Source of the DNA: an uncultured bacterium
Lineage (GTDB): Bacteria > Macinerneyibacteriota > Macinerneyibacteria > Macinerneyibacteriales > CAYRFE01
Assembly: GCA_964539615.1 (NCBI GenBank)
Contig: CAZIJP010000001.1
Location: 1-59,743 of the forward strand
Direction: 5' to 3'
DNA length: 59,743 nucleotides
Shown here piece after piece: positions 1 to 59,743 of the stretch. The translations under genes were made by a program, and so were the position numbers. The notes below the pieces were generated by a model. It was not told where the DNA came from. It saw only the letters and a program-made list of their open reading frames with translations, and ran no database searches. Numbering within the stretch: the stretch's first letter is position 1; every line of letters begins with the position of its first letter.

Positions 1-16
1 TGTTATGAAAATAAAG

Positions 17-451
17 CTACAGCAACTTCTTTCCGCATAACGGGCATTTTTCAGGGATGATATCGATACCGGTCCAGCCGCAAACATCGCATGCGTATGC
101 GTTACGTACTGGCGTTTTTTTTGCATGGTCTTGTTCCATTATCATGTAAGCCATTTTAGCGGCGTCTCTTGTTCGTGAAGCGAGTTTCTCCGCCTCACGC
201 CCCATTTTTTTCGCTTCAATTTCGGCGGTAGATAAAAACACTTCAATATCAATTTTTATCTCGTTTAAGATCGAATCTACAGAATCGTTTTCATGAAGAT
301 ACTGATATACATTCATCATTTGCGTGTGAGCGCCGTCGGCAAGCGCTCGGTAAACTTCCGCATTCTCGCCCTTTTCTATACACGCCCTATAAAAACAATA
401 TAAACGCGACATACGGTGAAACAGTTCCGTCATAACGGTCGGCTTTGTCAT
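17..451 (-). CDS. rubrerythrin-like helical protein with a C-terminal rubredoxin-type zinc ribbon
   Basis: The ORF-track start (GTG at 457) is unlikely. An ATG at 451 lies 5 nt after an AAGGAG embedded in the tilS 3' end. The helical N-terminal part carries DxxH (ADGAH) and ExxH (EQDH). The C-terminus has CDVC-x11-CPLC, as in rubrerythrin C-termini. The family call rests on motif pattern only. Confidence 0.45.
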   Translation of the reverse strand: MTKPTVMTELFHRMSRLYCFYRACIEKGENAEVYRALADGAHTQMMNVYQYLHENDSVDSILNEIKIDIEVFLSTAEIEAKKMGREAEKLASRTRDAAKMAYMIMEQDHAKKTPVRNAYACDVCGWTGIDIIPEKCPLCGKKLL

Positions 452-453
452 GG

Positions 454-1830
454 TCACTCCTTCGTGTGCATCTCTGTATGCACTGTGTAGCGTATATGAA
501 TATACGGTTTTTTAAACGGTACGTCTGAATAAGCGCTCTTATCAATGCCTATGATACTGTAAATATGCTCTTTATCGGTGATCAGCAGCACTTTATCACG
601 CAGTACTCTCGGGATACGCATATCATTGAAATATTTTTTTAGTTTGCGGCGTTTCACGGTCCTCATTGAAATGAACACATCGCCGGGAGTGCGTGTCCGC
701 GCGGTGAGAGACGGTAGATCAATGAGGACAGAAGGAATATAACACTCATTATCGTCAATAAAGACCGGCAGGTCATTGTCCCATTCATGTACGGCAATGG
801 TCGTCTTGTATTTATCGATGAATGTCTCGCCCGGTACCAGTGGGAATTCATCCTCAATGAAAAAATCTTCCTCTTCAATGAAGTAAAGTTGTTCGAAATT
901 ATAATGAACTTCCAAAAAATCACTCATCGTTACGTATTTTCCGGAATTTTTCCCGAGTATCAATTCCATGATAGAGGCGGTTTTATCATAGGATAACGTC
1001 AGTTTATAATAGGTCTTGGTGATATACTCGATGATATCCGGCAACAGCAGAGGTTCAATGGCCGCAAGCTCCAGCACATATCCGCCTTTTACGACATATA
1101 AATGTTCTTCGATCGCTTTATTGACCTGCTCGCCGACCAGCTGGTGGGCATTTTTGACGATCGAATGAAAACGCATCAATGCATCATCGAATCGAGGGTT
1201 GATCTCGGCAAGTAACGGTATGATCTCATTGCGGATCTTATTGCGTTCATACGTGTTGACGGCATTGGTACTGTCTTCAACAAAATCAATACCGGAATCT
1301 TTAAGATACGCACGGATCTCATCGGCGGAAACGGATAACAACGGACGAATGATCATTCCGCGTTGTTCGTGAATTCCCGTGAATCCGTCAAGCCCGGTGC
1401 CTTTAATAAGACGCATGAGCAATGTCTCAACCTGATCATCTTTTGTATGTGCCGTGATTATTTTCGTATAGCCGTGTAATCGGGCATACCGCTCAAGAAT
1501 TTTATAACGAACCTCGCGTCCGCTATCCTCCAGAGAGCGTTTCCACATAAGCGAAAGTAATTTTACGTTCACACGTTCTACATGGAAGGTCATGCCTAGT
1601 GATTCGGTAAAATCCTTGCAAAACTGCTCATCATGATTGCTGTCGTTGCCGCGCAATTTATGATTGACATGCAGACAAGCCATTTTATTGATACCGAGTT
1701 GCTGCTTGAACCTGAGTAAGGCCTGAGCGCAAAACACGGAATCTTTCCCGCCCGAAAGAGCGATCAACACCGAATCGCCGGGTTCGATTAAATGGCGGTT
1801 GGTTATGAAATCATATACTTTTTCCAGCAT
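454..1830 (-). CDS. tilS: tRNA(Ile)-lysidine synthetase
   Basis: 458-aa ORF with an N-terminal PP-loop (ALSGGKDSV), HVNHKLRG and TAHTKDDQVETLLMRL motifs, and a long C-terminal substrate-binding region. Its start overlaps the upstream gene stop (TGATG). Confidence 0.9.
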   Translation of the reverse strand: MLEKVYDFITNRHLIEPGDSVLIALSGGKDSVFCAQALLRFKQQLGINKMACLHVNHKLRGNDSNHDEQFCKDFTESLGMTFHVERVNVKLLSLMWKRSLEDSGREVRYKILERYARLHGYTKIITAHTKDDQVETLLMRLIKGTGLDGFTGIHEQRGMIIRPLLSVSADEIRAYLKDSGIDFVEDSTNAVNTYERNKIRNEIIPLLAEINPRFDDALMRFHSIVKNAHQLVGEQVNKAIEEHLYVVKGGYVLELAAIEPLLLPDIIEYITKTYYKLTLSYDKTASIMELILGKNSGKYVTMSDFLEVHYNFEQLYFIEEEDFFIEDEFPLVPGETFIDKYKTTIAVHEWDNDLPVFIDDNECYIPSVLIDLPSLTARTRTPGDVFISMRTVKRRKLKKYFNDMRIPRVLRDKVLLITDKEHIYSIIGIDKSAYSDVPFKKPYIHIRYTVHTEMHTKE

Positions 1831-2789
1831 CAGCCGAAAAACACTTCCGTTTCAAACATTTTTTCGTATCCGGTCCAGACCACGCCTTCGGAACGAGCGG
1901 CCCTGAGATCCATGAATTTTCTGGTCTTTGCGTCAATATTATCGATCATATGTACTAAAAATGCTTCAGGCGTACGCGGCAGCATCACTGCGCCGAATTC
2001 CGGTTTTCCATGGTGGGATAATATGATATGCGTGATCTTCTGAACGGTCACGGGATCGATGGTGATCGTTTTCGCCGCTTCATGAACCATTTCTGCACCT
2101 ATCACGATATGTCCTATCAGGCGACCCTCGTCGGTGCGCTCGATAAAACCGAATGTATTTTTATATTCAACAACCTTGCCGATATCATGAAGCAGAATCC
2201 CCGCCATTAGTATATCGCGGTCGAACGTGCCCTCGGGATATTCGGCAGCGGTCTTGTCGGCGAGTTTACACATCTGCATGGTATGTTCCAGCAGGCCGTA
2301 GACGTAATTATGATGGAATCCCTGCGCAGCAGGCGACGTAAAGAACTGCTCCTTGATTTCGCCGGAGAACATTGCCGATAACAAGGCGGAGATCTCGGTA
2401 TTTTTGATTGAACCCATAAAGACATCAAATTCTTTTTTCATTTCCTCGGGATCACGTGAAGACGCAGGCATGAAGTCTTCTTTTTTTGCCTCAGTGGCTA
2501 TGGTGATACGGCCGACCACAAGCTGCATGTCGTTGTTGAAAAGATTGCCTTTACCCCATACTTTTATGACAAGCCCCGATTCATGTGCCAGGCGTTTTAC
2601 AATACCCGGGCATGATGCCTCAAACTCGCCGATCTTCCATACCTTTGCATTGACGGTACCATCGCGACGCGCTAAGGTCAGGTCACAGTAATCGCCGTTT
2701 TTCGACGGCTTTACCTCGGCATTCACAACAAGCGCCGATGTGTAAAATTCTTTTTTGTCCTCGATCTGGGAAAACTTCATTTCATCCAT
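1830..2789 (-). CDS. yhaM: YhaM-like 3'-5' exoribonuclease (OB fold plus HD domain)
   Basis: 319-aa ORF with an N-terminal OB-like region followed by an HD domain (LLHDIGK ... HHGKPEFGA). AAGGAG lies 8 nt upstream of the ATG. It is first in an apparent yhaM-tilS-rubrerythrin-like operon. Confidence 0.7.
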   Translation of the reverse strand: MDEMKFSQIEDKKEFYTSALVVNAEVKPSKNGDYCDLTLARRDGTVNAKVWKIGEFEASCPGIVKRLAHESGLVIKVWGKGNLFNNDMQLVVGRITIATEAKKEDFMPASSRDPEEMKKEFDVFMGSIKNTEISALLSAMFSGEIKEQFFTSPAAQGFHHNYVYGLLEHTMQMCKLADKTAAEYPEGTFDRDILMAGILLHDIGKVVEYKNTFGFIERTDEGRLIGHIVIGAEMVHEAAKTITIDPVTVQKITHIILSHHGKPEFGAVMLPRTPEAFLVHMIDNIDAKTRKFMDLRAARSEGVVWTGYEKMFETEVFFG

Positions 2790-3215
2790 GGTGTAAACTC
2801 CTTTGTATCACGATTTTCAATCATCTCGGTCCATAATAGCACGAATGAGGATATATGACAATATCATTCATATAAATCCGTTACCTATTTATAGCCGGCA
2901 TTCATCTTAAATCGTTCAGTCTCTGTATGTCCGATGAGGTAAAGAGTTATCTCGTATGAATATTTCCCAAACTATTTTAAACACAGATATTGCAGTGCTC
3001 TATTCGATCACACACTCAATAATGTATTGAGAGAATTCGACTTCTGAGCGCACGTCATGAACCACTATATCAGATACTTACAATATCGGCACACACAGCG
3101 AATTTCAAATTTCTTCATCACTACTCTTTAGACATTGCGACACTTTTAACTTGGCTATCGTTGGATACAGCTTTAATACGAATTACACAACTCTTTGGCA
3201 TTTTACTCCTATTAA

Positions 3216-3548
3216 TTATTTTTCAATGACTTTTATTGGTTTTCCCGTTGTATCTATGAATATTACCTCGCCATTATATACAACTTCAGCAATGCCATAC
3301 ATAAAATAATTAGCCTTTGTATATATAGCATCGATAACCAATTTGCCGGAAGAATCAACATATCCATATTTGTTTTTTAATTGCACGATATATCTGTTAT
3401 CATAATTATAGTATGAAATATCGTCATATACCGGTTTAACAACCATAGTTCCCTTTTTATCAATAAATCCATATTTGTCTTTAAGTTTAACAGCTGCCAA
3501 GTCCCCCCAAAATGGACGAGCATCTTCAAACTGGTAATTTATTATCAC
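3216..3548 (-). CDS. WG/KWG-repeat protein, C-terminal part of a frameshift-split gene
   Basis: Built of repeated YGFIDKKG..VVKPVYDD / YGYVDSSGKLVIDAIY units. It starts at GTG with no SD. The same frame stays open upstream through another intact repeat as far as the A9 tract. Confidence 0.6.
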   Translation of the reverse strand: MIINYQFEDARPFWGDLAAVKLKDKYGFIDKKGTMVVKPVYDDISYYNYDNRYIVQLKNKYGYVDSSGKLVIDAIYTKANYFMYGIAEVVYNGEVIFIDTTGKPIKVIEK

Positions 3549-3579
3549 TTGTTCTTGCTTATTTATATATCCAAATTTA

Positions 3580-4245
3580 TTATTTTTTTTTAACAGGCGC
3601 TAACCCTTGAAAATATGAATCAGCATTCTCATACTTCGGCGTAATAACTAACTCGCCCTTTTTATTGACAAAACCATATTTTGAATTTATTCTCACAACA
3701 GCTAATTCTTCTAAAAATACACCAGCATATTCATATTTATTATTGCTTAAAAACTGCCCCGTTGTATTTACATACGAAAATTGCAATTTTTCATCGATAA
3801 TTTCAGCAACAACCGCAATATCATTATAAAATCCATTAATGTATGAATATTTCGGTTGAACAATAAAATTTCCTTTGGTATCAATTATTCCGTATTTTCG
3901 TAGATATTTGTTTCCTATTGAAACTATCGCATAACCTTGATCAAAAGGATCCCCGCTGGTAAATTGTGGTTTAATAAGAAGTTCATTTTTTGTATTGATA
4001 TAGCCCAGTAAATGTGTTTTTTTATCGCGAACGAGCGCAAGACCTTCAGTAAAATTCCATGCGTCTTCATATTGAGGTGTTATTACAATATTTCCATTCC
4101 TATCCATAAATCCATAATCACCATTCTTGTCTTTGAAATACAAATAATACTCAGATAAATCTTTGGGTGGATTTACTATATCGGAATTACAGATACCCAT
4201 TGCTGTCAGCAATAAAACAATAAATATCCATTTTCTTTTCATCAT
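3580..4245 (-). CDS. exported WG/KWG-repeat protein, N-terminal part of a frameshift-split gene
   Basis: N-terminal signal peptide (MMKRKWIFIVLLLTAMGICNS). About six YGF.D..G..VI.P.Y repeats follow. AAGGAG lies upstream of the ATG. The ORF ends KKK-stop inside an A9 run (plus-strand T9 at 3583-3591). Confidence 0.75.
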   Translation of the reverse strand: MMKRKWIFIVLLLTAMGICNSDIVNPPKDLSEYYLYFKDKNGDYGFMDRNGNIVITPQYEDAWNFTEGLALVRDKKTHLLGYINTKNELLIKPQFTSGDPFDQGYAIVSIGNKYLRKYGIIDTKGNFIVQPKYSYINGFYNDIAVVAEIIDEKLQFSYVNTTGQFLSNNKYEYAGVFLEELAVVRINSKYGFVNKKGELVITPKYENADSYFQGLAPVKKK

Positions 4246-4251
4246 ATCTCC

Positions 4252-4386
4252 TTATTTTAAAAATAACCCTAATCCTACAAGTAACGTATTCTCCCATTGA
4301 TTTATCTCATAGGCTGCATCCGCCCTATAATTCTTATACCTCACACCGAGCCCGCACGTGAACTTCTGCACGGATTCATCTCCCAA
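4252..4386 (-). pseudogene. possible C-terminal remnant of an outer-membrane beta-barrel gene
   Basis: A 44-codon open frame is bounded upstream by an in-frame TAA. It reads LGDESVQKFTCGLGVRYKNYRADAAYEINQWENTLLVGLGLFLK, an alternating aromatic/hydrophobic pattern like the last strands of OMP barrels. There is no start context. Confidence 0.25.
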
Positions 4387-4510
4387 TTACTGCTTTATGT
4401 CAACAGATGCAATAGACGGGTCATCATACATATAGTTACCAATGCATAATAATAGCGTACAATTTCATTTATGCAATTTGATTTATTACGGTTCGATCGA
4501 TCAAACGTCT

Positions 4511-4596
4511 CATAAGACCCATTATGTTGAGTGGCACCCTGCTCTGAAAACATGGGCTCTATTTTCGATTTAAACCGTGGTAGTTTTTTAAAAACA
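4511..4596. repeat. 86-bp direct repeat, copy A (partner at 6769-6854)
   Basis: An ungapped hand alignment with 6769-6854 gives 66/86 identical positions. This includes a perfect 19-mer, accctgctctgaaaacatg (4536-4554 = 6794-6812). Confidence 0.75.
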
Positions 4597-4675
4597 TGTA
4601 TCGGGCAAACCCAAAACTGTAATTATTGATTGAATCTTAAAATAATAACGTTATAATGAAAACGAGGTGAGAGAA

Positions 4676-4891
4676 ATGAATGCTTTGAAAATTATAAAGC
4701 GCTTAAAGAATACAACCATTGAGGAATTAAAACCTTACATAGGCGAAAAAGTTGAAATTATTGTGTTGCCCTTGGATGACAAAAAAAAGGATACCCTTTC
4801 AAAATCATCATTGCGTGATCTTTTTTCTCTTATTGATTCTTGTGCAGGCACAATGACATCGTATAAACGCGAAGAATTGTATGACCGATAA
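4676..4891 (+). CDS. vapB: VapB-like antitoxin (small protein upstream of the PIN toxin)
   Basis: About 71 aa counted from the ATG at 4676, with GAGGTGA upstream. The N-terminal beta-rich segment (EELKPYIGEKVEIIVLP) resembles small AF2212/DUF104-type antitoxins. The ORF overlaps the PIN gene by 11 nt. Confidence 0.55.
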   Translation: MNALKIIKRLKNTTIEELKPYIGEKVEIIVLPLDDKKKDTLSKSSLRDLFSLIDSCAGTMTSYKREELYDR

Positions 4892-5303
4892 AATCTTTAT
4901 CGATACAAATATTTTGGGTTACTTGTTTAATAATTCTGATGAACCAAAAAAACTACGAGCAAAGGAAATATTTCAGGAATTATTGACGAAGACGAATTAC
5001 AAGATCAGTTCACAGATTATAAATGAATTATGTAATGTTATGATGAAGAAAGTGATCCCTCCCGTTGAACATGATAAAATGGTGCAAATATTGTCGGTCA
5101 TTCCAGATCATGCAGTTGTAGAAACGACCAAAGATGATGCCATCAGGGCTTTGGACTTGAACGCAAAGTATCACTTTTCATTCTGGGATTCATTGATTAT
5201 TGCTGCAGCTGAAAAAGCTTCTTGTTCTATTATTTATAGTGAAGATTTCTCACATGATCAGAAAATTGAAACAGTAAAAATTATCAATCCTTTCAAGATC
5301 TAA
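4881..5303 (+). CDS. vapC: PIN-domain toxin (VapC family ribonuclease)
   Basis: 140-aa ORF with an N-terminal IFIDTNIL acidic motif, FWDSLIIAAAE, and a C-terminal SEDF. The size and the overlap with an upstream small ORF are typical of type II vapBC modules. Confidence 0.8.
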   Translation: MTDKIFIDTNILGYLFNNSDEPKKLRAKEIFQELLTKTNYKISSQIINELCNVMMKKVIPPVEHDKMVQILSVIPDHAVVETTKDDAIRALDLNAKYHFSFWDSLIIAAAEKASCSIIYSEDFSHDQKIETVKIINPFKI

Positions 5304-5652
5304 GCTTATATTTAAACTCTAAACATTAGTCCAATAAACGATACAAAAGATAGAAAAATCGGTTAGTAAAACAGTAAAAAACGCGGGAAAATGCACCAAA
5401 ATAGTGCTACTCAACATGCCCTTGATTATGTGACGCTATGTTAATATATAATTACAAGATACAAAAATTTCCTATAAGATTCGTTAATTGCTGTGTCACT
5501 GCCGGGATACAGTACCGATTGATCTTAAGCAATCTCGGAAAACCTATTTTATTGTTTATTCCTTAACGTGCTATTTCGTCCGTTTTCTGTGGTGCCCACT
5601 GGTAAAGTGTATTTTTTTTATCATACCGTATAATGTTTGCCGATATGAAACG

Positions 5653-5695
5653 TTTTTTCTCTGCCGATTAAGCCGTAAGACAGGCAGAGAAAAAA
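5653..5695. repeat. perfect 13-bp inverted repeat (hairpin) between convergent genes
   Basis: ttttttctctgcc (5653-5665) and ggcagagaaaaaa (5683-5695) are exact reverse complements, separated by a 17-nt loop. The T and A runs lie inside the stem, so this is not a canonical intrinsic terminator. Confidence 0.6.
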
Positions 5696-5819
5696 TGTCC
5701 CCGAAGGGCAAAGTGACCAACGGGAGCGAAGTCATATCGGCTGTTGTATGCAATTTTGCGCTGCCTTTTGTTTTATTGGATTTTTTAACACACAACATAT
5801 TTAAATTAATTCTGCTGCG

Positions 5820-6599
5820 TCAATAATCAATTTTTTTTCCAATAAAAAAAGCATAACCATAGTACTCATTGTATTTTTTGTATAATTCAGCTTCATGTCT
5901 TTGATTTGCGATTAATTCCTCAGCAATTTTATTCCCTTTATGTTTTTTTAAAAACATTTCCTGAACCAAAATTTGTGGTTCATAAAAATGTTTAGTCCAA
6001 CAATTATTTGGTATTATAAAGGAAGCAATAGGAATATATCCTGCTTCCTGTAATTGTTTAATTTTTTTCGGAATAGTATCTATTTCTGGATATTCTTTAT
6101 TCCAAAAATCATTGATTTCCTTTGGGCGCACTTCGGTGAACCAAGATGCTTCTGACACAGCAATATAACCTCCTGTTTTCAAAAACTTACGCCATTCGCT
6201 TAAACCCCGTTGAAAACCAATGTTATATATCGCTCCCTCTGACCAGATTAAATCTAATTCTTCACTATGGAAAGGAAGACTGTCCATCGAACCAACAATT
6301 CCTTTTACTCTGTTTTGAAGATTTGATCTTTCTGTATTTCTATTAAATATATCAATAAACTTTGAGAATAAATCAATTCCAGTAATATATCCTGGTGTAT
6401 TACTGGCCAGAGTCACTGTCTGTCCACCAGTGCCACAACCGATATCAATAATTTTTGATTTATCAGATAAATTATCAATGAAACTCAAAGCTTTTATGGT
6501 AATTTCTGGACTTCCAGGACCTTGCCTCTCCATATGGGAAAAATATTCACAGATTAAATCTAAATCAAATTCGTGGATGGTTTTGTTTTCATCACTCAT
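5820..6599 (-). CDS. class I SAM-dependent methyltransferase
   Basis: 259-aa ORF with the motif I sequence [12 protein letters not shown], followed by post-I and motif II/III spacing typical of Methyltransf_11/25-type enzymes. AAGGAGA lies upstream of the ATG. Confidence 0.8.
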
Positions 6600-6768
6600 G
6601 ATTATCTCCTTTTATGGTGTGTGTTTCAAAAACGTCTTTCAGCGCATAATTGAATACAATGTTCGGGTATACGCCATATTGCGAATATTTTTTCATGTCT
6701 ACCTCTCCATAACTATCCTTTAGAAATAATAATATGTCAATATGATTTCAATATAATTTTCAACACCC

Positions 6769-6854
6769 CATAAGACACTTTCTGTTGAGGGAAACCCTGC
6801 TCTGAAAACATGCCTTCTATTTGCTTTTTAACCAGGCCTTGGTTTTAAAAAACA
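6769..6854. repeat. 86-bp direct repeat, copy B (partner at 4511-4596)
   Basis: See copy A. It has the same orientation and lies about 170 nt upstream, in the minus sense, of the methyltransferase start. Confidence 0.75.
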
Positions 6855-7339
6855 CCGAATATAAGTCGCTAGAATCTTATTTGGTTCCTACTTTTTACAA
6901 TCATCGTATTTAGATATGAACCATTTTAAATACTGTAGTAGTTTTCCGGTTAAAAAATATGGAAGATCCAGTAAATGATATACTTTCCCCTTTACTGCAA
7001 TTGCCGTTTTCTTTTACCAACTTGCCTTGCTCTACGTAAGATCTGTGGTTTTCGAGTGCTTTGCTCTTTACACAGATTGAGAGTATTCAAGATTGTGCGG
7101 TCACAACATAACGCCCCAGTGTTATATTGTCTACCATATCTGATACAATTATTGTCACAATGTCAATGCTATAACCGAATATCTAATCTGCACCAAGAAC
7201 TAGGAATAAATCATTTTGTAGCATTCTGTTTAATTTTCTATGCACCAAAACACACAAAACCAGTCAACTGAATTTTAGTGAAGCTTTTTTCTGCCTTATG
7301 TTATATACTGGTTCTGAAAAACAAGGAGATATCGCAATA

Positions 7340-8509
7340 ATGGATCTGAAAACGATCGGGTGGAGTGACTTTTTTCAACAAGGATTTGACGCATATAAAG
7401 CAGAAAAATGCCGGCTGAAAGAATACTACGCAACAAAGGAATTTTTCCCCGCGCGCGTTTCGGCGCAATTTAAAAACCGCTATGTCGTACTCAGTGAACG
7501 CGGAGAAGAAGATGCCGTTATCCGGCGGGTTTTTCTTCATGATATTGATTCGCGCTCAGACCTGCCTGTCGTCGGCGATTGGGTCATCCTTATCAACGCT
7601 GATAATTCACCCGTACGTATGATAGACGGCGTTCTGCCGCGCTCAAGCCAATTAGGCCGCAATTCCGAGAGAGGCGACGGAGTGTTTCACAATAGTGAGA
7701 ATAAAAATCCGGATCAAAAAAAATATTCCAAACTCAACAAAGGCGAACAGATATTAGGCGTCAATATTGATATCGCTTTTATCGTTACATCGCTCAATCT
7801 TGATTTTAATATTCGCAGGATCGAACGCTATCTAAGCATGGTCTTGGACGGCGGCGCTTCTCCGGTGATCCTGCTTACAAAGACCGACCTGTGCACAAAA
7901 AAAGAGATCGCCGAAAAACTTGTTGCAATAAAGACCATAGCCGTTGATGTGCCGGTTCATTGTATCAGCACGGTAAAGAACAAAGGGTTGGAAGAGCTTG
8001 AACAGTATTGGTCGTCCAATAAAACCATGGTTCTGTTGGGCTCATCGGGTGTCGGTAAATCGACGTTGATCAATAAGATCGTCGGGTATGAGAAAATGCT
8101 CGTACAGGATATATCCGATTATAAAGACAAAGGGCAACATACCACATCCCATAAAGAGATGATCATTCTTGAGCAAGGCGGTATCATCATTGATACGCCC
8201 GGTATTCGCGAGATACAATTGTCTTCAGATGAAGAAACGTTGAAGCAGGTATTCAGTGATATTTCCGAGGAAATCGACGCTCTATCAATGCATTGCAAAT
8301 TTCGTAGTTGCCGCCATGAGACCGAACCGGGTTGTGCCGTGCAGGCGGCATTACAAAAAGGCGAACTTTCCGAGGATCGGTGGAATTCTTACAATAAGCT
8401 TCTACGTCAGATCCAGCAAAGCAAAGCAAAAATTAAATCAACGGGCGTTTCCGGAAGCACAAAGGAACGTAAATTCAACATCTCAAAGGAAATACACAAA
8501 GACGACTGA
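7340..8509 (+). CDS. rsgA: ribosome small-subunit-dependent GTPase A
   Basis: Circularly permuted GTPase motifs are present: LTKTDL (G4) precedes GSSGVGKSTLIN (G1) and DTPGIRE (G3). The C-terminal zinc knuckle is CKFRSCRHETEPGCAV. AAGGAGA lies 8 nt before the ATG at 7340, which I prefer over the ORF-track start at 7298. Confidence 0.85.
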   Translation: MDLKTIGWSDFFQQGFDAYKAEKCRLKEYYATKEFFPARVSAQFKNRYVVLSERGEEDAVIRRVFLHDIDSRSDLPVVGDWVILINADNSPVRMIDGVLPRSSQLGRNSERGDGVFHNSENKNPDQKKYSKLNKGEQILGVNIDIAFIVTSLNLDFNIRRIERYLSMVLDGGASPVILLTKTDLCTKKEIAEKLVAIKTIAVDVPVHCISTVKNKGLEELEQYWSSNKTMVLLGSSGVGKSTLINKIVGYEKMLVQDISDYKDKGQHTTSHKEMIILEQGGIIIDTPGIREIQLSSDEETLKQVFSDISEEIDALSMHCKFRSCRHETEPGCAVQAALQKGELSEDRWNSYNKLLRQIQQSKAKIKSTGVSGSTKERKFNISKEIHKDD

Positions 8510-8559
8510 TATCTTGGTGTATTCGTCCATTCTTGTAAATAATGACAATAATTAAAAAA

Positions 8560-8583
8560 AACAGCGGAGAAAACTCCGCTGTT
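8560..8583 (-). terminator. intrinsic terminator hairpin (bidirectional position)
   Basis: A 10-bp stem (aacagcggag / ctccgctgtt) closes a 4-nt loop. On the minus strand the hairpin is followed by a T run (plus-strand A run 8554-8559). It lies between the convergent rsgA and aminopeptidase genes. Confidence 0.7.
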
Positions 8584-8600
8584 CAGTATTAAAAGGTCTC

Positions 8601-10637
8601 TTATCGTTTATTATCAAGAGGTTTGTTTAATTCTTCGGTGCCCTTCAATGCAAACCTGCCGTTCTTGATGATATCTACGCGTGTTCCGTCGGCATGAACA
8701 GACGTGATGGCGCCGATACCCTCATACGGCAGCGTGATATCTGTATGCACGAAAGTATACGCCTGCTGCATATCGGTCTTGCGCAGTAGAGATTTGTCAT
8801 TATCGCGTGCAGTGATCTCTTTATTGTCAATCGGGTTATATACGACAAAATCTTCTTCATGAGAGAAGCACGTGTCTCCGATCGCAAAGTGCGGTCCCAT
8901 CTTCTCGACAATGAGCACCGGCATTTTTTCGATAATACCGTATTTTTGAGCGATCACGTAAGCCAGTGTGTTTGTGCCGATGGCAAATTCGCCGAGTGGC
9001 AACGTCTTATGGGGGAAAAGCAGATTTTCTTCAATATAGTTTTTATTCTCACCGTCATCGGCAAAATTTCCGCAATTGTAGCCGGTCACCCAACCGTCGG
9101 TAAACATGATCTCAAGATCGCTGTATTTCAATCCGTCAAGAAAGGTCTCGGGAACATGCAGCGTGCCGGTAGTGCCTTTTAACTGCGGAGAGGTAAACAC
9201 CTCGCCGACCGGTACATTCACATCGGCTCCGCAGTTGACGAAATTCGTTTGTTTCGAAGGATCGGCAAGTTTCTGCATGGCAACACGCAGATCGGTACGG
9301 TTTCCGGCAACACCTTTTATTTCAACATATTCAGCCTTATCAAGCTCATCGATCATGCATTGCTGCATTTTTTCATACTCAATCGTGTCCAGCATATTGA
9401 TCTCGCATGTGTCGGCAAATATTTCTTCAAAACGATCACCGATCTCCGGTGACGGAAAGGCAGTGATATTGAAGCTGCCTTCGGTGCGAGGCATGAATTT
9501 TTCACGAATCTCGCCCAGTTTTCCGTTCAATTGTTGTCGAATTTGCTGTTGTTCTTTCGACAGCACAAGATTTTCTTTCTTTGACTCGGGAGCAAACGGT
9601 TCCTCGCCGAAGGTTTCCACATATACGGCACCGGAATAGTCGGCAAGAAAATTGCTGCACAGTTCGTTTGCCTTGAGATAGGTCGCAATTCTTTTTTCCA
9701 TAAACTCATTATCCAGATAGAGCGCTTCGTCAAACCGATGGTCATAGGCATACTGACGGTTGCATGCGGTGGATGTTACGCCGTTAAACAACGGTTCCAA
9801 TCCTTTTTCCCGCAAGAGAGCCATTATTCGACGGGTCAACAATTCATATCCCGCAAATGTATAGAGAAAAGCGGTCTTCTTTTTCCGATAGTTCTTTCGG
9901 GCGTTCTCAAATCCCCGTATATATGCGTCCACGATCGTCGAAGCAAGTTTTTCAAGTTTCGCTTCTGGATAGGCACGAAGAAACGCGGCAACTTTTAATT
10001 CATGTTCAGTTATATGATCTCCGTACATATAGAGGTAACGATCATTTGAAAGATCGCTTGAGTCAATAAGGTCCTTTAAGAACGTATGGTCTTGAGAGAA
10101 ACGGTCAAATAGTTCCGCCGCTGTCTTTTCCGGTGAAAGCGACGTGACAGAACGCGTGATCAGTTTTTTAAGAGCATCATAGTCCGGTACGCCGGCATTG
10201 AAGGCATCATTGATATCGATCAACAATTGGTACATTTCCGCAAGTTTATATGCTTTGTCTTCAAAATGAAACACTATGCACCGTCTGAATTGCGTTGCAC
10301 CGTAAGCTGCAAGTTGTCCGTAACGGTCTCCGAGTTTTTCTACGGCAAAACGAGGATTAGCAAAAGACCGTTCATAATTTTTTAATTCGCCATATAATAC
10401 GTGGTTGATCTCTTTCAATCGTGAAACGGGTAGCGTTTTCCATTTTCCGTCACTGAGTTCGCAAGAAATCTCATCAAGAACGACAATCCATGCGGCAAGC
10501 CCCGTTATGAATTCTTTCCAAGCTCCTGATCCGTTTGAACCGTTTTTTGCAATTGCTTCGATCTTCGGGAATAAACCGGATAGTATGGGTTCTGCATCAT
10601 GATTCCATTTTTTAATGATCTCATAAACAGCATGCAT
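8601..10637 (-). CDS. M29-family (AmpS/PepS-like) aminopeptidase with a long N-terminal extension
   Basis: The C-terminal approximately 350 aa carry NVPVGEVFTSP, LGEFAIGTN, GPHFAIGD and HTDITLP, which match my recollection of M29 metal and active-site motifs. AAGGAGA precedes the ATG at 10637 (MHAVYEI), preferred over the track start at 10712. Confidence 0.6.
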   Translation of the reverse strand: MHAVYEIIKKWNHDAEPILSGLFPKIEAIAKNGSNGSGAWKEFITGLAAWIVVLDEISCELSDGKWKTLPVSRLKEINHVLYGELKNYERSFANPRFAVEKLGDRYGQLAAYGATQFRRCIVFHFEDKAYKLAEMYQLLIDINDAFNAGVPDYDALKKLITRSVTSLSPEKTAAELFDRFSQDHTFLKDLIDSSDLSNDRYLYMYGDHITEHELKVAAFLRAYPEAKLEKLASTIVDAYIRGFENARKNYRKKKTAFLYTFAGYELLTRRIMALLREKGLEPLFNGVTSTACNRQYAYDHRFDEALYLDNEFMEKRIATYLKANELCSNFLADYSGAVYVETFGEEPFAPESKKENLVLSKEQQQIRQQLNGKLGEIREKFMPRTEGSFNITAFPSPEIGDRFEEIFADTCEINMLDTIEYEKMQQCMIDELDKAEYVEIKGVAGNRTDLRVAMQKLADPSKQTNFVNCGADVNVPVGEVFTSPQLKGTTGTLHVPETFLDGLKYSDLEIMFTDGWVTGYNCGNFADDGENKNYIEENLLFPHKTLPLGEFAIGTNTLAYVIAQKYGIIEKMPVLIVEKMGPHFAIGDTCFSHEEDFVVYNPIDNKEITARDNDKSLLRKTDMQQAYTFVHTDITLPYEGIGAITSVHADGTRVDIIKNGRFALKGTEELNKPLDNKR

Positions 10638-10749
10638 TGTTAATCTCCTTTTGTTGATACAAATCGACCGAAAAAAACTATACAACAAAAATACGAAACC
10701 GGCAATAGCCAAGACTCTTTAGTAATACGAAATAGTATGAATATGTTGC

Positions 10750-10780
10750 AAAAAAAACGGGGAGACAGATGCCCCCCCGT
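10750..10780 (-). terminator. probable intrinsic terminator of the PA14-repeat gene
   Basis: On the minus strand, acgggg ... ccccgt forms a short GC stem followed by T8 (plus-strand A8 at 10750-10757). Confidence 0.55.
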
Positions 10781-10802
10781 CATTACGCGAAAATATTAAC
10801 AA

Positions 10803-12863
10803 TCAGCGGGTCTGGAATATCTGTTCTTTTCCTCCCGGAGGCGTAAGGAACAGCTGTAACGCAAGGTCGTAACGCGGTCCTTGGAAATATTCAACACGAA
10901 TAAAATGCATACCCATTTTCAATTGCACTTGTCCCGTTTTGTCCTGAGGAGGATGCAGGCCGTCGTTGTCAATGACAAGTTTATTGTCGATATAGAGCTT
11001 CGAGCCGTCATCAGAAAGTAAGCGGAAAGAATACATGCCGCCCTTCATGATAAAGATACCGCCGTTATATTGGATACCGAACCATTCGGTCCTATCGGTA
11101 ACGCCGGGGAAACCGCTCTCAAATTTACGCGGCGAAATATCGATCTTTTTGGTATAAATGGTACCGACAGGGTTCAATTTTGAAAAATCGGGAAGTCTAG
11201 GAGTATTCTCAGGTAATAAGTATATCTCCCCCTTGAATGCGCCCGGGATAACGGTCTTTACGCCGAAATCCGAAGATGTGTCGGTTGTTTTTGTCGTAGT
11301 AGTTTTTGTTGTGTCTTGCGGCTCGGCATCGGTTGCGAATATGGTCTCGGCAAATCCCGGCGCAGTAACAAACAACTGCAATGCTATGTCATAACGCGGT
11401 CCCTGGAAATATTCAAGCCGGATAGCATGTACACCCATGTTCAGGTCAACAGTACCGATCTTACTTGACGGACCGTGTGTGCCGTCATTATCAATGATAA
11501 GATTACCGTCTATATAGAGCTTAGAACCGTCATCAGATAATAAACGGAATTTGTAACTACCCGCAGCTTTGACAAAAAAAGCTCCGTTGTACTGAATGGC
11601 GAACCATTCCGTTTTATCGGTAACACCCGGGAAACCGCTGTCAAAACGACGAGGAGCAATGTCGATCTTTTTCGTGTAAATAGTTCCTACAGGTTTCATT
11701 TGAGAAAAATCCGGCAACTTTCTCGTATTCACCGGAAGATCATATATTTCTCCCTTAAAAGCAGCAGCGATTTTCGACGCTCCGCCGAAATCCGATGTTT
11801 TACCGGTATCATTATTTCCGCCGTTTGCCTCAGCATCTGAAGCAAAAATCGTCTCTTTGCTGCCCGGAGCGGTCACAAACAACTGAAGAGCTATATTGTA
11901 ACGCGGCCCTTGGAAATATTCCACTCGAACGGAATGAACACCCATATTCAAATTTACCGTGCCGTTTTTACTTAATGGGCCGTGGATCCCGTCGTTATCA
12001 ATTATCAGTTCTCCGTCAACATACAATTTTGATCCGTCGTCTGAATGGATCCTGAATGTATAGGTACCTGACGTTTTAACTAAAAAAGCGCCGTTGTATT
12101 GAATGGCAAACCATTCTGTCCTGTCGGTCACGCCGGGGAACCCGCCGTCAAAACGTCTCGGAGAAATATCAATCTTTTTTGTGTAGATCGAACCGACCGG
12201 TTGTAATTGTGAAAATACCGGCAGTTTTGACGTTTTCTCAGGTATATTGTAAATATCACCTTTAAAAGCGCCTATGATCTTTTCTGAAGCTCCGAAATCA
12301 GAAGTTTTACCCGGTAATTCGGCATCGGCCGAAAAAAGCGTTTCATCCGCCCCCGGTGCCGCCATAAACAATTGTAATGCTATATCATAGCGGGGACCCT
12401 GAAAATATTCCACACGTATCGTATGAATACCAACGGTCAGATCGACCGATTGCCCTACATCAGACGGGCCGTGTACTCCGTCATTATCAATGATAAGTTT
12501 CCCGTCGATGTATAACTTCGAACCATCATCGGACAACAGCCTGAAAGCATAATTACCGGCTACTTTCGCGGAAAAAGCGCCGTTGTATTGAATCGCAAAC
12601 CATTCAGTGCGGTCGGTAACTCCCGGAAAACCGCTTTCAAAACTACGCGGAGCAATATTCAACTGTTTTGTATAAATACTGCCGACCGGTTTCAATTTTG
12701 AAAAATCGGGAAGCATGTCAGCACCTTCCGGTAAAAAATAAATATCCCCTTTCAATGCAGCCTGAACATACGATGTCTTACCAAATTCACCTGATCCCGT
12801 TTGAGCAAACGAAAAAGAAAATAAAGCAACAAGAAGAATAATCAAGAAAAAAACACGTCCCAT
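10803..12863 (-). CDS. secreted protein with four tandem PA14-like domains
   Basis: A signal peptide is followed by four units of about 163-174 aa. Each unit contains KG(D/E)IY..P, FPGVTD(R/K)TEWFAIQYNG, LLSDDGSKLYIDG.LIIDNDG.HGP and VEYFQGPRY.IALQLF. The FPGVTD anchors fall at aa 82, 245, 414 and 588 in track numbering. The ATG at 12863 has a better SD (AAGGGG) than the GTG at 12872. Confidence 0.8.
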   Translation of the reverse strand: MGRVFFLIILLVALFSFSFAQTGSGEFGKTSYVQAALKGDIYFLPEGADMLPDFSKLKPVGSIYTKQLNIAPRSFESGFPGVTDRTEWFAIQYNGAFSAKVAGNYAFRLLSDDGSKLYIDGKLIIDNDGVHGPSDVGQSVDLTVGIHTIRVEYFQGPRYDIALQLFMAAPGADETLFSADAELPGKTSDFGASEKIIGAFKGDIYNIPEKTSKLPVFSQLQPVGSIYTKKIDISPRRFDGGFPGVTDRTEWFAIQYNGAFLVKTSGTYTFRIHSDDGSKLYVDGELIIDNDGIHGPLSKNGTVNLNMGVHSVRVEYFQGPRYNIALQLFVTAPGSKETIFASDAEANGGNNDTGKTSDFGGASKIAAAFKGEIYDLPVNTRKLPDFSQMKPVGTIYTKKIDIAPRRFDSGFPGVTDKTEWFAIQYNGAFFVKAAGSYKFRLLSDDGSKLYIDGNLIIDNDGTHGPSSKIGTVDLNMGVHAIRLEYFQGPRYDIALQLFVTAPGFAETIFATDAEPQDTTKTTTTKTTDTSSDFGVKTVIPGAFKGEIYLLPENTPRLPDFSKLNPVGTIYTKKIDISPRKFESGFPGVTDRTEWFGIQYNGGIFIMKGGMYSFRLLSDDGSKLYIDNKLVIDNDGLHPPQDKTGQVQLKMGMHFIRVEYFQGPRYDLALQLFLTPPGGKEQIFQTR

Positions 12864-13006
12864 TATAGCCACCCCTTTCGTGATTAATTAACACGTATAA
12901 GTTTAGCATTGACTTGTTATTATTCAAGCACATTCTTACAACAGATTCTTAGAGCAAAGAATGCATTTGGCTTGCGGTTTTTTGATTTTTAGCTATACTC
13001 CTGCAT

Positions 13007-14329
13007 ATGCAGTTGTTCAGAATTCATCTTTTTGACCGATATTTACTGAAAAAGATCGTTCCGGTCTATATCGTCAATTTTATAGTGATCACACTTCTTT
13101 TGTTGATCAACCGATTATTTGAGATAGCCGATCAGGTCATTACAAAGGGCGTGCCGATCACGATGGTCATTGAAGTATTATGGTATCTTATACCTTCATT
13201 TGTGGCACTGACGATCCCGATGGCCGTTATTGTAAGTTATCTTACTATTTTTACCGAGCTCTCTGCAAACAACGAGATCATCGCTTCATATTCCTGTGGT
13301 ATCAATCCTTTTCGTTTTTTCCGTGTGCCATTATTGATAGCCTTATTGTTGACTCTCGGCCTTACATACTTTAATGCCAATATTCTGCCTAAGACAACGA
13401 TTGAAGCGCGAAAGATACTCATGGAAATAAAAATGAAGAAACCTGCCTCGCAATTGGTTGAAAATACATTTGCGGAGATCGATAAGTATAGTATTTATAT
13501 TGAAAAAGCCTATTTCAGGGAAGGCAAATTAAAAAACATCCTTATCTATGAACATGACGCAAAAGGTTTCCCGTCTAAAACCATTGTTGCACAGGAAGGT
13601 ATCCTGACCATGTATCCCGAAGATGCTATCATGCATATGGAGCTTCACGACGGCACGATGTATGAGATAGACAATAATCACCCCGAACAATTAAAAAAGA
13701 TTGATTTTTATAATCAGGAGATCGCCGTTCAGTACGATAAAACCCTTACGACAGATTTTGTCACCACAAAAAGCGCACGAGAGTTCACCAATAATGAGTT
13801 GAAAGACGAGATCGCGCTGTTAAAACAAAAAATGATCCCTATAGTGAAAATGCAAAAGGAATATCAAAAGAAAATGAACGATAAATCATTGTCGGAAAAA
13901 GAAATGAAAAACCTGAAAAAACAATTAAAATCGGTTGAACGCTCAATAAAAAGGGAGACCGATAATATCAATCAAATGCTTATTGAATATCATAAAAAAT
14001 ACTCCCTTGCATTCATGCCCCTTATCTTTGCAACCATTGCCTTCGCATTAGGATTGATGACCAGGACACGACAGAAAAACCACTCCTATATCATCAGCAT
14101 CGTCGTATTCATATTTTACTGGATCACGCTGATCGGTGGCGAAGATCTCGGTGACAGAGGGTTTGTGGCACCGTTTTTAGCGATCTGGGCAGGGAATATC
14201 ATCTTGTTCCCGATAGCGTGTTTTTTGTCCTATTTATTATGGAAAGGTCATTTTTATATATCTATGGAAGTATTTACCAACCTCCAACGCAAGGTCGAAG
14301 CATATGTTAAGAATAAATTTAATCGATAG
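13007..14329 (+). CDS. lptF: LptF/LptG-family (YjgP/YjgQ) LPS export permease
   Basis: 440-aa ORF with three N-terminal TM helices, a large periplasmic insert and three C-terminal TM helices. It is paired with a second paralogue and an MsbA-like gene. Confidence 0.65.
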   Translation: MQLFRIHLFDRYLLKKIVPVYIVNFIVITLLLLINRLFEIADQVITKGVPITMVIEVLWYLIPSFVALTIPMAVIVSYLTIFTELSANNEIIASYSCGINPFRFFRVPLLIALLLTLGLTYFNANILPKTTIEARKILMEIKMKKPASQLVENTFAEIDKYSIYIEKAYFREGKLKNILIYEHDAKGFPSKTIVAQEGILTMYPEDAIMHMELHDGTMYEIDNNHPEQLKKIDFYNQEIAVQYDKTLTTDFVTTKSAREFTNNELKDEIALLKQKMIPIVKMQKEYQKKMNDKSLSEKEMKNLKKQLKSVERSIKRETDNINQMLIEYHKKYSLAFMPLIFATIAFALGLMTRTRQKNHSYIISIVVFIFYWITLIGGEDLGDRGFVAPFLAIWAGNIILFPIACFLSYLLWKGHFYISMEVFTNLQRKVEAYVKNKFNR

Positions 14330-15416
14330 ATATATAACCCGTCAGTTTCTGACAACCTTTTTTTATACAACATTGACGTTTCTTGTCATATTCATACTCA
14401 CCGACCTTATTCAGGATTTGTCTATGTTTCTCGACAATCACGTAAAATGGTATATGTATTTTTATTATTATTTGATCAAAACACCGACAATGCTCGGCTA
14501 TATTTTACCGGTTGCGACCATTTTTTCAACGATCTATACCATTCACCGCCTGGTCAAAACAAATGAGATCGTCATTCTGTTCAATTCCGGGTTAAGTTTT
14601 TTACGAATTTCCGTATCCCTCCTTGTCCTTGCATTTTGCGTCAGCATTTTTTCATTCTTACTGACCGAAACGCTGGTATCACCCGCCAACTATGAAATAT
14701 CACGGTTAAAAACATCGATCAAAACAAAAAGCGACGCATTCAGAAACGATCTCAGCAGGACCCGGATTACCTTACGCGGGAAAAAAGGCTTATTTTACGA
14801 TATAGCTCTTTATGATGACACCAATAAAGTGATATCCAATGTTTCTATTGAAAAATTTGAAAAGAACATTCTCATGCGTACTATGTATACATTCAGAACA
14901 GCTGAATATACCGACCGCGGATGGGTTGCTTATGATGTCTATATCAAAGCGTTTGAAGACGGTGTGGAGGTACCGGTCATGATCACACAGCCGATCCCGA
15001 TGCTTTTACTGAAAATTTCCGAAAAACCTTCAGATTTCAGTAAAGAAGCGAAAACACCACGAGAAATGAATGCATTGGAGCTGGCACGGTTCATCAGCGA
15101 ACGCCGCCGCACAGGCAGTGACGTTGCGCCTTACATCGTTGAATACAATATGCATTTCTCGTTTCCGATGTTACCCATGCTGGTCGCTCTTTTGGGACTA
15201 AGCCTCTGTATAAAAAAGCCGAAGATCGGCTTTGGTTCGATCGTAGGTTATTCGCTCGGGATATTCTTTTGTTTTTGGGGAATATTCGCCGTCTTCAAAT
15301 CTTTGGGTATATCGGGGAAGATCCCTTCTTCAATTGCCGCCTGGATACCGAATATTGTTATCTTCGCTGCAAGCACTTGGATAATCCTCAGCCAGCAAAA
15401 AAAGACCTTTAAATAA
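14304..15416 (+). CDS. lptG: LptF/LptG-family (YjgP/YjgQ) LPS export permease
   Basis: 370-aa ORF with the same 3TM-periplasmic domain-3TM topology. It overlaps the upstream paralogue by 26 nt. Confidence 0.65.
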   Translation: MLRINLIDRYITRQFLTTFFYTTLTFLVIFILTDLIQDLSMFLDNHVKWYMYFYYYLIKTPTMLGYILPVATIFSTIYTIHRLVKTNEIVILFNSGLSFLRISVSLLVLAFCVSIFSFLLTETLVSPANYEISRLKTSIKTKSDAFRNDLSRTRITLRGKKGLFYDIALYDDTNKVISNVSIEKFEKNILMRTMYTFRTAEYTDRGWVAYDVYIKAFEDGVEVPVMITQPIPMLLLKISEKPSDFSKEAKTPREMNALELARFISERRRTGSDVAPYIVEYNMHFSFPMLPMLVALLGLSLCIKKPKIGFGSIVGYSLGIFFCFWGIFAVFKSLGISGKIPSSIAAWIPNIVIFAASTWIILSQQKKTFK

Positions 15417-15430
15417 GAAAAGGATAACAC

Positions 15431-17152
15431 ATGAAAGAACTTAGGCGTTTGCTCATATATATAAAATCGTCAGCCGCGTTCATTCCCTTTGCCATAATTT
15501 TCATGTTAGCTCTGGCTGCAGCTCAGAATTCTCTGGCATTTATTATGAAATACTTTACCGATTACGGTCTTAAAGATGCAGACAGCATGAAATTGGTCAT
15601 CTTCAGCGGATTTATTATAGCCCTCGGTATCTTCTTTTCAAAATTCGGACAGGATTTTACTCTTAATTATTTGGCTGAAAACATGATGTACCGGTTAAAG
15701 AACGATGTCTTCAATAAATTGATGTTTTTACCGACCTCATATTTCAAAAACACTTCCAGCGGCGAAATATTGTCGCGATTGACCAATGACACTGCAATGT
15801 TGATGAACTTTATGCGCCACGGTATGGTCGATTTGGTCATGCAAACCGCGACATTGATCATTGCGATTGTGCTGATGTTCAAAGCTAATGCAAAACTGCT
15901 GCTTGTTATGGGAATTGTCTTACCGTTGATTGTCATCATCATATATTATTTGGGTAAATTTACAAAACGCGTTACGATAACTGCACAATCAATGCTTGCG
16001 AATACGGTCTCGGTTTTGCAAGAATCGGTGCAAGGCATTGAAGTTATAAAATTATTCTCATCTGAAAACCGGGAAAAAGCGAAATATGAAACCGTCAATA
16101 AAATATATTTGAAAAAAATGATCAATATCCACCAGATCACGACACTGACGATACCTATTATAGAAGTATTGGGATTTATGGCACTATTGATAATATTCTG
16201 GTTTGGCGGGAAAGATGTCTTGAACGGAAAGATCACCTATGGCGATTTTATGATGTTCTTTACTGCCGCATCAATTGCATCAAATCCTATTCGCAGATTA
16301 TCAAGCTTGAACGTCATGTTACAACAAACGGCAGCCGCCACCGGACGCATATTTGAGATCATCGACAGTGATAATCCGATCCTTGCCTCGCAAGGAACTT
16401 GTGTTAAAGACACGATCAAAGGTTCTGTGCAATTTAAAGATGTTTCGTTTTCTTATGATGATACAGCAGTTCTTGAAAATATATCTTTAACTGCCGAACC
16501 GGGAGAGGTCATTGCGTTGGTCGGCCCGAGCGGAAGCGGTAAAACCACACTCGTCAATTTGATCCCGCGCCTTTATGATGTTACCGACGGCAAAATCCTC
16601 ATTGATAATACGCCTTTAAAAGACTACGTGTTATCAAACTTACGTAGTCATTTGGCCGTTGTCAGTCAGACCAATTTTCTTTTTTCAGGTACTATACGAT
16701 CCAATATTTCTTACGGTAAACCTGATGCCTCAGACGATGACGTTATAAATGCAGCAAAAGCAGCATACGCCCATGATTTTATTTTAGCAATGGATAATGG
16801 ATATGACACTGAGATAGGCGAACGCGGAGTAAAGATTTCAGGCGGGCAACGCCAACGCATTGCAATAGCACGCGCGTTACTGACCAATCCGAAAATACTG
16901 ATCCTTGACGAAGCGACATCTGCTCTAGACAGCGAATCGGAAAAATATGTTCAAAATGCCATCGATAATTTAATTAAAAACCGTACAACTTTTGTTGTAG
17001 CACATCGTTTATCGACAATCCTTAATGCTGATAAGATCATTGTTTTGGATAAGGGACAGATTTCGGGGATCGGTTCACATGCACAGCTTCTTGAATCATC
17101 TGATCTGTATCAAAAATTATATCAGCTTCAATTCAATACCGACACCAAGTAA
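15431..17152 (+). CDS. msbA: ABC exporter, fused permease/ATPase, MsbA-like lipid flippase
   Basis: 573-aa ORF with a 6-TM domain, Walker A (GPSGSGKTT), signature (ISGGQRQR) and Walker B (ILILDEATSALD). Its position directly after the lptF/G-like genes supports a lipid A/LOS export role, but that role is inferred. Confidence 0.65.
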   Translation: MKELRRLLIYIKSSAAFIPFAIIFMLALAAAQNSLAFIMKYFTDYGLKDADSMKLVIFSGFIIALGIFFSKFGQDFTLNYLAENMMYRLKNDVFNKLMFLPTSYFKNTSSGEILSRLTNDTAMLMNFMRHGMVDLVMQTATLIIAIVLMFKANAKLLLVMGIVLPLIVIIIYYLGKFTKRVTITAQSMLANTVSVLQESVQGIEVIKLFSSENREKAKYETVNKIYLKKMINIHQITTLTIPIIEVLGFMALLIIFWFGGKDVLNGKITYGDFMMFFTAASIASNPIRRLSSLNVMLQQTAAATGRIFEIIDSDNPILASQGTCVKDTIKGSVQFKDVSFSYDDTAVLENISLTAEPGEVIALVGPSGSGKTTLVNLIPRLYDVTDGKILIDNTPLKDYVLSNLRSHLAVVSQTNFLFSGTIRSNISYGKPDASDDDVINAAKAAYAHDFILAMDNGYDTEIGERGVKISGGQRQRIAIARALLTNPKILILDEATSALDSESEKYVQNAIDNLIKNRTTFVVAHRLSTILNADKIIVLDKGQISGIGSHAQLLESSDLYQKLYQLQFNTDTK

Positions 17153-17185
17153 CCGTCTTCCCCCGACGCTGCTGGGGGAAGACGG
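17153..17185. terminator. 12-bp GC-rich hairpin between convergent genes
   Basis: ccgtcttccccc (17153-17164) pairs perfectly with gggggaagacgg (17174-17185) around a 9-nt loop. No clear U-tract follows on either strand. Confidence 0.5.
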
Positions 17186-17198
17186 ATTCGGATTCATA

Positions 17199-18419
17199 TC
17201 AGAAGGTCACAGATTTTATTTCATCCCAAGGGATGTATCGGGGCTTTTTATCCGTGTCGTTTTTGAATACAAGCAAGCCCTGATTCATATCCGTAACGTC
17301 CTGACCGTCAGTAAATTCGATCTTTTTTTCATTCTTTAAAGTAACGGTTGCTTCACCGTCATCATTGAGCTGGATCGAGGAGATCAAGCGGAACGGCACA
17401 CGATGTTCAACTTCTTCGCCGTCGATTTTTCCTTCAAGACTCTCAAAATCCCAGCTTTCATCAAGGTCATAAGCTATCAATCCTTCAACTTTTTCGCCTT
17501 CTTGCGTCGTAACAACTGCTTTCAAACGTTTTGTGTTAGGATAATCTTTATACCCGATCATAGCCGGAACCTTATCGGAAAATTCTACTTTCTTAAATGA
17601 ATCCCACGATACTTCAGTGATTACGCCATCAGGTGTTGTGATACATATGCCGCGGTTCTCGCTACCGACATCTGTAGTACCCGTCATATAATATTCTTGT
17701 TTATCGGTAGTTTTTACTAATAACCCATTGCGCTTTTTTTCCATAGTGCGGATCTCACCCATTATTAGAGATACTTGTCCGTCTTCAGTATCGCCGTCAA
17801 GCTCATCAGATGCAAGACGCTCCTGGCTGTCCCACTGAATAAAACCGGTAAAACTGCCGTCTTCACTGGTGACTGTACCATATAACGGGCGTTCTTTGAA
17901 TGTATCAGCCGGAGGTGCAGAAAACTCCACAGATTCTACGCGTTCCCAACGAACATTGATCTTTCCGATCTTTTCGTCTTGAATGGTCAATTTTGCCCCG
18001 ATATCATTAGAGTTATCTCCTACTTCAAGCTCTTCACCATTTTTCAAAGTTACTATAATCTCGTCTTCTCCTTCGATACGTTTGATGTCACCGAATCTGC
18101 AGACGAACTGATGGGTATATGATGATTTGTTAAAACTTTTTATATGAATATCAAAAATGCTGAATGTCACATCATCATCACCGCGGCTGTCACGCAATAA
18201 ACGTTTATCTTTCTTAGAAAGATGTTTCAAGAAAGGGTTTTCTAATTTAACTGCATTGAATTCGTCAAACCAAAAAGTTTCCTCTCCGCCCCAACGAATA
18301 TACCCGGTATATTTCTTATCATCGTGGGTCGTAACGGTACCATACATAAAACCGCTGTCAGCAAGTATCCCGACCGTGATCGTCATTGCGGCAAGCATCA
18401 AAAACAAAATGTTTCTCAT
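17199..18419 (-). CDS. exported protein of unknown function with three internal repeats of about 125 aa
   Basis: A signal peptide (MRNILFLMLAAMTITVGILA) is present. Three modules start YGTVTTHDDKKYTGYIRW, YGTVTSEDGSFTGFIQW and KAVVTTQEGEKVEGLIAY, and each ends in a W..V..VEF-type strand. Confidence 0.6.
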   Translation of the reverse strand: MRNILFLMLAAMTITVGILADSGFMYGTVTTHDDKKYTGYIRWGGEETFWFDEFNAVKLENPFLKHLSKKDKRLLRDSRGDDDVTFSIFDIHIKSFNKSSYTHQFVCRFGDIKRIEGEDEIIVTLKNGEELEVGDNSNDIGAKLTIQDEKIGKINVRWERVESVEFSAPPADTFKERPLYGTVTSEDGSFTGFIQWDSQERLASDELDGDTEDGQVSLIMGEIRTMEKKRNGLLVKTTDKQEYYMTGTTDVGSENRGICITTPDGVITEVSWDSFKKVEFSDKVPAMIGYKDYPNTKRLKAVVTTQEGEKVEGLIAYDLDESWDFESLEGKIDGEEVEHRVPFRLISSIQLNDDGEATVTLKNEKKIEFTDGQDVTDMNQGLLVFKNDTDKKPRYIPWDEIKSVTF

Positions 18420-18562
18420 ATGCGCCTCCTTTTCTTTCTTTAACTATATGACAGTATCTTTAGAACTTTTGTTTCAACATAAGAAGAAAAATGTTCATTT
18501 TAATTAATTTTTCTATGCTTAGTAAATATATCTCATGTGATTTTAACACTCATTGATATCAT

Positions 18563-19468
18563 TTAGTATAACATTAACATGTTTTCAAGGGACTTGCGAG
18601 CTCTGTCCATGAGGTTTTTATCTAACTTAATTGCTTCCCTACCGGTCTCCAAAGCATGTTTCACGTCTTGAAGTGTTGTTTTTTTCATATTTGAACACGT
18701 AAAGATTCTTCCCATTGTATAAAATTCTTTATCCGGGAAATCTTTTTTCAGTTTATAGATCATACCCTGCTCGGTACCGATAAGAAATTTTTTCTTTTCC
18801 GATGATGCTACATATTTTATCATTTGTCCCGTTGATAAAACCGCATCCGCAAGATCTAGCACGTCAATTGGAGCTTCCGGATGAACGATCACGACACCGT
18901 CAGGATGTTCAGTTCTTGCGCTCATAACGTCTGTGGTGGTCATTCTGTTATGTACAAAACAAAAGCCCGGCCATAATTCGACGGTCTTTTTTGTCTGCCG
19001 CTTTACCCATGTACCAAGGTTTTTATCAGGAAGAAAATAGATTTTGTCATTTGGTACTTTTTCCACAATATCCACTGCATTTGCTGACGTACAACAAATA
19101 TCCACCTCAGCTTTTACCTCTGCACTGGTATTCACATAAGCAACGATCGTATGATCCGGATATTGTTCGCGAATCATCTTAACATTATCGGCGGTGATCA
19201 TATCAGCCATCGGGCATCCGGCATCACTGTTCGGCAATAGTATTGTTTTATCCGGTGCTAGAATTTTAGCGCTTTCCGCCATGAACCTAACACCGCAGAA
19301 TACAATGAGATCAGATTCGAATTGTTTGGCTTTTTTCGATAGTTCCAATGAATCACCTAAAAAATCAGCAATATCCTGAATTTCCGGATTTTGATAGTTA
19401 TGAGCAACGATTATGGCATTTTTTTCTTTTTTTAGTGTTATTATTTCTTCTTTTAATTCTTCAAACAT
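18563..19468 (-). CDS. nadA: quinolinate synthase
   Basis: 301-aa ORF containing AHNYQNPEIQDIADFLGDSLELS, a conserved Cys pattern for the 4Fe-4S cluster, and the typical short-form length. Confidence 0.9.
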   Translation of the reverse strand: MFEELKEEIITLKKEKNAIIVAHNYQNPEIQDIADFLGDSLELSKKAKQFESDLIVFCGVRFMAESAKILAPDKTILLPNSDAGCPMADMITADNVKMIREQYPDHTIVAYVNTSAEVKAEVDICCTSANAVDIVEKVPNDKIYFLPDKNLGTWVKRQTKKTVELWPGFCFVHNRMTTTDVMSARTEHPDGVVIVHPEAPIDVLDLADAVLSTGQMIKYVASSEKKKFLIGTEQGMIYKLKKDFPDKEFYTMGRIFTCSNMKKTTLQDVKHALETGREAIKLDKNLMDRARKSLENMLMLY

Positions 19469-19886
19469 TGTAGTATTCCTCTCCTTTTTCGAGGATATCG
19501 GCCAAAGTCATCGTAGTTAATACTTGGATGACAGCTTTGTTCACTTCGTTCCAAATATCGGAAATAAAACACGGTTTATTATGACTGCTCTCACAATGAA
19601 CTATCGGTTTCAGGCAATCACTGATAAAGAGTTCTCCCTCAAGCAAACGGTATAACGAGTAAACGGTTATGTCTTTAGGTTCTTTTGCAAGGAATACACC
19701 GCCGTTTTTTCCTCGCAAGGTCTTCAGGATACCTTCCTGTACCATGAGCATGACCAATTGGCGCAAATAATTATTGGATATATTTTCGCGCTTCGCTATC
19801 GAACTAATCGTCAAGGAGTTATCTTTTTCAAGTGCAATATCGACAAGTATCTTAACCGCATATCGCACTTTAGCTGAAATCTTCAT
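19461..19886 (-). CDS. Rrf2-family transcriptional regulator with a three-Cys (Fe-S type) motif
   Basis: MKISAKVRYAVKILVDIAL is a classic Rrf2 N-terminal wHTH. It carries C-x6-C-x7-C (CLKPIVHCESSHNKPC). The 3' end overlaps the nadA start by 8 nt. I prefer the start at M19 of the track ORF. Confidence 0.8.
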   Translation of the reverse strand: MKISAKVRYAVKILVDIALEKDNSLTISSIAKRENISNNYLRQLVMLMVQEGILKTLRGKNGGVFLAKEPKDITVYSLYRLLEGELFISDCLKPIVHCESSHNKPCFISDIWNEVNKAVIQVLTTMTLADILEKGEEYYNV

Positions 19887-19973
19887 ATGCACCTTCCTTA
19901 TCGTTATTAAAATGCTAACATTTAAAACAGCCCTTGTCAAGCGACTGTTGAAAAAAACAATAACGATACGGCG

Positions 19974-20726
19974 TCATTTACGCAACAATACACAATACTG
20001 CGCGTCCGTTCCAATAAATCTTTCTACGTGCCAGGCAGAATTCTTAACAATATCGAGTATTTCTTCTTGAGAAGCGAATAAATAGTCAAAATAGGGAGTC
20101 TTCAGAGTTTTATACCGTATTCTTATACGAACTTGTCCGCTCATACGGCACAGATCACGATTGGTCCGTTGATAAGTAAGATGCTCGGGGAGATCAGTTC
20201 GGTATGGATCTAATACGTGAGCAATTATCAGTGCGTTATCAGGCATGATTCGGTTCAATTTTACTAATTGGTCCAACATTTTATGCCGGCTTTGAAATAA
20301 TCCGAAATTATTTCCGAACAGTACAAGCGTATCAAAAATACCGTCTCGTTTTGATAAAGACATAAAAGGTTTGCATAACGTTTGGTTGACACCGCGAAGT
20401 TTACAAACCTCCATCGCAAGCGGAGAATTATCAAGCGCTGTTACGAAAAGACCTTTTTCCTGTAAGTATAACGATACCCTGCCTGCCCCGGCACCGACAT
20501 CAAGAATGTTGCCGAAAGCATGGCCTATAGCTTCTCTTTCTACATCCATCCACGCATCAAACGGTTGGAAATAAAAATCGGCATTATCGGTATCAATATA
20601 CCCGTCGCAACGCTCAATAATATGAGGTATAACCGTTCCCGATTTATAATAATCCAATAATACTTGACCGAAAGCATCGTGCAAATCAGGCATTACGACT
20701 CTGTTCAACTGATATAGGTGCAACAA
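19974..20726 (-). CDS. class I SAM-dependent methyltransferase
   Basis: 250-aa ORF with the motif I sequence [12 protein letters not shown] followed by an acidic post-I residue (ALDNS). Confidence 0.7.
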
Positions 20727-21016
20727 TAATCGTAGATATCTTTAACTTTCAGTTTAAAACTTGAATTTGCCGGTACGCTGTAGGATTCGCCTTCTTTATA
20801 TTCACGCCAATCGGTTTGATCGGCCAATTGAATTTCAACCGCACCACCTAAAGTATCCATCAACTCTGCCGCTCCGGTTTTAAACTCATAGTCGCCTGCA
20901 AGCATCACGCCAAGGGTTTTCTTTGACCCGTCCGAAAACAATACCGTTCTGCTGGTCACTTTTCCGTTGAAATACACATTCGCTTTTTTCACGATCGTTA
21001 CATTCTTGAATTCCAT
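20705..21016 (-). CDS. ppnP: pyrimidine/purine nucleoside phosphorylase PpnP (DUF1255)
   Basis: About 103 aa with a cupin-like sequence, [11 protein letters not shown]...[11 protein letters not shown]...E.M....G...I.L....DW..Y..G.S..VP..S.F.L.V, closely resembling E. coli YaiE/PpnP. AAGGAG precedes the ATG at 21016. Confidence 0.8.
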
Positions 21017-21114
21017 AGTCAACTCCTTTTTTTGTTTAAGCTTTTTTGAACGACTGTTATTTTATCGATCATCTATATTCTTGTCAAAGGAATAGTTCAT
21101 AAATAATGATTCAC

Positions 21115-21759
21115 TTAATCGGAACGTTTCACACGGAAAAAATAAAATCGATGCCCCCATTCACGGGCTTTGTTCATGTAGGTTGAATCATGAAATTCCG
21201 GCATATCATCGCTGTACCACGTATCCCCAATAGGCGTAAAAAAATCAAGACTGTTTAAACATGCTTCGATCCATTCGGCATATCCGTCATGATCCGTGAC
21301 CATGATAAGCTCAGTGTCTATAGACATACGGCTATGGATTTTTCGCAAGGTATCGCCATTGATTATTCTCCTGTTCCAATGGCGTTTTTTGGGCCACGGG
21401 TCAGGAAAATTGATATAAATTCTTTCCAACTCGATTGAATCAGCTAAATGAGTAAAGATATCGCCGATATCATTAAGAAACAAACGAATGTTTTGCAAAC
21501 CGGATTCATAAATCCGCTTTACTGCTCGCTGCAATACCGGCTCGGCATAATCTATGCCGACAAATTGTTTTTGCGGGTATTTCTTTGCTTCTTCCACAAG
21601 AAATTCTGCCTTCCCGCAACAACATTCAATCACGAGGGGTTTATCGGTTTTAAAGTGAGTCCATTGCTCTGGAAACCCCGTCTCTTCCGACCATTGCAAT
21701 ACGAATCCCGCCCATAAAGAAGGCGGGATCGTTATAGAACGCATTCTGCTTCTGCGCAT
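21115..21759 (-). CDS. trmB: tRNA (guanine46-N7)-methyltransferase
   Basis: 214-aa ORF carrying the FPDPWPKKRH signature together with IECCCGKAEF / VGIDY SAM-binding motifs. Confidence 0.85.
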   Translation of the reverse strand: MRRSRMRSITIPPSLWAGFVLQWSEETGFPEQWTHFKTDKPLVIECCCGKAEFLVEEAKKYPQKQFVGIDYAEPVLQRAVKRIYESGLQNIRLFLNDIGDIFTHLADSIELERIYINFPDPWPKKRHWNRRIINGDTLRKIHSRMSIDTELIMVTDHDGYAEWIEACLNSLDFFTPIGDTWYSDDMPEFHDSTYMNKAREWGHRFYFFRVKRSD

Positions 21760-21760
21760 A

Positions 21761-22993
21761 TCAGACGATTTTCACAAATATTGCAAAAAGACACGCGGAT
21801 GTAAATGCGGCTATCGGAACGGTAATAACCCAGGAGACCACAATTTGTTTGAGTATCCCGAAATTCACAGCTTCAACGCCGCGCGCATAGCCGATACCAA
21901 CTACGGCTCCGACAACAGTATGTGTCGAAGAAACCGGCAAGCCTAATGAAGAGGCCGCTAAAACGGTTGTTGCCGTGCCGATATTGATCGCAAAACCTCG
22001 CGTATTATTGATCTCTGTAATATTTTCTCCTATCGTCTTCATGACCTTATAACCTAATAAAAATACTCCCAATGATATCCCCAATCCGCCTAAAACAAGC
22101 AACTCGCCCGGGATCGGCGCTTTTGCACTGATTGAGCCCAACTTAACGATAGCATAGATAGCGGCAAGAGGACCGATCGCATTGGCCACATCGTTCGCTC
22201 CGTGAGCAAATGAAACATAACATGATGTAAAAACCTGTAATCGTTTGAAAATTTGTTCAACTGATTGAAATTCGTCTTCAGTGGATTGTATACGTTGTAA
22301 CAATAGCTTTGTCACGATACCGGAAATCAAACCAATACTAATCGATAGTAACCACGAATATCCGATACTAATCGTTCCGGCAGGAAGCACACTTACACAA
22401 AACAAGATACAAATAGACAACATTGTTACGCCAACCAGCATTGGGCCGACCCGTTTTGCTGCAGCAAAAGGCGATACCCTATGAAGTATAAGCCATGAAA
22501 TAAGTTTAAAGATACCAAACGCAACTAATCCGCCGAGAAACGGAGATATGAACCAGCTTGCCACAATAAAAATGATCTTTGCCCATTTGACGGTCTCCCA
22601 ACCAAACGCGACTATTGCAAAGCCTGCCATAGCGCCGACGATCGAATGGCTTGTCGAGACAGGCATGGAAAAAAATGTGGCTATAAAAACCCACAACGCG
22701 GCAGCTGTTATGGCCGCAAATGCACCGGCAATAAACATAGTGTTTCCGTCGGGCATCTTTGTTATCAGATCAACATTGAAAATCCCGGATTTAATTGTAT
22801 CGGTAACATTTGAGCCAAAAAGATATGCGCCGCCAAATTCAAGCAAGCCGGCAATTACTAATGCCTGTTTGATCGTGATCGCTTTTGCTCCGACTGCCGT
22901 AGCCATCGAATTTGCAACATCATTTGCCCCGATCGACATTGCCATTACAAAGGCGATTATCGCTGCAACTATTAAAATTGTTTCCGGACTCAT
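21761..22993 (-). CDS. PiT-family inorganic phosphate transporter
   Basis: 410-aa polytopic protein with duplicated GANDVAN signatures (aa about 22 and about 265). Confidence 0.85.
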   Translation of the reverse strand: MSPETILIVAAIIAFVMAMSIGANDVANSMATAVGAKAITIKQALVIAGLLEFGGAYLFGSNVTDTIKSGIFNVDLITKMPDGNTMFIAGAFAAITAAALWVFIATFFSMPVSTSHSIVGAMAGFAIVAFGWETVKWAKIIFIVASWFISPFLGGLVAFGIFKLISWLILHRVSPFAAAKRVGPMLVGVTMLSICILFCVSVLPAGTISIGYSWLLSISIGLISGIVTKLLLQRIQSTEDEFQSVEQIFKRLQVFTSCYVSFAHGANDVANAIGPLAAIYAIVKLGSISAKAPIPGELLVLGGLGISLGVFLLGYKVMKTIGENITEINNTRGFAINIGTATTVLAASSLGLPVSSTHTVVGAVVGIGYARGVEAVNFGILKQIVVSWVITVPIAAFTSACLFAIFVKIV

Positions 22994-23008
22994 TATAATG
23001 CCTTTCTG

Positions 23009-23683
23009 TTATTTTAAAAATGCACGTAATATTTCTGCGGTATTTTCTGCAGTATCGGTCATGTCACCCAGTATACCAACCATCTCACGGAAAAAAATGA
23101 GATCGATCGGATTCAGTATTTTTTTCTTCGCATACATCCATTTGCCTATCTCAAGAGACAATTCGTCGACCACATTTTCAATTCTGTCTATCTCTGCATA
23201 ATCCCGTTCTTCCCTCTGTATGAATTTATCTGCAAATGACGAATCAAGTACCCGACGAAGGTCTGTGACCATATCCTGAAGAAGATCGACAGAACGTTCA
23301 ACTTGTTTTACCATTTCGATAAATTTCAATTTTATTTCTTCATCGAGACCTTCTACGCGGTTGAGACTCATTTTAAGGGCGATGTCCTCAACAGCATCGA
23401 TCAGGTCATCCTGATAATGCAGGTAATCCAACATACTTTTTATGGCAAACGGTACTTTTACACTGCTTTTCAATACATTACGCAATTTGAATTTGATCTC
23501 ATCAGCTTCATGTTCACGCCGACAGATATATTCAACCATTTCAGTAATATCTTCTCCTTTAAAATAACGTTCTGTCAGCGGTAAAAGTTTTTTCCCAAGC
23601 TCGTCAAGAATGTCTGCATGTTGAATAAGTAATTTTAAAGGGGCATCCTGGGGAAACAAATTAGATAGAACTGAACGAAACAT
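23009..23683 (-). CDS. DUF47/PhoU-like phosphate transport regulator (TIGR00153-type)
   Basis: 224-aa all-helical protein immediately upstream of the PiT gene, which is the conserved pairing (as in B. subtilis ykaA-pit). Confidence 0.7.
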   Translation of the reverse strand: MFRSVLSNLFPQDAPLKLLIQHADILDELGKKLLPLTERYFKGEDITEMVEYICRREHEADEIKFKLRNVLKSSVKVPFAIKSMLDYLHYQDDLIDAVEDIALKMSLNRVEGLDEEIKLKFIEMVKQVERSVDLLQDMVTDLRRVLDSSFADKFIQREERDYAEIDRIENVVDELSLEIGKWMYAKKKILNPIDLIFFREMVGILGDMTDTAENTAEILRAFLK

Positions 23684-23851
23684 ACTAATTCTCCTTTACT
23701 TTTTCTACGGCTACACTAAATTACATAGAAGGATTTGTCAATATTTTTTACTGATAATACGCTGAGATAAAAAATTACTACCGGCAAATGTACCAAAAAA
23801 CGGGCAATTACATAGTGTGTGCCGTTTTATGTTTGTTGTGCTTTGTTGTGC

Positions 23852-23880
23852 TTGACTTTGCCATATCATTCGTTTAAAAT
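23852..23880 (+). promoter_or_regulatory. sigma70-like promoter candidate
   Basis: TTGACT (23852-23857), a 17-nt spacer, then TAAAAT (23875-23880). It is preceded by a tandem tgttgtgct duplication and lies upstream of the 23898 operon. The leader would be very short. Confidence 0.35.
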
Positions 23881-23897
23881 ATAAATGGAGGTACTAT

Positions 23898-24221
23898 ATG
23901 GATGAACAAATGAATATAATCATTAATTCACCGACTTTTTTAGAGAAACACTCAATGCTTTTACTTATTCTCGTAATATTCTTTTTTCTTCTGATCCAAT
24001 GGCATATATACAGACATATTAAAATCTTTAAACCGGATTTTTTCAAAAAAGCATTCCTGATTCCGATTTATTATCCGTTACGTTACGCTTATGCCGAGAT
24101 GGACCGTACTGAAGCCATCATTTGTATTATCTGTACGCTGGTGTCTTTGGCATTAATAATTGTATTACTCGTGGTTCATGGTACATTTGTTCATAATTTC
24201 CAACAACCGATAAATCTGTAG
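23898..24221 (+). CDS. small membrane protein, unknown function
   Basis: 107-aa ORF with two predicted TM segments. GGAGG lies 7 nt before the ATG. Confidence 0.45.
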   Translation: MDEQMNIIINSPTFLEKHSMLLLILVIFFFLLIQWHIYRHIKIFKPDFFKKAFLIPIYYPLRYAYAEMDRTEAIICIICTLVSLALIIVLLVVHGTFVHNFQQPINL

Positions 24222-24225
24222 ACAC

Positions 24226-24576
24226 ATGATTCAAGTTTTCGGAACCGCAAAATGCAAAGATACGCAAAAAGCGATACGTTTTTTCAAAGAACGAACCGTT
24301 AAAATTCAATTCATTGATCTTTCACAAAAGGCAGTATCAAAAGGAGAACTCGACAGTATACTGCTGACCGTTAAACTAGATGATTTGCTCAATAAAAATT
24401 CCAAAGAATATGAACGTTTAAACCTACAGTATATGGTACACGATGTTCGTGAACAACTTCTGGAACATCCGTTACTGCTGACCACTCCGATCGTACGATT
24501 CAAAACAAAAGCCGTTGTCGGCTTGAAACCGGAAGTTTGGAACGAATGGGCAACAGAAAGCAAAAAGAAACAGTAA
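24226..24576 (+). CDS. ArsC/Spx/YffB-family thioredoxin-fold protein
   Basis: 116-aa ORF. Its N-terminus (IQVFGTAKCKDTQKAIRFFKE) follows the ArsC-family beta-alpha start with a single Cys, and the C-terminal TPIVR motif is present. Confidence 0.65.
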   Translation: MIQVFGTAKCKDTQKAIRFFKERTVKIQFIDLSQKAVSKGELDSILLTVKLDDLLNKNSKEYERLNLQYMVHDVREQLLEHPLLLTTPIVRFKTKAVVGLKPEVWNEWATESKKKQ

Positions 24577-25292
24577 CATCAACAGTGATCAACCAAACAA
24601 TAGATCTTCTCAATCAAGATCCGGTACGGAATGCCAACTGCCTCGGGTTTTTAAAAAACAATCCGATCTCCTCCATTCATTCGTGCGGTAAATCAGTTAT
24701 GATCGTTGGCACCAGCGACCGAGAATGGGTTTTTTTGAGTAGTGACTCTCTCGCCGAATTGGATATTATCAATACTGAACACTGTTTAAAATACAATAAT
24801 TTTGCTGTGGTAGAAGACAACTTTATTCCCATTCTCTCTCATAATCGGGAAGTAATCTGGAAAATGAGCACATATCGATTCTATTTACCGGCTTCAGTTT
24901 CGATTACCGTCGACACAACAATTGTTCGGCCACTACAAACCGGTGATGCTTCGGCGATCTATGAGGTCGCTACATATAAACAATATTTGACACAAGAATA
25001 TCTTCGCGAGCGTATCGCCAATGGCCCGAGCGCCGGTATCAAAATAAACGGAAGATTGATCGCATGGTGTATGACCCATGATGACAATGCGATAGGCGTT
25101 TTACAAACATTACCCGAATTTCAGGGTCACGGGTTTGCAAGAGCCGTCTCTGCTTATGTTATCCAAGCTGTTCGCAATTCAGGCGATTTGCCGTTTTTGC
25201 ATATTGAACCGTCAAACTCTGCATCCTTAGCATTATCGGCATCAATGGGGTTTGTAAAGGACAGATTGGTTCATTGGCTAGGGATGAAGTAA
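24537..25292 (+). CDS. GNAT-family N-acetyltransferase
   Basis: The C-terminal half carries acetyl-CoA motif A (LPEFQGHGFARAV) and a FR47-like end. The start is uncertain (ATG 24537 or 24546, or GTG 24585) because the 5' end overlaps the previous gene. Confidence 0.6.
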   Translation: MERMGNRKQKETVTSTVINQTIDLLNQDPVRNANCLGFLKNNPISSIHSCGKSVMIVGTSDREWVFLSSDSLAELDIINTEHCLKYNNFAVVEDNFIPILSHNREVIWKMSTYRFYLPASVSITVDTTIVRPLQTGDASAIYEVATYKQYLTQEYLRERIANGPSAGIKINGRLIAWCMTHDDNAIGVLQTLPEFQGHGFARAVSAYVIQAVRNSGDLPFLHIEPSNSASLALSASMGFVKDRLVHWLGMK

Positions 25293-25295
25293 ATT

Positions 25296-25886
25296 ATGCC
25301 GAATTTATTTGACGATGATCCTGTAATCCCTAAGATCGTATTTTTTGATTTTGAAACGAATGGTTTTTATCCCGCAAGCGTGGTAGAAGCATATTGCCTG
25401 AAATGTACGTATGACGGTGTATTTTTTTCTCCTACCGATGTATTTCACCGGTATTATTTTCCCAAAGAAGAAGTAAATTATCAAGCGGTTAAAATCCACG
25501 GATTGACCATTGATAAAATAGCATTTTTACGCCGCAGCGAACATTACTCACCTCATTTTATTGATGACGGTGATTTTATTTCATTCGCCGAAGATATAAC
25601 TCATTGGGTTGCACATAACATTTCCTTCGACGCATCATTTATTTCTCTGCCGATGGACAGACAATTCTGCACTATGAAAAGCAATACCGATATACTGGCT
25701 ATCCCCCGAAACGGAGGCGGTTTTAAATACCCCAATCTTTCTGAGACCGCACAATTCTACGGGATACCGTTTGATGCGAACGCTGCTCACGGCGCTTCAT
25801 ATGATACTTTAGTTTTATTTGACATTTTTAAAGAAATGCATCGGCGAAAAACACAATCATTACTAACTTTTATAAAAGGTTTATAA
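25296..25886 (+). CDS. DEDDh-type 3'-5' exonuclease (DnaQ-like)
   Basis: Exo I (FFDFETNG), Exo II (HNISFDASF) and Exo III (HGASYDTLV) motifs are present in the correct order and spacing. It starts 4 nt after the GNAT stop. Confidence 0.8.
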   Translation: MPNLFDDDPVIPKIVFFDFETNGFYPASVVEAYCLKCTYDGVFFSPTDVFHRYYFPKEEVNYQAVKIHGLTIDKIAFLRRSEHYSPHFIDDGDFISFAEDITHWVAHNISFDASFISLPMDRQFCTMKSNTDILAIPRNGGGFKYPNLSETAQFYGIPFDANAAHGASYDTLVLFDIFKEMHRRKTQSLLTFIKGL

Positions 25887-25947
25887 TAAACAGTATTTTT
25901 TCCTTGCATGCATTGAATGCTTGCCTATACTCAGAGAAGGAGGAACG

Positions 25948-27078
25948 ATGGACAATAATAACACCCCGAATAATTCAATGAAGACCTCTGCCTTTATCAT
26001 TAATTGGCTTATTATAGAAGAAGATTTCCAAAAAATTAAATCAGATACCAGCTTGATAGCATTACAGTTAAAAAAAATATTCCTGAAAAACGGGAAACTC
26101 AATGATTATGCTCAAGCGCATTTTAAAAACTTTGAATATGTTTGTGAAAAACTGACTCAATTCACAATTGATTCTCTTCTAGAAGATAAGACCCTCGGTA
26201 TCGTTCCGGGCAATATCAACGTTATGGGTTTTTCGCCGATACGCATGGAATTATCGCGCATCGAAGAAATCATTACAAATCACATAACTGCTTGTACGGA
26301 TGAGATAGCAAAACTTGAAAAAAGTTCTATACAAAAAATGTTGTCGAAAAAGACCATTGAAGAATATCGAACGCAATTAAATGATTCGAAACAGGTTATT
26401 TCACTAATGAAACGAATCGGCGCTACAATGGAAGATATTTACCTGAAAATTTCTCAAGATATCAACACGGTACTTATTCAGTATATCAACGGTATTCGAA
26501 CGGTCGTGAAAGATATAGAATGCAGTAAAAACAATTTGGCGCATATCATGGTTAAATTAAACCTGTCGATAGAAATGCTTCAGATGAACTCAAAGATTTC
26601 TTCTGATTTTTCCTTGATCAATCTGCTTCTCACTGTTGGCAGAATAAAAAAAGTCGAAGATTTTCTTATGTCGATCATTATTCCCAAAGAAGATTTTGAC
26701 GAAGATTATATAATAAATATTTCTGCAAACAAGGTCATTAATCGCTATCTTTTGAATTTAAAACAACATTTTGATGAAAAGATCGATCTATTCTTAACCG
26801 ATATAGAAACTCTAATTTCACAGGATACTCGTACTTTTTTACCGAACTTAAATCACTCCGCCATGATCGTTCAAACCGTGAATTATTTGATCCAAAAAGA
26901 AATCATCACGATACCAACATTGAGAATTCGAGAAATGACCTCTCATCAGGCATCCATGGTCTCAGGATACGAATTTATTCCGTTGCTGCTCATGAATTCT
27001 GAAGCCGATGAATTGGCACTAAAAGTGTACTATTATTCAAGCGATGACGGGACACTATATTTTACCGTCAAGGAATAA
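25948..27078 (+). CDS. hypothetical all-helical protein (376 aa), no recognisable motif
   Basis: GAAGGAGG precedes the ATG at 25948. The ORF is long, uninterrupted and rich in I, L, N and K. Its stop is directly abutted by the next ATG (TAAATG). Confidence 0.55.
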   Translation: MDNNNTPNNSMKTSAFIINWLIIEEDFQKIKSDTSLIALQLKKIFLKNGKLNDYAQAHFKNFEYVCEKLTQFTIDSLLEDKTLGIVPGNINVMGFSPIRMELSRIEEIITNHITACTDEIAKLEKSSIQKMLSKKTIEEYRTQLNDSKQVISLMKRIGATMEDIYLKISQDINTVLIQYINGIRTVVKDIECSKNNLAHIMVKLNLSIEMLQMNSKISSDFSLINLLLTVGRIKKVEDFLMSIIIPKEDFDEDYIINISANKVINRYLLNLKQHFDEKIDLFLTDIETLISQDTRTFLPNLNHSAMIVQTVNYLIQKEIITIPTLRIREMTSHQASMVSGYEFIPLLLMNSEADELALKVYYYSSDDGTLYFTVKE

Positions 27079-27429
27079 ATGCCGACAGATTTTTTTTACA
27101 AGGTCATTTCTATCATTCGCGCCATTCCAATCGGTAAGGTCATGTCCTACGGTTCAATTGCGGAAACTGCGGGAAATTCAAGGGCATCACGCCAGGTTAG
27201 TCGGATATTACATAGTTCATCAGGGGCATATGCACTGCCATGGCATCGTGTTGTGAATAAATCCGGTTGTGTTGTATTAAAGGGAGAAGGATTTTTTGAG
27301 CAATGCACGTTACTTAAAAACGAAGGGATCGATCTTACTGATAGCGGTTGCATTCCTGAACAATATTTCTGGACCCCGAAAAATATACTTCAAAACACCA
27401 ATGATTTTTATAAAGACATAGGAATATAA
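27079..27429 (+). CDS. alkyltransferase-like protein (ATL): MGMT DNA-binding fold with Trp in place of the active-site Cys
   Basis: YGSIAETAGNSRASRQVSRIL is followed by PWHRVV (W55, codon 27241-27243) where O6-alkylguanine transferases have PCHRV. At 116 aa it contains only the C-terminal domain. Confidence 0.8.
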   Translation: MPTDFFYKVISIIRAIPIGKVMSYGSIAETAGNSRASRQVSRILHSSSGAYALPWHRVVNKSGCVVLKGEGFFEQCTLLKNEGIDLTDSGCIPEQYFWTPKNILQNTNDFYKDIGI

Positions 27430-27528
27430 TCTTCCACCTAAATGTTTAATCCGTCTTCCCCTCTTTTTTGATCGGTTCACGAAGAATATCATTGTGTTCT
27501 CATTTGAACGGTTATATAATGAATACAT

Positions 27529-29277
27529 ATGAATTATAAAAAAAGTTTGGAATTGATTCAAAAGTTTGAAAAAAGATTGGCCTCTTCTCAGACACTAAAA
27601 CAACAATACTTATATCTTACTAAGCTTACATTGTTGACATTAAATAGCGGTCTTTTTGATTTATGCCGAGAATATGCTTCAAAGAGTATTGAACATGTTG
27701 AAAAGCAGGGAAATAAACAACAATTACCGAATTTATTATATACACTGGGATATAGTTATTATCATCTGGGTATTTATGATAAAGCCTTGGAAACATTGCT
27801 TAGTATTGATTCGCTGTCTTTATCACATAACAATTTACGGTATAAAGGACTTGCTTATTCAGCTGTCGGCCTTGCCTATAGTAAAATGAAAGATTTTCTT
27901 AAAGCAACCTTTTTTTTTGATGAAGCGATGAAATTAGGTCTGCAAATTCGCGATCGTATGGTCATTGCTCGTGCATATAATGCAATTTTTGTAGGTTTCA
28001 GCGAACAACAGCAATTTGATAAATGCTTGGAGCCCCTCAAACAAGGTCTATCGATCGCGGAAGAACTAAGCGATCCAGAATTGATCTCAAGTTTTTATAA
28101 TAACTTGGGATATACCTATCGTAATCTCGGTCAATTTACTACAGCGCTCGAATATTTGTTCAAATGCCTCTATATTCGTGAACTAAGCGGCAATGTTTAT
28201 GGCCTTGCGGTTGTTTTATATAATGTCGGATTCATTTATTACCGCATGGAAGATTATGCGAAATCATTGGAATATTACGAGAAATCGCTTGCATATGCAA
28301 ATCTTGCATCAGATTGCTCGATATTAGATCTGTTGTATGCAGGATTTGCCGATACTTGGGAACAATTAAAGAATTACTCCCATGCCTTGGAATATTTTAA
28401 ACGTTATACCCAAAATCATGAGCAAGTATATAATAATGATAAAACAAGAAAATTCACCGAAATGCAATCACGGTATGAGATCGATAAAAAAGAACGTGAA
28501 GCAGAGATATACCGGTTAAAAAACATTGAATTGGTTGATGTTTTTTCGAAAATGGAACGTCAAAATAAAGAACTATTAAAAATTAATCAGACCAAGGATT
28601 ACATATTAAATATTGTCTCACATGATCTGAAAAACTCCATTAGCGCTATAATTTCATCGATTGACCTGATACCGGAAAAAAACGATCCAATGATAACAAG
28701 ATATATCCTAATGATAAAAAATTCAGCTGATAAATCACTTGAATTGGTTCAATCAATTCTTACCGCATCTAAAATCGAACTCGATGATTTTACCCTTAAT
28801 CTTCAACCGTATGAAATTCAAACATTTTTTGCCGATCACATAGAACACGTAAAATTGATGGCACATAGAAAAACATTAAACCTTTCGTTGGCATTACCCA
28901 AGTTGCCGGTTTTTTGTGCACTTGATTCAGCAAGATTTTGGGAAATAATCAGTAATATTGTTTCAAATGCAGTAAAATTTACGCCTCGAAACGGTTCTAT
29001 TTCCATTAAAGGAACTTGCGTTCAGCAACAAACGGGTGTGTTTTTCAAATTGGCAATAAAAGATTCGGGAATAGGTATCAATAAAGATAAGATCGCTCGC
29101 ATATTCGATAAATTCACCAATGCAAGAAGACAAGGAACCGAGGGTGAACCAACCACGGGGCTTGGATTATCGATTGTAAAACGATTGGTTCAATTACACA
29201 ATGGTAGCATAGCCGTTGTATCTCATGTCGATAAAGGAACTACCGTTACGATCAAACTTCCCGTGTGTCACCCATGA
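27529..29277 (+). CDS. cytoplasmic TPR-repeat sensor histidine kinase
   Basis: 582-aa ORF with no TM segment. It has N-terminal TPR-like repeats, a coiled coil, an H-box (SHDLKNSISAI), an N-box (SNIVSNAVKFT), G1 (DSGIGI) and G2 (TTGLGLSIVK). Confidence 0.8.
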   Translation: MNYKKSLELIQKFEKRLASSQTLKQQYLYLTKLTLLTLNSGLFDLCREYASKSIEHVEKQGNKQQLPNLLYTLGYSYYHLGIYDKALETLLSIDSLSLSHNNLRYKGLAYSAVGLAYSKMKDFLKATFFFDEAMKLGLQIRDRMVIARAYNAIFVGFSEQQQFDKCLEPLKQGLSIAEELSDPELISSFYNNLGYTYRNLGQFTTALEYLFKCLYIRELSGNVYGLAVVLYNVGFIYYRMEDYAKSLEYYEKSLAYANLASDCSILDLLYAGFADTWEQLKNYSHALEYFKRYTQNHEQVYNNDKTRKFTEMQSRYEIDKKEREAEIYRLKNIELVDVFSKMERQNKELLKINQTKDYILNIVSHDLKNSISAIISSIDLIPEKNDPMITRYILMIKNSADKSLELVQSILTASKIELDDFTLNLQPYEIQTFFADHIEHVKLMAHRKTLNLSLALPKLPVFCALDSARFWEIISNIVSNAVKFTPRNGSISIKGTCVQQQTGVFFKLAIKDSGIGINKDKIARIFDKFTNARRQGTEGEPTTGLGLSIVKRLVQLHNGSIAVVSHVDKGTTVTIKLPVCHP

Positions 29278-29285
29278 TCGAATAA

Positions 29286-29738
29286 TTACCAGTTAACTGC
29301 TATTTTCAAAACTATCTTATGTACACCGTGGTCTGTGCCTAATGGGGCATGGGCATCTTCAGGAAAGAAAACAGCTGCCATTCCGGGTACCAAAGAAAAC
29401 CACGTGTCCGGAGCATCATTATAAAAAATGATATCCTTTTCTTCATTGTATCCCGTTTTATCGACCAGGCAAAGATCAAGCGGTTTCCACCCGATATAGT
29501 CTTCACCGTCGATAACAATTTGAACATCGATATATTTTCGATGAGCTTCAAGCACAGTATTATGCATTCCCTTTCCTTGCTCATGGCCGACCGATGCATA
29601 CATTATCTCATCGGCAATGATGTGTTTCCCGTCGGCAATAGACGCCAGATCAGTGCGTTTTAAAAATTCATATGCATATTGCAAACCGGGATGAAGCCTC
29701 CCGTAACGCTTTAAATTCTCAATACTGTCAATGATCAT
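29286..29738 (-). CDS. YhcH/YjgK/YiaL-family (DUF386) cupin protein
   Basis: HRKYIDVQIVIDGEE and FFPEDAHAP closely resemble E. coli YhcH. I prefer the start at MIIDS (29738). Confidence 0.7.
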   Translation of the reverse strand: MIIDSIENLKRYGRLHPGLQYAYEFLKRTDLASIADGKHIIADEIMYASVGHEQGKGMHNTVLEAHRKYIDVQIVIDGEDYIGWKPLDLCLVDKTGYNEEKDIIFYNDAPDTWFSLVPGMAAVFFPEDAHAPLGTDHGVHKIVLKIAVNW

Positions 29739-29757
29739 ACTATATCCTCCGATTCTG

Positions 29758-30513
29758 TTATACATTTTTTATTATGAGCAAAAAACCGGTCATCAATAAA
29801 AGCAAGGACGTGATCTTTTGGAAAAGTGATTCGTTCAGTTTTGAATGTATCAGCAATCCCGCGATCAATCCTGCCAATGAAAAAGGCATAAGCCATGCCG
29901 CAGACATCAAAACTTGGTTTGTAAAAAAACCGAACGATGCATAGGTTATGAACCGCACAAAACTCATAACACAAAATATTCCCATGAGAGACGCCCGAAA
30001 TTGACTTTTAGAAAAACCGATGCCTTTGAAATAAAAAACAAGCGGTGGTCCGCTCATTGTAAACAAACCGCCTAAAACACCGGATAAAAACCCAAAGATC
30101 GCAACAAGAATGTTATTGGGTTTAAAGTGTATGGTATCGTTATTTTCAAAGAAAAAATAATAAACAGAAACCGTAATGATAATAAGACCGAGGATTATCA
30201 ACATCCATGGTTCCGATGCAAATTTCAGCCACCATGTTGCCAAAACCAATGCAGGTATGATAAATATGAGAAAGATCGAACTTTCTTTAAAGCTGATCTT
30301 TTTAAAATCTTTTATCGTCACGAAAACTTCGGTTGGCAAACACAATAAAAGAAATGCAGGTACGAATAATCGAATATCCCCATATAAAAGCGCCCAGATA
30401 GAAACTGAAATAAGTCCGGAGCCAAATCCTAAAGCTGCGTAAACAATCTGCCCTGCAAAAACAATAAACCCGGCAATAAATAAACTGGATACATCGGGCA
30501 TCATTTCAGTCAT
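29758..30513 (-). CDS. TauE/SafE-family anion exporter
   Basis: 251-aa ORF with about 8 TM segments and Gly-rich motifs (GFGSGLI, GVLGGLF) typical of TauE/SafE. AGGAG lies upstream. Confidence 0.7.
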   Translation of the reverse strand: MTEMMPDVSSLFIAGFIVFAGQIVYAALGFGSGLISVSIWALLYGDIRLFVPAFLLLCLPTEVFVTIKDFKKISFKESSIFLIFIIPALVLATWWLKFASEPWMLIILGLIIITVSVYYFFFENNDTIHFKPNNILVAIFGFLSGVLGGLFTMSGPPLVFYFKGIGFSKSQFRASLMGIFCVMSFVRFITYASFGFFTNQVLMSAAWLMPFSLAGLIAGLLIHSKLNESLFQKITSLLLLMTGFLLIIKNV

Positions 30514-30522
30514 GTATCGCTC

Positions 30523-31218
30523 CTAACTTAATTCGCCGATATCATAATAGCGAACCCCATTCTCTTCTCCGAAACGTATCCCGAGAGCAAAATCATCGCG
30601 AACATCCTCAATGATTCCTGAAATCTTTTCATTGTTAATCGAAAATGACCGTTGTTGCTTCTTACCCCATAGATACTTGTTCAAATAGTCGTGAACTACT
30701 GCATGATCATAGACGGAAGTATTTGCGATAGTAATGAATTGCATAAGCATTGCATGGATATTATATGAAAAATCAGGACGAAGCTTTTGAAGTGATACTG
30801 CAGTTTCGGGAATGGCATTCATGACGTTGAGCCCTATCCCGGTAACAAAAAATACCTGAGGATCGCGGATCACGGTTTGCGTCAGAATTCCTGCAAGTTT
30901 ATGCATGTTTACGTAAATATCATTGGGCCATTTTATATAAAGATCTTGAATTTTAAATTCTTTTTTTAACCATTGATGCAGCAACATCGCATAATAAAGC
31001 GGATACCCTTTCATAACAGCCGTGTCTTTGTCAATGCTTGTTGCGATACTGAAATACAATCCTCCGGGTTCAGAGCTCCAGTGACGGTCATATCGTCCTT
31101 TTCCCTCAACTTGCTGAAGCGCTCCAACACAAATTGGCGGTTTCAAAGTCCCGTCTTTTAACGCACTCAGAAGAAAACGATTGGTTGAATCAATACGATC
31201 ATACACAATGCATTCCAC
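30523..31218 (-). CDS. birA: biotin--[acetyl-CoA-carboxylase] ligase (group I, no HTH)
   Basis: GKGRYDRHWSS corresponds to the GRGRxGRxW biotin-binding loop, and KWPNDI is present. At 231 aa it has no N-terminal wHTH. It uses a GTG start 3 nt after the upstream stop. Confidence 0.8.
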   Translation of the reverse strand: MECIVYDRIDSTNRFLLSALKDGTLKPPICVGALQQVEGKGRYDRHWSSEPGGLYFSIATSIDKDTAVMKGYPLYYAMLLHQWLKKEFKIQDLYIKWPNDIYVNMHKLAGILTQTVIRDPQVFFVTGIGLNVMNAIPETAVSLQKLRPDFSYNIHAMLMQFITIANTSVYDHAVVHDYLNKYLWGKKQQRSFSINNEKISGIIEDVRDDFALGIRFGEENGVRYYDIGELS

Positions 31219-31221
31219 AAT

Positions 31222-31632
31222 TTAGCAACTTTCCACAGTAGAATTGGCCGCTAATATCTCATAGAATTTTTCCGGTAAACGGCATATTTTATTGGAAGTA
31301 TTCATAAAAGCATGTAATGTGTACCCGTGGGCGATAAGAACATCCTCCCGGGTAATCTGATAGTCAAAACGCATCCTAACACGGGTAAGTTGCGTAACGC
31401 TTGTAGAAATAGTCAGCAAATCATCATATCGCGCATTTTGTTTATACACACAGTGAGCTTCTAATACAGGCAACATATAACCGTATTCTTCAAGGCTTCT
31501 GTAGGTAAAAGATGTATTCCGGAAATATTCGTTACGACCGATCTCGAAAAGGCGAAGATAATTCCCATTGTATAAAAATCCCATCCGGTCTGTGTCACCG
31601 TAAATAACCCTGTATGTTGCAGATCGTGCCAT
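31222..31632 (-). CDS. YbgC/4HBT-family acyl-CoA thioesterase (hotdog fold)
   Basis: 136-aa ORF with the N-terminal sequence RVIYGDTDRMGFLYNGNYLRLFE, which contains the catalytic Asp motif of YbgC-type thioesterases. Confidence 0.75.
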   Translation of the reverse strand: MARSATYRVIYGDTDRMGFLYNGNYLRLFEIGRNEYFRNTSFTYRSLEEYGYMLPVLEAHCVYKQNARYDDLLTISTSVTQLTRVRMRFDYQITREDVLIAHGYTLHAFMNTSNKICRLPEKFYEILAANSTVESC

Positions 31633-31740
31633 ACGCGGATTATAACGGTCTTGTTGTAGCAGGTCAAACTTTTTTAATCTTAATTAATATTTTCTATCCG
31701 ATACTCGTAAGGCTAGACAGCACAAAAATAATGATTGTGA

Positions 31741-34434
31741 TTACGACTGCTGAATTATATCATCGTACATTTTTTTCCTGCAATCCGGGCAAATACTGTG
31801 GCTAAATTGTGCATCGGTGTGCGATTCAATATATCCCTCAACGCTTTTCCAATCTTCCGCATCATGAATCTTCTTACAATGAGCACAAATATGAATGAAT
31901 CCGCTTAAGACTTTTGTTAAAGAACCTTCAAGTTTTTCATGCATCTCTTGGTTTTCGCGCTCAGCTTTTTCCCTCCGTTCGATCTCAAGCAAGATCTGCT
32001 CATGTAATTTTTTCACATTTATGAGAGTCTTAACCCGAGCAAGCAGCTCATCCTTATCAAAAGGTTTTACCAAATAATCATTAGCCCCGGATTTCAAGCC
32101 TGTTATGATATCGTGTATCTGATTCTTAGCGGTCAACATTAATATCGGCAATTCCATAAGTGAATATTTTTTTCGAATCGTCTCGGCAACATCATATCCG
32201 GACATTCGGGGCATCATCACATCAAGAAGGATAAGATCGGGAACAGAACCTTTCTCTATAATTTTTAAAGCCTCGATCCCGCTTTGTGCTTTGATTACAT
32301 TATATCGTGCGATTGATAAATGATTTAATAATACTTGGAGATTAATCGGATCATCATCAACAATCATAATTGATGCATGAGCATCTGTCCCGATCTCATA
32401 CTCAAGGATTTCTTTTACGTGCCTATGTGATTCTTGCTCAGTAAGCATCGGCAAGTTTTCCTGTGTTATCGGTATATCATTCGCTTTTGCATCACATATG
32501 AATAATGAAAATGTAAATTTTGAACCTTTCCCTTCAACTGATTCGACCGTGATAACACCGCCGTGCAATTCAACAAGTTTTTTTGTAATCGCCAGCCCTA
32601 TTCCCGTTCCGCTGAATCCGCGGAATGTTGCATTTGATGCTTGTTCAAAAGGCATAAATATTCTTTCAAATTGATCTGCCGGAATTCCAATTCCGGTATC
32701 TTCGATTGAAATTGAACACATTTCCTCGTCTTTGACGGCCCTGACCGTTACCGTACCATCATCCGTATATTTTATCGCATTTCCTATCAAATTGATCATG
32801 ATCTGTTGTAATCTGTCCTCATCAGCATAAACACAGGGAAATTCAGCGGGAATATCATTTATCAAAGTAATACTTTTATTATCCGTAAGATGCTTGGTCA
32901 GTTGTAAAACCATATCAACGACGGTATAAAGATTAAGCGGCTTTTTATTAAGTGTGATTGTCTTATTTTTCAAATGGGAAAAATCAAGTATATCATTAAT
33001 CAGGTTAGTTAATCGTTTGCCGCTGTTAATGATCATTATCAAGTTATGTTTTGCTTGTTCCGACATAACTCCGGCAATACCGTCAAATAACGATTGAGCG
33101 ATACCAATGATACCGTTCAACGGCGTTCGAAGTTCATGTGATGTGTTGGCCATAAACTCATCTTTCAGTTTATCGAGTGCAACCAATTTTTCAGAAAACA
33201 TTTCTACTTGTGAAAAAGCGGTCGAAATTCTCAACGACATAATATATGACTGAAAAATAATAAATACAAAAAACCCGACCGGAATCAGATAAGCGGTCAT
33301 GATTATCTGATTCGAATATAAAATATCATTTATAACAGTAACAGACAATACAAGAAATCCGGCAAGCATGACACGGGCACTTTCCTTCTTTTTAATGGAG
33401 GCTCTCACGAGGATGCTTATAATGTAGAATGCACCTACAAGGTCAATGATCTCATACAACGGCAACGTATAAATGTAGATCTTCGCCGGGAAAAACAATA
33501 CTACCGCAGAAAACAGCACGCCGAGCACTATAAAAGTTCCGGTAATACTTTTCACGGAATTATCGGGAAATAGAGAATGAAGATACAAAATAAATACTGA
33601 CAACACCAAATAATGCGGAAGATAATCAAGTTTTACGATAAACTCCCAGCCGGCATTAGGATATATGATATTTAAAAATCGTTCGCCGTTAACTGTAGTG
33701 AATAAAGCGAACAAAAGACATGTTATGCTGAAATATAATGTTGAAATATCTTTTTTCCGAAACATATATAAACTAAAATGATAAAACCCCATCAGAAAAA
33801 GTCCGCCGATAATAAAAAGATCAAAGGCAAGACGTTTCATAAGCCTATTCTGCACTACTTTCTCAGGTCCGATCTCAATCTCGGATTCCAGGCCGCCTCT
33901 GACATGTGAGTAATTGGAAATCTGCATAATTATATCACACTCTTTAGGAAGCGTAGTAAGTGTGGCAACTCTGTTTAGTAATTGAGGAAGAGTTGCATTC
34001 GGAGAAGTTCCAACCTTTCCATTGCCGAGGATTTCTTCACCGTTTACCCAGAGTCTGTATGATGTCAAGGGGAATGGAACAGATAACATGAGGCGACGCG
34101 GTTCATCTTTGAAACGAAGGTGAAGCCTGACCGTCGCATAACCGTGACCGGGCAGATGTCGGTCGCCGATCTTTATTGAATTCCATGTTCCGGGAAAAGT
34201 TATATATCCGCATAAACGGGGAGTTGTTTTATTAAAATCATCAGGTTGAAGTAATTGTTGCCAGTAAAATTCCCATTCACCGCTTAAAGTCACAATATCG
34301 GAAGTGAGTGACACGGCCGTTAGATCGATTACTCCCTTTTCTGCTGTTTTCTGATTTTTATTGTCACTGCCTAATCTACACGACACTACAGATAACAAAG
34401 CAAATACGGTTACTAAAAACAGCAGACGTCTCAT
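31741..34434 (-). CDS. hybrid sensor kinase: 7TMR-DISM extracellular domain, 7TM, HisKA, HATPase, REC and a Cys-rich C-terminal module
   Basis: A signal or lipobox-like N-terminus is followed by an extracellular domain of about 170 aa and seven TM helices. Then come an H-box (SHELRTPLNGI), N/G boxes (GTGIGLAITKKLVELHGG) and a receiver domain (IMIVDDDPINL...LLDVMMP...K). The C-terminus reads HICAHCKKI...FSHSICPDCRKK. Confidence 0.85.
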   Translation of the reverse strand: MRRLLFLVTVFALLSVVSCRLGSDNKNQKTAEKGVIDLTAVSLTSDIVTLSGEWEFYWQQLLQPDDFNKTTPRLCGYITFPGTWNSIKIGDRHLPGHGYATVRLHLRFKDEPRRLMLSVPFPLTSYRLWVNGEEILGNGKVGTSPNATLPQLLNRVATLTTLPKECDIIMQISNYSHVRGGLESEIEIGPEKVVQNRLMKRLAFDLFIIGGLFLMGFYHFSLYMFRKKDISTLYFSITCLLFALFTTVNGERFLNIIYPNAGWEFIVKLDYLPHYLVLSVFILYLHSLFPDNSVKSITGTFIVLGVLFSAVVLFFPAKIYIYTLPLYEIIDLVGAFYIISILVRASIKKKESARVMLAGFLVLSVTVINDILYSNQIIMTAYLIPVGFFVFIIFQSYIMSLRISTAFSQVEMFSEKLVALDKLKDEFMANTSHELRTPLNGIIGIAQSLFDGIAGVMSEQAKHNLIMIINSGKRLTNLINDILDFSHLKNKTITLNKKPLNLYTVVDMVLQLTKHLTDNKSITLINDIPAEFPCVYADEDRLQQIMINLIGNAIKYTDDGTVTVRAVKDEEMCSISIEDTGIGIPADQFERIFMPFEQASNATFRGFSGTGIGLAITKKLVELHGGVITVESVEGKGSKFTFSLFICDAKANDIPITQENLPMLTEQESHRHVKEILEYEIGTDAHASIMIVDDDPINLQVLLNHLSIARYNVIKAQSGIEALKIIEKGSVPDLILLDVMMPRMSGYDVAETIRKKYSLMELPILMLTAKNQIHDIITGLKSGANDYLVKPFDKDELLARVKTLINVKKLHEQILLEIERREKAERENQEMHEKLEGSLTKVLSGFIHICAHCKKIHDAEDWKSVEGYIESHTDAQFSHSICPDCRKKMYDDIIQQS

Positions 34435-34443
34435 AGCGCTCCT

Positions 34444-34680
34444 TTATGATAATCCGGGGAAAGAATCTACATATTGAATTTTAAAATCAGCGAAAGAGTC
34501 GACTATTTGAATCTTAAAATCAGGGAATGAATCTACCTCCTGCCATTTACCTACCGAGTCGGGAAACGATGTCACCATTTGCACCTTAAGATCGGGAAAA
34601 GAAGTCACAACTTCTACCTTATAATCGGCAAAAGAATCAACAAATTGAATTTTTCCGTAGATACTGCTAAGGTCTGGCAT
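34444..34680 (-). CDS. 78-aa protein composed of six tandem 11-residue repeats
   Basis: The repeat is K(I/V)(Q/E)xV(D/T)SF(P/A)D(F/L/Y), six times. AAGGAGGGA lies upstream of the ATG. The ORF ends 9 nt before the kinase start. Confidence 0.6.
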   Translation of the reverse strand: MPDLSSIYGKIQFVDSFADYKVEVVTSFPDLKVQMVTSFPDSVGKWQEVDSFPDFKIQIVDSFADFKIQYVDSFPGLS

Positions 34681-34692
34681 AATTCCCTCCTT

Positions 34693-35037
34693 TTAAATTA
34701 CATTAATGGTAATATACTCTTCGCGCTCAATAGTTCCTCGGAATAACCGACGAAATACTATAACAGTAGCGCCTTTCTCAACTGCCTCAAAATGATAGGT
34801 ACCGTAAGCTTCGTCCGCGCCGCACATTCCTGCTTTTACACGAGCCGGATGCCTATACTGAAAATCATTCTTTTTCAGCCTGATACTATTCGTATTATCC
34901 AAATCAAACTCGGATTCATAACCAACAGAGCTATGACATGTATAGTGGTATGTGACATATTCCCCAACTGTAATCGTAACTATTGACATATTCTCTTTTG
35001 AGGAACCGACCAATCCTGTAATATCTTTTTTTTTCAT
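34693..35037 (-). CDS. hypothetical small beta-rich protein (possibly chagasin/I42-like fold)
   Basis: 114-aa ORF. HSSVGYESEF and GADEAYGTYHFEAVEKGATVIVF loosely resemble inhibitor-of-cysteine-peptidase loops, but the resemblance is weak. Codons 2-4 form an A9 run. Confidence 0.4.
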   Translation of the reverse strand: MKKKDITGLVGSSKENMSIVTITVGEYVTYHYTCHSSVGYESEFDLDNTNSIRLKKNDFQYRHPARVKAGMCGADEAYGTYHFEAVEKGATVIVFRRLFRGTIEREEYITINVI

Positions 35038-35142
35038 ATCATTTTTCCCTCTTCACATCAAAAGATGTAATTCACACTTGATATTAGTATAAACAATCAT
35101 AAGATTATTTCAAGGAGTTTTTTTAAGAGGTTACCACATGAA

Positions 35143-35168
35143 AATACCCCGGTTTTATCCGAGGTATT
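35143..35168 (-). terminator. hairpin downstream of the lipoprotein gene
   Basis: aataccccgg / ccgaggtatt form a 10-bp stem with one mismatch and a 6-nt loop. On the minus strand the hairpin is followed by TTTTCAT. Confidence 0.4.
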
Positions 35169-35250
35169 TATTTTATGTAATACGCAGCGTATAAGTATTA
35201 GTTTATTCTGTATATACCTTTAAGTGTCACGATGCTTAATAATAGATACC

Positions 35251-36363
35251 TCACACTTTTTCACTTTTTATATACAACGGATTCTCCAATACAACAATAG
35301 CAAAATTACGCACCTGATCTTGGCCTCGTGTTTTTTTCATGAGCTTATAGGTCACTTCACTCATATCGGCAATTTGGATAACAATATTTGATTTGCTTAC
35401 TCCGAGTATTTTTACAAAACCTTTAATTCCGGTCATTTCTTCGCATCTCACGACGGCGATTTGTTTTTTTGTTTTCCGGTCAAAAATCCGAATATTCACA
35501 TCAGCTTGCCGATATTCAAACGGTTTTACTTCCGTTTGCGTTGACGCTTTATCATAACCTCCCCCATATGACGCATATATATAGTTCTCATCAAACGCTA
35601 TACCGCCGATCACTCTGTCACCTACCTGTGTAATAGAACCGTTATAATTATACCATGCACACTCCTGATAATCCGCTTCAGTATCGGCAGAAAAAGTATC
35701 AAGAAGGTTCAAATCAAGATCATATTTTTCCAGTGTAAACGGTTTTTTGTAATAACCCAAGAACAAGCACGTATCAAAAGGATCATACGCCAGCATGCCC
35801 CCTTCAAAAAGATCTCCGTCCTGAGGAACCTCGCTATGTATCGACGCATAAGGGATCTTTTTTACGGCAACACTTTTCTCGAGATCATATTTTGTCAATT
35901 TGTTTCCGAATTTACCATTGATAAACATAAAATTCTCATTTACGGTAACGGTCATAGGTACGCCGGTTTCTTCATTCAAAGCGAAATCGTCCATGTGCTT
36001 ACCTTCAATGGAATACATTACCAATTTATTTTGATCATTGTCATAAATAACGATATGCCCGTTAGCAATGGTGATCGCCATATGCGATTGAATTTCCCCG
36101 GGGCCTTTACCGATCGGGATGGCGATCTCATTCAATATTTTCCCTGAAAGATCGGCAAAAACTAAAGCGCCGTCCTTATCTCTTTTTTGCGGATAAATTA
36201 CCGCATTATTATAATAATTTATCGCGGTCATGGCATAACTTGTTGAAAAATTAACCGGTTCCCAAATAGAAACGATCTTTGCATTCAAAATATCATCAGA
36301 CTTGGAACATCCTGTGAAGAAAACCGCTAAGTATCCGCATAACAGCAGCACTATTATTTTCAT
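35251..36363 (-). CDS. lipoprotein, possibly a 6-bladed beta-propeller
   Basis: It has a signal peptide with a lipobox (AVFFTGC). The 370-aa beta-rich sequence has periodic hydrophobic strands. AAGGAGA lies upstream of the ATG. The fold assignment is tentative. Confidence 0.6.
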   Translation of the reverse strand: MKIIVLLLCGYLAVFFTGCSKSDDILNAKIVSIWEPVNFSTSYAMTAINYYNNAVIYPQKRDKDGALVFADLSGKILNEIAIPIGKGPGEIQSHMAITIANGHIVIYDNDQNKLVMYSIEGKHMDDFALNEETGVPMTVTVNENFMFINGKFGNKLTKYDLEKSVAVKKIPYASIHSEVPQDGDLFEGGMLAYDPFDTCLFLGYYKKPFTLEKYDLDLNLLDTFSADTEADYQECAWYNYNGSITQVGDRVIGGIAFDENYIYASYGGGYDKASTQTEVKPFEYRQADVNIRIFDRKTKKQIAVVRCEEMTGIKGFVKILGVSKSNIVIQIADMSEVTYKLMKKTRGQDQVRNFAIVVLENPLYIKSEKV

Positions 36364-36429
36364 ACTATCTCCTTTGTTGAGAAAATCATGACCGAGCGGA
36401 ACGACAATCCGCCCGGTTTTAATAGTTGA

Positions 36430-36579
36430 TCATTTTTCCGGTAACGGTCTATCAAGATGAGACAACTCTTTGCTTGCAGCTCCGGATACCGTTTGAGTAG
36501 TCGATATCTTTTTTTCTTGCTGCAAACATCCGGAAGCAAAAACACAGATCAAAGCAAGCACAAACAACAACCGCTTCAT
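36430..36579 (-). CDS. unannotated 49-aa lipoprotein
   Basis: This ORF is below the ORF-track length cut-off. AAGGAGG lies 6 nt before the ATG at 36579. It reads MKRLLFVLALICVFASGC (signal peptide plus lipobox) then LQQEKKISTTQTVSGAASKELSHLDRPLPEK-stop. Confidence 0.45.
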   Translation of the reverse strand: MKRLLFVLALICVFASGCLQQEKKISTTQTVSGAASKELSHLDRPLPEK

Positions 36580-36630
36580 ACGAATCCTCCTTTTTTCAAC
36601 TGTCCGGTCTCTATCCGGCCAGCATTATTG

Positions 36631-37056
36631 TTAACGGTCAATATATATCCTGACATGCGTTCCATCATTTGATACAACATTGACCAAATCCTCATCGATC
36701 TCATCAATACTGTCAGTGATACCGGCTAATAGTGATGATATATCGATACCTTCCCGTTCCATTTGCTTAGCAGCCTGCTGAGGCATCATCGTAACCGCCA
36801 AATGAGCCAATTTCAAAGGTACTGTCACTTTCACATCATCACCTTCAGCCGACATAACTTCAATACGAAGCTTCCCCTTCAAATTTTTAGCAAACGTAGT
36901 GTTTGCACGGCGAACCTCAGAGCGAAAACCATTTGTACTATTTCTATCTGAGCTTCGTTTAACGGTTGAGTCTATTGCCTGCAACAAGCGTTCAGCCTGA
37001 TCCGCAGTGATCTTCCCGTTTTCCAACATATCCAATATTTTTGCTTTTTCATCCAT
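36631..37056 (-). CDS. SHOCT-like / LiaX-YvlB N-terminal-motif protein
   Basis: 141-aa ORF with the N-terminal sequence ILDMLENGKITADQAERLLQAI, followed by LKGKLRIEVMSAEGDDVKVTVPLKL. AGGAGG lies upstream of the ATG. Confidence 0.6.
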   Translation of the reverse strand: MDEKAKILDMLENGKITADQAERLLQAIDSTVKRSSDRNSTNGFRSEVRRANTTFAKNLKGKLRIEVMSAEGDDVKVTVPLKLAHLAVTMMPQQAAKQMEREGIDISSLLAGITDSIDEIDEDLVNVVSNDGTHVRIYIDR

Positions 37057-37067
37057 AATATTCCTCC

Positions 37068-37502
37068 TTATAAACGTACCATGACTGAAACACGGTCACG
37101 GCTTACAACATCAACTTCAACGGTATCGCCAAATCCGATAATAGGGCAACGCTTAATAATCAACAGAATGTTGACTAAAAGCCAGGTTATCGGTTTTAAC
37201 CAGAAATATTTTACGGTGACTTCCTTAGCCTTCACATAAACTCCGGAAAAAATACATTTTTCAAACGGGGAAAGCCCGCTAACAAAAAATATCTGGAATA
37301 CCAAGCTGACGGCGAGATAACCGAGTATTATCCAGTGCATTGTGCCGTTGATACCAAGATTCAAGGAATACAACGCATACCAAAGCGCGATCGTTACCGC
37401 AAAAAGTATCACTGCGGGCACAGCCTTCTTGATCAATATGCCTTTTACCGCCCAATACAAAACATATGTAATGATAAATAGTAGTATTGTAAGCATATTC
37501 AT
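37068..37502 (-). CDS. 4-TM membrane protein, unknown function
   Basis: 144-aa ORF with four hydrophobic helices. Its start forms an ATGA overlap with the upstream stop. Confidence 0.6.
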   Translation of the reverse strand: MNMLTILLFIITYVLYWAVKGILIKKAVPAVILFAVTIALWYALYSLNLGINGTMHWIILGYLAVSLVFQIFFVSGLSPFEKCIFSGVYVKAKEVTVKYFWLKPITWLLVNILLIIKRCPIIGFGDTVEVDVVSRDRVSVMVRL

Positions 37503-38383
37503 CCCTTTAATGCCCGGATCAATTTTTCGCCTTCCTCAGGCGTGACCTTTCCCGCTTCCATCATATCAATGATACGTTGAACATGTTTTTTTGTCATAGA
37601 TACTTCAACTTCAATCTCATCATTATGCTTATCGGAAAACATTTTTACAGGATTGAATTTCATGGATTTCATCATTGACTTTAGTATTATTTTTTCCTCC
37701 GGATATGAACCTTTTAAATCCACATCACCGCTTAACGATTTAATGGTCAAAGTAGAATCGCCGTCATATGATAAAAAATCAATTGCGACATCACCGGAAA
37801 TACTTTTGATAGTACCGTCGGCAGATAACGAGAAAGCGCCTTTGATTTCACAATCACCCGAAATACTATTTATATCAATATCTGAAAACTCTCCGTCCTT
37901 GATTTCAACATCACCGCTATATGAATTCAACTTAATCGATCCGTTAAATTTTTGTAAAAAAAGATCGCCGCTGTAAACCTCCATTGAGAGATTTTCAGAC
38001 ATTAACGTATTAATTTTTACATCTCCGCTGTATGTTTTGCAATTACCGCTGAATTTAAGAATATCAGCAGCCAAATCGCCGGAATAGGTCACGATCGAAC
38101 CGTCAAAACGGAGCGTTTCCGGATAACGAATGACAACATCAGCGCTATCACCAGATTTACCCGGAGACAGAATTATTATTCCGAATCTTTTTTCACGTTT
38201 ATTTTCACGGATCTTCAAAACGGTATTTTCTAAGGACACATCAAAAATATCTTCAGCTGCATTTTTACGAAGTCCGGGGAATTCAATTTCGATATCCTTT
38301 CGGTCTTCAGCTTTAAATGTCAGATCTCCGCTCTTTAGCGATACATCTAACGTCAATTTTTCGCCGGCATATTCAAATATCAT
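37499..38383 (-). CDS. DUF4097-like beta-helix ('putative adhesin') protein with a C-terminal SHOCT-like motif
   Basis: 294-aa ORF with at least seven (Y/I/L)SGD(V/L/C).(I/L) strand repeats. The C-terminus reads IIDMMEAGKVTPEEGEKLIRAL. It has ATGA overlaps at both ends. Confidence 0.7.
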   Translation of the reverse strand: MIFEYAGEKLTLDVSLKSGDLTFKAEDRKDIEIEFPGLRKNAAEDIFDVSLENTVLKIRENKREKRFGIIILSPGKSGDSADVVIRYPETLRFDGSIVTYSGDLAADILKFSGNCKTYSGDVKINTLMSENLSMEVYSGDLFLQKFNGSIKLNSYSGDVEIKDGEFSDIDINSISGDCEIKGAFSLSADGTIKSISGDVAIDFLSYDGDSTLTIKSLSGDVDLKGSYPEEKIILKSMMKSMKFNPVKMFSDKHNDEIEVEVSMTKKHVQRIIDMMEAGKVTPEEGEKLIRALKG

Positions 38384-38769
38384 AACGATCCTCCCTTTTT
38401 ATTTATCCGCTCCATCGCTTCCTCAAACGTAATCTTTCCTTCGTTGAGCATGTCAAGCACTTCATCAGCGTCAGGAGAAACAGCATCTTCATCAGCGACT
38501 CCCAGAGATGTCTTTGCCTTTTTTAGAAGATTCTTAACTTTCGGGTAAGAACAATTCATGAGTTTTTCCACTTGCTTGATACTTCCTTCTGCATATAAAA
38601 AAACCCGAATGAACTGTAATGTCTCTTCATCCAGGCCGGCCGAAGAACAATTATTAAAAATCCCCGTTACTTCAGCCTGACAACTGTTGCAGCTGAATCG
38701 TGTGATTACTACATCTCCTCCGCAGAATGGGCATTTCGAAATCATATCCATATGATCATCTCCCTTCAT
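38380..38769 (-). CDS. DUF2089-like zinc-ribbon plus HTH protein with a C-terminal SHOCT-like motif
   Basis: CPFCGG-x10-CNSC is followed by LQFIRVFLYAEGSIKQVEKLMNCSYPKVKNLLKK (HTH). The C-terminus reads VLDMLNEGKITFEEAMERI. The start codon is uncertain (M1, M7 or M9). Confidence 0.7.
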   Translation of the reverse strand: MKGDDHMDMISKCPFCGGDVVITRFSCNSCQAEVTGIFNNCSSAGLDEETLQFIRVFLYAEGSIKQVEKLMNCSYPKVKNLLKKAKTSLGVADEDAVSPDADEVLDMLNEGKITFEEAMERINKKGGSL

Positions 38770-39053
38770 CAGTAGTATAGTGACAAAATTAACACTGTCA
38801 AGCCTATATATTAATTTTTTTAATATTTTGTATTAATTTTATTAATATATGAATTTGATTTGTTAATTATTATAATTGCCTTTGGAATAAATATCTATTT
38901 TCAGCAGCAATAAATAACTTCGTCGAGATAAAAATAGTATTGAAGATATAATTCTGTTTAATTAAAGATAATAGAGAATAATTAAATTTTAATAAATGAA
39001 AAATCGAAGCAGCTCATTTGATCGAATCAAATTATTTCTTCTAATCGAGGATA

Positions 39054-39653
39054 TCATTGAGCCAAAAAACATAGCACATCATAAAAACGCATTGCAAACT
39101 TGCGCACGATCTCACCTTGGGCAATTGCTGTTTTCTTTTTAGCAGCATCTTTTTCTGTCTCTATCGTGATCTCAAGTGTCTCGCCTTCAGGGTAAGCGCC
39201 TTCGACCATTAATCGCAAAACCTTATCACCTGAGTAATACACACGGTAACTTCCTGCCGCCATAATATCAAAACCTGCACCGCAAATATCCGACCCGATC
39301 CCATATACAAAGATCAATTTTCCGGCATCATCAAACGAGCACTCAAAAGAAACAGCTCCGATTGCCGGGAGCATCTTTCTAATGACCATGCGTTTGACAT
39401 TAAAAGGGGCGGCATACGGGTCTTCTTCATAATCCTTATCCGTACCTCCAGTATACCACACATCGATCTCATTGGGATTTTGGCCTCCGCCGATCACCAT
39501 ATGCGCTTCTTTAAAGCTGTTATTTTTGATACCGTCTTCAATTGCCTGATAGTGACTACGGATGTCTTGTATGCTCAGCGCTTGCATCAAACCAACGCAC
39601 AATACTTGACAGAAAACAAGTATCGAAACGACCTTGATCGTGCACCTCGTCAT
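39054..39653 (-). CDS. exported hypothetical protein
   Basis: AAGGAGG precedes the ATG at 39653. A signal peptide (MTRCTIKVVSILVFCQVLCVGLMQA) is present. It lies 10 nt downstream of the murA stop. Confidence 0.55.
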   Translation of the reverse strand: MTRCTIKVVSILVFCQVLCVGLMQALSIQDIRSHYQAIEDGIKNNSFKEAHMVIGGGQNPNEIDVWYTGGTDKDYEEDPYAAPFNVKRMVIRKMLPAIGAVSFECSFDDAGKLIFVYGIGSDICGAGFDIMAAGSYRVYYSGDKVLRLMVEGAYPEGETLEITIETEKDAAKKKTAIAQGEIVRKFAMRFYDVLCFLAQ

Positions 39654-39663
39654 AAAAACCTCC

Positions 39664-40971
39664 TTATTTTTCTTCCTTTCGCACAATATGAGCTCCTAAT
39701 GAATTGAGGCGTGAATCGATGTTTTCATAACCGCGGTCGATCTGAACAATATTATTGATGATAGATGTGCCTTCAGCTCCGAGCGCTGCAATCAGCAAAG
39801 AAATACCTGCTCTGATATCCGGACTTGCCATTTTGCTTGCCACAAGATTCCTTGGTCCTACAACAACAACACGATGAGGGTCACATAAAACGATACCCGC
39901 CCCCAGATCAATCAATTTATCAACAAAGAACATTCTATTTTCATACATCTTTTCATGAATGACAACACTTCCGTGCGCTTGTGTTGCGGCAACGATCAAC
40001 ACCGATGTGAGATCAGACGGAAACAATGGCCAAGGACCGTCTCCAATTACCGGTATTGCAGAACGAAAATCCGAACGCACATGCATCGTCTGATGACCGG
40101 GAATAAACAGATCATCCCCCCGTTGCTCGAAATGCAATCCTATCCGTTCAAAATCCCGCCCGATAATGTCAATATAAGGCGTTTGATTGGCATAAACACC
40201 CGCAATAGTAATCTCGCCTCCTGTAACGGCAGCCAAAGACATAAAGCTGCCAACCTCAGTGTGATCATCCTGAATACGATATCTGCCGCCTCCAAGTTCG
40301 GCGACTCCTTCAATTTCGATCTTATTGGTTCCAATACCGGAGATCTTGGCACCGAGTAGATTAAGAAAATGACATAACCCCTGCACATGCGGTTCACATG
40401 CAGCATTATAGATCGTTGTCTTTCCCTCAGCACATGCTGCTGCCATAACGGCATTTTCAGTACCGGTCACCGACGGCTCGTCTAAAAGTAAGTATGCTCC
40501 TTTTAAACGTTTATTTCCCGAAATAAAGTCAACCACATCACGGCCAGCTTCGGTAATATATTCAACCCCCAAATTTTCTAATGCCAGAAGATGTGTATCT
40601 ATCCTGCGCCTGCCGATCTTGTCGCCGCCCGGCAAAGGAAAAGAAACTTTCCCGAGACGAGTTAACACCGGCCCGACCAAAGTGATCGAAGCCCGTATCT
40701 CACGAACCAATTTCTCGTTCAACTGCCATTTTTCCAAACCGGTTGCATTTATTTTTATCGTATGATCATCGATATAGTCGACAGTTACGCCGATATCACG
40801 AATAATCTCGATCATAACGCGGACATCTTTGATATTGGGTACATTTTCGAGAATAACATCTTGCTTGGTCAACAATGCTGCCGCAATGACCGGCAATGCC
40901 TCATTTTTATTCCCTGCGGGCGTGATCGTACCTTTTAATGATTTTTTCCCCTGAACTTCAAAATAAGCCAT
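39664..40971 (-). CDS. murA: UDP-N-acetylglucosamine 1-carboxyvinyltransferase, Asp-type active site
   Basis: The N-terminus reads F.V.G...L.G.I...GNKNEALPVIAAALL, with ENVPNIKDV following. The active-site loop is LPGGDKIGRRRIDTH. GGAGG precedes the ATG at 40971 (MAYFEVQ). Confidence 0.9.
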   Translation of the reverse strand: MAYFEVQGKKSLKGTITPAGNKNEALPVIAAALLTKQDVILENVPNIKDVRVMIEIIRDIGVTVDYIDDHTIKINATGLEKWQLNEKLVREIRASITLVGPVLTRLGKVSFPLPGGDKIGRRRIDTHLLALENLGVEYITEAGRDVVDFISGNKRLKGAYLLLDEPSVTGTENAVMAAACAEGKTTIYNAACEPHVQGLCHFLNLLGAKISGIGTNKIEIEGVAELGGGRYRIQDDHTEVGSFMSLAAVTGGEITIAGVYANQTPYIDIIGRDFERIGLHFEQRGDDLFIPGHQTMHVRSDFRSAIPVIGDGPWPLFPSDLTSVLIVAATQAHGSVVIHEKMYENRMFFVDKLIDLGAGIVLCDPHRVVVVGPRNLVASKMASPDIRAGISLLIAALGAEGTSIINNIVQIDRGYENIDSRLNSLGAHIVRKEEK

Positions 40972-40976
40972 TCTTT

Positions 40977-42668
40977 CTACCTCCACAAAATAAATTCAGC
41001 ACGGCTGCCCCTGCTGGCTATTGCCGATGTCAACGCTTGTTTGTCTGTATAATACCACAAAATCCGTTGCTGTGCATCATTTCTCAACCATGTAAGGGAC
41101 CCCGTATCCAAAAACCGTATGTATTTTTTTAACGCTTCATCAGTATTGCCGCGAAACACAAGAACATCTCCGCTCATAAGCATAGCCGCTTTATATTGCG
41201 GATTAACCACAGGAATACTTTTTTCAACTTCTTCAAAGTTACCCAGAATAAAATGATACAATACTATTTTATACGCGCGTTCCTGATTATTGCTAATCGC
41301 AGAATACCATTGAAATGCTTTTTTCTCATTATTTTCCAAAAACAAATATATATCACCGAGCAGCGCTTCTTTTCCGAAAAACGTTGTTTTTTCAATGAAT
41401 GCCGTATCGTCAACTAATCTCTTATCCATATTATCCATCATAAGTGTTGAAAAATTTGTTATACGCGTCAATGGAGAAAGTTCGTACAGTTGAGTGGCGA
41501 ACAACCGATAGGGTAATTGTGCTGCGACAATCTTCAGAAGAGTTGCCTTATTTGAGTCCTTGATCACTTTCTTAATCACGTCAAGCAATCCCGAATAATC
41601 TAATTTCGATCGGTAAACATTAGCCATTTTCACCCAAAATTCATCATCATTTATCGCTATCCGCGTGATATCGACGGTTTTTACAAGGTCTTGAAACAAT
41701 AAATCATTAAACACCGATGTCTGGACATACCAATCATGATTTGCATAAAAAGCGCCGATCAGATCTCCTTTTTTTAGAAGCAGGTTTCCCCGAAGGTCGT
41801 TGAACTTTTTTCGTTGAGGGTCCCATGAATCCAATAACGTTGCAACATGTGAAATATCGTCAAAATCCAATAGCCTTTCTATGATGTATCGTTGACGCGA
41901 GGAATCAGAAAGCATCAACATTTCATCGGTAATACCTTTCGTTATTATTTCAAAAATGGTTTCTTCGCGAGTGCCGCTCAAACCACCGCTGTTGTATAAT
42001 GTTTTAAGAAATTCCTTTTTTTTATGCTTAAGGATGACCGATATCACCAATTGACGCTCAACTACATCGCAATTGTTATAATAGCGAATGAATTCGGCAG
42101 TATCACCTGCTGAAACGGCAAGAAAAGCCGATAAGAACACATTTTCCGAAAACTGTTGAATTTTTTCTTTTAATAAACCTTTTTTTAAATAAAAATCACA
42201 TAAAAAATCAAATACTGCCGATTGCTCAGTGAAATACTTCTGTGTATGATATGCTTCTATTATGGAAACTAGTTGTTCTTCATTGTATTGGGATCGGCCA
42301 TAAAAATACATATCAAACAATTCGTTACTAAATCCAAAACGGTTAAAATAATTAGGAACAAATTCATTCCTACTTGAGGCATCCATCAGTTGCCAAACGG
42401 TCTGAAGATGACCCGGGAATCGGTTACCGTTCTCAAGGAGCATCAGATAGCGACGTAATGCCTGCGTCCTATCCCCCTTTGCTTCAAATGACTTTGCGAT
42501 CAACACGTGTTCCTCATCGGTAAAATTCCGCCCTTCATCGAATGATACGGATATTAGAGCGTCATAATTACCCTGAATGAATAACGTTTTAATTGAATCT
42601 TCAGCATTAAGATAAGAAGTGATCGAAAAAACTGACAGCAGTATAAAAATACGGTATCGTGATACCAT
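40977..42668 (-). CDS. exported helical-repeat (TPR-like) protein, unknown function
   Basis: 563-aa ORF with a signal peptide (MVSRYRIFILLSVFSITSYLNA) and a helical repeat character. Its stop codon lies inside the murA SD. Confidence 0.55.
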   Translation of the reverse strand: MVSRYRIFILLSVFSITSYLNAEDSIKTLFIQGNYDALISVSFDEGRNFTDEEHVLIAKSFEAKGDRTQALRRYLMLLENGNRFPGHLQTVWQLMDASSRNEFVPNYFNRFGFSNELFDMYFYGRSQYNEEQLVSIIEAYHTQKYFTEQSAVFDFLCDFYLKKGLLKEKIQQFSENVFLSAFLAVSAGDTAEFIRYYNNCDVVERQLVISVILKHKKKEFLKTLYNSGGLSGTREETIFEIITKGITDEMLMLSDSSRQRYIIERLLDFDDISHVATLLDSWDPQRKKFNDLRGNLLLKKGDLIGAFYANHDWYVQTSVFNDLLFQDLVKTVDITRIAINDDEFWVKMANVYRSKLDYSGLLDVIKKVIKDSNKATLLKIVAAQLPYRLFATQLYELSPLTRITNFSTLMMDNMDKRLVDDTAFIEKTTFFGKEALLGDIYLFLENNEKKAFQWYSAISNNQERAYKIVLYHFILGNFEEVEKSIPVVNPQYKAAMLMSGDVLVFRGNTDEALKKYIRFLDTGSLTWLRNDAQQRILWYYTDKQALTSAIASRGSRAEFILWR

Positions 42669-42679
42669 GAACTAATAAG

Positions 42680-42850
42680 CTATTGTTTCTTTATGATCTT
42701 TTCGACCTCAGCACTGTATACCAATACGGTGTCTTTGATATCACCCAGGTCTCTGAGTATCATGTCGAGATCACGGCGCAGATATTCAAAACGTTCGCCG
42801 AATCTTTTTTCAATATCATCAAGAAAAGTAAGCTCTTTTTTATTCATCAT
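42680..42850 (-). CDS. unannotated 56-aa charged helical protein, translationally coupled to the kinase gene
   Basis: This ORF is below the track cut-off. Its ATG forms an ATGA overlap with the kinase stop (42847-42850). It reads MMNKKELTFLDDIEKRFGERFEYLRRDLDMILRDLGDIKDTVLVYSAEVEKIIKKQ-stop. Confidence 0.35.
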   Translation of the reverse strand: MMNKKELTFLDDIEKRFGERFEYLRRDLDMILRDLGDIKDTVLVYSAEVEKIIKKQ

Positions 42851-43923
42851 ACGGTTACCTCCGTGAATTTTGGTAATTTACAATAAAACGTAGTTCCTTC
42901 GCCCGCGTTACTTTCGATCCATAGTTTTCCGTCGTGCATCTCAACGATCTCTTTTGATATTGCCAATCCAAGTCCGCTCCCGCCGTATTTTCTTGTCGAA
43001 GAACCATCAACTTGATAAAACATATCAAAGATGTGGTCCCATTCATCACGCGGGATGCCTATCCCTGTATCGCTGACATATAATATACAAAATTCTTCAG
43101 TAATCAAGTTGATTCCTGCGGCAACGGACCCTTTCTCGGTAAATTTCAAAGCATTTGAAATGAGATTATTAAAAAGCATCTTTAACTTATCATAATCGCC
43201 GCGAATACAGATGTTTTTCATGAATCCTTCCAAGGATAAAACCAAGCCCTTCCGGGAAGCGATCGGCTCAAATGTCGCAAGCAGTTCAGCCCCGAGATCG
43301 GCCAAAAATACGCGATCCGAAGCAATAACAACCTTCCCGGCAGCGATCTTGTTGAATTCCAATATCTGATTGATAAGATTAAGCAGTTCTCGGCTTCGTT
43401 CTAATATCCTCTCGAGTTTCTCTTTTTGGTTTTCATTGACCGGACCGAGTATCTCACCGTGTATCAACTCAGTAAAACCGCCAATCGCATTCAATGGTGT
43501 CTTAAGTTCATGAGATATCGTTGCCAAAAATTGGTTTTTTAATATATCGTATTCCTGTAATTTTTTATTCTGCAGTTCAAGCGATGCATTTTTTTCGGAC
43601 AATTCGATCTCTCGTGCCAGTAGCGTTTCTTTCATATCTGAACATACACGGACGAGATCACCTATCTCCAAAGGGTACCGCTCTTTCGTTTCGGTAACGG
43701 CAAGAAGCCCCTTTTCTAATTCGCCACTGCTTAATTTCTTGACTGTTTCCTTTACGGCATGTATGGGCTTAATTATGAAAAAAACGATAAATAAAAACAT
43801 CATTATAAGAACCGCTAGGGCAATAAAAACGGTTACTTGTACTGAAGACGTCAGAATACCTGCAAGTGCAATGAGAATTATAGAGATCGCGCAAAAAATA
43901 CTAGTTTGTGTTTTGATCGTCAT
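42847..43923 (-). CDS. membrane histidine kinase (2 TM, minimal loop, HAMP-like linker, HisKA, HATPase)
   Basis: It carries an H-box (SHELKTPLNAIGG), an N-box (NLISNALKFT), G1 (DTGIGI) and G2 (GGSGLGLAISK). I prefer the ATG at 43923 (GGAGAA upstream) over the track start at 43953. Confidence 0.85.
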   Translation of the reverse strand: MTIKTQTSIFCAISIILIALAGILTSSVQVTVFIALAVLIMMFLFIVFFIIKPIHAVKETVKKLSSGELEKGLLAVTETKERYPLEIGDLVRVCSDMKETLLAREIELSEKNASLELQNKKLQEYDILKNQFLATISHELKTPLNAIGGFTELIHGEILGPVNENQKEKLERILERSRELLNLINQILEFNKIAAGKVVIASDRVFLADLGAELLATFEPIASRKGLVLSLEGFMKNICIRGDYDKLKMLFNNLISNALKFTEKGSVAAGINLITEEFCILYVSDTGIGIPRDEWDHIFDMFYQVDGSSTRKYGGSGLGLAISKEIVEMHDGKLWIESNAGEGTTFYCKLPKFTEVTV

Positions 43924-44887
43924 TGTTGCCGTTCTCCGTAACAGTGATATCAACCATCTTGATTCCCTGTAAATATTCTTTTAATTTATGTTCCTTTTTT
44001 ATGTTTTCCAAATTTTGAAGCGTCTTCGATACTTTGTCGATACCATTGTGGATCCGTTCTAAATACTTCTCATATGGTTCTTTTGCGTCATTTTTCTCCA
44101 GAGCATTTTCCAATAGAAACAATGACCCGCTGATAACAGCAAGAGGATTATTTATTTCGTGGTTAATACCAACTATCAATTGGCTCAGTGCGAGAAGTTG
44201 TTCCGCTTTGGATAATTTTTCTTTATTCATTTGCAGTTCAGCCAATGCCGCTTCCAATTTTGAATTCTGTTCTTGTATTGTCTCAATATAACGCAAACGT
44301 TCTAATGTTAAGGCCAATTGCCCGGCCAACATATTCAATACTGCCACATCGTTGTCTGAAAAGGCGCTTACCTTAGTGGCTGCAACATTCAACATACCCA
44401 ATAATTGATCTTTTATAATCAACGGGATCGAAATGAATGAATGGTAATCTCGTGTCTCAGTTTCGGTCAACTCGCGGAAATAAACGCTTTTTCTGTTCTT
44501 TGCAAGCCACCCTGTCAGACCTTTTCCGTCGCCGATCTCAAACCCTTCGGCTAAATTGACTACTTCGCCAAGAAAATTGACCAGCATCAATTCATTGGTC
44601 TTTTCATCTATTAGGTAAATGGTGGCATAATCATATTGAACAATATCTTTTATGAGTAATAATATATTTTTAAAAGTTTTTTCGGAAATATCACCTGTTT
44701 GTATAATATTACTCATTTCATACAATACAAACAGCTGCTTGAGCATCGAATCTCCGGTACCGTCAGTTAATCGCGCTAATACTTTATCTAAAAGTTCAAC
44801 GCCGTTGATGTCCTCCGAAAGGATCTCCGGACTGAGAACGCCTCGATTGACAAGTATATTAATAAGTATGCTTAATCTCTCTTCCAT
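43901..44887 (-). CDS. GAF-domain protein with a DHp/H-box but no ATP-binding domain
   Basis: It has a GAF-like core (DYATIYLIDEKTNELMLVNF...ISIPLII.DQLLGMLNV), a coiled coil and the H-box GINHEINNPLAVISG. Only about 75 aa follow the His, and no N, G1 or G2 boxes are present. Confidence 0.75.
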   Translation of the reverse strand: MEERLSILINILVNRGVLSPEILSEDINGVELLDKVLARLTDGTGDSMLKQLFVLYEMSNIIQTGDISEKTFKNILLLIKDIVQYDYATIYLIDEKTNELMLVNFLGEVVNLAEGFEIGDGKGLTGWLAKNRKSVYFRELTETETRDYHSFISIPLIIKDQLLGMLNVAATKVSAFSDNDVAVLNMLAGQLALTLERLRYIETIQEQNSKLEAALAELQMNKEKLSKAEQLLALSQLIVGINHEINNPLAVISGSLFLLENALEKNDAKEPYEKYLERIHNGIDKVSKTLQNLENIKKEHKLKEYLQGIKMVDITVTENGNNDDQNTN

Positions 44888-45392
44888 TCATATCCTTTAT
44901 CATTACAATTTTTTGATCGGTATCGATCAAACCTAACTGAAATTGACCAAACAACAATCCGCATGATTCTCCAGGATTGAAAAAAACGATTTTATCCCTT
45001 TTCTCAAAGTACATCTGATGAGTATGACCGAATAAAACAAAATCAGGATCATATTTCTCGATAACCGTTTCCCACTTAGCCTCAGGGACATGCGTGCAAT
45101 AAAAGACCAAAGAATTTCGTTCAAATATGTAAGGCGGTTCATAGATTGTTGTAAATTTCTTTTCAAGCCAATTTTTTTCACCGTCATTATTACCGTAAAT
45201 ATATACTTTTTCTGCTTCAAGCGGTCTGAAATGACCGGACATGATCGGTGAGATAATATCACCGAGATGTATGAAAAGATCGATCTTTTCGTTATTAAAT
45301 AAATTAACGGCCCACTGAATTACAGGTACTTGTTCGTGTGTATCTGTTATAATGCCAATTTTCATTTTCTCCGCCTTTTCCCTGCTATTCAT
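44859..45392 (-). CDS. YfcE/MJ0936-family metallophosphoesterase
   Basis: Motifs occur in canonical order: ITDTHE, GDIISP, GNNDGE, HVPE, GHTH. An alternative start lies at 45365 (MKIGII). Confidence 0.8.
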   Translation of the reverse strand: MNSREKAEKMKIGIITDTHEQVPVIQWAVNLFNNEKIDLFIHLGDIISPIMSGHFRPLEAEKVYIYGNNDGEKNWLEKKFTTIYEPPYIFERNSLVFYCTHVPEAKWETVIEKYDPDFVLFGHTHQMYFEKRDKIVFFNPGESCGLLFGQFQLGLIDTDQKIVMIKDMNGREIKHTY

Positions 45393-45568
45393 TGTAGCCT
45401 TTTTCGAGTAAAAAGCAATGTTTTTATATCAATTTGCTGTGTATGAACATAATCATCCAATCAGTTGCGGATGATCAAGATCTTGTTTTGGGGTAATTGC
45501 AACGGCTTACGAAATATCTTGATTTTTATTCGCCTGCGCTTATACTCACGGTACTAAGGAGGATACGT

Positions 45569-46642
45569 ATGAAATATTTTCTTACATTTGTAGTTTTAAT
45601 ATGCGTTTTTTTTGTATCCGCAGTTGCGTCAAGCTCACCGAAAACAATCGCTACATTTTCAATAGTTGCTTATGATCCCGTAACCGAACAATGGGGAGTT
45701 GCGGTGCAATCGAAATTTTTTGCCGTTGGCGCGGTAGTGCCATATGCAGAGGCAGGGACAGGCGCTATAGCGTCGCAATCATGGGGTAACACAACCTTCG
45801 GCCCTAAAGCGCTTGAAATGATGCGTATGGGAATATCAGCCGATGATGTGATGAAATATTTACTTGCTCCGGACGAGAACCGTGAGAACCGGCAGGTCGG
45901 CATCGTTGATAAGAACGGCACAGTCTCCACATTTACCGGCAATCTTTGCCAGGTTTGGGCAGGCGGAATAAAAGGCGAAATGTTCTGCGTTCAAGGCAAT
46001 ATCCTAGCCGGTGAACCGGTTGTAAAAGCTATGGCTGATGCATATATGAACACGAAAGGAACACTTGCCGAACGCTTACTAGCCGCATTACAGGCAGGAC
46101 AAGATAATGGCGGCGATAAACGCGGGATGCAGTCTGCGGCCATGCTCGTGGTCGCTGAACACGGCGGTTATTCAGGTTACAACGACCGATTGTTAGATAT
46201 TCGAGTAGATGATCACCCTACCCCGATCCTGGAACTCAACCGGTTATACATGATGCACGAGACCACATTTTTAGCCGGGGCATATGTTCGCATGGGTACT
46301 GAAGCGCTCACAAAAGGAAAAAAAGAAAAGGCAGATGCACTTCTTACAAAAGCATTGGAGATCGCGGGACGTAAAAACGATGATCCTTCGATGCTTAATG
46401 AGATAGCATGGGAATTTGCTATAAATAATTATAAACTTGACACCGCCATCAAACTTGCACAAAAAGCTGTCGATCTTACTCAAGGCAAAGATGTCAATAT
46501 CCTTGACACTCTCGCTGAAGCATATGCCAGATCCGGTAATTTCAAAAAGGCGATCGAGATCGAAACCACTGCCAATACGATAGCCCCAAATAAAGATTTC
46601 GATAAAAAGATCAACCTGTGGAAAAAAAGAAAACTGCAATAA
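45569..46642 (+). CDS. DUF1028 (Ntn-hydrolase-like) protein with a signal peptide and a C-terminal TPR region
   Basis: AAGGAGG precedes the ATG at 45569. A signal peptide is followed by the DUF1028 N-terminal signature TFSIVAYDPVTEQWGVAVQSKFFAVGAVVPYAEAGTGAIASQS. The C-terminus has TPR-like repeats. Confidence 0.7.
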   Translation: MKYFLTFVVLICVFFVSAVASSSPKTIATFSIVAYDPVTEQWGVAVQSKFFAVGAVVPYAEAGTGAIASQSWGNTTFGPKALEMMRMGISADDVMKYLLAPDENRENRQVGIVDKNGTVSTFTGNLCQVWAGGIKGEMFCVQGNILAGEPVVKAMADAYMNTKGTLAERLLAALQAGQDNGGDKRGMQSAAMLVVAEHGGYSGYNDRLLDIRVDDHPTPILELNRLYMMHETTFLAGAYVRMGTEALTKGKKEKADALLTKALEIAGRKNDDPSMLNEIAWEFAINNYKLDTAIKLAQKAVDLTQGKDVNILDTLAEAYARSGNFKKAIEIETTANTIAPNKDFDKKINLWKKRKLQ

Positions 46643-46675
46643 AAACAGATATCTGAGTAGGAACGGGAGGAATAC

Positions 46676-47221
46676 ATGAGCATAACAACCGGCGGTGGCG
46701 ATAAAGGCATGACCGATCTGTGGTCAGGCGGAAGGATAGCTAAGGATTCATCTCGTGTTGAAGCATATGGCACGATAGATGAATTGAATTCCCATATCGG
46801 CGAAGCAAAACATTTTATAGAATGTAATGAGCTTTCCATGAAATTGGAACAACTCCAAAACGATCTCTTCCGTGTTGCAGGGCAGCTTGCATCTCGGGAT
46901 ATTGAATACATTTATCCTGTTACACCTGAAGATGTCCGCCGTCTTACCGATTACATACATCACTATGAGTCACAGATCGGGCTTAAGGGGTTTGTGATAC
47001 CGGGAAGTACCATCGGGTCAGCAAAGCTTGATGTTTGCCGTACAGTGGCGCGAAGAGCTGAACGCTGTATCGTTCGATTACTGCACGAAGAGCCCGGTAC
47101 CGTGCCGGAAAATACCCAAAAATTCATGAATCGTGTATCCGATTTTTTATTTATTTGTGCTCGTTTTGAAGAATATCTGCAGGAAAAGATCGTCTATAAA
47201 GAAAATCCCGCATCCGAATAA
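46676..47221 (+). CDS. PduO-type ATP:cob(I)alamin adenosyltransferase
   Basis: The N-terminal T.GGDKG.T.L..G.R..K.S.RVEAYGTIDELNS.IG signature is present. The ORF is 181 aa with GGGAGG upstream. Confidence 0.85.
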   Translation: MSITTGGGDKGMTDLWSGGRIAKDSSRVEAYGTIDELNSHIGEAKHFIECNELSMKLEQLQNDLFRVAGQLASRDIEYIYPVTPEDVRRLTDYIHHYESQIGLKGFVIPGSTIGSAKLDVCRTVARRAERCIVRLLHEEPGTVPENTQKFMNRVSDFLFICARFEEYLQEKIVYKENPASE

Positions 47222-47226
47222 CGTAA

Positions 47227-47247
47227 AGGGCAGGTTATACCTGCCCT
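47227..47247. terminator. 8-bp GC-rich hairpin between convergent genes
   Basis: agggcagg / cctgccct flank a 5-nt loop. The hairpin has a weak flanking T/A context. Confidence 0.4.
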
Positions 47248-47257
47248 AGTATGAATT

Positions 47258-48463
47258 CTATATATGTAATACGCCGTGATACAATAAAAATGCTGTTATT
47301 ACACAGACAGCTAACAATGGGATGACCGATCTGATCAAAAAACGAATATACAATCTTTTTAGCGTTGTTTTGAAAAAATCAGCCGATAATACCAAACACA
47401 AATGAGCCGGAGATACCAATATCCCGCAAACAGACGAGGCATAGATCACCACAGCATGCCATATGGAAAAACTCTCCCCGAAAAACATCATGAACAATGG
47501 GATCGCAACACCTACCCCGGTGATAGTAAGGCCGCTTGCTAAACCTAAGAGAAACGGCAACAGGATCATAAGAACAAATATTATCCCGTGAGAAACTGCA
47601 AGCACTTCTCCGAAACTGATCGCCTCGATCATATTTTTAAGGACCATAGCCCCATAGATCAGCAATATGGTTTTATATGAAAAAGCTTGCAGCAACAACT
47701 TTCCGAAAATTTTCACCGGTATTTTTTCAATGATACAATACGCCAAGATGACCACACCCAATGCAAGAAGCACCTGCACTTTCATTACTACAAGTATGAG
47801 CACGATCAATATCGGATAGAGAACGGAAAAAATACCTTTTACCTTAAACCGACGTTCCCAAAACGGTTGCGGATGTCCGCGGAGTATCGTGAAATATCCG
47901 ATAAAAAACATTATCACAAGAAAAATTGACATCCCGCTGAAAAGCTGTATAAAGTCGAATCCGGTGATCTGGACCATGAGAATGACAGCAGGGTACAACG
48001 GCCAACCGAATTCCCACATATGCCGAAACCAGTAATTGACGTATACTTTCTGTTCGGGATCAAAATTCATTTTTGTGGCTTGTTCATCAACCATAGGAGC
48101 AGAGATTATCGCTCCGCCCGGCATAGGCACAAGCCCGATGATCAGTGCAGGAAATATGAGTGAAAACCGACTCTCCCCCGTATAACGTGTAAGTGTTTCT
48201 ATTTTTCCCGTATGGTTCATAAGATTCACCAGCGCATAGATAAGGACAACCGCACCGGTTAAAATAGCGTTCTTACCCTCAAGAAATGTGTTGATAACAA
48301 TGGCATAACCGCGAAACGGGTCGATGGTAAAACCGAGCACCACATATGCCGCCGTTATAAGTAAAGCTAAACCGACAGGCAACTTCATGCGGATAAGTAG
48401 AATAAGAATTATTATCAGTAATAAAAATTTGATAAAGAACATGCCGGGATTATAGACGGTCAT
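47258..48463 (-). CDS. polytopic membrane protein (DUF401-like putative transporter)
   Basis: 401-aa ORF with about 10-11 TM helices. The family assignment is from memory of sequence character only. Confidence 0.45.
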   Translation of the reverse strand: MTVYNPGMFFIKFLLLIIILILLIRMKLPVGLALLITAAYVVLGFTIDPFRGYAIVINTFLEGKNAILTGAVVLIYALVNLMNHTGKIETLTRYTGESRFSLIFPALIIGLVPMPGGAIISAPMVDEQATKMNFDPEQKVYVNYWFRHMWEFGWPLYPAVILMVQITGFDFIQLFSGMSIFLVIMFFIGYFTILRGHPQPFWERRFKVKGIFSVLYPILIVLILVVMKVQVLLALGVVILAYCIIEKIPVKIFGKLLLQAFSYKTILLIYGAMVLKNMIEAISFGEVLAVSHGIIFVLMILLPFLLGLASGLTITGVGVAIPLFMMFFGESFSIWHAVVIYASSVCGILVSPAHLCLVLSADFFKTTLKRLYIRFLIRSVIPLLAVCVITAFLLYHGVLHI

Positions 48464-48735
48464 ACTGAAAAGTCAAGGAAAGCTAACGTTCCCGTGACAG
48501 ATATTCACTGGTTATCATGACCACATCTGAATTACCGGAAAACCGCCAATAACACTATACAGTATTTTATTACATCATTACTTGCTTCAGTCATTCCCGC
48601 GAAAAAGGGAATACAATGTTTCATCAGAACAAGAGCGATACAAAGGTACTAAATCAACAAGAGCTCTGACAACATTAAAAAACATCTGTGAGTTAATTTT
48701 CTTCCATTTTTCTTTCGCACTCCTCATGATATCCC

Positions 48736-48763
48736 TTGCAAACATGAGGTTCTGTCGTATAAT
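48736..48763 (+). promoter_or_regulatory. sigma70-like promoter of the long plus-strand operon
   Basis: TTGCAA (48736-48741), a 16-nt spacer, then TATAAT (48758-48763). GGAGG at 48777-48781 precedes the ATG at 48791. Confidence 0.5.
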
Positions 48764-48790
48764 CGGGGGTAGACACGGAGGTAGTAAAAG

Positions 48791-49039
48791 ATGCTTGATT
48801 TCAAGGATTATATCTCGTTTTTGTCAACAAATGCTTTACTCGGTCTTGGTCAGATACCCAATCCCGTTACGGGGCAGACCGAGGTCAATCTCGGATTGGT
48901 GAAATTCACCCTTGCAACACTTGAATTGCTTCAAATAAAGACCCACGGCAATCTCACTGCCGAAGAAGATGAATTGGTCCATGCTACGATAGCGACCATC
49001 TGCGAAACACTTGAAATGGTTGAAGGAGATGAACAATAA
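48791..49039 (+). CDS. DUF1844-family small protein
   Basis: 82-aa ORF. LGLGQIPNPVTGQTEVNLGLVKFTLATLELLQIKTHGNLTAEE matches my recollection of the DUF1844 core. Confidence 0.6.
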   Translation: MLDFKDYISFLSTNALLGLGQIPNPVTGQTEVNLGLVKFTLATLELLQIKTHGNLTAEEDELVHATIATICETLEMVEGDEQ

Positions 49040-49434
49040 TGCCTATCCAGGACAATGACCTCTGCTTTGCTTGCGGCAGTAAAAATCCTATCGGTCTTCA
49101 TGCACAATATAAAAATATCGACGGTACCGCACAGGCTACTCTCATCATCCACAAAGACTTCCACGGCTGGGAAAATATCATCCACGGCGGGATAGTTACC
49201 ACGTTATTGGACGAATCGATGGCCAAGGCATGCATCTTTGCAAATCAGATGGCAGTTACACGCACACTTGAGGTCAAATTCAAAAGACCGGTCGTGAGCA
49301 ACGTACCAGTCACGGTGACAGGCCGCATAAAAGAAACTCGCGGGCCGCTTATATTCCTTTCAGCCGAGATCAAACAAGACGGTATTATAAAAGCGTCTGC
49401 AGAAGCCACTTTTGCGGTGATGAACGATGCGTAA
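49039..49434 (+). CDS. PaaI-family hotdog thioesterase
   Basis: CFACGSKNPIGLH and HGGIVTTLLDESMA motifs are present in a 131-aa ORF. Its start forms a TAATG overlap with the upstream gene. Confidence 0.7.
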   Translation: MPIQDNDLCFACGSKNPIGLHAQYKNIDGTAQATLIIHKDFHGWENIIHGGIVTTLLDESMAKACIFANQMAVTRTLEVKFKRPVVSNVPVTVTGRIKETRGPLIFLSAEIKQDGIIKASAEATFAVMNDA

Positions 49435-50227
49435 TTTAAGAATAATACAAAGCTGGGGCTACAACGGCGCCATGAACATGGCAGAAGACGAAGCTTTATT
49501 TCAGGCAGCGATCGAACATAATTCTGACGATATAATCTTACGTCTTTATGACTGGTCACCGGCATGCATGTCGATCGGCTACTTTCAAAGTTTGACACGG
49601 CGCGTCGATGAAGCCCGCTGTGCTTCATTCGGCTATGATATCGTGCGCCGGCCGACAGGCGGACGCGCAGTGCTTCATGATAACGAACTCACCTACTGCG
49701 TTGTTGCAAAAGCCGATGGGTTGGGCGATACAACCCTTGATTCATATCTTGAGATAAGTAAAGCGCTGAACCGAGGCTTAAATATCCTCGGTGTAAAAAG
49801 CGAGATAGAACCTGCGAAAAAAGCCAAACATATCGGCTCACCTGCGTGTTTTGATTCGTTGTCATCCTTTGAGATCGCCGTGAACGGGAAAAAGATCGTC
49901 GGCAGCGCACAATACCGCACAAAAGGTTATCTGCTGCAACACGGATCAATATTATTGGATATCGACCCGAAAATACTCTTCGACTGCCTATTACCGAAAG
50001 CGTCTGGAGACGAAATAACGGCATTTTCCGATTTTACGACATCGATCAATAATGAGATGCAGCGTATCGTAACAGCTCAGGAAACTGCAGAAGCCATGAT
50101 AAGCGGATTCAAAGAAACGTTCGTAATACCGTTTAAAGAAACTGCGCTGACTGATACGGAAAAACAATGGCGTGACAAACTCTATTCGGAAAAATATACC
50201 TCAAAGGAGTGGAATTACCTCAAATGA
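49427..50227 (+). CDS. lipoate-protein ligase family protein (LplA catalytic domain / LipM-like octanoyltransferase)
   Basis: RRPTGGRAVLHDNELTY and KIVGSAQ (catalytic Lys) are present. At 266 aa it lacks the LplA C-terminal domain. Confidence 0.7.
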   Translation: MRNLRIIQSWGYNGAMNMAEDEALFQAAIEHNSDDIILRLYDWSPACMSIGYFQSLTRRVDEARCASFGYDIVRRPTGGRAVLHDNELTYCVVAKADGLGDTTLDSYLEISKALNRGLNILGVKSEIEPAKKAKHIGSPACFDSLSSFEIAVNGKKIVGSAQYRTKGYLLQHGSILLDIDPKILFDCLLPKASGDEITAFSDFTTSINNEMQRIVTAQETAEAMISGFKETFVIPFKETALTDTEKQWRDKLYSEKYTSKEWNYLK

Positions 50228-51957
50228 TAAAATATCTGAAAAAACATCTCGATATGTTCTTTATCGCCCTTTTTTTCTTGTTGCTTGTTGACGCAGCACA
50301 ACTTTTCATACCGATGGTCATACGCACGGCGATCGACGGCCTTACCAAGGCGGAAAAACCGGTTTTGATGTTGTTCATAAAAGCCGGACTCTATATTATC
50401 GGGCTGGGGCTCTCGGTATATGCGCTTCGCTTTTTGTGGAGGTATTATCTGATTCGGATGGCGCATCGAATAACAACCGACATACGAGCAATTTTATATG
50501 GACGCCTGCTTAATTTTTCACAGCACTTCTACGGCAAATGGGAGACCGGCGATATCATGGCTCGTGCTACCAATGATATAAACGCAATAAGACGAATGTT
50601 CTCATTCGGCATTGTCAGTTTATTTGACATGGTTGTAATGGGCGTGGCCTCATTATCGGTCATGATCTACTTGAATCCGCATCTAACATTGCTTGCGATA
50701 ATCCCCTTGCCCCTTGTGAGCATCATCGTGCTGATGTTTGAAAAAAAGATCCATATTACATTCAAAGATGTGCAGGAAAAGTTTTCCGGCCTGACGACCT
50801 TTGTTCAAGAAGATTTCAGCGGCAACTTTGTCGTCAAATCATTCAATCGCGAATCGGCGGAGACTCAGCGTTTCGGCGTTAAAAACAATGAATATCTGAA
50901 AAAAAATATGTATCTGGCAAAACTCACGGCATCCTTCCATCCACTTATAATGATGGTCATCTCGTTAAGCAGCATAGCGGTCATTTATTTCGGTGGACTT
51001 GATGTCATCAACGGAAAATTCACTCTTGGCGAACTGGTGGCATTTTTATCCTATCTCGGGATGCTCAGTTGGCCGATGATGGCGATGGGTTTTGCAGTTA
51101 ATATCTATCAACGCGGTAATGCATCTCTCAAACGCATCGAAGAATTGATCAATACCGATCCGGGAGTAAATGAAAAAGAAACCGCATACGCTCCCCCGTA
51201 TTCCAATGCGGTCAGTATCACATTCTCAAACCTTTCATTCGCGTATGACAATGACGAACGCGATGCACTTTCCAATATCAGCTTCACCGTACAACCGCAT
51301 CAGACGGTCGGCATACTCGGCCGTATAGGCTCGGGAAAATCAACACTCGTTAAAACACTTACCCGATTGGTGAATGTGCCCGACGGTACAATATTTGTAG
51401 ATAATATTGATATTAACGATTATACGCTTGAAGCACTTCGCGACCGTTTTTCGTATGTGCCGCAGGAGCCCTTCCTTTTTTCTTCGCCAATTCATGAGAA
51501 CATTGCATTTTTCCGTCCCGATGCATCACAGGAAGATATTGCCCGAGCTGCAGAGATCGCCGATATGCGTTCTACAATCGATGCGATGCCGGAAAAATAT
51601 GAAACATTACTTGGTGAACGTGGCGTGAACCTTTCCGGCGGACAAAAACAACGACTTACCATAGCTCGTGCGGTCCTAAAAGATGCCCCCGTGTTCATCT
51701 TTGATGACTCATTCTCCAGCATCGACACCGATACGGAAGAACGGATACTCAATAATCTGCGCAGTTATTTGGAAAAGAAAACAAGTATAATCATTACGCA
51801 CAGAATATCTTCTCTTCGTTTTGCCGATAAAATATTGGTTTTGGATAACGGCCGTATCGTTGAAGATGGCACCCATGATGAGCTTATGGCAAAACAAGGG
51901 CTTTATCATGCGATCTACGAGCGTCAAAAACTTGAAGAAAAACTCGCACACGAATAA
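50224..51957 (+). CDS. ABC exporter half-transporter (permease-ATPase fusion), heterodimer partner 1
   Basis: It has six TM helices, Walker A (GRIGSGKST), signature (LSGGQKQR) and Walker B (VFIFDDSFSSID). The ATG at 50224 forms an ATGA overlap with the upstream stop. The track GTG at 50209 overlaps the SD itself. Confidence 0.8.
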   Translation: MIKYLKKHLDMFFIALFFLLLVDAAQLFIPMVIRTAIDGLTKAEKPVLMLFIKAGLYIIGLGLSVYALRFLWRYYLIRMAHRITTDIRAILYGRLLNFSQHFYGKWETGDIMARATNDINAIRRMFSFGIVSLFDMVVMGVASLSVMIYLNPHLTLLAIIPLPLVSIIVLMFEKKIHITFKDVQEKFSGLTTFVQEDFSGNFVVKSFNRESAETQRFGVKNNEYLKKNMYLAKLTASFHPLIMMVISLSSIAVIYFGGLDVINGKFTLGELVAFLSYLGMLSWPMMAMGFAVNIYQRGNASLKRIEELINTDPGVNEKETAYAPPYSNAVSITFSNLSFAYDNDERDALSNISFTVQPHQTVGILGRIGSGKSTLVKTLTRLVNVPDGTIFVDNIDINDYTLEALRDRFSYVPQEPFLFSSPIHENIAFFRPDASQEDIARAAEIADMRSTIDAMPEKYETLLGERGVNLSGGQKQRLTIARAVLKDAPVFIFDDSFSSIDTDTEERILNNLRSYLEKKTSIIITHRISSLRFADKILVLDNGRIVEDGTHDELMAKQGLYHAIYERQKLEEKLAHE

Positions 51958-51971
51958 AGGAGCTGGCATAT

Positions 51972-53780
51972 ATGCATGGACATGGACCCGTCGCTTTTTC
52001 ACTTGAAGACAAAAAATTCGATATAAAACTGTTTTTCTGGCTCTTCAAGTATATAAAAGAATATAAATTTTTCATGATCGGCTTGATGCTCCTCACCGTA
52101 TTCTACTCAGGCTTATCATTGGTCGGGCCCTATCTATCTAAGATCGCTATCGATGATTATATCCGCACGGCAAATGCACCGGGACTATTCAAGTTTGTCA
52201 TTCTCTATCTTATCATACTCACGGCCGTCTTTTTGACAAACTATCTGCAGGTGTATTTCATGACCCTGTTCGGCCAGAAGATCATGTATCGCCTCAGGCT
52301 GGATATTTTTGATCATATCATCCGTTTGCCGAAATCCTTCTTTGATAAAAATCCTATCGGAAAAATAATGACGCGTGTAACGAGCGATGTTGAATCGTTA
52401 TCCGAATTACTCACCTCGGGCGTGGCGATGCTTGCAGGCGATATACTCATGTTGATTGGCATTATCATTGTACTTCTCTTCATAAACACGCCGATAACGC
52501 TGGTGCTCCTGGCGACCATGCCGTTCCTCTTGATCGGTATGCGGATCTTCCGTTCAAAGATTACTCCGCTTTATCGCAAAGAACGCGAATTAAATACAAA
52601 GATCATTATCTTCTTACAAGAAAGCATCATAGGCATGTCGATCATCCAGCTTTTTAATCGACAGAAGCTTAATAAAGCGCAATTCACTGATATTAACGAA
52701 TCCTATTATGATGTATCAATAAAAAGCCTCGTGGTAAATGCATCATTTTATCCGTTTGTAAACTTTTTGTCGATCGTCGGCAAAGCATTGGTCATTTGGT
52801 ACGGCGGTGTTCAGTTTCTTAAACTCAATATATCCGTCGGTGAAGTGGTTGCTTTTCTCACCTATGTAGAAATGTTCTTCCGTCCGCTAGTAGATCTCAG
52901 TGAAAAATATGACGTCTACCAATCTGCCATGGCCGCATCGGAAAAGATTTCATCGGTTATGCATGAACCGCTTTCGCCTGAATACGATACAACCGGCGGC
53001 TATCAAGCTACGCTGACCGGAAGTATCGAATTCCGCAATGTGTGGTTTGCATATAATGATGAGAACTGGGTCATCAAAGATATTTCCTTTAAGATAGAAC
53101 CGGGAAAGACCGTGGCGATAGTCGGCCATACCGGCTCAGGAAAAACCACGCTCATAAATCTTATAGGTCGATATTACGAGATCCAAAAAGGCGATATATT
53201 GATTGACGGTGTCAATCTGAAAGATTGGGATACCACGTACCTGCGTCGTCATATGGGCATCGTATTACAAGACGTGTTCCTTTTCTCGGGCACAGTATCG
53301 GAAAACATATCACTGTATAATGATGATATCGGCAATGAGACCGTTAAAGAAGCTGTACGCTCCGTAAATGGCGACGGATTCATCGAGCGTCTCCCGCAAA
53401 GTTATGATACGCCGATATTGGAACGCGGAAAAAGCCTCTCGGTCGGCCAACGTCAGGTATTATCGTTTGCCCGCACGCTCGCTTATGACCCGAAGATATT
53501 GATACTGGACGAAGCTACGGCAAATATCGATACGGAAACAGAAAAATATATCCAGCAAGCAACGCAAGCACTGGTACAAGGACGCACGTCTATTGTCATC
53601 GCACATCGTTTATCAACCATTAAAAACGCCGACACCATTCTTGTCATCCATAAAGGCGAATTACGCGAATCCGGCAGTCATGCCGCCCTTTTTGAAAAAA
53701 AGGGATTGTATTACGATCTGTATCAGTTACAATACAAAGACCAAGACCGCCTGGGCGATGTTGAAACAGCAGGGGTCTGA
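51972..53780 (+). CDS. ABC exporter half-transporter (permease-ATPase fusion), heterodimer partner 2
   Basis: It has six TM helices, Walker A (GHTGSGKTT), signature (LSVGQRQ) and Walker B (ILILDEATANID). AAGGAG lies 9 nt before the ATG. Confidence 0.85.
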   Translation: MHGHGPVAFSLEDKKFDIKLFFWLFKYIKEYKFFMIGLMLLTVFYSGLSLVGPYLSKIAIDDYIRTANAPGLFKFVILYLIILTAVFLTNYLQVYFMTLFGQKIMYRLRLDIFDHIIRLPKSFFDKNPIGKIMTRVTSDVESLSELLTSGVAMLAGDILMLIGIIIVLLFINTPITLVLLATMPFLLIGMRIFRSKITPLYRKERELNTKIIIFLQESIIGMSIIQLFNRQKLNKAQFTDINESYYDVSIKSLVVNASFYPFVNFLSIVGKALVIWYGGVQFLKLNISVGEVVAFLTYVEMFFRPLVDLSEKYDVYQSAMAASEKISSVMHEPLSPEYDTTGGYQATLTGSIEFRNVWFAYNDENWVIKDISFKIEPGKTVAIVGHTGSGKTTLINLIGRYYEIQKGDILIDGVNLKDWDTTYLRRHMGIVLQDVFLFSGTVSENISLYNDDIGNETVKEAVRSVNGDGFIERLPQSYDTPILERGKSLSVGQRQVLSFARTLAYDPKILILDEATANIDTETEKYIQQATQALVQGRTSIVIAHRLSTIKNADTILVIHKGELRESGSHAALFEKKGLYYDLYQLQYKDQDRLGDVETAGV

Positions 53781-53791
53781 CAGGAGGCAAT

Positions 53792-54457
53792 ATGATCTCT
53801 GGAAAAATTGATAATAAGACAGTCGCTATCCTAACGATCATGATCGTTGCAACATTTTTCCTCTGGAATACGGTCTTTCTATTCCCCTTTAAAATATTTG
53901 TCGTTCTCCTTCATGAACTAAGTCACGGACTTGCGGCTGTCCTCACAGGCGGCAGCATTGTGTCTATCGAACTTAACGCTGATCAAGGCGGCGTATGTGC
54001 CACTCGAGGCGGATGGGGATTCGCCGTTCTTTCGGCCGGATACCTTGGCAGTATGTTGTGGGGTGGCATCATCCTATTGACCGCAGCACGTACGAAATGG
54101 GATAAAGTACTGTCGATATTCATCGGCCTTGTCGTGCTGTTTGTGACAATCTTTTATATTCGAAGCGGCTTCGGTTTTCTTTTCGGATTACTGTTCGGCG
54201 CATCACTGCTGGTCATTGGTAAATTTTTATCTGAATCCGTCAACGATATCCTGCTCAAATATATCGGTCTTACCAGTATGCTGTATGCAGTATTTGATAT
54301 AAAAGATGATCTCATCACACGCACCGTATCCGATTCAGATGCATCGGTCATGGCGCGTGAATACTTCGGCACTCCGATGATGTGGGGGATCATTTGGATA
54401 GTATTTGCCGTATTAGCCTCATGGTTCATACTCCGTACGGCTGTTCGTAAAACCTGA
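53792..54457 (+). CDS. M50B-like membrane metallopeptidase family protein
   Basis: 221-aa polytopic protein with the HELSHG zinc motif in the first TM region. AGGAGG lies upstream. Confidence 0.6.
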   Translation: MISGKIDNKTVAILTIMIVATFFLWNTVFLFPFKIFVVLLHELSHGLAAVLTGGSIVSIELNADQGGVCATRGGWGFAVLSAGYLGSMLWGGIILLTAARTKWDKVLSIFIGLVVLFVTIFYIRSGFGFLFGLLFGASLLVIGKFLSESVNDILLKYIGLTSMLYAVFDIKDDLITRTVSDSDASVMAREYFGTPMMWGIIWIVFAVLASWFILRTAVRKT

Positions 54458-54460
54458 TCC

Positions 54461-57400
54461 ATGCAACCGCTATTCATCCGGATCGCATCTTTTTTTAATA
54501 CCCCGGAATCAGTATACCGTATCGATACTTGTTGCGATGATCATGAAGAATCATTTACTATAAGCCCCGGTATCCCGATCTCTCCCGTTATAGAACGCTA
54601 TTTTCACGTTTCTCAATCCTCACTGGCAAATGCCTCGACACTTAATGAGACAATAACTTTGATAAAAAATAGATTCCCGCACCGTACCTATGATTTTATA
54701 ACCTACCATCTACCTGTAAAATTAACATCCGTACTGCCGTGCAGAGAATTCCGCTGTTTCGAACTGGTCATTGATCCGTTTTCTAAAATTTCAGAACACA
54801 AGAACATTCACGAAATGATCGCTTGTTATGAAACGGTTATGCAGACATACGGCATATGGCAAAAAGAAAACTCCGGTTATGATCAGACATGGATTCGATC
54901 CATTCCGCCGTTGCCTCCGCTTTCACGGCACACTCTTACGGAACGATGCGCTGATATTTTATCCGAGAATGCTCGATTGTATAGTGAAACAGGGTTCACA
55001 TACCGAGCGCAGCAAGAGACCTTGGCATTAACGATCGAATCCTGTTTCCGAGAGAACAAACATTTACTATGTAACGCGCCGACCGGTATCGGAAAAAGCC
55101 TCGCTTATTGCGTGAATGCCGCATTGCTTACCGGAAGTGATGCCAATACCCGAGTCGTCATTTCAACGTTCAGTAGACGACTTCAGGACCAGCTCCGCGA
55201 TAAAGACATCCCGTTGACCGAACGTTTGCTCGGGACTTCGTTAAGCGTTGCATATTTAAAAGGCCGCAGTAATTACCTGTGTATCGACCGATTGCAGGCT
55301 ATGTTCAACAAACGCGGGAACGCCCCGACGAAAGATTACATATTTTCAGCAGTGACGGCAGGCATTCGCGAGATCGATGCATTGCAATGCGGCCAGGATA
55401 TGAAAGATGAACTGCGGGCATTTTCCTGTTCACCTGTCTGTGCATATCAAGAGATCTGTTTTTATAAAAAAGCCCGTGAACGAGCAGCCCAGGCACAGAT
55501 CTGTGTCATAAACCATGCCCTACTTATCCGTGAATTAGCATTCGGGCGTCTGAAACACGTTACGCATCTGGTGGTTGATGAAGCGCATCATATCGAAGAA
55601 CTCGCCGTCAATGAACTCGGCGGTGAATTGACTCGGGACACATTCCGATTTTGTGATTTTGCCGTAGCGCCGTTGGTGCGTGAATTTTCACGAAAATGGC
55701 GCAGTATGTTTGAAGATCTCGAATCATTGGACCATGAGGCAGTCGAATTATTTTTACAGGACTCAAAAACTATTAGAACGCTCATAAGCGAACCTGATGT
55801 ACGCGAACAATTTGATGCGGCCGTTCAGATCGTCCGTCGATATTTTCTCTTTAAAGAACATTACTACACTGAACCGATCGAACGCCATGACGGCAGAATT
55901 TACAAACTGTACCCATATCGGATAGACGGATGGATGCGGCAAAAATTCTGGGATAAATTCTCATCTGTATGTATGCTTTCCGGAACATTGTTCGTGAATG
56001 AAGGCGCAATGCTCGGGATAGTAAAACGCACGTTCGGTGTTGCAAAAGACGAACGCGTTTTAACCTTATCACTACCGTCTCCGTTTGATTATGCTTCAAA
56101 TGTTCGCTTTTTCGTGCCGGTCGATTTTCCTCGTTACAACTTTCAGGAAAAACATATTTTTATGGATGCCGTAACGGCTTTTTTAAAGGAATATCTTATA
56201 CGGACGGAAACAAAAGCATTAATACTGTTCACCGCGTATGAAGATATGCGTCATATCGCAGATCTGATGAGCGATTATTTTACGGAACAAGGAATTCAGC
56301 TTTTTATGAATGAATATGACGAACAAGCGGTATCATCGGTGCCGTTCCCGGTGATCTTCGGCACATACGGCATGTGGGAAGGCGTGGACATATCCGGCGA
56401 CCTTCTCCATTCGGTCATCATGATCAAATCACCGTTCTCTTCACCGAATGACGGATTTTTTAAAGCCAAACAACAGATCATGGATGATGCGCTTTTTTAT
56501 TTATATTATCTCAATCACGCCGTTATGAAATTCCGTCAAGGATTTGGTCGATTAATAAGGTCGGTGGAAGATCGCGGTATTTTTATTTTATTGGATAACC
56601 GCATAACCACGAAAAGTTATAAAAATTTCTTTCTTCGCTCGGTATCGGATGACCTGCAATTGTCATTTGTGCCGACAAGGGATATTTTCAACAAAGCAGA
56701 AAGTTTCTTGTTTGACAAAACCGGTCTTTTTCTCAAAGACTATCGAACGGAAACTGATACGTTCCGTTTCCTCGATTATAAGCAGCTGTATATCGCGCGT
56801 GACGGTGAACGCGGTATAAAGATCATCTATGGCAGCGCGGGGACCGGAAAAACGGTCGTCCTCATTCATCGCTTAAAGTTTTTACTCATGAATTTTCCCC
56901 ATATCGAACGTGTACTCTTTTTGACCTTCAATGCTGCGCTTGCGCGATTTATAGAAAACATTCTCCACCTCGAAGGCATTGATCTGACGGAAAAGACGAT
57001 CGACGTTCGTTACTTTTACGAGTTGTGCGCCGCCATTGAACCGAAACCGGATACTATGAATGATTTTTCCGCATACTATCGCTCGATATTACAACGGATT
57101 ACAGAAGATCCGACACAAATCGTACCATATGATGCCGTATTTATTGATGAAGGACAAGACCTCGGTTTATTGGAGTATGATATCGTTACCCGTTTCCTGA
57201 ACCCGTCTTCAGCTGATTTCATGTGTGCGATAGATAAACATCAAGCGATCTATGATATTGATTTTTCGCGTTTTTTTACCGATAAGCCAATCCGTTATTA
57301 TTCAGTGGAACATTCATATCGTACTACTGCAGCGATACAAACAATTGCTGCGCGATACAATCGCTCACTTTTTGTTACGGATGATGATATGTACTTCAAT

Positions 57401-57913
57401 TACGGTTCAGAGATTGATGTTTTAGAAAATAATGATCCCCAACAACTATTTATATCAATTTCAAATTACATTGCAGGAAAACTTAAAGAAGGTTATACCC
57501 CCGGCGATTGTGCCGTAATCTATCCCAAACATGCATTATACGGGTCTGTAAACATTGCAAGCACCATCGGTGAGGTATTGCGTTCTCATGGCGTTAGAGT
57601 GACCACGTTAACGTTGCCGAAAATGAAAAAAAACTTCACATTACGAGATAACACGGTAAAGCTCACCACCGTCCATTCATCGAAAGGTTTGGAATTCAAA
57701 GTCGTCATTTTTTTAGGCGCTGACACAATACCTCTCAATGATGCCAATAAAAGGCTCTGTTATGTAGCAGTGACTCGCGCCAGAGAAATTCTCTGCTGTG
57801 CGTATATGAAACCGGCACATTGCGCAGAGTTTCTCAAAACACAAAACCGTAACGGCCCGCCACCATCATCATCAATACTATCCGATTCGAAGAGTGATGA
57901 TCCCAAACATTAA
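54461..57913 (+). CDS. dual helicase: DinG/XPD-type Fe-S SF2 helicase fused to a UvrD-like SF1 helicase
   Basis: aa 175-720 carry APTGIGKS, LKGRSNYLC, the Cys cluster C274/C310/C323/C327/C333, VVDEAHH, WEGVDISGD, IKSPFSSP and QGFGRLIRS. aa 770-1115 carry GSAGTGKT, LTFNAALA, FIDEGQD, DKHQAIYD, HSYRTT, VHSSKGLEFKVVIF and YVAVTRAREIL. The frame is single and uninterrupted. It starts 4 nt after the previous stop. Confidence 0.8.
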   Translation: MQPLFIRIASFFNTPESVYRIDTCCDDHEESFTISPGIPISPVIERYFHVSQSSLANASTLNETITLIKNRFPHRTYDFITYHLPVKLTSVLPCREFRCFELVIDPFSKISEHKNIHEMIACYETVMQTYGIWQKENSGYDQTWIRSIPPLPPLSRHTLTERCADILSENARLYSETGFTYRAQQETLALTIESCFRENKHLLCNAPTGIGKSLAYCVNAALLTGSDANTRVVISTFSRRLQDQLRDKDIPLTERLLGTSLSVAYLKGRSNYLCIDRLQAMFNKRGNAPTKDYIFSAVTAGIREIDALQCGQDMKDELRAFSCSPVCAYQEICFYKKARERAAQAQICVINHALLIRELAFGRLKHVTHLVVDEAHHIEELAVNELGGELTRDTFRFCDFAVAPLVREFSRKWRSMFEDLESLDHEAVELFLQDSKTIRTLISEPDVREQFDAAVQIVRRYFLFKEHYYTEPIERHDGRIYKLYPYRIDGWMRQKFWDKFSSVCMLSGTLFVNEGAMLGIVKRTFGVAKDERVLTLSLPSPFDYASNVRFFVPVDFPRYNFQEKHIFMDAVTAFLKEYLIRTETKALILFTAYEDMRHIADLMSDYFTEQGIQLFMNEYDEQAVSSVPFPVIFGTYGMWEGVDISGDLLHSVIMIKSPFSSPNDGFFKAKQQIMDDALFYLYYLNHAVMKFRQGFGRLIRSVEDRGIFILLDNRITTKSYKNFFLRSVSDDLQLSFVPTRDIFNKAESFLFDKTGLFLKDYRTETDTFRFLDYKQLYIARDGERGIKIIYGSAGTGKTVVLIHRLKFLLMNFPHIERVLFLTFNAALARFIENILHLEGIDLTEKTIDVRYFYELCAAIEPKPDTMNDFSAYYRSILQRITEDPTQIVPYDAVFIDEGQDLGLLEYDIVTRFLNPSSADFMCAIDKHQAIYDIDFSRFFTDKPIRYYSVEHSYRTTAAIQTIAARYNRSLFVTDDDMYFNYGSEIDVLENNDPQQLFISISNYIAGKLKEGYTPGDCAVIYPKHALYGSVNIASTIGEVLRSHGVRVTTLTLPKMKKNFTLRDNTVKLTTVHSSKGLEFKVVIFLGADTIPLNDANKRLCYVAVTRAREILCCAYMKPAHCAEFLKTQNRNGPPPSSSILSDSKSDDPKH

Positions 57914-58210
57914 CTCATCACCGCACGGATGATATATTAGTAGTCTGTAAAATTACATCCATAACCTAACCATCTGACCGATGTCAATGACAATTTTACC
58001 GTACCACAATCATATTATAACTGTTTTATACAATAATTAAATTTAGCATGAATAATCTTATTTTCAATATCAGCAATGTCGTAATTCTGTATTTTGTTGT
58101 TATTGTAAGAGTTATGAATTTTTTGTTATAATTCTTATCGACCAGCAACCAATTCTTCATAGGAATTTTTCATTTATTTTCATTTTTTTTATATTTTTAT
58201 GATATTTATC

Positions 58211-58238
58211 TTGACAAGAGGGTTTTACCTGTTATGAT
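58211..58238 (+). promoter_or_regulatory. sigma70-like promoter of the RRM gene
   Basis: TTGACA (58211-58216), a 16-nt spacer, then TATGAT (58233-58238), in a very AT-rich upstream region. Confidence 0.5.
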
Positions 58239-58291
58239 TCGTTTGTGGCTAGTTGTTATTTGGCTTTGACCTTTTTTCCAGGAGGATTTTA

Positions 58292-58549
58292 ATGGAATTC
58301 AAAGTTTACGTAGGTAATCTCCCGTATCGCACAACAGAAGAAGAAATGAAACAATTCTTCGGCACCGCTGGCAATGTAGTTGACGCACGCATCATCAGAG
58401 ACAAAGAAACCAACCGTTCTAAAGGTTTCGGTTTCGTATCTTTTGATTCTGAAGAAGGCGTTGACAAAGCAATCGAAACCCTGAATGGTAAAGCATTCGG
58501 CGATCGTCCGCTTAAAGTTGACCGCGCTAAAGCTCGCGAAAACGCATAA
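58292..58549 (+). CDS. RRM-type glycine-poor RNA-binding protein
   Basis: RNP-2 (VYVGNL) and RNP-1 (KGFGFVSF) are present in about 85 aa. AGGAGG lies 7 nt before the ATG at 58292. Confidence 0.85.
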   Translation: MEFKVYVGNLPYRTTEEEMKQFFGTAGNVVDARIIRDKETNRSKGFGFVSFDSEEGVDKAIETLNGKAFGDRPLKVDRAKARENA

Positions 58550-58575
58550 GTAGATTAATCTATTCATGTTTCTTA

Positions 58576-58598
58576 GGGCGGTGCAAACCGCCCTTTTT
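58576..58598 (+). terminator. intrinsic terminator of the RRM gene
   Basis: gggcggt - gcaa - accgccc is followed by TTTTT. Confidence 0.8.
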
Positions 58599-58798
58599 GT
58601 TTTATATTCACATCTTTCATACTATCTGCTATATTACTTCAATGAGTTTCATAATTACTTCTTCATATCTTATAATGCTCCCGAATATTGACACCATAAA
58701 ACATCAAAATCGGTTGTGGTTTTTAGCGGGGGTAATCTTTATTCTTGTATGTTTGTTGATTGGAAAAATAATTTCCCTACGAAAACGTAAATAAAAAA

Positions 58799-58820
58799 GC
58801 CCCCTGATCTTTCAGAGGGC
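58799..58820 (-). terminator. intrinsic terminator of the OMP-like gene
   Basis: The stem has 8 bp with one mismatch and a 4-nt loop. On the minus strand it is followed by T6 (plus-strand A6 at 58793-58798). Confidence 0.6.
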
Positions 58821-58845
58821 CTGTATTGTAATGAATAGTTCTATA

Positions 58846-59743
58846 TTATTTTTTCTTCGTATCTCTGAACCAAAGATCTTTAGCAGTAAAACTTACGCCG
58901 AATGTAATAAAATCTTCCTTATACATTGACTCAAGATTTGTTGTTGAACGGTCTACAAGAAGCATTTCACGTGATCCAAAAGAAAGCAGCAGGTCTATGG
59001 AAGCGTTATTTGTTTTAAATGGTTTAAAGGCTGTTCCAAACGAAAATGCGGATTCCTTTCCTTCACGATAAAGACCTTTTTGAATATAGTATCCGGCACG
59101 CAATGGTATTTCAATCTTTTTCTCTTTATCACGTAAAAATTTCCAATTGAAGGAAAATCTATACTCTCCGCCGAAACCGATCCGGGTAAGATCTTCGGTT
59201 GCGCCGTATCCGTTAATGGTGGTTTCACTCCATTTTTCCGTAATATATTCACCGGATACCGTAAATTTTTCATTTGAATACCCCAGCCCGATACCGATTT
59301 CAGATGGGTAAAGCCATGTAGTTTCCGCTTTTTCAATATCATTATAGGTAGGTATAGTGGAAATATCCATTGATGAACGGTATGTAGCACCTAAAGAAAC
59401 GCCATGATTAGAATAATAGAATCCGAATTTCGGAGTATAACCGGTATACCCATACTCCCATTGAGCTTCCATCGTATTAATGGTAAATTCAGAGTTGGTA
59501 ACTGAATATTTTGTTTTATCATTTCCAAAAGCACATTCTAATCCAACAGAAAGCGATACCTTAAAGGGTAACTCATAGGCAGTGCTGAAGCCGACAACAT
59601 TGAAGTTTTTATAATACTCAACCGTAACAGTATCCGGTGTTTCGTATCCGCTATCCTGAGTAAATGAACCCTGGAAATATGAATTTAAAGGCGATGTATA
59701 ATATGCCGATACCACAAGCCCTTTTACGACCATCGGAAAAATA
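58846..59743 (-). CDS. outer-membrane beta-barrel-like protein, 5' end outside the window
   Basis: The frame stays open to the window edge. Alternating Y/F/G-rich strands (GFSTAYELPF, GFYYSNHGVSLGATYR, GIGLGYS, GFGGEYRF) are typical of porin/FadL-like barrels. Confidence 0.45.
   Translation of the reverse strand, partial: IFPMVVKGLVVSAYYTSPLNSYFQGSFTQDSGYETPDTVTVEYYKNFNVVGFSTAYELPFKVSLSVGLECAFGNDKTKYSVTNSEFTINTMEAQWEYGYTGYTPKFGFYYSNHGVSLGATYRSSMDISTIPTYNDIEKAETTWLYPSEIGIGLGYSNEKFTVSGEYITEKWSETTINGYGATEDLTRIGFGGEYRFSFNWKFLRDKEKKIEIPLRAGYYIQKGLYREGKESAFSFGTAFKPFKTNNASIDLLLSFGSREMLLVDRSTTNLESMYKEDFITFGVSFTAKDLWFRDTKKK

Follow-up and report, generated by a model that had tools for sequence, protein, structure and literature searches.

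Within the window (the whole 59,743-nucleotide stretch of DNA analysed), surrounded by murA and other housekeeping genes, lie six minus-strand genes, referred to here as P1 to P6, whose open reading frames were all found where the original prediction had placed them (Table 1). The first three junctions are as tight as had been described, P1/P2 and P2/P3 being ATGA overlaps and P3/P4 a gap of 11 nt; P4 and P5 are separated by 51 nt and P5 and P6 by 66 nt, the latter gap containing a GC-rich hairpin that probably marks the end of the operon and is possibly leaky as a terminator. The Shine-Dalgarno sequences claimed for every gene are present in six of six (AAGGGAG, AAGGGAGGA, AAAGGGA, AAGGAGG, AAAGGAGGA and AAAGGAG), and P3 has an alternative ATG, 6 nt downstream of the first, for which the spacing from the ribosome-binding site is better.

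Table 1. Genes and regulatory features of the DUF2089 locus (window positions)
Feature	Position	Strand	Description
P1	38380-38751 (longer ORF to 38769)	minus	123 aa, DUF2089-type regulator
P2	37499-38383	minus	294 aa, Toastrack (DUF4097) + SHOCT-like
P3	37068-37502	minus	144 aa (142 from ATG 37496), membrane protein
P4	36631-37056	minus	141 aa, SHOCT-like + X
P5	36430-36579	minus	49-aa lipoprotein
P6	35251-36363	minus	370-aa lipoprotein
Sigma-70-type promoter	38774-38801	minus	TTGACA 38801-38796, 16-nt spacer, TATACT 38779-38774
Predicted operator array	38789-38866	minus	phased TTAA-N5-TTAA dyads
Terminator-like hairpin	36391-36417	minus	10 pairs, GC-rich, then CATGATTTTC; terminator scan, predicted fold

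The regulator and its promoter region

The promoter (TTGACA-16-TATACT) matches the consensus at 11 of 12 positions, which is the best in the region, and its architecture is kept in relatives. As the predicted transcription start falls at about 38767 and the ribosome-binding site of P1 (38766-38760) lies within the long ORF (start 38769), the start of P1 is placed at ATG 38751, yielding a product (MDMISKCPFC...) that agrees with the starts of its homologues; the longer ORF is probably not used. P1, homologues of which were found in all genomes of the same order, consists of a zinc ribbon (CPFC...CNSC; Zn_ribbon_DUF2089, PF22747, 28.3 bits), a DUF2089-type HTH (PF09862, 57.6 bits) and a C-terminal SHOCT-like two-helix module (PF22746, 29.2 bits), all three scores exceeding the Pfam curated cut-offs. 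The HTH is weakly similar to sigma-70 region 4, in line with binding to -35-like TTGA/TTAA words, and P1 is predicted to be an autoregulating transcription factor.

The spacer upstream (38770-39053), for which extreme AT-richness and repeated ATTAAT-like words had been noted, indeed drops to a G+C content of 24-28% (compared to ~42% for the genome), and the words prove to be genuine and phased. Those reading TTAA begin at 38866, 38845, 38836, 38823, 38814 and 38792 (offsets of -65, -44, -35, -22, -13 and +9 when the -35 hexamer begins at 0), forming TTAA-N5-TTAA dyads at (-44,-35) and (-22,-13) and a TTGA-N5-TTAA dyad at (0,+9), which includes the -35 hexamer, all spaced by 22 bp. Among the 139 dyads of the 2.87-Mb genome, paired TTAA-N5-TTAA dyads lying 10-45 bp apart are found here only. 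The same register recurs in DUF2089 promoters of many phyla (32 anchored promoters; peaks at +9/10, -12/-13, -21/-22, -33/-34, -42/-43 and +30..32), with a dyad spacing of ~21-22 bp across phyla; TTGAC[AT]N2-3TTAA occurs in 20 of 52 promoters as compared to 0.1 in shuffles, and ATTAAT was counted 42 times as compared to 18 expected from dinucleotide shuffles (z = 6). Because the register is conserved across phyla, the array is most likely the operator of P1 itself. Some of the dyads sit upstream of the -35 hexamer, where activator sites are usually located.

Partner proteins and the module they share

Profile scans for DUF2089, DUF4097 and SHOCT-like domains showed the domain identities proposed earlier to be correct, and the helical motif of about 20 aa noticed in three of the proteins turned out to be a real module of ~25 aa, Pfam PF22746 (SHOCT-like_DUF2089-C). 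Exactly three matches to it exist in the genome, all within this cluster, with E-values (1.4e-9, 6.6e-7 and 3.3e-5) that put the similarity above chance; judging from these profile matches, the module is truly homologous in P1, P2 and P4, and it may plausibly link the components to one another. The P1 copy was seen to be kept in relatives of the order and in two more distant genomes (12 of the P1 tails scanned). Ravi et al. 2024 (PMC11237479) suggested that SHOCT-like domains act as membrane-proximal anchors and that Toastrack provides a platform for assembly beneath the membrane. For classical SHOCT domains, Eberhardt et al. 2013 reported that oligomerisation found no support in initial experiments.

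P2 is the SGD-repeat, DUF4097-like beta-helix it had been described as (DUF4097 score of 70 bits; seven SGD repeats can be counted in the sequence itself), and is the only DUF4097 protein of the genome. Its C-terminal SHOCT-like module scores 23.8 bits by hmmscan, under the cut-off of 27, and 27.3 bits, over that cut-off, in a six-frame search of the genome. The likeness to YvlB/LiaX proposed previously holds for the DUF4097 domain and, in the case of YvlB, for the SHOCT-like modules, and does not extend to orthology, P2 scoring 46 bits with the LiaG family (cut-off 285) and 26 bits with that of LiaX (cut-off 350), of neither of which it is an orthologue. Elsewhere, a beta-helix-like repeat region is found naturally fused to SHOCT-like+X (P0155).

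P3, thought to be a “4-TM” protein, is indeed a membrane protein and probably crosses the membrane with three TM helices only, the fourth hydrophobic stretch being a short helix in a cytoplasmic domain: in the high-confidence AlphaFold2 model (pLDDT 90.7, pTM 0.76), TM helices at 3-20, 27-48 and 54-75 are followed by two beta-hairpins (85-102 and 129-143) that flank the short hydrophobic helix (103-116), and this beta-beta-alpha-beta-beta domain is predicted to face the cytoplasm. P4 is made up of a SHOCT-like two-helix head (3-32; 37.6 bits), a disordered linker (33-55) and an unnamed, C-terminal “X” domain (62-140) modelled, with moderate confidence (pLDDT 64.5), as beta-beta, three helices, beta-beta; its family comprises 1,956 cluster representatives at E<=1e-3. 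P3 matched no Pfam family in a profile scan, and neither the P3 nor the P4 model matched any solved fold. P3 could be aligned with homologues, 56 in all. A P3 profile matches 48 P4 proteins, and in the search with the X profile P3-like proteins rank directly behind all true P4s (best E 1.8e-4); hhalign aligned the P3-like and X profiles colinearly over 80 columns with moderate significance (E 1.7e-4, probability 49%), compared to 16 columns only (E 9e-3) for a reversed-profile control. The C-terminal domain of P3 thus looks like a membrane-anchored copy of the P4 X domain, as far as profiles and models indicate, and P4 is predicted to be an adaptor between P3 and P1. P1, P2 and P4 have neither a signal peptide nor a TM segment and are therefore cytoplasmic.

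Conservation and relation to described systems

The P1-P2-P3-P4 gene order is kept in the sister genome and, where the contig allows, in every genome of the same order, which contains Candidatus Mcinerneyibacterium. A DUF2089 gene is found in 78 of 80 P4-anchored loci (more than 12 phyla) and, in all gene maps that include it, lies upstream of P4 in the same orientation; in at least 56 of the 80, P4 is immediately preceded by a small TM protein, and 18 contain a Toastrack gene. As a triad, P1, a small membrane protein and P4 are found again in more than 12 phyla, P1 + P4 being the most conserved unit, often without the other genes, and what follows P4 in other lineages is unrelated housekeeping genes (e.g., leuS or one for a ychF-like GTPase). 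As Toastrack is missing from many loci and the TM gene from some, neither can be essential to the core switch, and P2 is regarded as an optional scaffold component of the system. P5, with its signal peptide and lipobox (ASGC), is matched by a 47-aa lipoprotein in the corresponding place of the sister genome and is absent from the other loci surveyed; this fifth gene is specific to the genus and probably co-transcribed.

The link between DUF2089, Toastrack and SHOCT-like domains is already known from computational prediction: DUF2089 has been divided into three parts (zinc ribbon, HTH, SHOCT-like), and its neighbourhoods with Toastrack and “SHOCT-like+X” have been listed in many lineages, including diderms (Ravi et al. 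2024, mSystems, PMC11237479). The DUF2089 / SHOCT-like+X pair of that study (Table S4; Bacillus megaterium ADE70705.1) has the same architectures, orientation and co-conservation as P1 and P4, whereas here the Toastrack-SHOCT-like and 3-TM genes are inserted between them; the TM partner, its X likeness and an operator are absent from the description of the pair, so that P3 as an X-like membrane protein and the TTAA-N5-TTAA array as a likely operator go beyond what has been published. A four-gene context from the same study (a sigma factor, a zf-HC2 anti-sigma receptor, a membrane-anchored Toastrack and DUF2089) shares DUF2089, Toastrack and the proposed relay of membrane-proximal signals to transcription, yet the present locus has neither a sigma factor nor an anti-sigma gene, and its Toastrack is soluble with a SHOCT-like end, the membrane anchor being a separate protein. 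No experimental work on any DUF2089 system was found in the literature.

Among cell-envelope stress responses, the Bacillus subtilis Lia system/YvlB and Enterococcus LiaX have the Toastrack beta-helix in common with P2, and YvlB also has SHOCT-like modules (that of P2 is single and C-terminal), whereas the conserved locus has no LiaFSR two-component system, a one-component DUF2089 factor being the would-be regulator. In anti-sigma/sigma pairs and in the PspBC-PspA-PspF partner switch, the release of a DNA-binding protein is governed by a membrane protein. The logic proposed for this locus is the same; the components, however, are not homologous, and the contacts proposed here would be SHOCT-like/SHOCT-like and X/X.

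A putative membrane-to-promoter switch

It appears reasonably probable that the operon consists of P1-P4 plus the genus-specific P5 and constitutes an autoregulated signalling module operating without a kinase, a sigma factor or a protease. P1 might instead be an ordinary autorepressor responding to a ligand or signal, with P2-P4 forming a sub-membrane protective or remodelling assembly, functionally like LiaI/LiaH or PspA, that does not control P1. Such a division of labour would agree with the gene context tying Toastrack and SHOCT-like proteins to membrane-protection systems, with the embedding of P3 in the membrane and with P2 and P4 being abundant-looking small scaffold-type proteins, and a genome in which neither PspA nor LiaH is detectable could find another protective device useful. 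It is, nevertheless, rather unlikely: the retention by P1 of its partners' SHOCT-like module is hard to explain if they never meet, P1 + P4 as the most conserved unit suits a regulator-partner pair better, and none of the proteins has a membrane-remodelling domain.

A single envelope-stress or surface module that comprises all six genes and is wired to two lipoproteins, as the original prediction had it, is improbable, despite the genes' common strand, short gaps and ribosome-binding sites, the adjacency of P5 and P6 to the operon in the sister genome too, and the lack of an evident promoter in the 66-nt gap before P6, which makes read-through into P6 possible. In the conservation survey, only P1-P4 proved to be co-conserved, P5 and P6 being missing from every locus other than that of the sister genome, and a hairpin with a short T-run separates the two lipoprotein genes. 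P6 (GKGPGE motif; a weak match to 6-bladed beta-propellers; DUF5128 at 20.3 bits, under the cut-off of 22.9) was rejected as a member of the system, being adjacent only in the sister genome and having at least 13 dispersed paralogues, lipoprotein genes on 8 contigs, none of which adjoins a DUF2089 gene. The host is a diderm, as supposed (LpxC, 263 bits). “Surface” does not fit three motif-bearing proteins that are cytoplasmic.

A peptide- or bacteriocin-related immunity or regulation module comes to mind because a DUF2089 gene precedes one for a ~90-aa membrane protein in leaderless-bacteriocin loci (e.g., ORF C, an 89-aa DUF2089 protein, and ORF D, 90 aa with 2-3 TM, at the enterocin DD14 locus; PMC7332713), and DUF2089 genes are listed in several other bacteriocin papers; with no gene for a bacteriocin-like peptide, an ABC exporter or PH-domain immunity within or next to the operon, and with neighbours that differ by lineage and are mostly housekeeping, this seems very improbable. 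An anti-phage defence or toxin-antitoxin cassette, which a small, self-contained, autoregulated operon of unassigned function and patchy distribution might suggest, is hardly credible at all: the six proteins gave no PADLOC match, domains of the nuclease, NTPase or toxin type are absent, and the locus is vertically conserved within the order among housekeeping neighbours.

Should the signalling module be the correct reading, P1 dimers would occupy the dyads along a single face of the DNA, possibly joined to neighbouring dimers by their SHOCT-like tails, and would presumably act as autorepressors that mask the -35 hexamer. P3, embedded in the inner membrane and exposing its beta-beta-alpha-beta-beta domain to the cytoplasm, would report or respond to the membrane state; P4 would dock on it through pairing of its X domain with the X-like domain of P3, the SHOCT-like modules of P4 and P2 would capture the homologous tail of P1, and the P2 beta-helix would serve as an extra platform in this lineage, P6 being an unrelated neighbour. 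The distribution of P1 between capture at the membrane and freedom to sit on DNA would then determine how strongly the operon, and possibly other genes, are transcribed, the function of the system most likely being that of a kinase-free switch coupling membrane state to transcription.

Composition and conservation of the locus

The regulatory module encoded at this locus belongs to a kind so far described by computation, in a lineage-specific form with four genes (five locally), and its functional unit consists of P1–P4, the first four of six consecutive minus-strand genes, with P5 (a 49-aa lipoprotein) being a genus-specific fifth gene and P6 (a 370-aa lipoprotein) a neighbour. All six ORFs of the original prediction are present where it had placed them, its tight junctions (P1/P2 and P2/P3 overlap by ATGA, and 11 nt separate P3 from P4) were confirmed in the sequence, and the ribosome-binding site it had proposed for each gene was found for six of six. 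P5 is preceded by a gap of 51 nt and P6 by one of 66 nt, and a GC-rich hairpin of 10 bp with a short T-run lies between these two genes, the operon boundaries being predicted from sequence features. A near-consensus promoter precedes P1 and, given its position, a transcription start can be predicted; because of the positions of promoter and start, together with a ribosome-binding site falling within the long ORF, the most likely P1 start is an internal ATG (123 aa, MDMISKCPFC...), as in homologues.

Coordinates of the features discussed (window positions with strand where given, or residues of the P3 model)
Feature	Position	Remark
Genes P1–P6	35251-38769 (-)	P1 most upstream
P6	35251-36363 (-)	370-aa lipoprotein
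Hybrid sensor kinase	31741-34434 (-)	897 aa
Repeat ORF	34444-34680 (-)	78 aa
Promoter of P1	38801-38774 (-)	TTGACA-16-TATACT
Transcription start	~38767	predicted
P1 ribosome-binding site	38766-38760	AAGGGAG
P1 start codon	38751	ATG, most likely start
AT-rich inverted repeat	39016-39032	TTTGATTCGATCAAA
P3 model, TM helices	residues 3-20, 27-48, 54-75	
P3 model, hairpin	residues 85-102	
P3 model, hydrophobic helix	residues 103-116	14 residues
P3 model, second hairpin	residues 129-143	

The domains guessed for P1, P2 and P4 were borne out by the Pfam scan. P1 combines an N-terminal zinc ribbon with four cysteines (CPFC...CNSC; PF22747, 28.3 bits vs. a cut-off of 27.6), a central HTH weakly similar to sigma-70 region 4 (PF09862, 57.6 bits vs. 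33.4, residues 46-91 of the long ORF) and a C-terminal SHOCT-like two-helix module (PF22746, 29.2 bits vs. 27; 30.6 in the genome search), and P2, the sole DUF4097 protein of the genome, is a beta-helix protein (PF13349, 70 bits vs. 22.9, residues 12-225) with seven SGD repeats visible in its sequence and no TM segment. The motif noticed as common to P1, P2 and P4 turned out to be a catalogued domain, PF22746 (SHOCT-like_DUF2089-C), which is C-terminal in P2 and N-terminal in P4, and the 2.87-Mb genome has no copies besides the three of the operon. Classical SHOCT (PF09851) had no match in these three proteins, for which only PF22746 was reported (E ≤ 0.1), and a regex for the SHOCT-like motif recovered only 12 P1 tails, too small a number to bear out a “two-flavour” code in these modules. 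P3 and P5 matched no family, and PDB sequence searches with P1 and P2 returned nothing useful.

The source genome (G000) is a 265-contig metagenome-assembled genome from an order that also includes Candidatus Mcinerneyibacterium aminivorans. A P1 homologue is found in the sister genome and in eight of eight genomes of the same order, the operon is present on contig G003:C41 and on record VSIX01000038.1, and the order P1-P2-P3-P4 is kept in every one of these genomes whose contig is long enough. The conserved order covers these four genes only, which does not support the six-gene unit originally claimed, and neither is the locus a six-gene surface system, for which it had been a candidate. No P5 counterpart was detected by sequence comparison; the sister genome has a 47-aa lipoprotein at this position, behind a similar hairpin. 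Besides the window, only the sister genome has P6 beside the operon; paralogues of P6 number at least 13 (~370-aa lipoproteins with a GKGPGE motif on eight contigs, namely C12, C96, C18, C83, C135, C76 and C95 of G000 besides that of the window), most of them in tandem pairs on other contigs and all away from DUF2089 genes, as the operon is the only such cluster of the genome. The likeness of P6 to DUF5128 (6-bladed beta-propeller) stays below the cut-off (20.3 vs. 22.9 bits) and is limited to residues 48-130; a recurring small-lipoprotein and propeller cassette made up of P5 and P6, an idea prompted by a faint NVEALA match (E 0.08), was rejected, with none of the 12 other P6 paralogues being preceded by a small lipoprotein ORF.

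An operator-like array at the P1 promoter

The AT-rich upstream region with ATTAAT-like words, to which the original prediction had drawn attention, holds a conserved phased TTAA array. TTAA words of the window's P1 promoter occur at -65, -44, -35, -22, -13 and +9 relative to the start of the -35 hexamer and make up the dyads TTAA-N5-TTAA at (-44,-35) and (-22,-13) and TTGA-N5-TTAA at (0,+9), which are 22 bp apart. There are 139 such dyads in the genome, and the P1 promoter is the only site with two of them 10-45 bp apart; it is also one of three equally dense ATTAAT-type clusters in the genome, in which a regulon search by word clusters and double dyads gave no second target. Just 3' of the upstream 210-aa gene there is, in addition, a short AT-rich inverted repeat, which may be the terminator of that gene or another binding site.

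When the P1 promoters of relatives are aligned, TTGACA is followed by NN[AG]TTAAT in the spacer, and many relatives carry a second TTAAT right 3' of the -10 hexamer and more boxes upstream. Across 52 DUF2089 promoters of many phyla, TTGAC[AT]N2-3TTAA was found 20 times vs. 0.1 in dinucleotide shuffles and ATTAAT 42 times vs. 18 (z = 6), counts that are not independent, as many of the promoters come from related Fermentibacteria; among the control words for the same promoters, TATATA (z 0.8) and AATAAT (z 1.5) were not enriched, AAATTT was depleted (z -2.7) and TAATTA showed a mild enrichment (z 2.4). With 32 promoters aligned on their -35 hexamers, TTAA peaks at +9/10, -12/-13, -21/-22, -33/-34, -42/-43 and +30..32, and these peaks are, as read from the promoter sequences, a 21-bp-phased array of putative half-sites spaced 9 bp, the register of which is the same in at least eight phyla. 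The array of the window agrees with a putative operator of the form TTAA-N5-TTAA or TATTAATA with a 21-bp phase. Recognition of -35-like words would fit the likeness of the P1 HTH to sigma-70 region 4, and the simplest reading is that P1 would bind the predicted dyads and control its own promoter, with repression the more likely direction, since one dyad includes the -35 hexamer.

The membrane partner, the X domain and the wider family

P3 had been taken for a 4-TM protein, of which the membrane protein stands and the four TM segments probably do not: its AlphaFold2 model (56-sequence alignment; pLDDT 90.7, pTM 0.76) comprises three TM helices and a soluble domain, probably cytoplasmic, judging from the lysine-rich loop 21-26 and the positive-inside rule. 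Neither did P3 match any LiaI/LiaF-type 4-TM profile of Pfam or NCBIfam at E ≤ 0.1. The P4 model is weaker (pLDDT 64.5), with a SHOCT-like two-helix module joined by a disordered linker to a beta-beta/three helices/beta-beta domain; the latter part of P4, for which no Pfam model was found, is referred to as X. As structure searches matched neither model (nothing below E 0.1 for P4 against the PDB, and a best E of 0.5 for P3), X and P3 were assigned to no solved fold.

A word-indexed search returned P3 alone, and its homologues were taken from gene context. These small membrane proteins have in common an N-terminal hairpin (e.g., LRVRV..D....V.LWIPL) and a C-terminal one (e.g., L.GL.VDV.S..GD.V...F), which the hairpins of the P4 X domain (LRIEV.S..GD.V.V.VPL and LVNV.S.DG..VRIYI) resemble. 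Alignment of the P3-like and X profiles with hhalign gave an E of 1.7e-4, colinear over 80 columns (probability 49%), vs. 9e-3 over 16 columns for the reversed X profile used as a control. Among all the ORFs of 80 loci, the X profile ranked P3-like proteins next after all true P4s (best E 1.8e-4), and the P3-like profile matched 48 P4 proteins (best E 3e-3). Homology between the P3 cytoplasmic domain and X is, accordingly, likely, if short of proven. The idea of X hairpins as Toastrack-like rungs was dropped, as hhalign of X and P3 against the Toastrack alignment gave E values of 0.086 and 0.17 over 7-12 columns.

The 80 loci stem from a P4-anchored search and represent Delongbacteria, Fermentibacteria and relatives, Gemmatimonadota, Planctomycetota, Clostridia, Dehalococcoidia, Acidobacteria, Actinomycetes, Proteobacteria, Spirochaetes, Zixibacteria and Cloacimonetes, among others. 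Of these loci, 78 contain a DUF2089 gene, on the same strand and upstream of P4 wherever the gene map shows it, and a small membrane protein is encoded directly 5' of P4 in at least 56 (a profile search added a few), whereas a Toastrack gene is found in only 18, including the whole Mcinerneyibacteria and Delongbacteria group. The genes 3' of P4 differ between lineages and are unrelated (e.g., leuS or a ychF-like GTPase). Cultivable bacteria with the regulator–partner core include Priestia (Bacillus) megaterium (BMQ_3692), Streptomyces and Bacteroides thetaiotaomicron (BT1256). A HMMER scan of 1.84 billion cluster representatives recovered 1,956 P4-like proteins with E ≤ 1e-3, of which 517 had E ≤ 1e-10; the majority of the P4-like proteins are 115-170 aa long with the layout of P4, and some consist of X only. 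In one naturally fused 333-aa protein (P0155), a SHOCT-like+X module is attached to a glycine-rich repeat region (GGDV/CGGV) that had no Pfam match and resembles a beta-helix, whereby a beta-helix scaffold and the P4 family are joined within one polypeptide.

Known systems and a possible switch

The resemblance to YvlB/LiaX-type envelope-stress proteins, on which the original prediction leaned, does not extend to orthology, as P2 falls far below the NCBIfam cut-offs for both LiaG (NF049997, 46.1 vs. 285 bits) and LiaX (NF038025, 26.4 vs. 350 bits). PspA/LiaH (PF04012) had no match in the 91%-complete genome (the controls matched, in 9 of 14 control genomes), and no kinase beside P1-P4 is conserved in the other loci examined, which leaves no LiaFSR-type linkage there. 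Because of the P2 scores, the absent PspA match and the lack of a conserved two-component system, the operon is classed outside the Lia and Psp systems. A hybrid sensor kinase of 897 aa, encoded within the window, is elsewhere a neighbour of the operon in the sister genome alone; it combines several TM segments in its N-terminal part with kinase and receiver domains and ends in a tail rich in cysteine and histidine (CAHCKK...HSICPDCRKK). The nearby 78-aa repeat ORF consists almost entirely of six ~11-aa repeats, (I/V)Q(F/I)VDSFPDFK, has a strongly conserved counterpart in the sister genome (E 1e-40) and had no meaningful Pfam or NCBIfam match. Anti-phage defence was also considered and discarded, there being no PADLOC match.

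The closest counterparts are those described by Ravi et al. 2024 (PMC11237479), who had already recognised three parts in DUF2089 (zinc ribbon, HTH and SHOCT-like). P1 and P4 match their “DUF2089 -> SHOCT-like+X” dyad, here with two genes in between. Their DUF2089/Toastrack context includes a sigma factor, an anti-sigma receptor and a membrane-anchored Toastrack, whereas P2 is soluble with a SHOCT-like C-terminus and the membrane partner of the operon is a separate X-like protein; neither a sigma factor nor a zf-HC2 anti-sigma domain was found in the six ORFs or the flanking ones. The organism had been assumed to be a diderm, and the encoded LpxC makes it one; Toastrack systems in diderms are already known (PMC11237479). 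The pairing of an 89-aa DUF2089 protein (ORF C) with a 90-aa one of 2-3 TM segments (ORF D) in the enterocin DD14 leaderless-bacteriocin locus (PMC7332713) recalls P1 and its small-TM partner. This analysis adds that the membrane partner, confidently modelled, is X-like and that the promoter carries a phased predicted operator including the -35 hexamer.

A mechanism in line with what Ravi et al. 2024 proposed in general for Toastrack/SHOCT-like proteins, to which it adds specific contacts and a DNA site, would have P1 dimers sit on the phased dyads along one DNA face and P4 bridge P3, as the membrane component (X to X-like), and P1 (SHOCT-like to SHOCT-like), with P2 contributing a beta-helix platform with its own SHOCT-like tail, so that whether P1 is free or captured would depend on membrane state. 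Every protein-protein step of it is one that we infer, and caution is advised by the initial experiments of Eberhardt et al. 2013, which lent no support to oligomerisation by classical SHOCT domains. A bolder reading, which we consider rather unlikely, would make the DUF2089/TM-X/SHOCT-X triad (more than 12 phyla, about 2,000 sequence clusters) a new type of widespread one-step transmembrane signalling pathway, assembled from two portable pairing modules and dispensing with kinase, protease, sigma factor and second messenger. One module would be the beta-beta-helix-beta-beta X, whose membrane form (P3) and soluble form (P4) would be joined by sheet pairing; the other would be the SHOCT-like one, which in P1 would hold together repressor dimers arrayed with a 21-bp phase across the -35 hexamer and for whose P1 tail the copies in P4 and P2 would compete, a membrane change thereby being converted directly into disassembly of the repressor array.

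DUF2089 regulators and SHOCT-like partners occur commonly in bacteria, whether cultured or not, and no experiment on a DUF2089 protein was found in the literature searched. The present locus offers a compact, complete example, with a predicted operator of defined bases, a confidently modelled membrane partner and a clear set of proposed pairwise contacts. Should the switch not be real, the locus would still be an ordinary autoregulated operon; should it be true, it would be a simple coupling of membrane state to transcription without phosphorylation or proteolysis, and would assign functions to SHOCT-like and X, both of them small modules of wide distribution.

Follow-up and report, generated by a model that had tools for sequence, protein, structure and literature searches.

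A long reading frame in a 59,743-nucleotide stretch of DNA from an uncultured bacterium (the window) raises the question of whether helicases of two different superfamilies are joined in one polypeptide and, if so, what such a protein might do for its host. The original prediction had read the gene as a fusion of a DinG/XPD-type helicase and a UvrD-like helicase. Most work on helicase polarity and motor coupling has concerned multi-subunit machines (RecBCD, AddAB, TFIIH XPB/XPD), and a fusion of this kind would place both matters within a single chain.

A single reading frame and its relatives

The gene occupies 54461..57913 of the + strand, stop codon included, as a single ORF that runs from an ATG start through 1150 aa without any internal stop in the ORF listing, giving one polypeptide of 130 kDa in the order pseudo-exonuclease (putative), Fe-S DinG, and SF1A-like helicase. 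Five other full-length orthologues were found (P0001, P0002, P0246, P0247, and P0248; 38-70% identity, host GC 0.24-0.52), and none of the six full-length members has lost either set of ATPase motifs. The two halves of the protein have diverged equally, with mean pairwise identities of 45.2% and 45.9%. The uninterrupted frame, profile matches to both cores, a confident structure model and conservation among orthologues all bear out the proposed single-polypeptide fusion.

DinG homology ends at about aa 749-750, where TIGR01407 reaches 888/889 of its model, and similarity to SF1 helicases is picked up from about aa 767 onward by a NERD+UvrD model; the end of the DinG models and the start of the NERD+UvrD model delimit a short inter-motor linker at aa 751-769 (56711..56767, +). 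The linker itself is variable (19 aa here, ~15-20 residues), and the segments on either side of the junction, FxxxR[DE]IFNxAExFLF and FLDxxQxYxARDG, are shared by every member and rank among the best-conserved parts of the family. The stretch between aa 736 and 810 contains no Met codon, and a separate, complete SF1 protein therefore has no ATG start available to it. An internal start for such a protein was also rejected on a second ground, as the promoter-like site at 56660-56688 matches at only 9/12 positions, which is within chance.

Since a long chimeric ORF in a MAG contig may be an artefact, one might suspect, on this prior, adjacent ordinary dinG and UvrD-like genes joined by an assembly or sequencing error, the concern raised by the original prediction. 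However, the same continuous ORF and conserved junction recur in at least five other samples that were assembled independently, and a search of 80 ordinary DinG loci turned up no SF1-half homologue within 10 kb as a partner for mis-joining. The chance of an artefact is negligible, and for practical purposes that explanation is refuted.

The family is extremely rare. Among 1.84 billion representatives, full-length sequences form three 50%-identity clusters in addition to the window's own, and one fusion locus was found among 241 million metagenome records. The scan of 185,579 GTDB species genomes gave ordinary (Exo)DinG loci only, with no fusion among them, and the family is confined to a few uncultured lineages. 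As anticipated, no characterized DinG-UvrD fusion came to light: none of the ten subgroups in a recent review of bacterial DinG-like helicases carries an added SF1 helicase (Cheng 2025, PMC11981726), nor did we find one in the further literature searched. The fusion is a conserved, extremely rare and undescribed architecture.

Two helicase cores and a putative degenerate N-terminal domain

The DinG/XPD-type SF2 helicase spans aa 175-750 (54983..56710, +) and comprises motor domain 1 with an Fe-S insert, an Arch region, and motor domain 2, as delineated by NCBIfam, PADLOC and PDB matches. Pfam models above their gathering cut-offs are Helicase_C_2 (PF13307; aa 578-729, 56192..56647, +; 107.5 bits, 1e-30), which covers motifs IV-VI including QGFGRLIR, together with DEAD (38.4 bits) and ResIII (182-248), while DEAD_2 falls just under its own (19.9 vs 21 bits). 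The PADLOC type-IV DinG model scores 289 bits over aa 176-738, and the best PDB sequence match is an ExoDinG entry (8zef, 156 bits). XPD/DinG-family hallmarks (motifs I, II, and VI and Helicase_C_2) are present, and motifs I, Ia, II, III, IV, V, and VI are conserved in 6/6 members. The Walker A motif APTGIGKS (aa 206-213, with K212; 55076..55099, +) is invariant except for S/T at 213, and the motif II DEAH (aa 373-376; 55577..55588, +) is invariant. All motif positions named in the original prediction held at their residues, in this half LKGRSNYLC (266-274), VVDEAHH (371-377), WEGVDI (639-644), KSPFS (656-660), and QGFGRLIRS (693-701).

Five cysteines had been proposed for the Fe-S site. Four of these, C274, C323, C327, and C333 (55280..55459, +), are invariant in 6/6 members, but C310 is not conserved. 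The four lie between motifs Ia (233-246) and II (373-376), the arrangement of a predicted 4Fe-4S domain set within motor domain 1 as in XPD and DinG. NCBIfam YoaA/DinG models score ~300 bits on this half, and all DinG, YoaA and ExoDinG equivalog cut-offs are missed (YoaA 300.8 vs 680, PRK08074 299.7 vs 789, TIGR01407 274 vs 548, PRK11747 217 vs 598), which marks a distinct subfamily. Because the PADLOC DinG score equals those of the housekeeping models, it reflects general DinG similarity.

The SF1 half is, by its profiles and its structure model, a minimal UvrD-type, SF1A-like core at aa 770-1117 (56768..57811, +). UvrD-helicase (784-836), AAA_19 (784-931), UvrD_C (1049-1116), and UvrD_C_2 all pass their Pfam gathering cut-offs, so that profile scans support both helicase cores. 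Motifs Q, I, Ia, II, III, IV, V, and VI are conserved in 6/6 members, with an invariant AGTGKT in the Walker A motif GSAGTGKT (aa 791-798, with K797; 56831..56854, +) and an invariant motif II DEGQD (aa 896-900; 57146..57160, +); other positions are Q928/Y931, SYR (952-954), HSSKGLEF (1072-1079), and YVAVTRA (1101-1107). An AF2 model of this half (pLDDT 88, pTM 0.83) matches UvrD, PcrA, and Rep most closely in Foldseek (E 1e-15 to 1e-12, TMq 0.61-0.73), ahead of RecD2 and Upf1, which agrees with the compact UvrD-type core first proposed. The four-subdomain layout of ~650-720 aa (1A, 1B, 2A, 2B) is not found in a core of only ~350 aa. In the Foldseek alignment 374 query residues are stretched over ~620-650 UvrD columns, which leaves large target insertions unmatched and indicates that 1B and 2B are mostly missing. 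The Pro/Ser-rich C-terminal tail (aa 1118-1150; 57812..57910, +) is absent or unalignable in orthologues and so is not conserved.

With NCBIfam uvrD, pcrA, and rep equivalog scores of 30-40 bits against cut-offs above 900 and ~14% identity, the SF1 half is not an orthologue of any of these enzymes. The closest sequence relatives of aa 767-1117 are instead NERD-domain helicases (up to 212 bits, 27-31% identity, ~90% coverage), and the PADLOC NERD+UvrD candidate C3a187 scores 102 bits on this half. The NERD domain itself (PF08378) has no Pfam match in the fusion protein, and the PADLOC model aligns only through its positions 196-543; the SF1 motor probably came from a captured member of the NERD-helicase clade whose NERD nuclease was lost. 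Pfam and NCBIfam detected no nuclease domain in the fusion protein, where recB/addA matches are only motif V/VI-sized (24-30 bits). PADLOC GajB reaches up to 68 bits on the protein. NCBIfam also shows weak N-terminal similarity to HelR and HelD, motors that recycle RNAP, and the Foldseek matches include HelD structures.

The first ~170 residues had been described as matching nothing recognizable, a view that profile-profile comparison calls into question. When the N-termini of the six family members were aligned by hhalign with 183 ExoDinG N-termini, the match was colinear over aa 14-177 (165 columns; Prob 89%, E 2e-6), superseding a weak local match to a smaller profile of 10 ExoDinG N-termini (Prob 10%). 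Aa 1-174 (54461..54982, +), which includes the linker to the helicase, most likely represents a degenerate DnaQ/DEDDh-type exonuclease domain as in ExoDinG whose catalytic residues have been lost: the residues aligned with the DxE and HNxxFD catalytic positions read RIASFFNT and YHLPVKL, and no conserved acidic residues stand at the D-E-D-D-h positions across the family. Pfam searches of three family N-termini at E<=10 gave nothing meaningful and did not detect RNase_T, searching the PDB with a profile of the N-terminal alignment was equally uninformative (top match KICSTOR, E 0.06), and an AF2 model of the N-terminal 178 aa from the family-only 6-sequence alignment is of low confidence (pLDDT 42). 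A metal site formed by the N-terminal Cys pairs was considered and dropped, because the TCCDDHEE and LPCREFRC strings are not conserved in the family.

Genomic context and proposed function

We surveyed the window locus and five related loci (L001, L089, L002, L084, and L083), and all six are housekeeping neighborhoods. In the window and L001 the order is LplA, two ABC exporters, an M50B peptidase, and the helicase, with an RRM protein also neighboring the gene in the window; in L089, L002, and L084, the gene is preceded by RecG and followed by an NADH-dependent [FeFe] hydrogenase operon; and in L083 the neighbors are PurL and PPDK. No neighbor is common to all six loci, so the neighbors give no hint of a pathway. 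The window has no tRNA genes or Rfam matches. What points to the identity of the host is a MurA with 64% identity to Ca. Mcinerneyibacterium aminivorans, together with a fibro-slime domain protein. Synteny with core metabolic genes is retained between members that are only 38-63% identical, and this, together with the equal divergence of the two halves, looks like vertical descent. In the window, L001, and L084 the GC content of the gene is the same as that of the flanking DNA. Two low-GC loci have a gene that is AT-richer than the DNA around it (GC 0.23 vs 0.32 in L089, 0.27 vs 0.35 in L083).

Cooperation of DinG with UvrD/Rep is known genetically in E. coli, and genetics also has DinG and UvrD/Rep/PcrA working together at replication-transcription conflicts. 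We favor, with not quite an even chance of its being correct, a vertically inherited three-module enzyme for genome maintenance, a chromosomal helicase whose two motors are both active and run with opposite polarity. Here the lineage's ExoDinG-type DinG would be equipped with a second motor, and its sites of action would be forks, R-loops, or collisions between replication and transcription. One strand would carry the DinG motor, moving 5'-3', and the complementary strand the SF1A-like motor, moving 3'-5', with both advancing the same way into the duplex in a RecBCD-like bipolar logic, all in one polypeptide and with no nuclease involved; the presumably dead exonuclease domain would bind ssDNA or play a regulatory part. 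A bipolar dual-motor function is plausible from family-level polarity rules, with a polarity of 5'-3' given for the DinG family in two reports (PMC3270479; PMC10450177) and the SF1A-like class taken from a model closest to UvrD, PcrA, and Rep. In B. subtilis, DinG loss is reported to worsen PcrA depletion (PMC8074105). Counting against the genome-maintenance reading are the S. aureus ExoDinG, described as lacking helicase activity, the NERD-helicase relative in a defense island, and the AT-richer gene in L089 and L083. A more specific version, in which a decayed-exonuclease ExoDinG captured a NERD-helicase motor to become a single-chain bipolar helicase (5'-3' Fe-S SF2 and 3'-5' 2B-less SF1A on one duplex), is possible if doubtful.

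Lacking 2B, the minimal SF1 core might translocate without unwinding, and it is somewhat unlikely, yet conceivable, that the two motors work on different substrates or sequentially instead of on both strands of one fork. The SF1 module would then be a protein-displacing or RNA-polymerase-engaging translocase (cf. UvrD, PcrA, and HelD) that delivers or anchors DinG at stalled transcription complexes or R-loops. Such a division of labor would fit the loss of most of 1B and of 2B seen by Foldseek, the HelR/HelD similarities, the binding of RNAP and suppression of R-loops by UvrD and PcrA described in PMC8318588, and the resolution of R-loops by DinG (PMC11981726). However, no RNAP-interaction element (UvrD/PcrA C-terminal Tudor domain or HelD N-terminal arm) is detectable, the tail is not conserved, and helicase motifs III, IV, and V are retained beyond those for ATPase activity. 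Both modules also recur in defense systems (CasDinG, GajB, and NERD-UvrD candidates), and a protein that by itself senses phage or plasmid invaders or acts on them, unwinding or stripping their DNA, could therefore be proposed, in keeping with the PADLOC matches (type-IV DinG, C3a187, and GajB), with the patchy, very rare distribution and AT-richer gene in two loci, and with P0122, the closest stand-alone SF1 relative. This NERD-helicase relative, the one whose locus was read, lies in a defense island between an MNT/HEPN pair, a Metallophos and SMC-like pair, and BREX genes. We nevertheless consider a defense role unlikely and the hint of one in the original prediction unsupported by context: the six loci hold no cas/csf, GajA, nuclease, or other defense genes, and PADLOC on the ten flanking ORFs of the window gave no cas genes and no defense match beyond generic ABC-ATPase similarity and one weak match (a histidine kinase against candidate PDC-M43B). 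Moreover, the protein has no active nuclease, with NERD absent and the exonuclease degenerate, its PADLOC DinG score is no higher than those of housekeeping models, and core-metabolic synteny and equally diverged halves resemble vertical descent.

If the single-chain bipolar helicase is real, it would be without precedent as an SF2+SF1 dual-motor enzyme and would serve as a covalent 'Rosetta stone' for the genetic cooperation of DinG with UvrD/Rep in E. coli. One 130-kDa chain with motors of each presumed polarity, drawn from two superfamilies, would offer a compact model for motor coordination at forks, and the fusion provides independent comparative-genomic evidence that DinG and UvrD/Rep/PcrA activities share a substrate. 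The 2B subdomain is autoinhibitory in Rep and UvrD, and with 2B naturally missing, the SF1 half is a natural experiment on 2B regulation.

Comparison with known systems

The ten described architectures of the DinG-like superfamily become eleven with the fusion. Among the closest known systems are ExoDinGs, in which a DnaQ-like domain precedes the DinG helicase (Cheng 2025, PMC11981726; S. aureus DinG, PDB 8zef), as the degenerate domain most likely does in the fusion. In sequence, aa 140-750 are closest to the ExoDinGs of Chloroflexota, Poribacteria, and Paenibacillaceae, and Fe-S-containing ExoDinGs have a similar four-Cys site. However, ExoDinG lacks a C-terminal SF1 helicase, the fusion is only 25-39% identical to any ExoDinG, and active ExoDinGs keep the catalytic D-E-D-D-h residues that the fusion has lost. 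According to reports on it, the S. aureus enzyme is a nuclease without helicase activity and without Fe-S cysteines (PMC3270479; PMC11981726), whereas the fusion retains four. By analogy, pExoDinG has an inactive exonuclease, as the fusion's N-terminus would, with the Caulobacter-type pExoDinG being DEDDy-like.

NERD-UvrD helicases (PF08378 + UvrD; C3a187) share the compact SF1 core, but carry a NERD domain where the fusion has the putative pseudo-exonuclease and DinG, and the context of P0122 is a defense island as opposed to housekeeping genes. UvrD, PcrA, and Rep (SF1A, 3'-5') share all SF1 motifs and are the best structural matches, though at ~650-720 aa they include 1B, 2B, and a C-terminal RNAP-binding domain that the ~350-aa fusion core lacks. 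CasDinG of type IV-A CRISPR has a DinG-type motor in common with the fusion; its Fe-S domain is described as vestigial, without a cluster, and its gene as lying beside csf genes (PMC10450177; PMC11981726), in contrast to four conserved Cys and no cas genes in ten flanking ORFs here. Gabija GajB has its partner GajA adjacent, which is absent at the fusion's six loci. Finally, RecBCD, AddAB, and AdnAB resemble the fusion by analogy only, in the logic of two coupled motors of presumed opposite polarity; they are heteromeric, with SF1 motors only, PD-(D/E)XK nuclease domains, and Chi recognition, whereas the fusion, with no active nuclease, combines SF2 and SF1 in a single chain.

A single chain with two helicase motif sets

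The fusion protein is a conserved single chain that, as judged from its sequence, has a full set of helicase motifs in each of its two helicase halves, together with a predicted four-Cys Fe-S site, an apparently degenerate exonuclease domain and a short linker. Its gene, at 54461-57913 (+), is one ORF that runs without interruption from an ATG start and encodes 1150 aa, and each helicase motif quoted in the original prediction is present at the residues predicted for it. The proposed pairing of two helicase cores also agrees with Pfam, which supports the DinG half (Helicase_C_2, aa 578-729, 1e-30; with DEAD/ResIII at aa 182-248 and a sub-threshold DEAD_2 match at aa 326-392) and the SF1 half (UvrD-helicase/AAA_19, aa 784-931, and UvrD_C/UvrD_C_2, aa 1049-1116); all of these matches but DEAD_2 exceed their gathering scores. 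In PADLOC, a type-IV DinG model scores 289 bits over aa 176-738 and a candidate "NERD+UvrD" model 102 bits over aa 767-1113. The NCBIfam YoaA and DinG models score about 300 bits, well under all equivalog cut-offs, and the uvrD, pcrA and rep models just 30-40 bits, over motifs V-VI; the protein fails every equivalog test for DinG, YoaA, ExoDinG (DinG with an N-terminal DnaQ-like exonuclease), UvrD, PcrA and Rep.

When 5.8 billion proteins were searched through a word index, the full-length relatives were limited to two, P0001 (63% identity) and P0002 (39%), with all other matches covering the DinG part alone. HMMER, run exhaustively over 1.84 billion cluster representatives with a three-sequence family profile, gave three full-length representatives (P0246, P0247 and P0248; 1106-1134 aa) and three fragments, one of which stands for the window's own cluster; after the fusion members the score falls from about 1100 to 309 bits, and from there on every protein is DinG-only and no longer than 1021 aa. 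On these comparisons, the idea that an assembly error or frameshift created the ORF is so improbable as to be excluded for practical purposes: the same full-length architecture recurs in six family members, the junction flanks (DinG C-terminus and SF1 Q-motif region) are among the best-conserved stretches of their alignment (FxxxR[DE]IFNxAExFLF ... FLDxxQxYxARDG), and no homologue of the SF1 half lies within 10 kb in any of 80 ordinary DinG loci. With the DinG models reaching to about aa 749 and the SF1 match beginning at aa 767, the linker is about 17 residues long; between aa 736 and 810 the chain has no Met, and therefore, considering ATG starts, none is available for a separate complete SF1 protein.

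Within the DinG half, all SF2 motifs are invariant among the six members. Four of the five cysteines assigned to an Fe-S site (C274, C323, C327, C333) share this invariance, but C310 does not. The best solved sequence relative of this half is an ExoDinG entry (8zef, 156 bits), with E. coli DinG (6fwr, 85 bits) next behind. The SF1 motifs are likewise all conserved across the family, and this half comes closest in sequence to proteins of about 600-630 aa that combine a NERD domain with a UvrD-like helicase (up to 212 bits, 27-31% identity, about 90% coverage). A 56-sequence alignment gave a confident AF2 model of the half (pLDDT 88, pTM 0.83), and Foldseek against the PDB places UvrD, PcrA and Rep in the lead (E 1e-15 to 1e-12, TMq 0.61-0.73), followed by SLFN11, Upf1, RecD2 and HelD (E 1e-13 to 1e-10). 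Since the 374-residue query stretches over about 620-650 alignment columns of UvrD, the modelled SF1 half comprises a minimal 1A/2A core and only small parts of subdomains 1B and 2B. Mean pairwise identity among the six members is equal in the two halves (45.2% and 45.9%), which argues for one old fusion event with both parts under similar constraint.

A putative decayed exonuclease at the N-terminus

The N-terminal ~170 residues matched nothing recognised in the original prediction, and indeed no Pfam domain is found there, but the family N-terminus aligns with 183 ExoDinG N-termini in a profile-profile comparison (89% probability, E 2e-6), colinearly over 165 columns (family aa 14-177 against 16-257 of 260). 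Matches to ExoDinG proteins by tblastn and HMMER also, in several cases, continue from the helicase back into aa 73-140. The DEDDh catalytic positions are not acidic in the family, with RIASFFNT opposite DxETTG and YHLPVKL opposite HNxxFD, and because of this colinear match and these substitutions the domain is most likely a decayed exonuclease. It is analogous in this to pExoDinG, a subgroup with an inactive exonuclease defined by Cheng 2025 (PMC11981726), a likeness that does not imply membership of that clade. The N-terminal cysteines singled out in the original prediction are not conserved across the family, and an AF2 structure from the six family sequences alone proved unreliable here (pLDDT 42). 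In family member P0248 (1106 aa), the annotated start has probably been placed 22 codons downstream of the true one; an in-frame ATG upstream adds MEKKTVFFYFHSLFNTKDSVYH (L084:9935-10000), bringing back a family-conserved N-terminal segment.

Distribution and genomic surroundings

The fusion family is very narrowly distributed. No fusion was found in 185,579 GTDB species at one genome per species, a scan that gave (Exo)DinG genes only (25-39% identity over aa ~140-730), and two junction-specific peptide patterns recovered a single locus, L089 (P0002-like), from 241 million JGI metagenome records. Host genomes of known members range in GC from 0.24 to 0.52, suggesting that the family is old and spans very different genomes. 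The fusion gene matches its flanks in GC in the window and in two member loci, L001 and L084; in the low-GC loci L083 (0.27 vs 0.35) and L089 (0.23 vs 0.32) its GC lies clearly below that of the flanks.

In both the window and L001, genes for LplA, two ABC exporters and an M50B peptidase precede the helicase gene, with a 3-nt gap or overlap. RecG (33-1130) and a small membrane protein lie upstream in L089, from a low-GC lineage, and in L002, L084 and L089 a NuoE-like/NuoF-like, NADH-dependent [FeFe]-hydrogenase (group A6) operon lies directly downstream; this synteny is retained between members about 40% identical. The neighbours in L083 are PurL and pyruvate-phosphate dikinase.

The window is an entire NCBI contig of 59,743 bp from an uncultured bacterium, and its other products include LptF, MsbA, TilS and MurA, the last 64% identical to MurA of Candidatus Mcinerneyibacterium aminivorans, of a candidate phylum. 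At 10803-12872 (-) lies a 689-aa protein whose C-terminal fibro-slime domain (TIGR02148) takes its name from Fibrobacter, and the adjoining ORF at 8601-10712 (703 aa) has no NCBIfam match. GC drops to 0.33-0.34 at 3000-7000, against about 0.40-0.45 in the remaining contig, and this stretch may be an island or horizontally acquired segment. The gene of a small RRM_1 RNA-binding protein (58253-58549) has the region's best promoter-like site (58211-58238; 11/12, extended -10 TG) before it and a strong terminator-like hairpin (58575-58594) after it, and probably forms a monocistronic unit with high expression. At 45497-46642 a DUF1028+TPR protein stands beside a cobalamin adenosyltransferase, several histidine/hybrid kinases (27529-29277, 31741-34434, 42847-44887) also occur, and 45497-46642 and 27529-34434 are ordinary chromosomal content.

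Possible roles and comparison with known systems

UvrD-type SF1A motors run 3'-5'. DinG/XPD motors are described as running 5'-3' (PMC3270479, PMC10450177). By these family rules, the DinG motor would track 5'-3' on one fork strand and the SF1A-like motor 3'-5' on the other and, provided that both rules hold, they would move the same way, in a RecBCD-like bipolar arrangement made of a single chain without nuclease. In E. coli, DinG is reported to cooperate with Rep and UvrD (Boubakri 2010, as cited in PMC11981726), and in B. subtilis the effect of PcrA depletion is reported to be worsened by DinG loss (PMC8074105). Because of these genetic links, action at replication-transcription conflicts or R-loops is the most economical reading, and we tentatively favor a bipolar dual-motor helicase in that role, at a little under even odds. 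A targeting or division-of-labour enzyme seems rather unlikely, and a defence role slightly more so. The one NERD-helicase locus examined, that of P0122 (L085-L088), the nearest stand-alone helicase of this kind, is flanked by an MNT/HEPN pair, a Metallophos + SMC-like pair and BREX genes, whereas PADLOC finds no defence genes beside the fusion gene in the window, its only matches nearby being generic ABC-ATPase similarity and a weak one of a histidine kinase to the candidate PDC-M43B (28 bits).

The P0122 gene itself (6001-7842) forms an apparent operon with the Metallophos (SbcD-like) protein and a 1167-aa SMC_N/AAA_23 ATPase, with the MNT/HEPN pair before and BREX BrxE/BrxA after, and this neighbourhood resembles a defence module that has been described poorly or not at all.

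A 2025 review divides DinG-like proteins into ten subgroups (DinG, YoaA, CasDinG, CasDinG-HNH, ExoDinG, pExoDinG, EndoDinG, RadC-like, sDinG and others; PMC11981726), none of which has a second helicase, unlike the fusion protein; "SF1" is absent from its text, and UvrD appears there only as a partner. Full-text literature searches on the domain pair and on NERD-helicases likewise left the DinG-SF1 architecture undescribed, in keeping with the earlier view that no DinG-UvrD fusion has been characterised. RecBCD and AddAB have nuclease domains of a type that the fusion protein lacks, NERD-helicases have a NERD domain that is absent from it, and defence helicases have partner genes that the fusion gene lacks in the window neighbourhood. 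The protein is a candidate natural dual-motor helicase, its significance tempered by confinement to a few uncultured lineages, and within the DinG-like superfamily it is best classed as a new variant in architecture, pseudo-Exo-DinG-SF1A.
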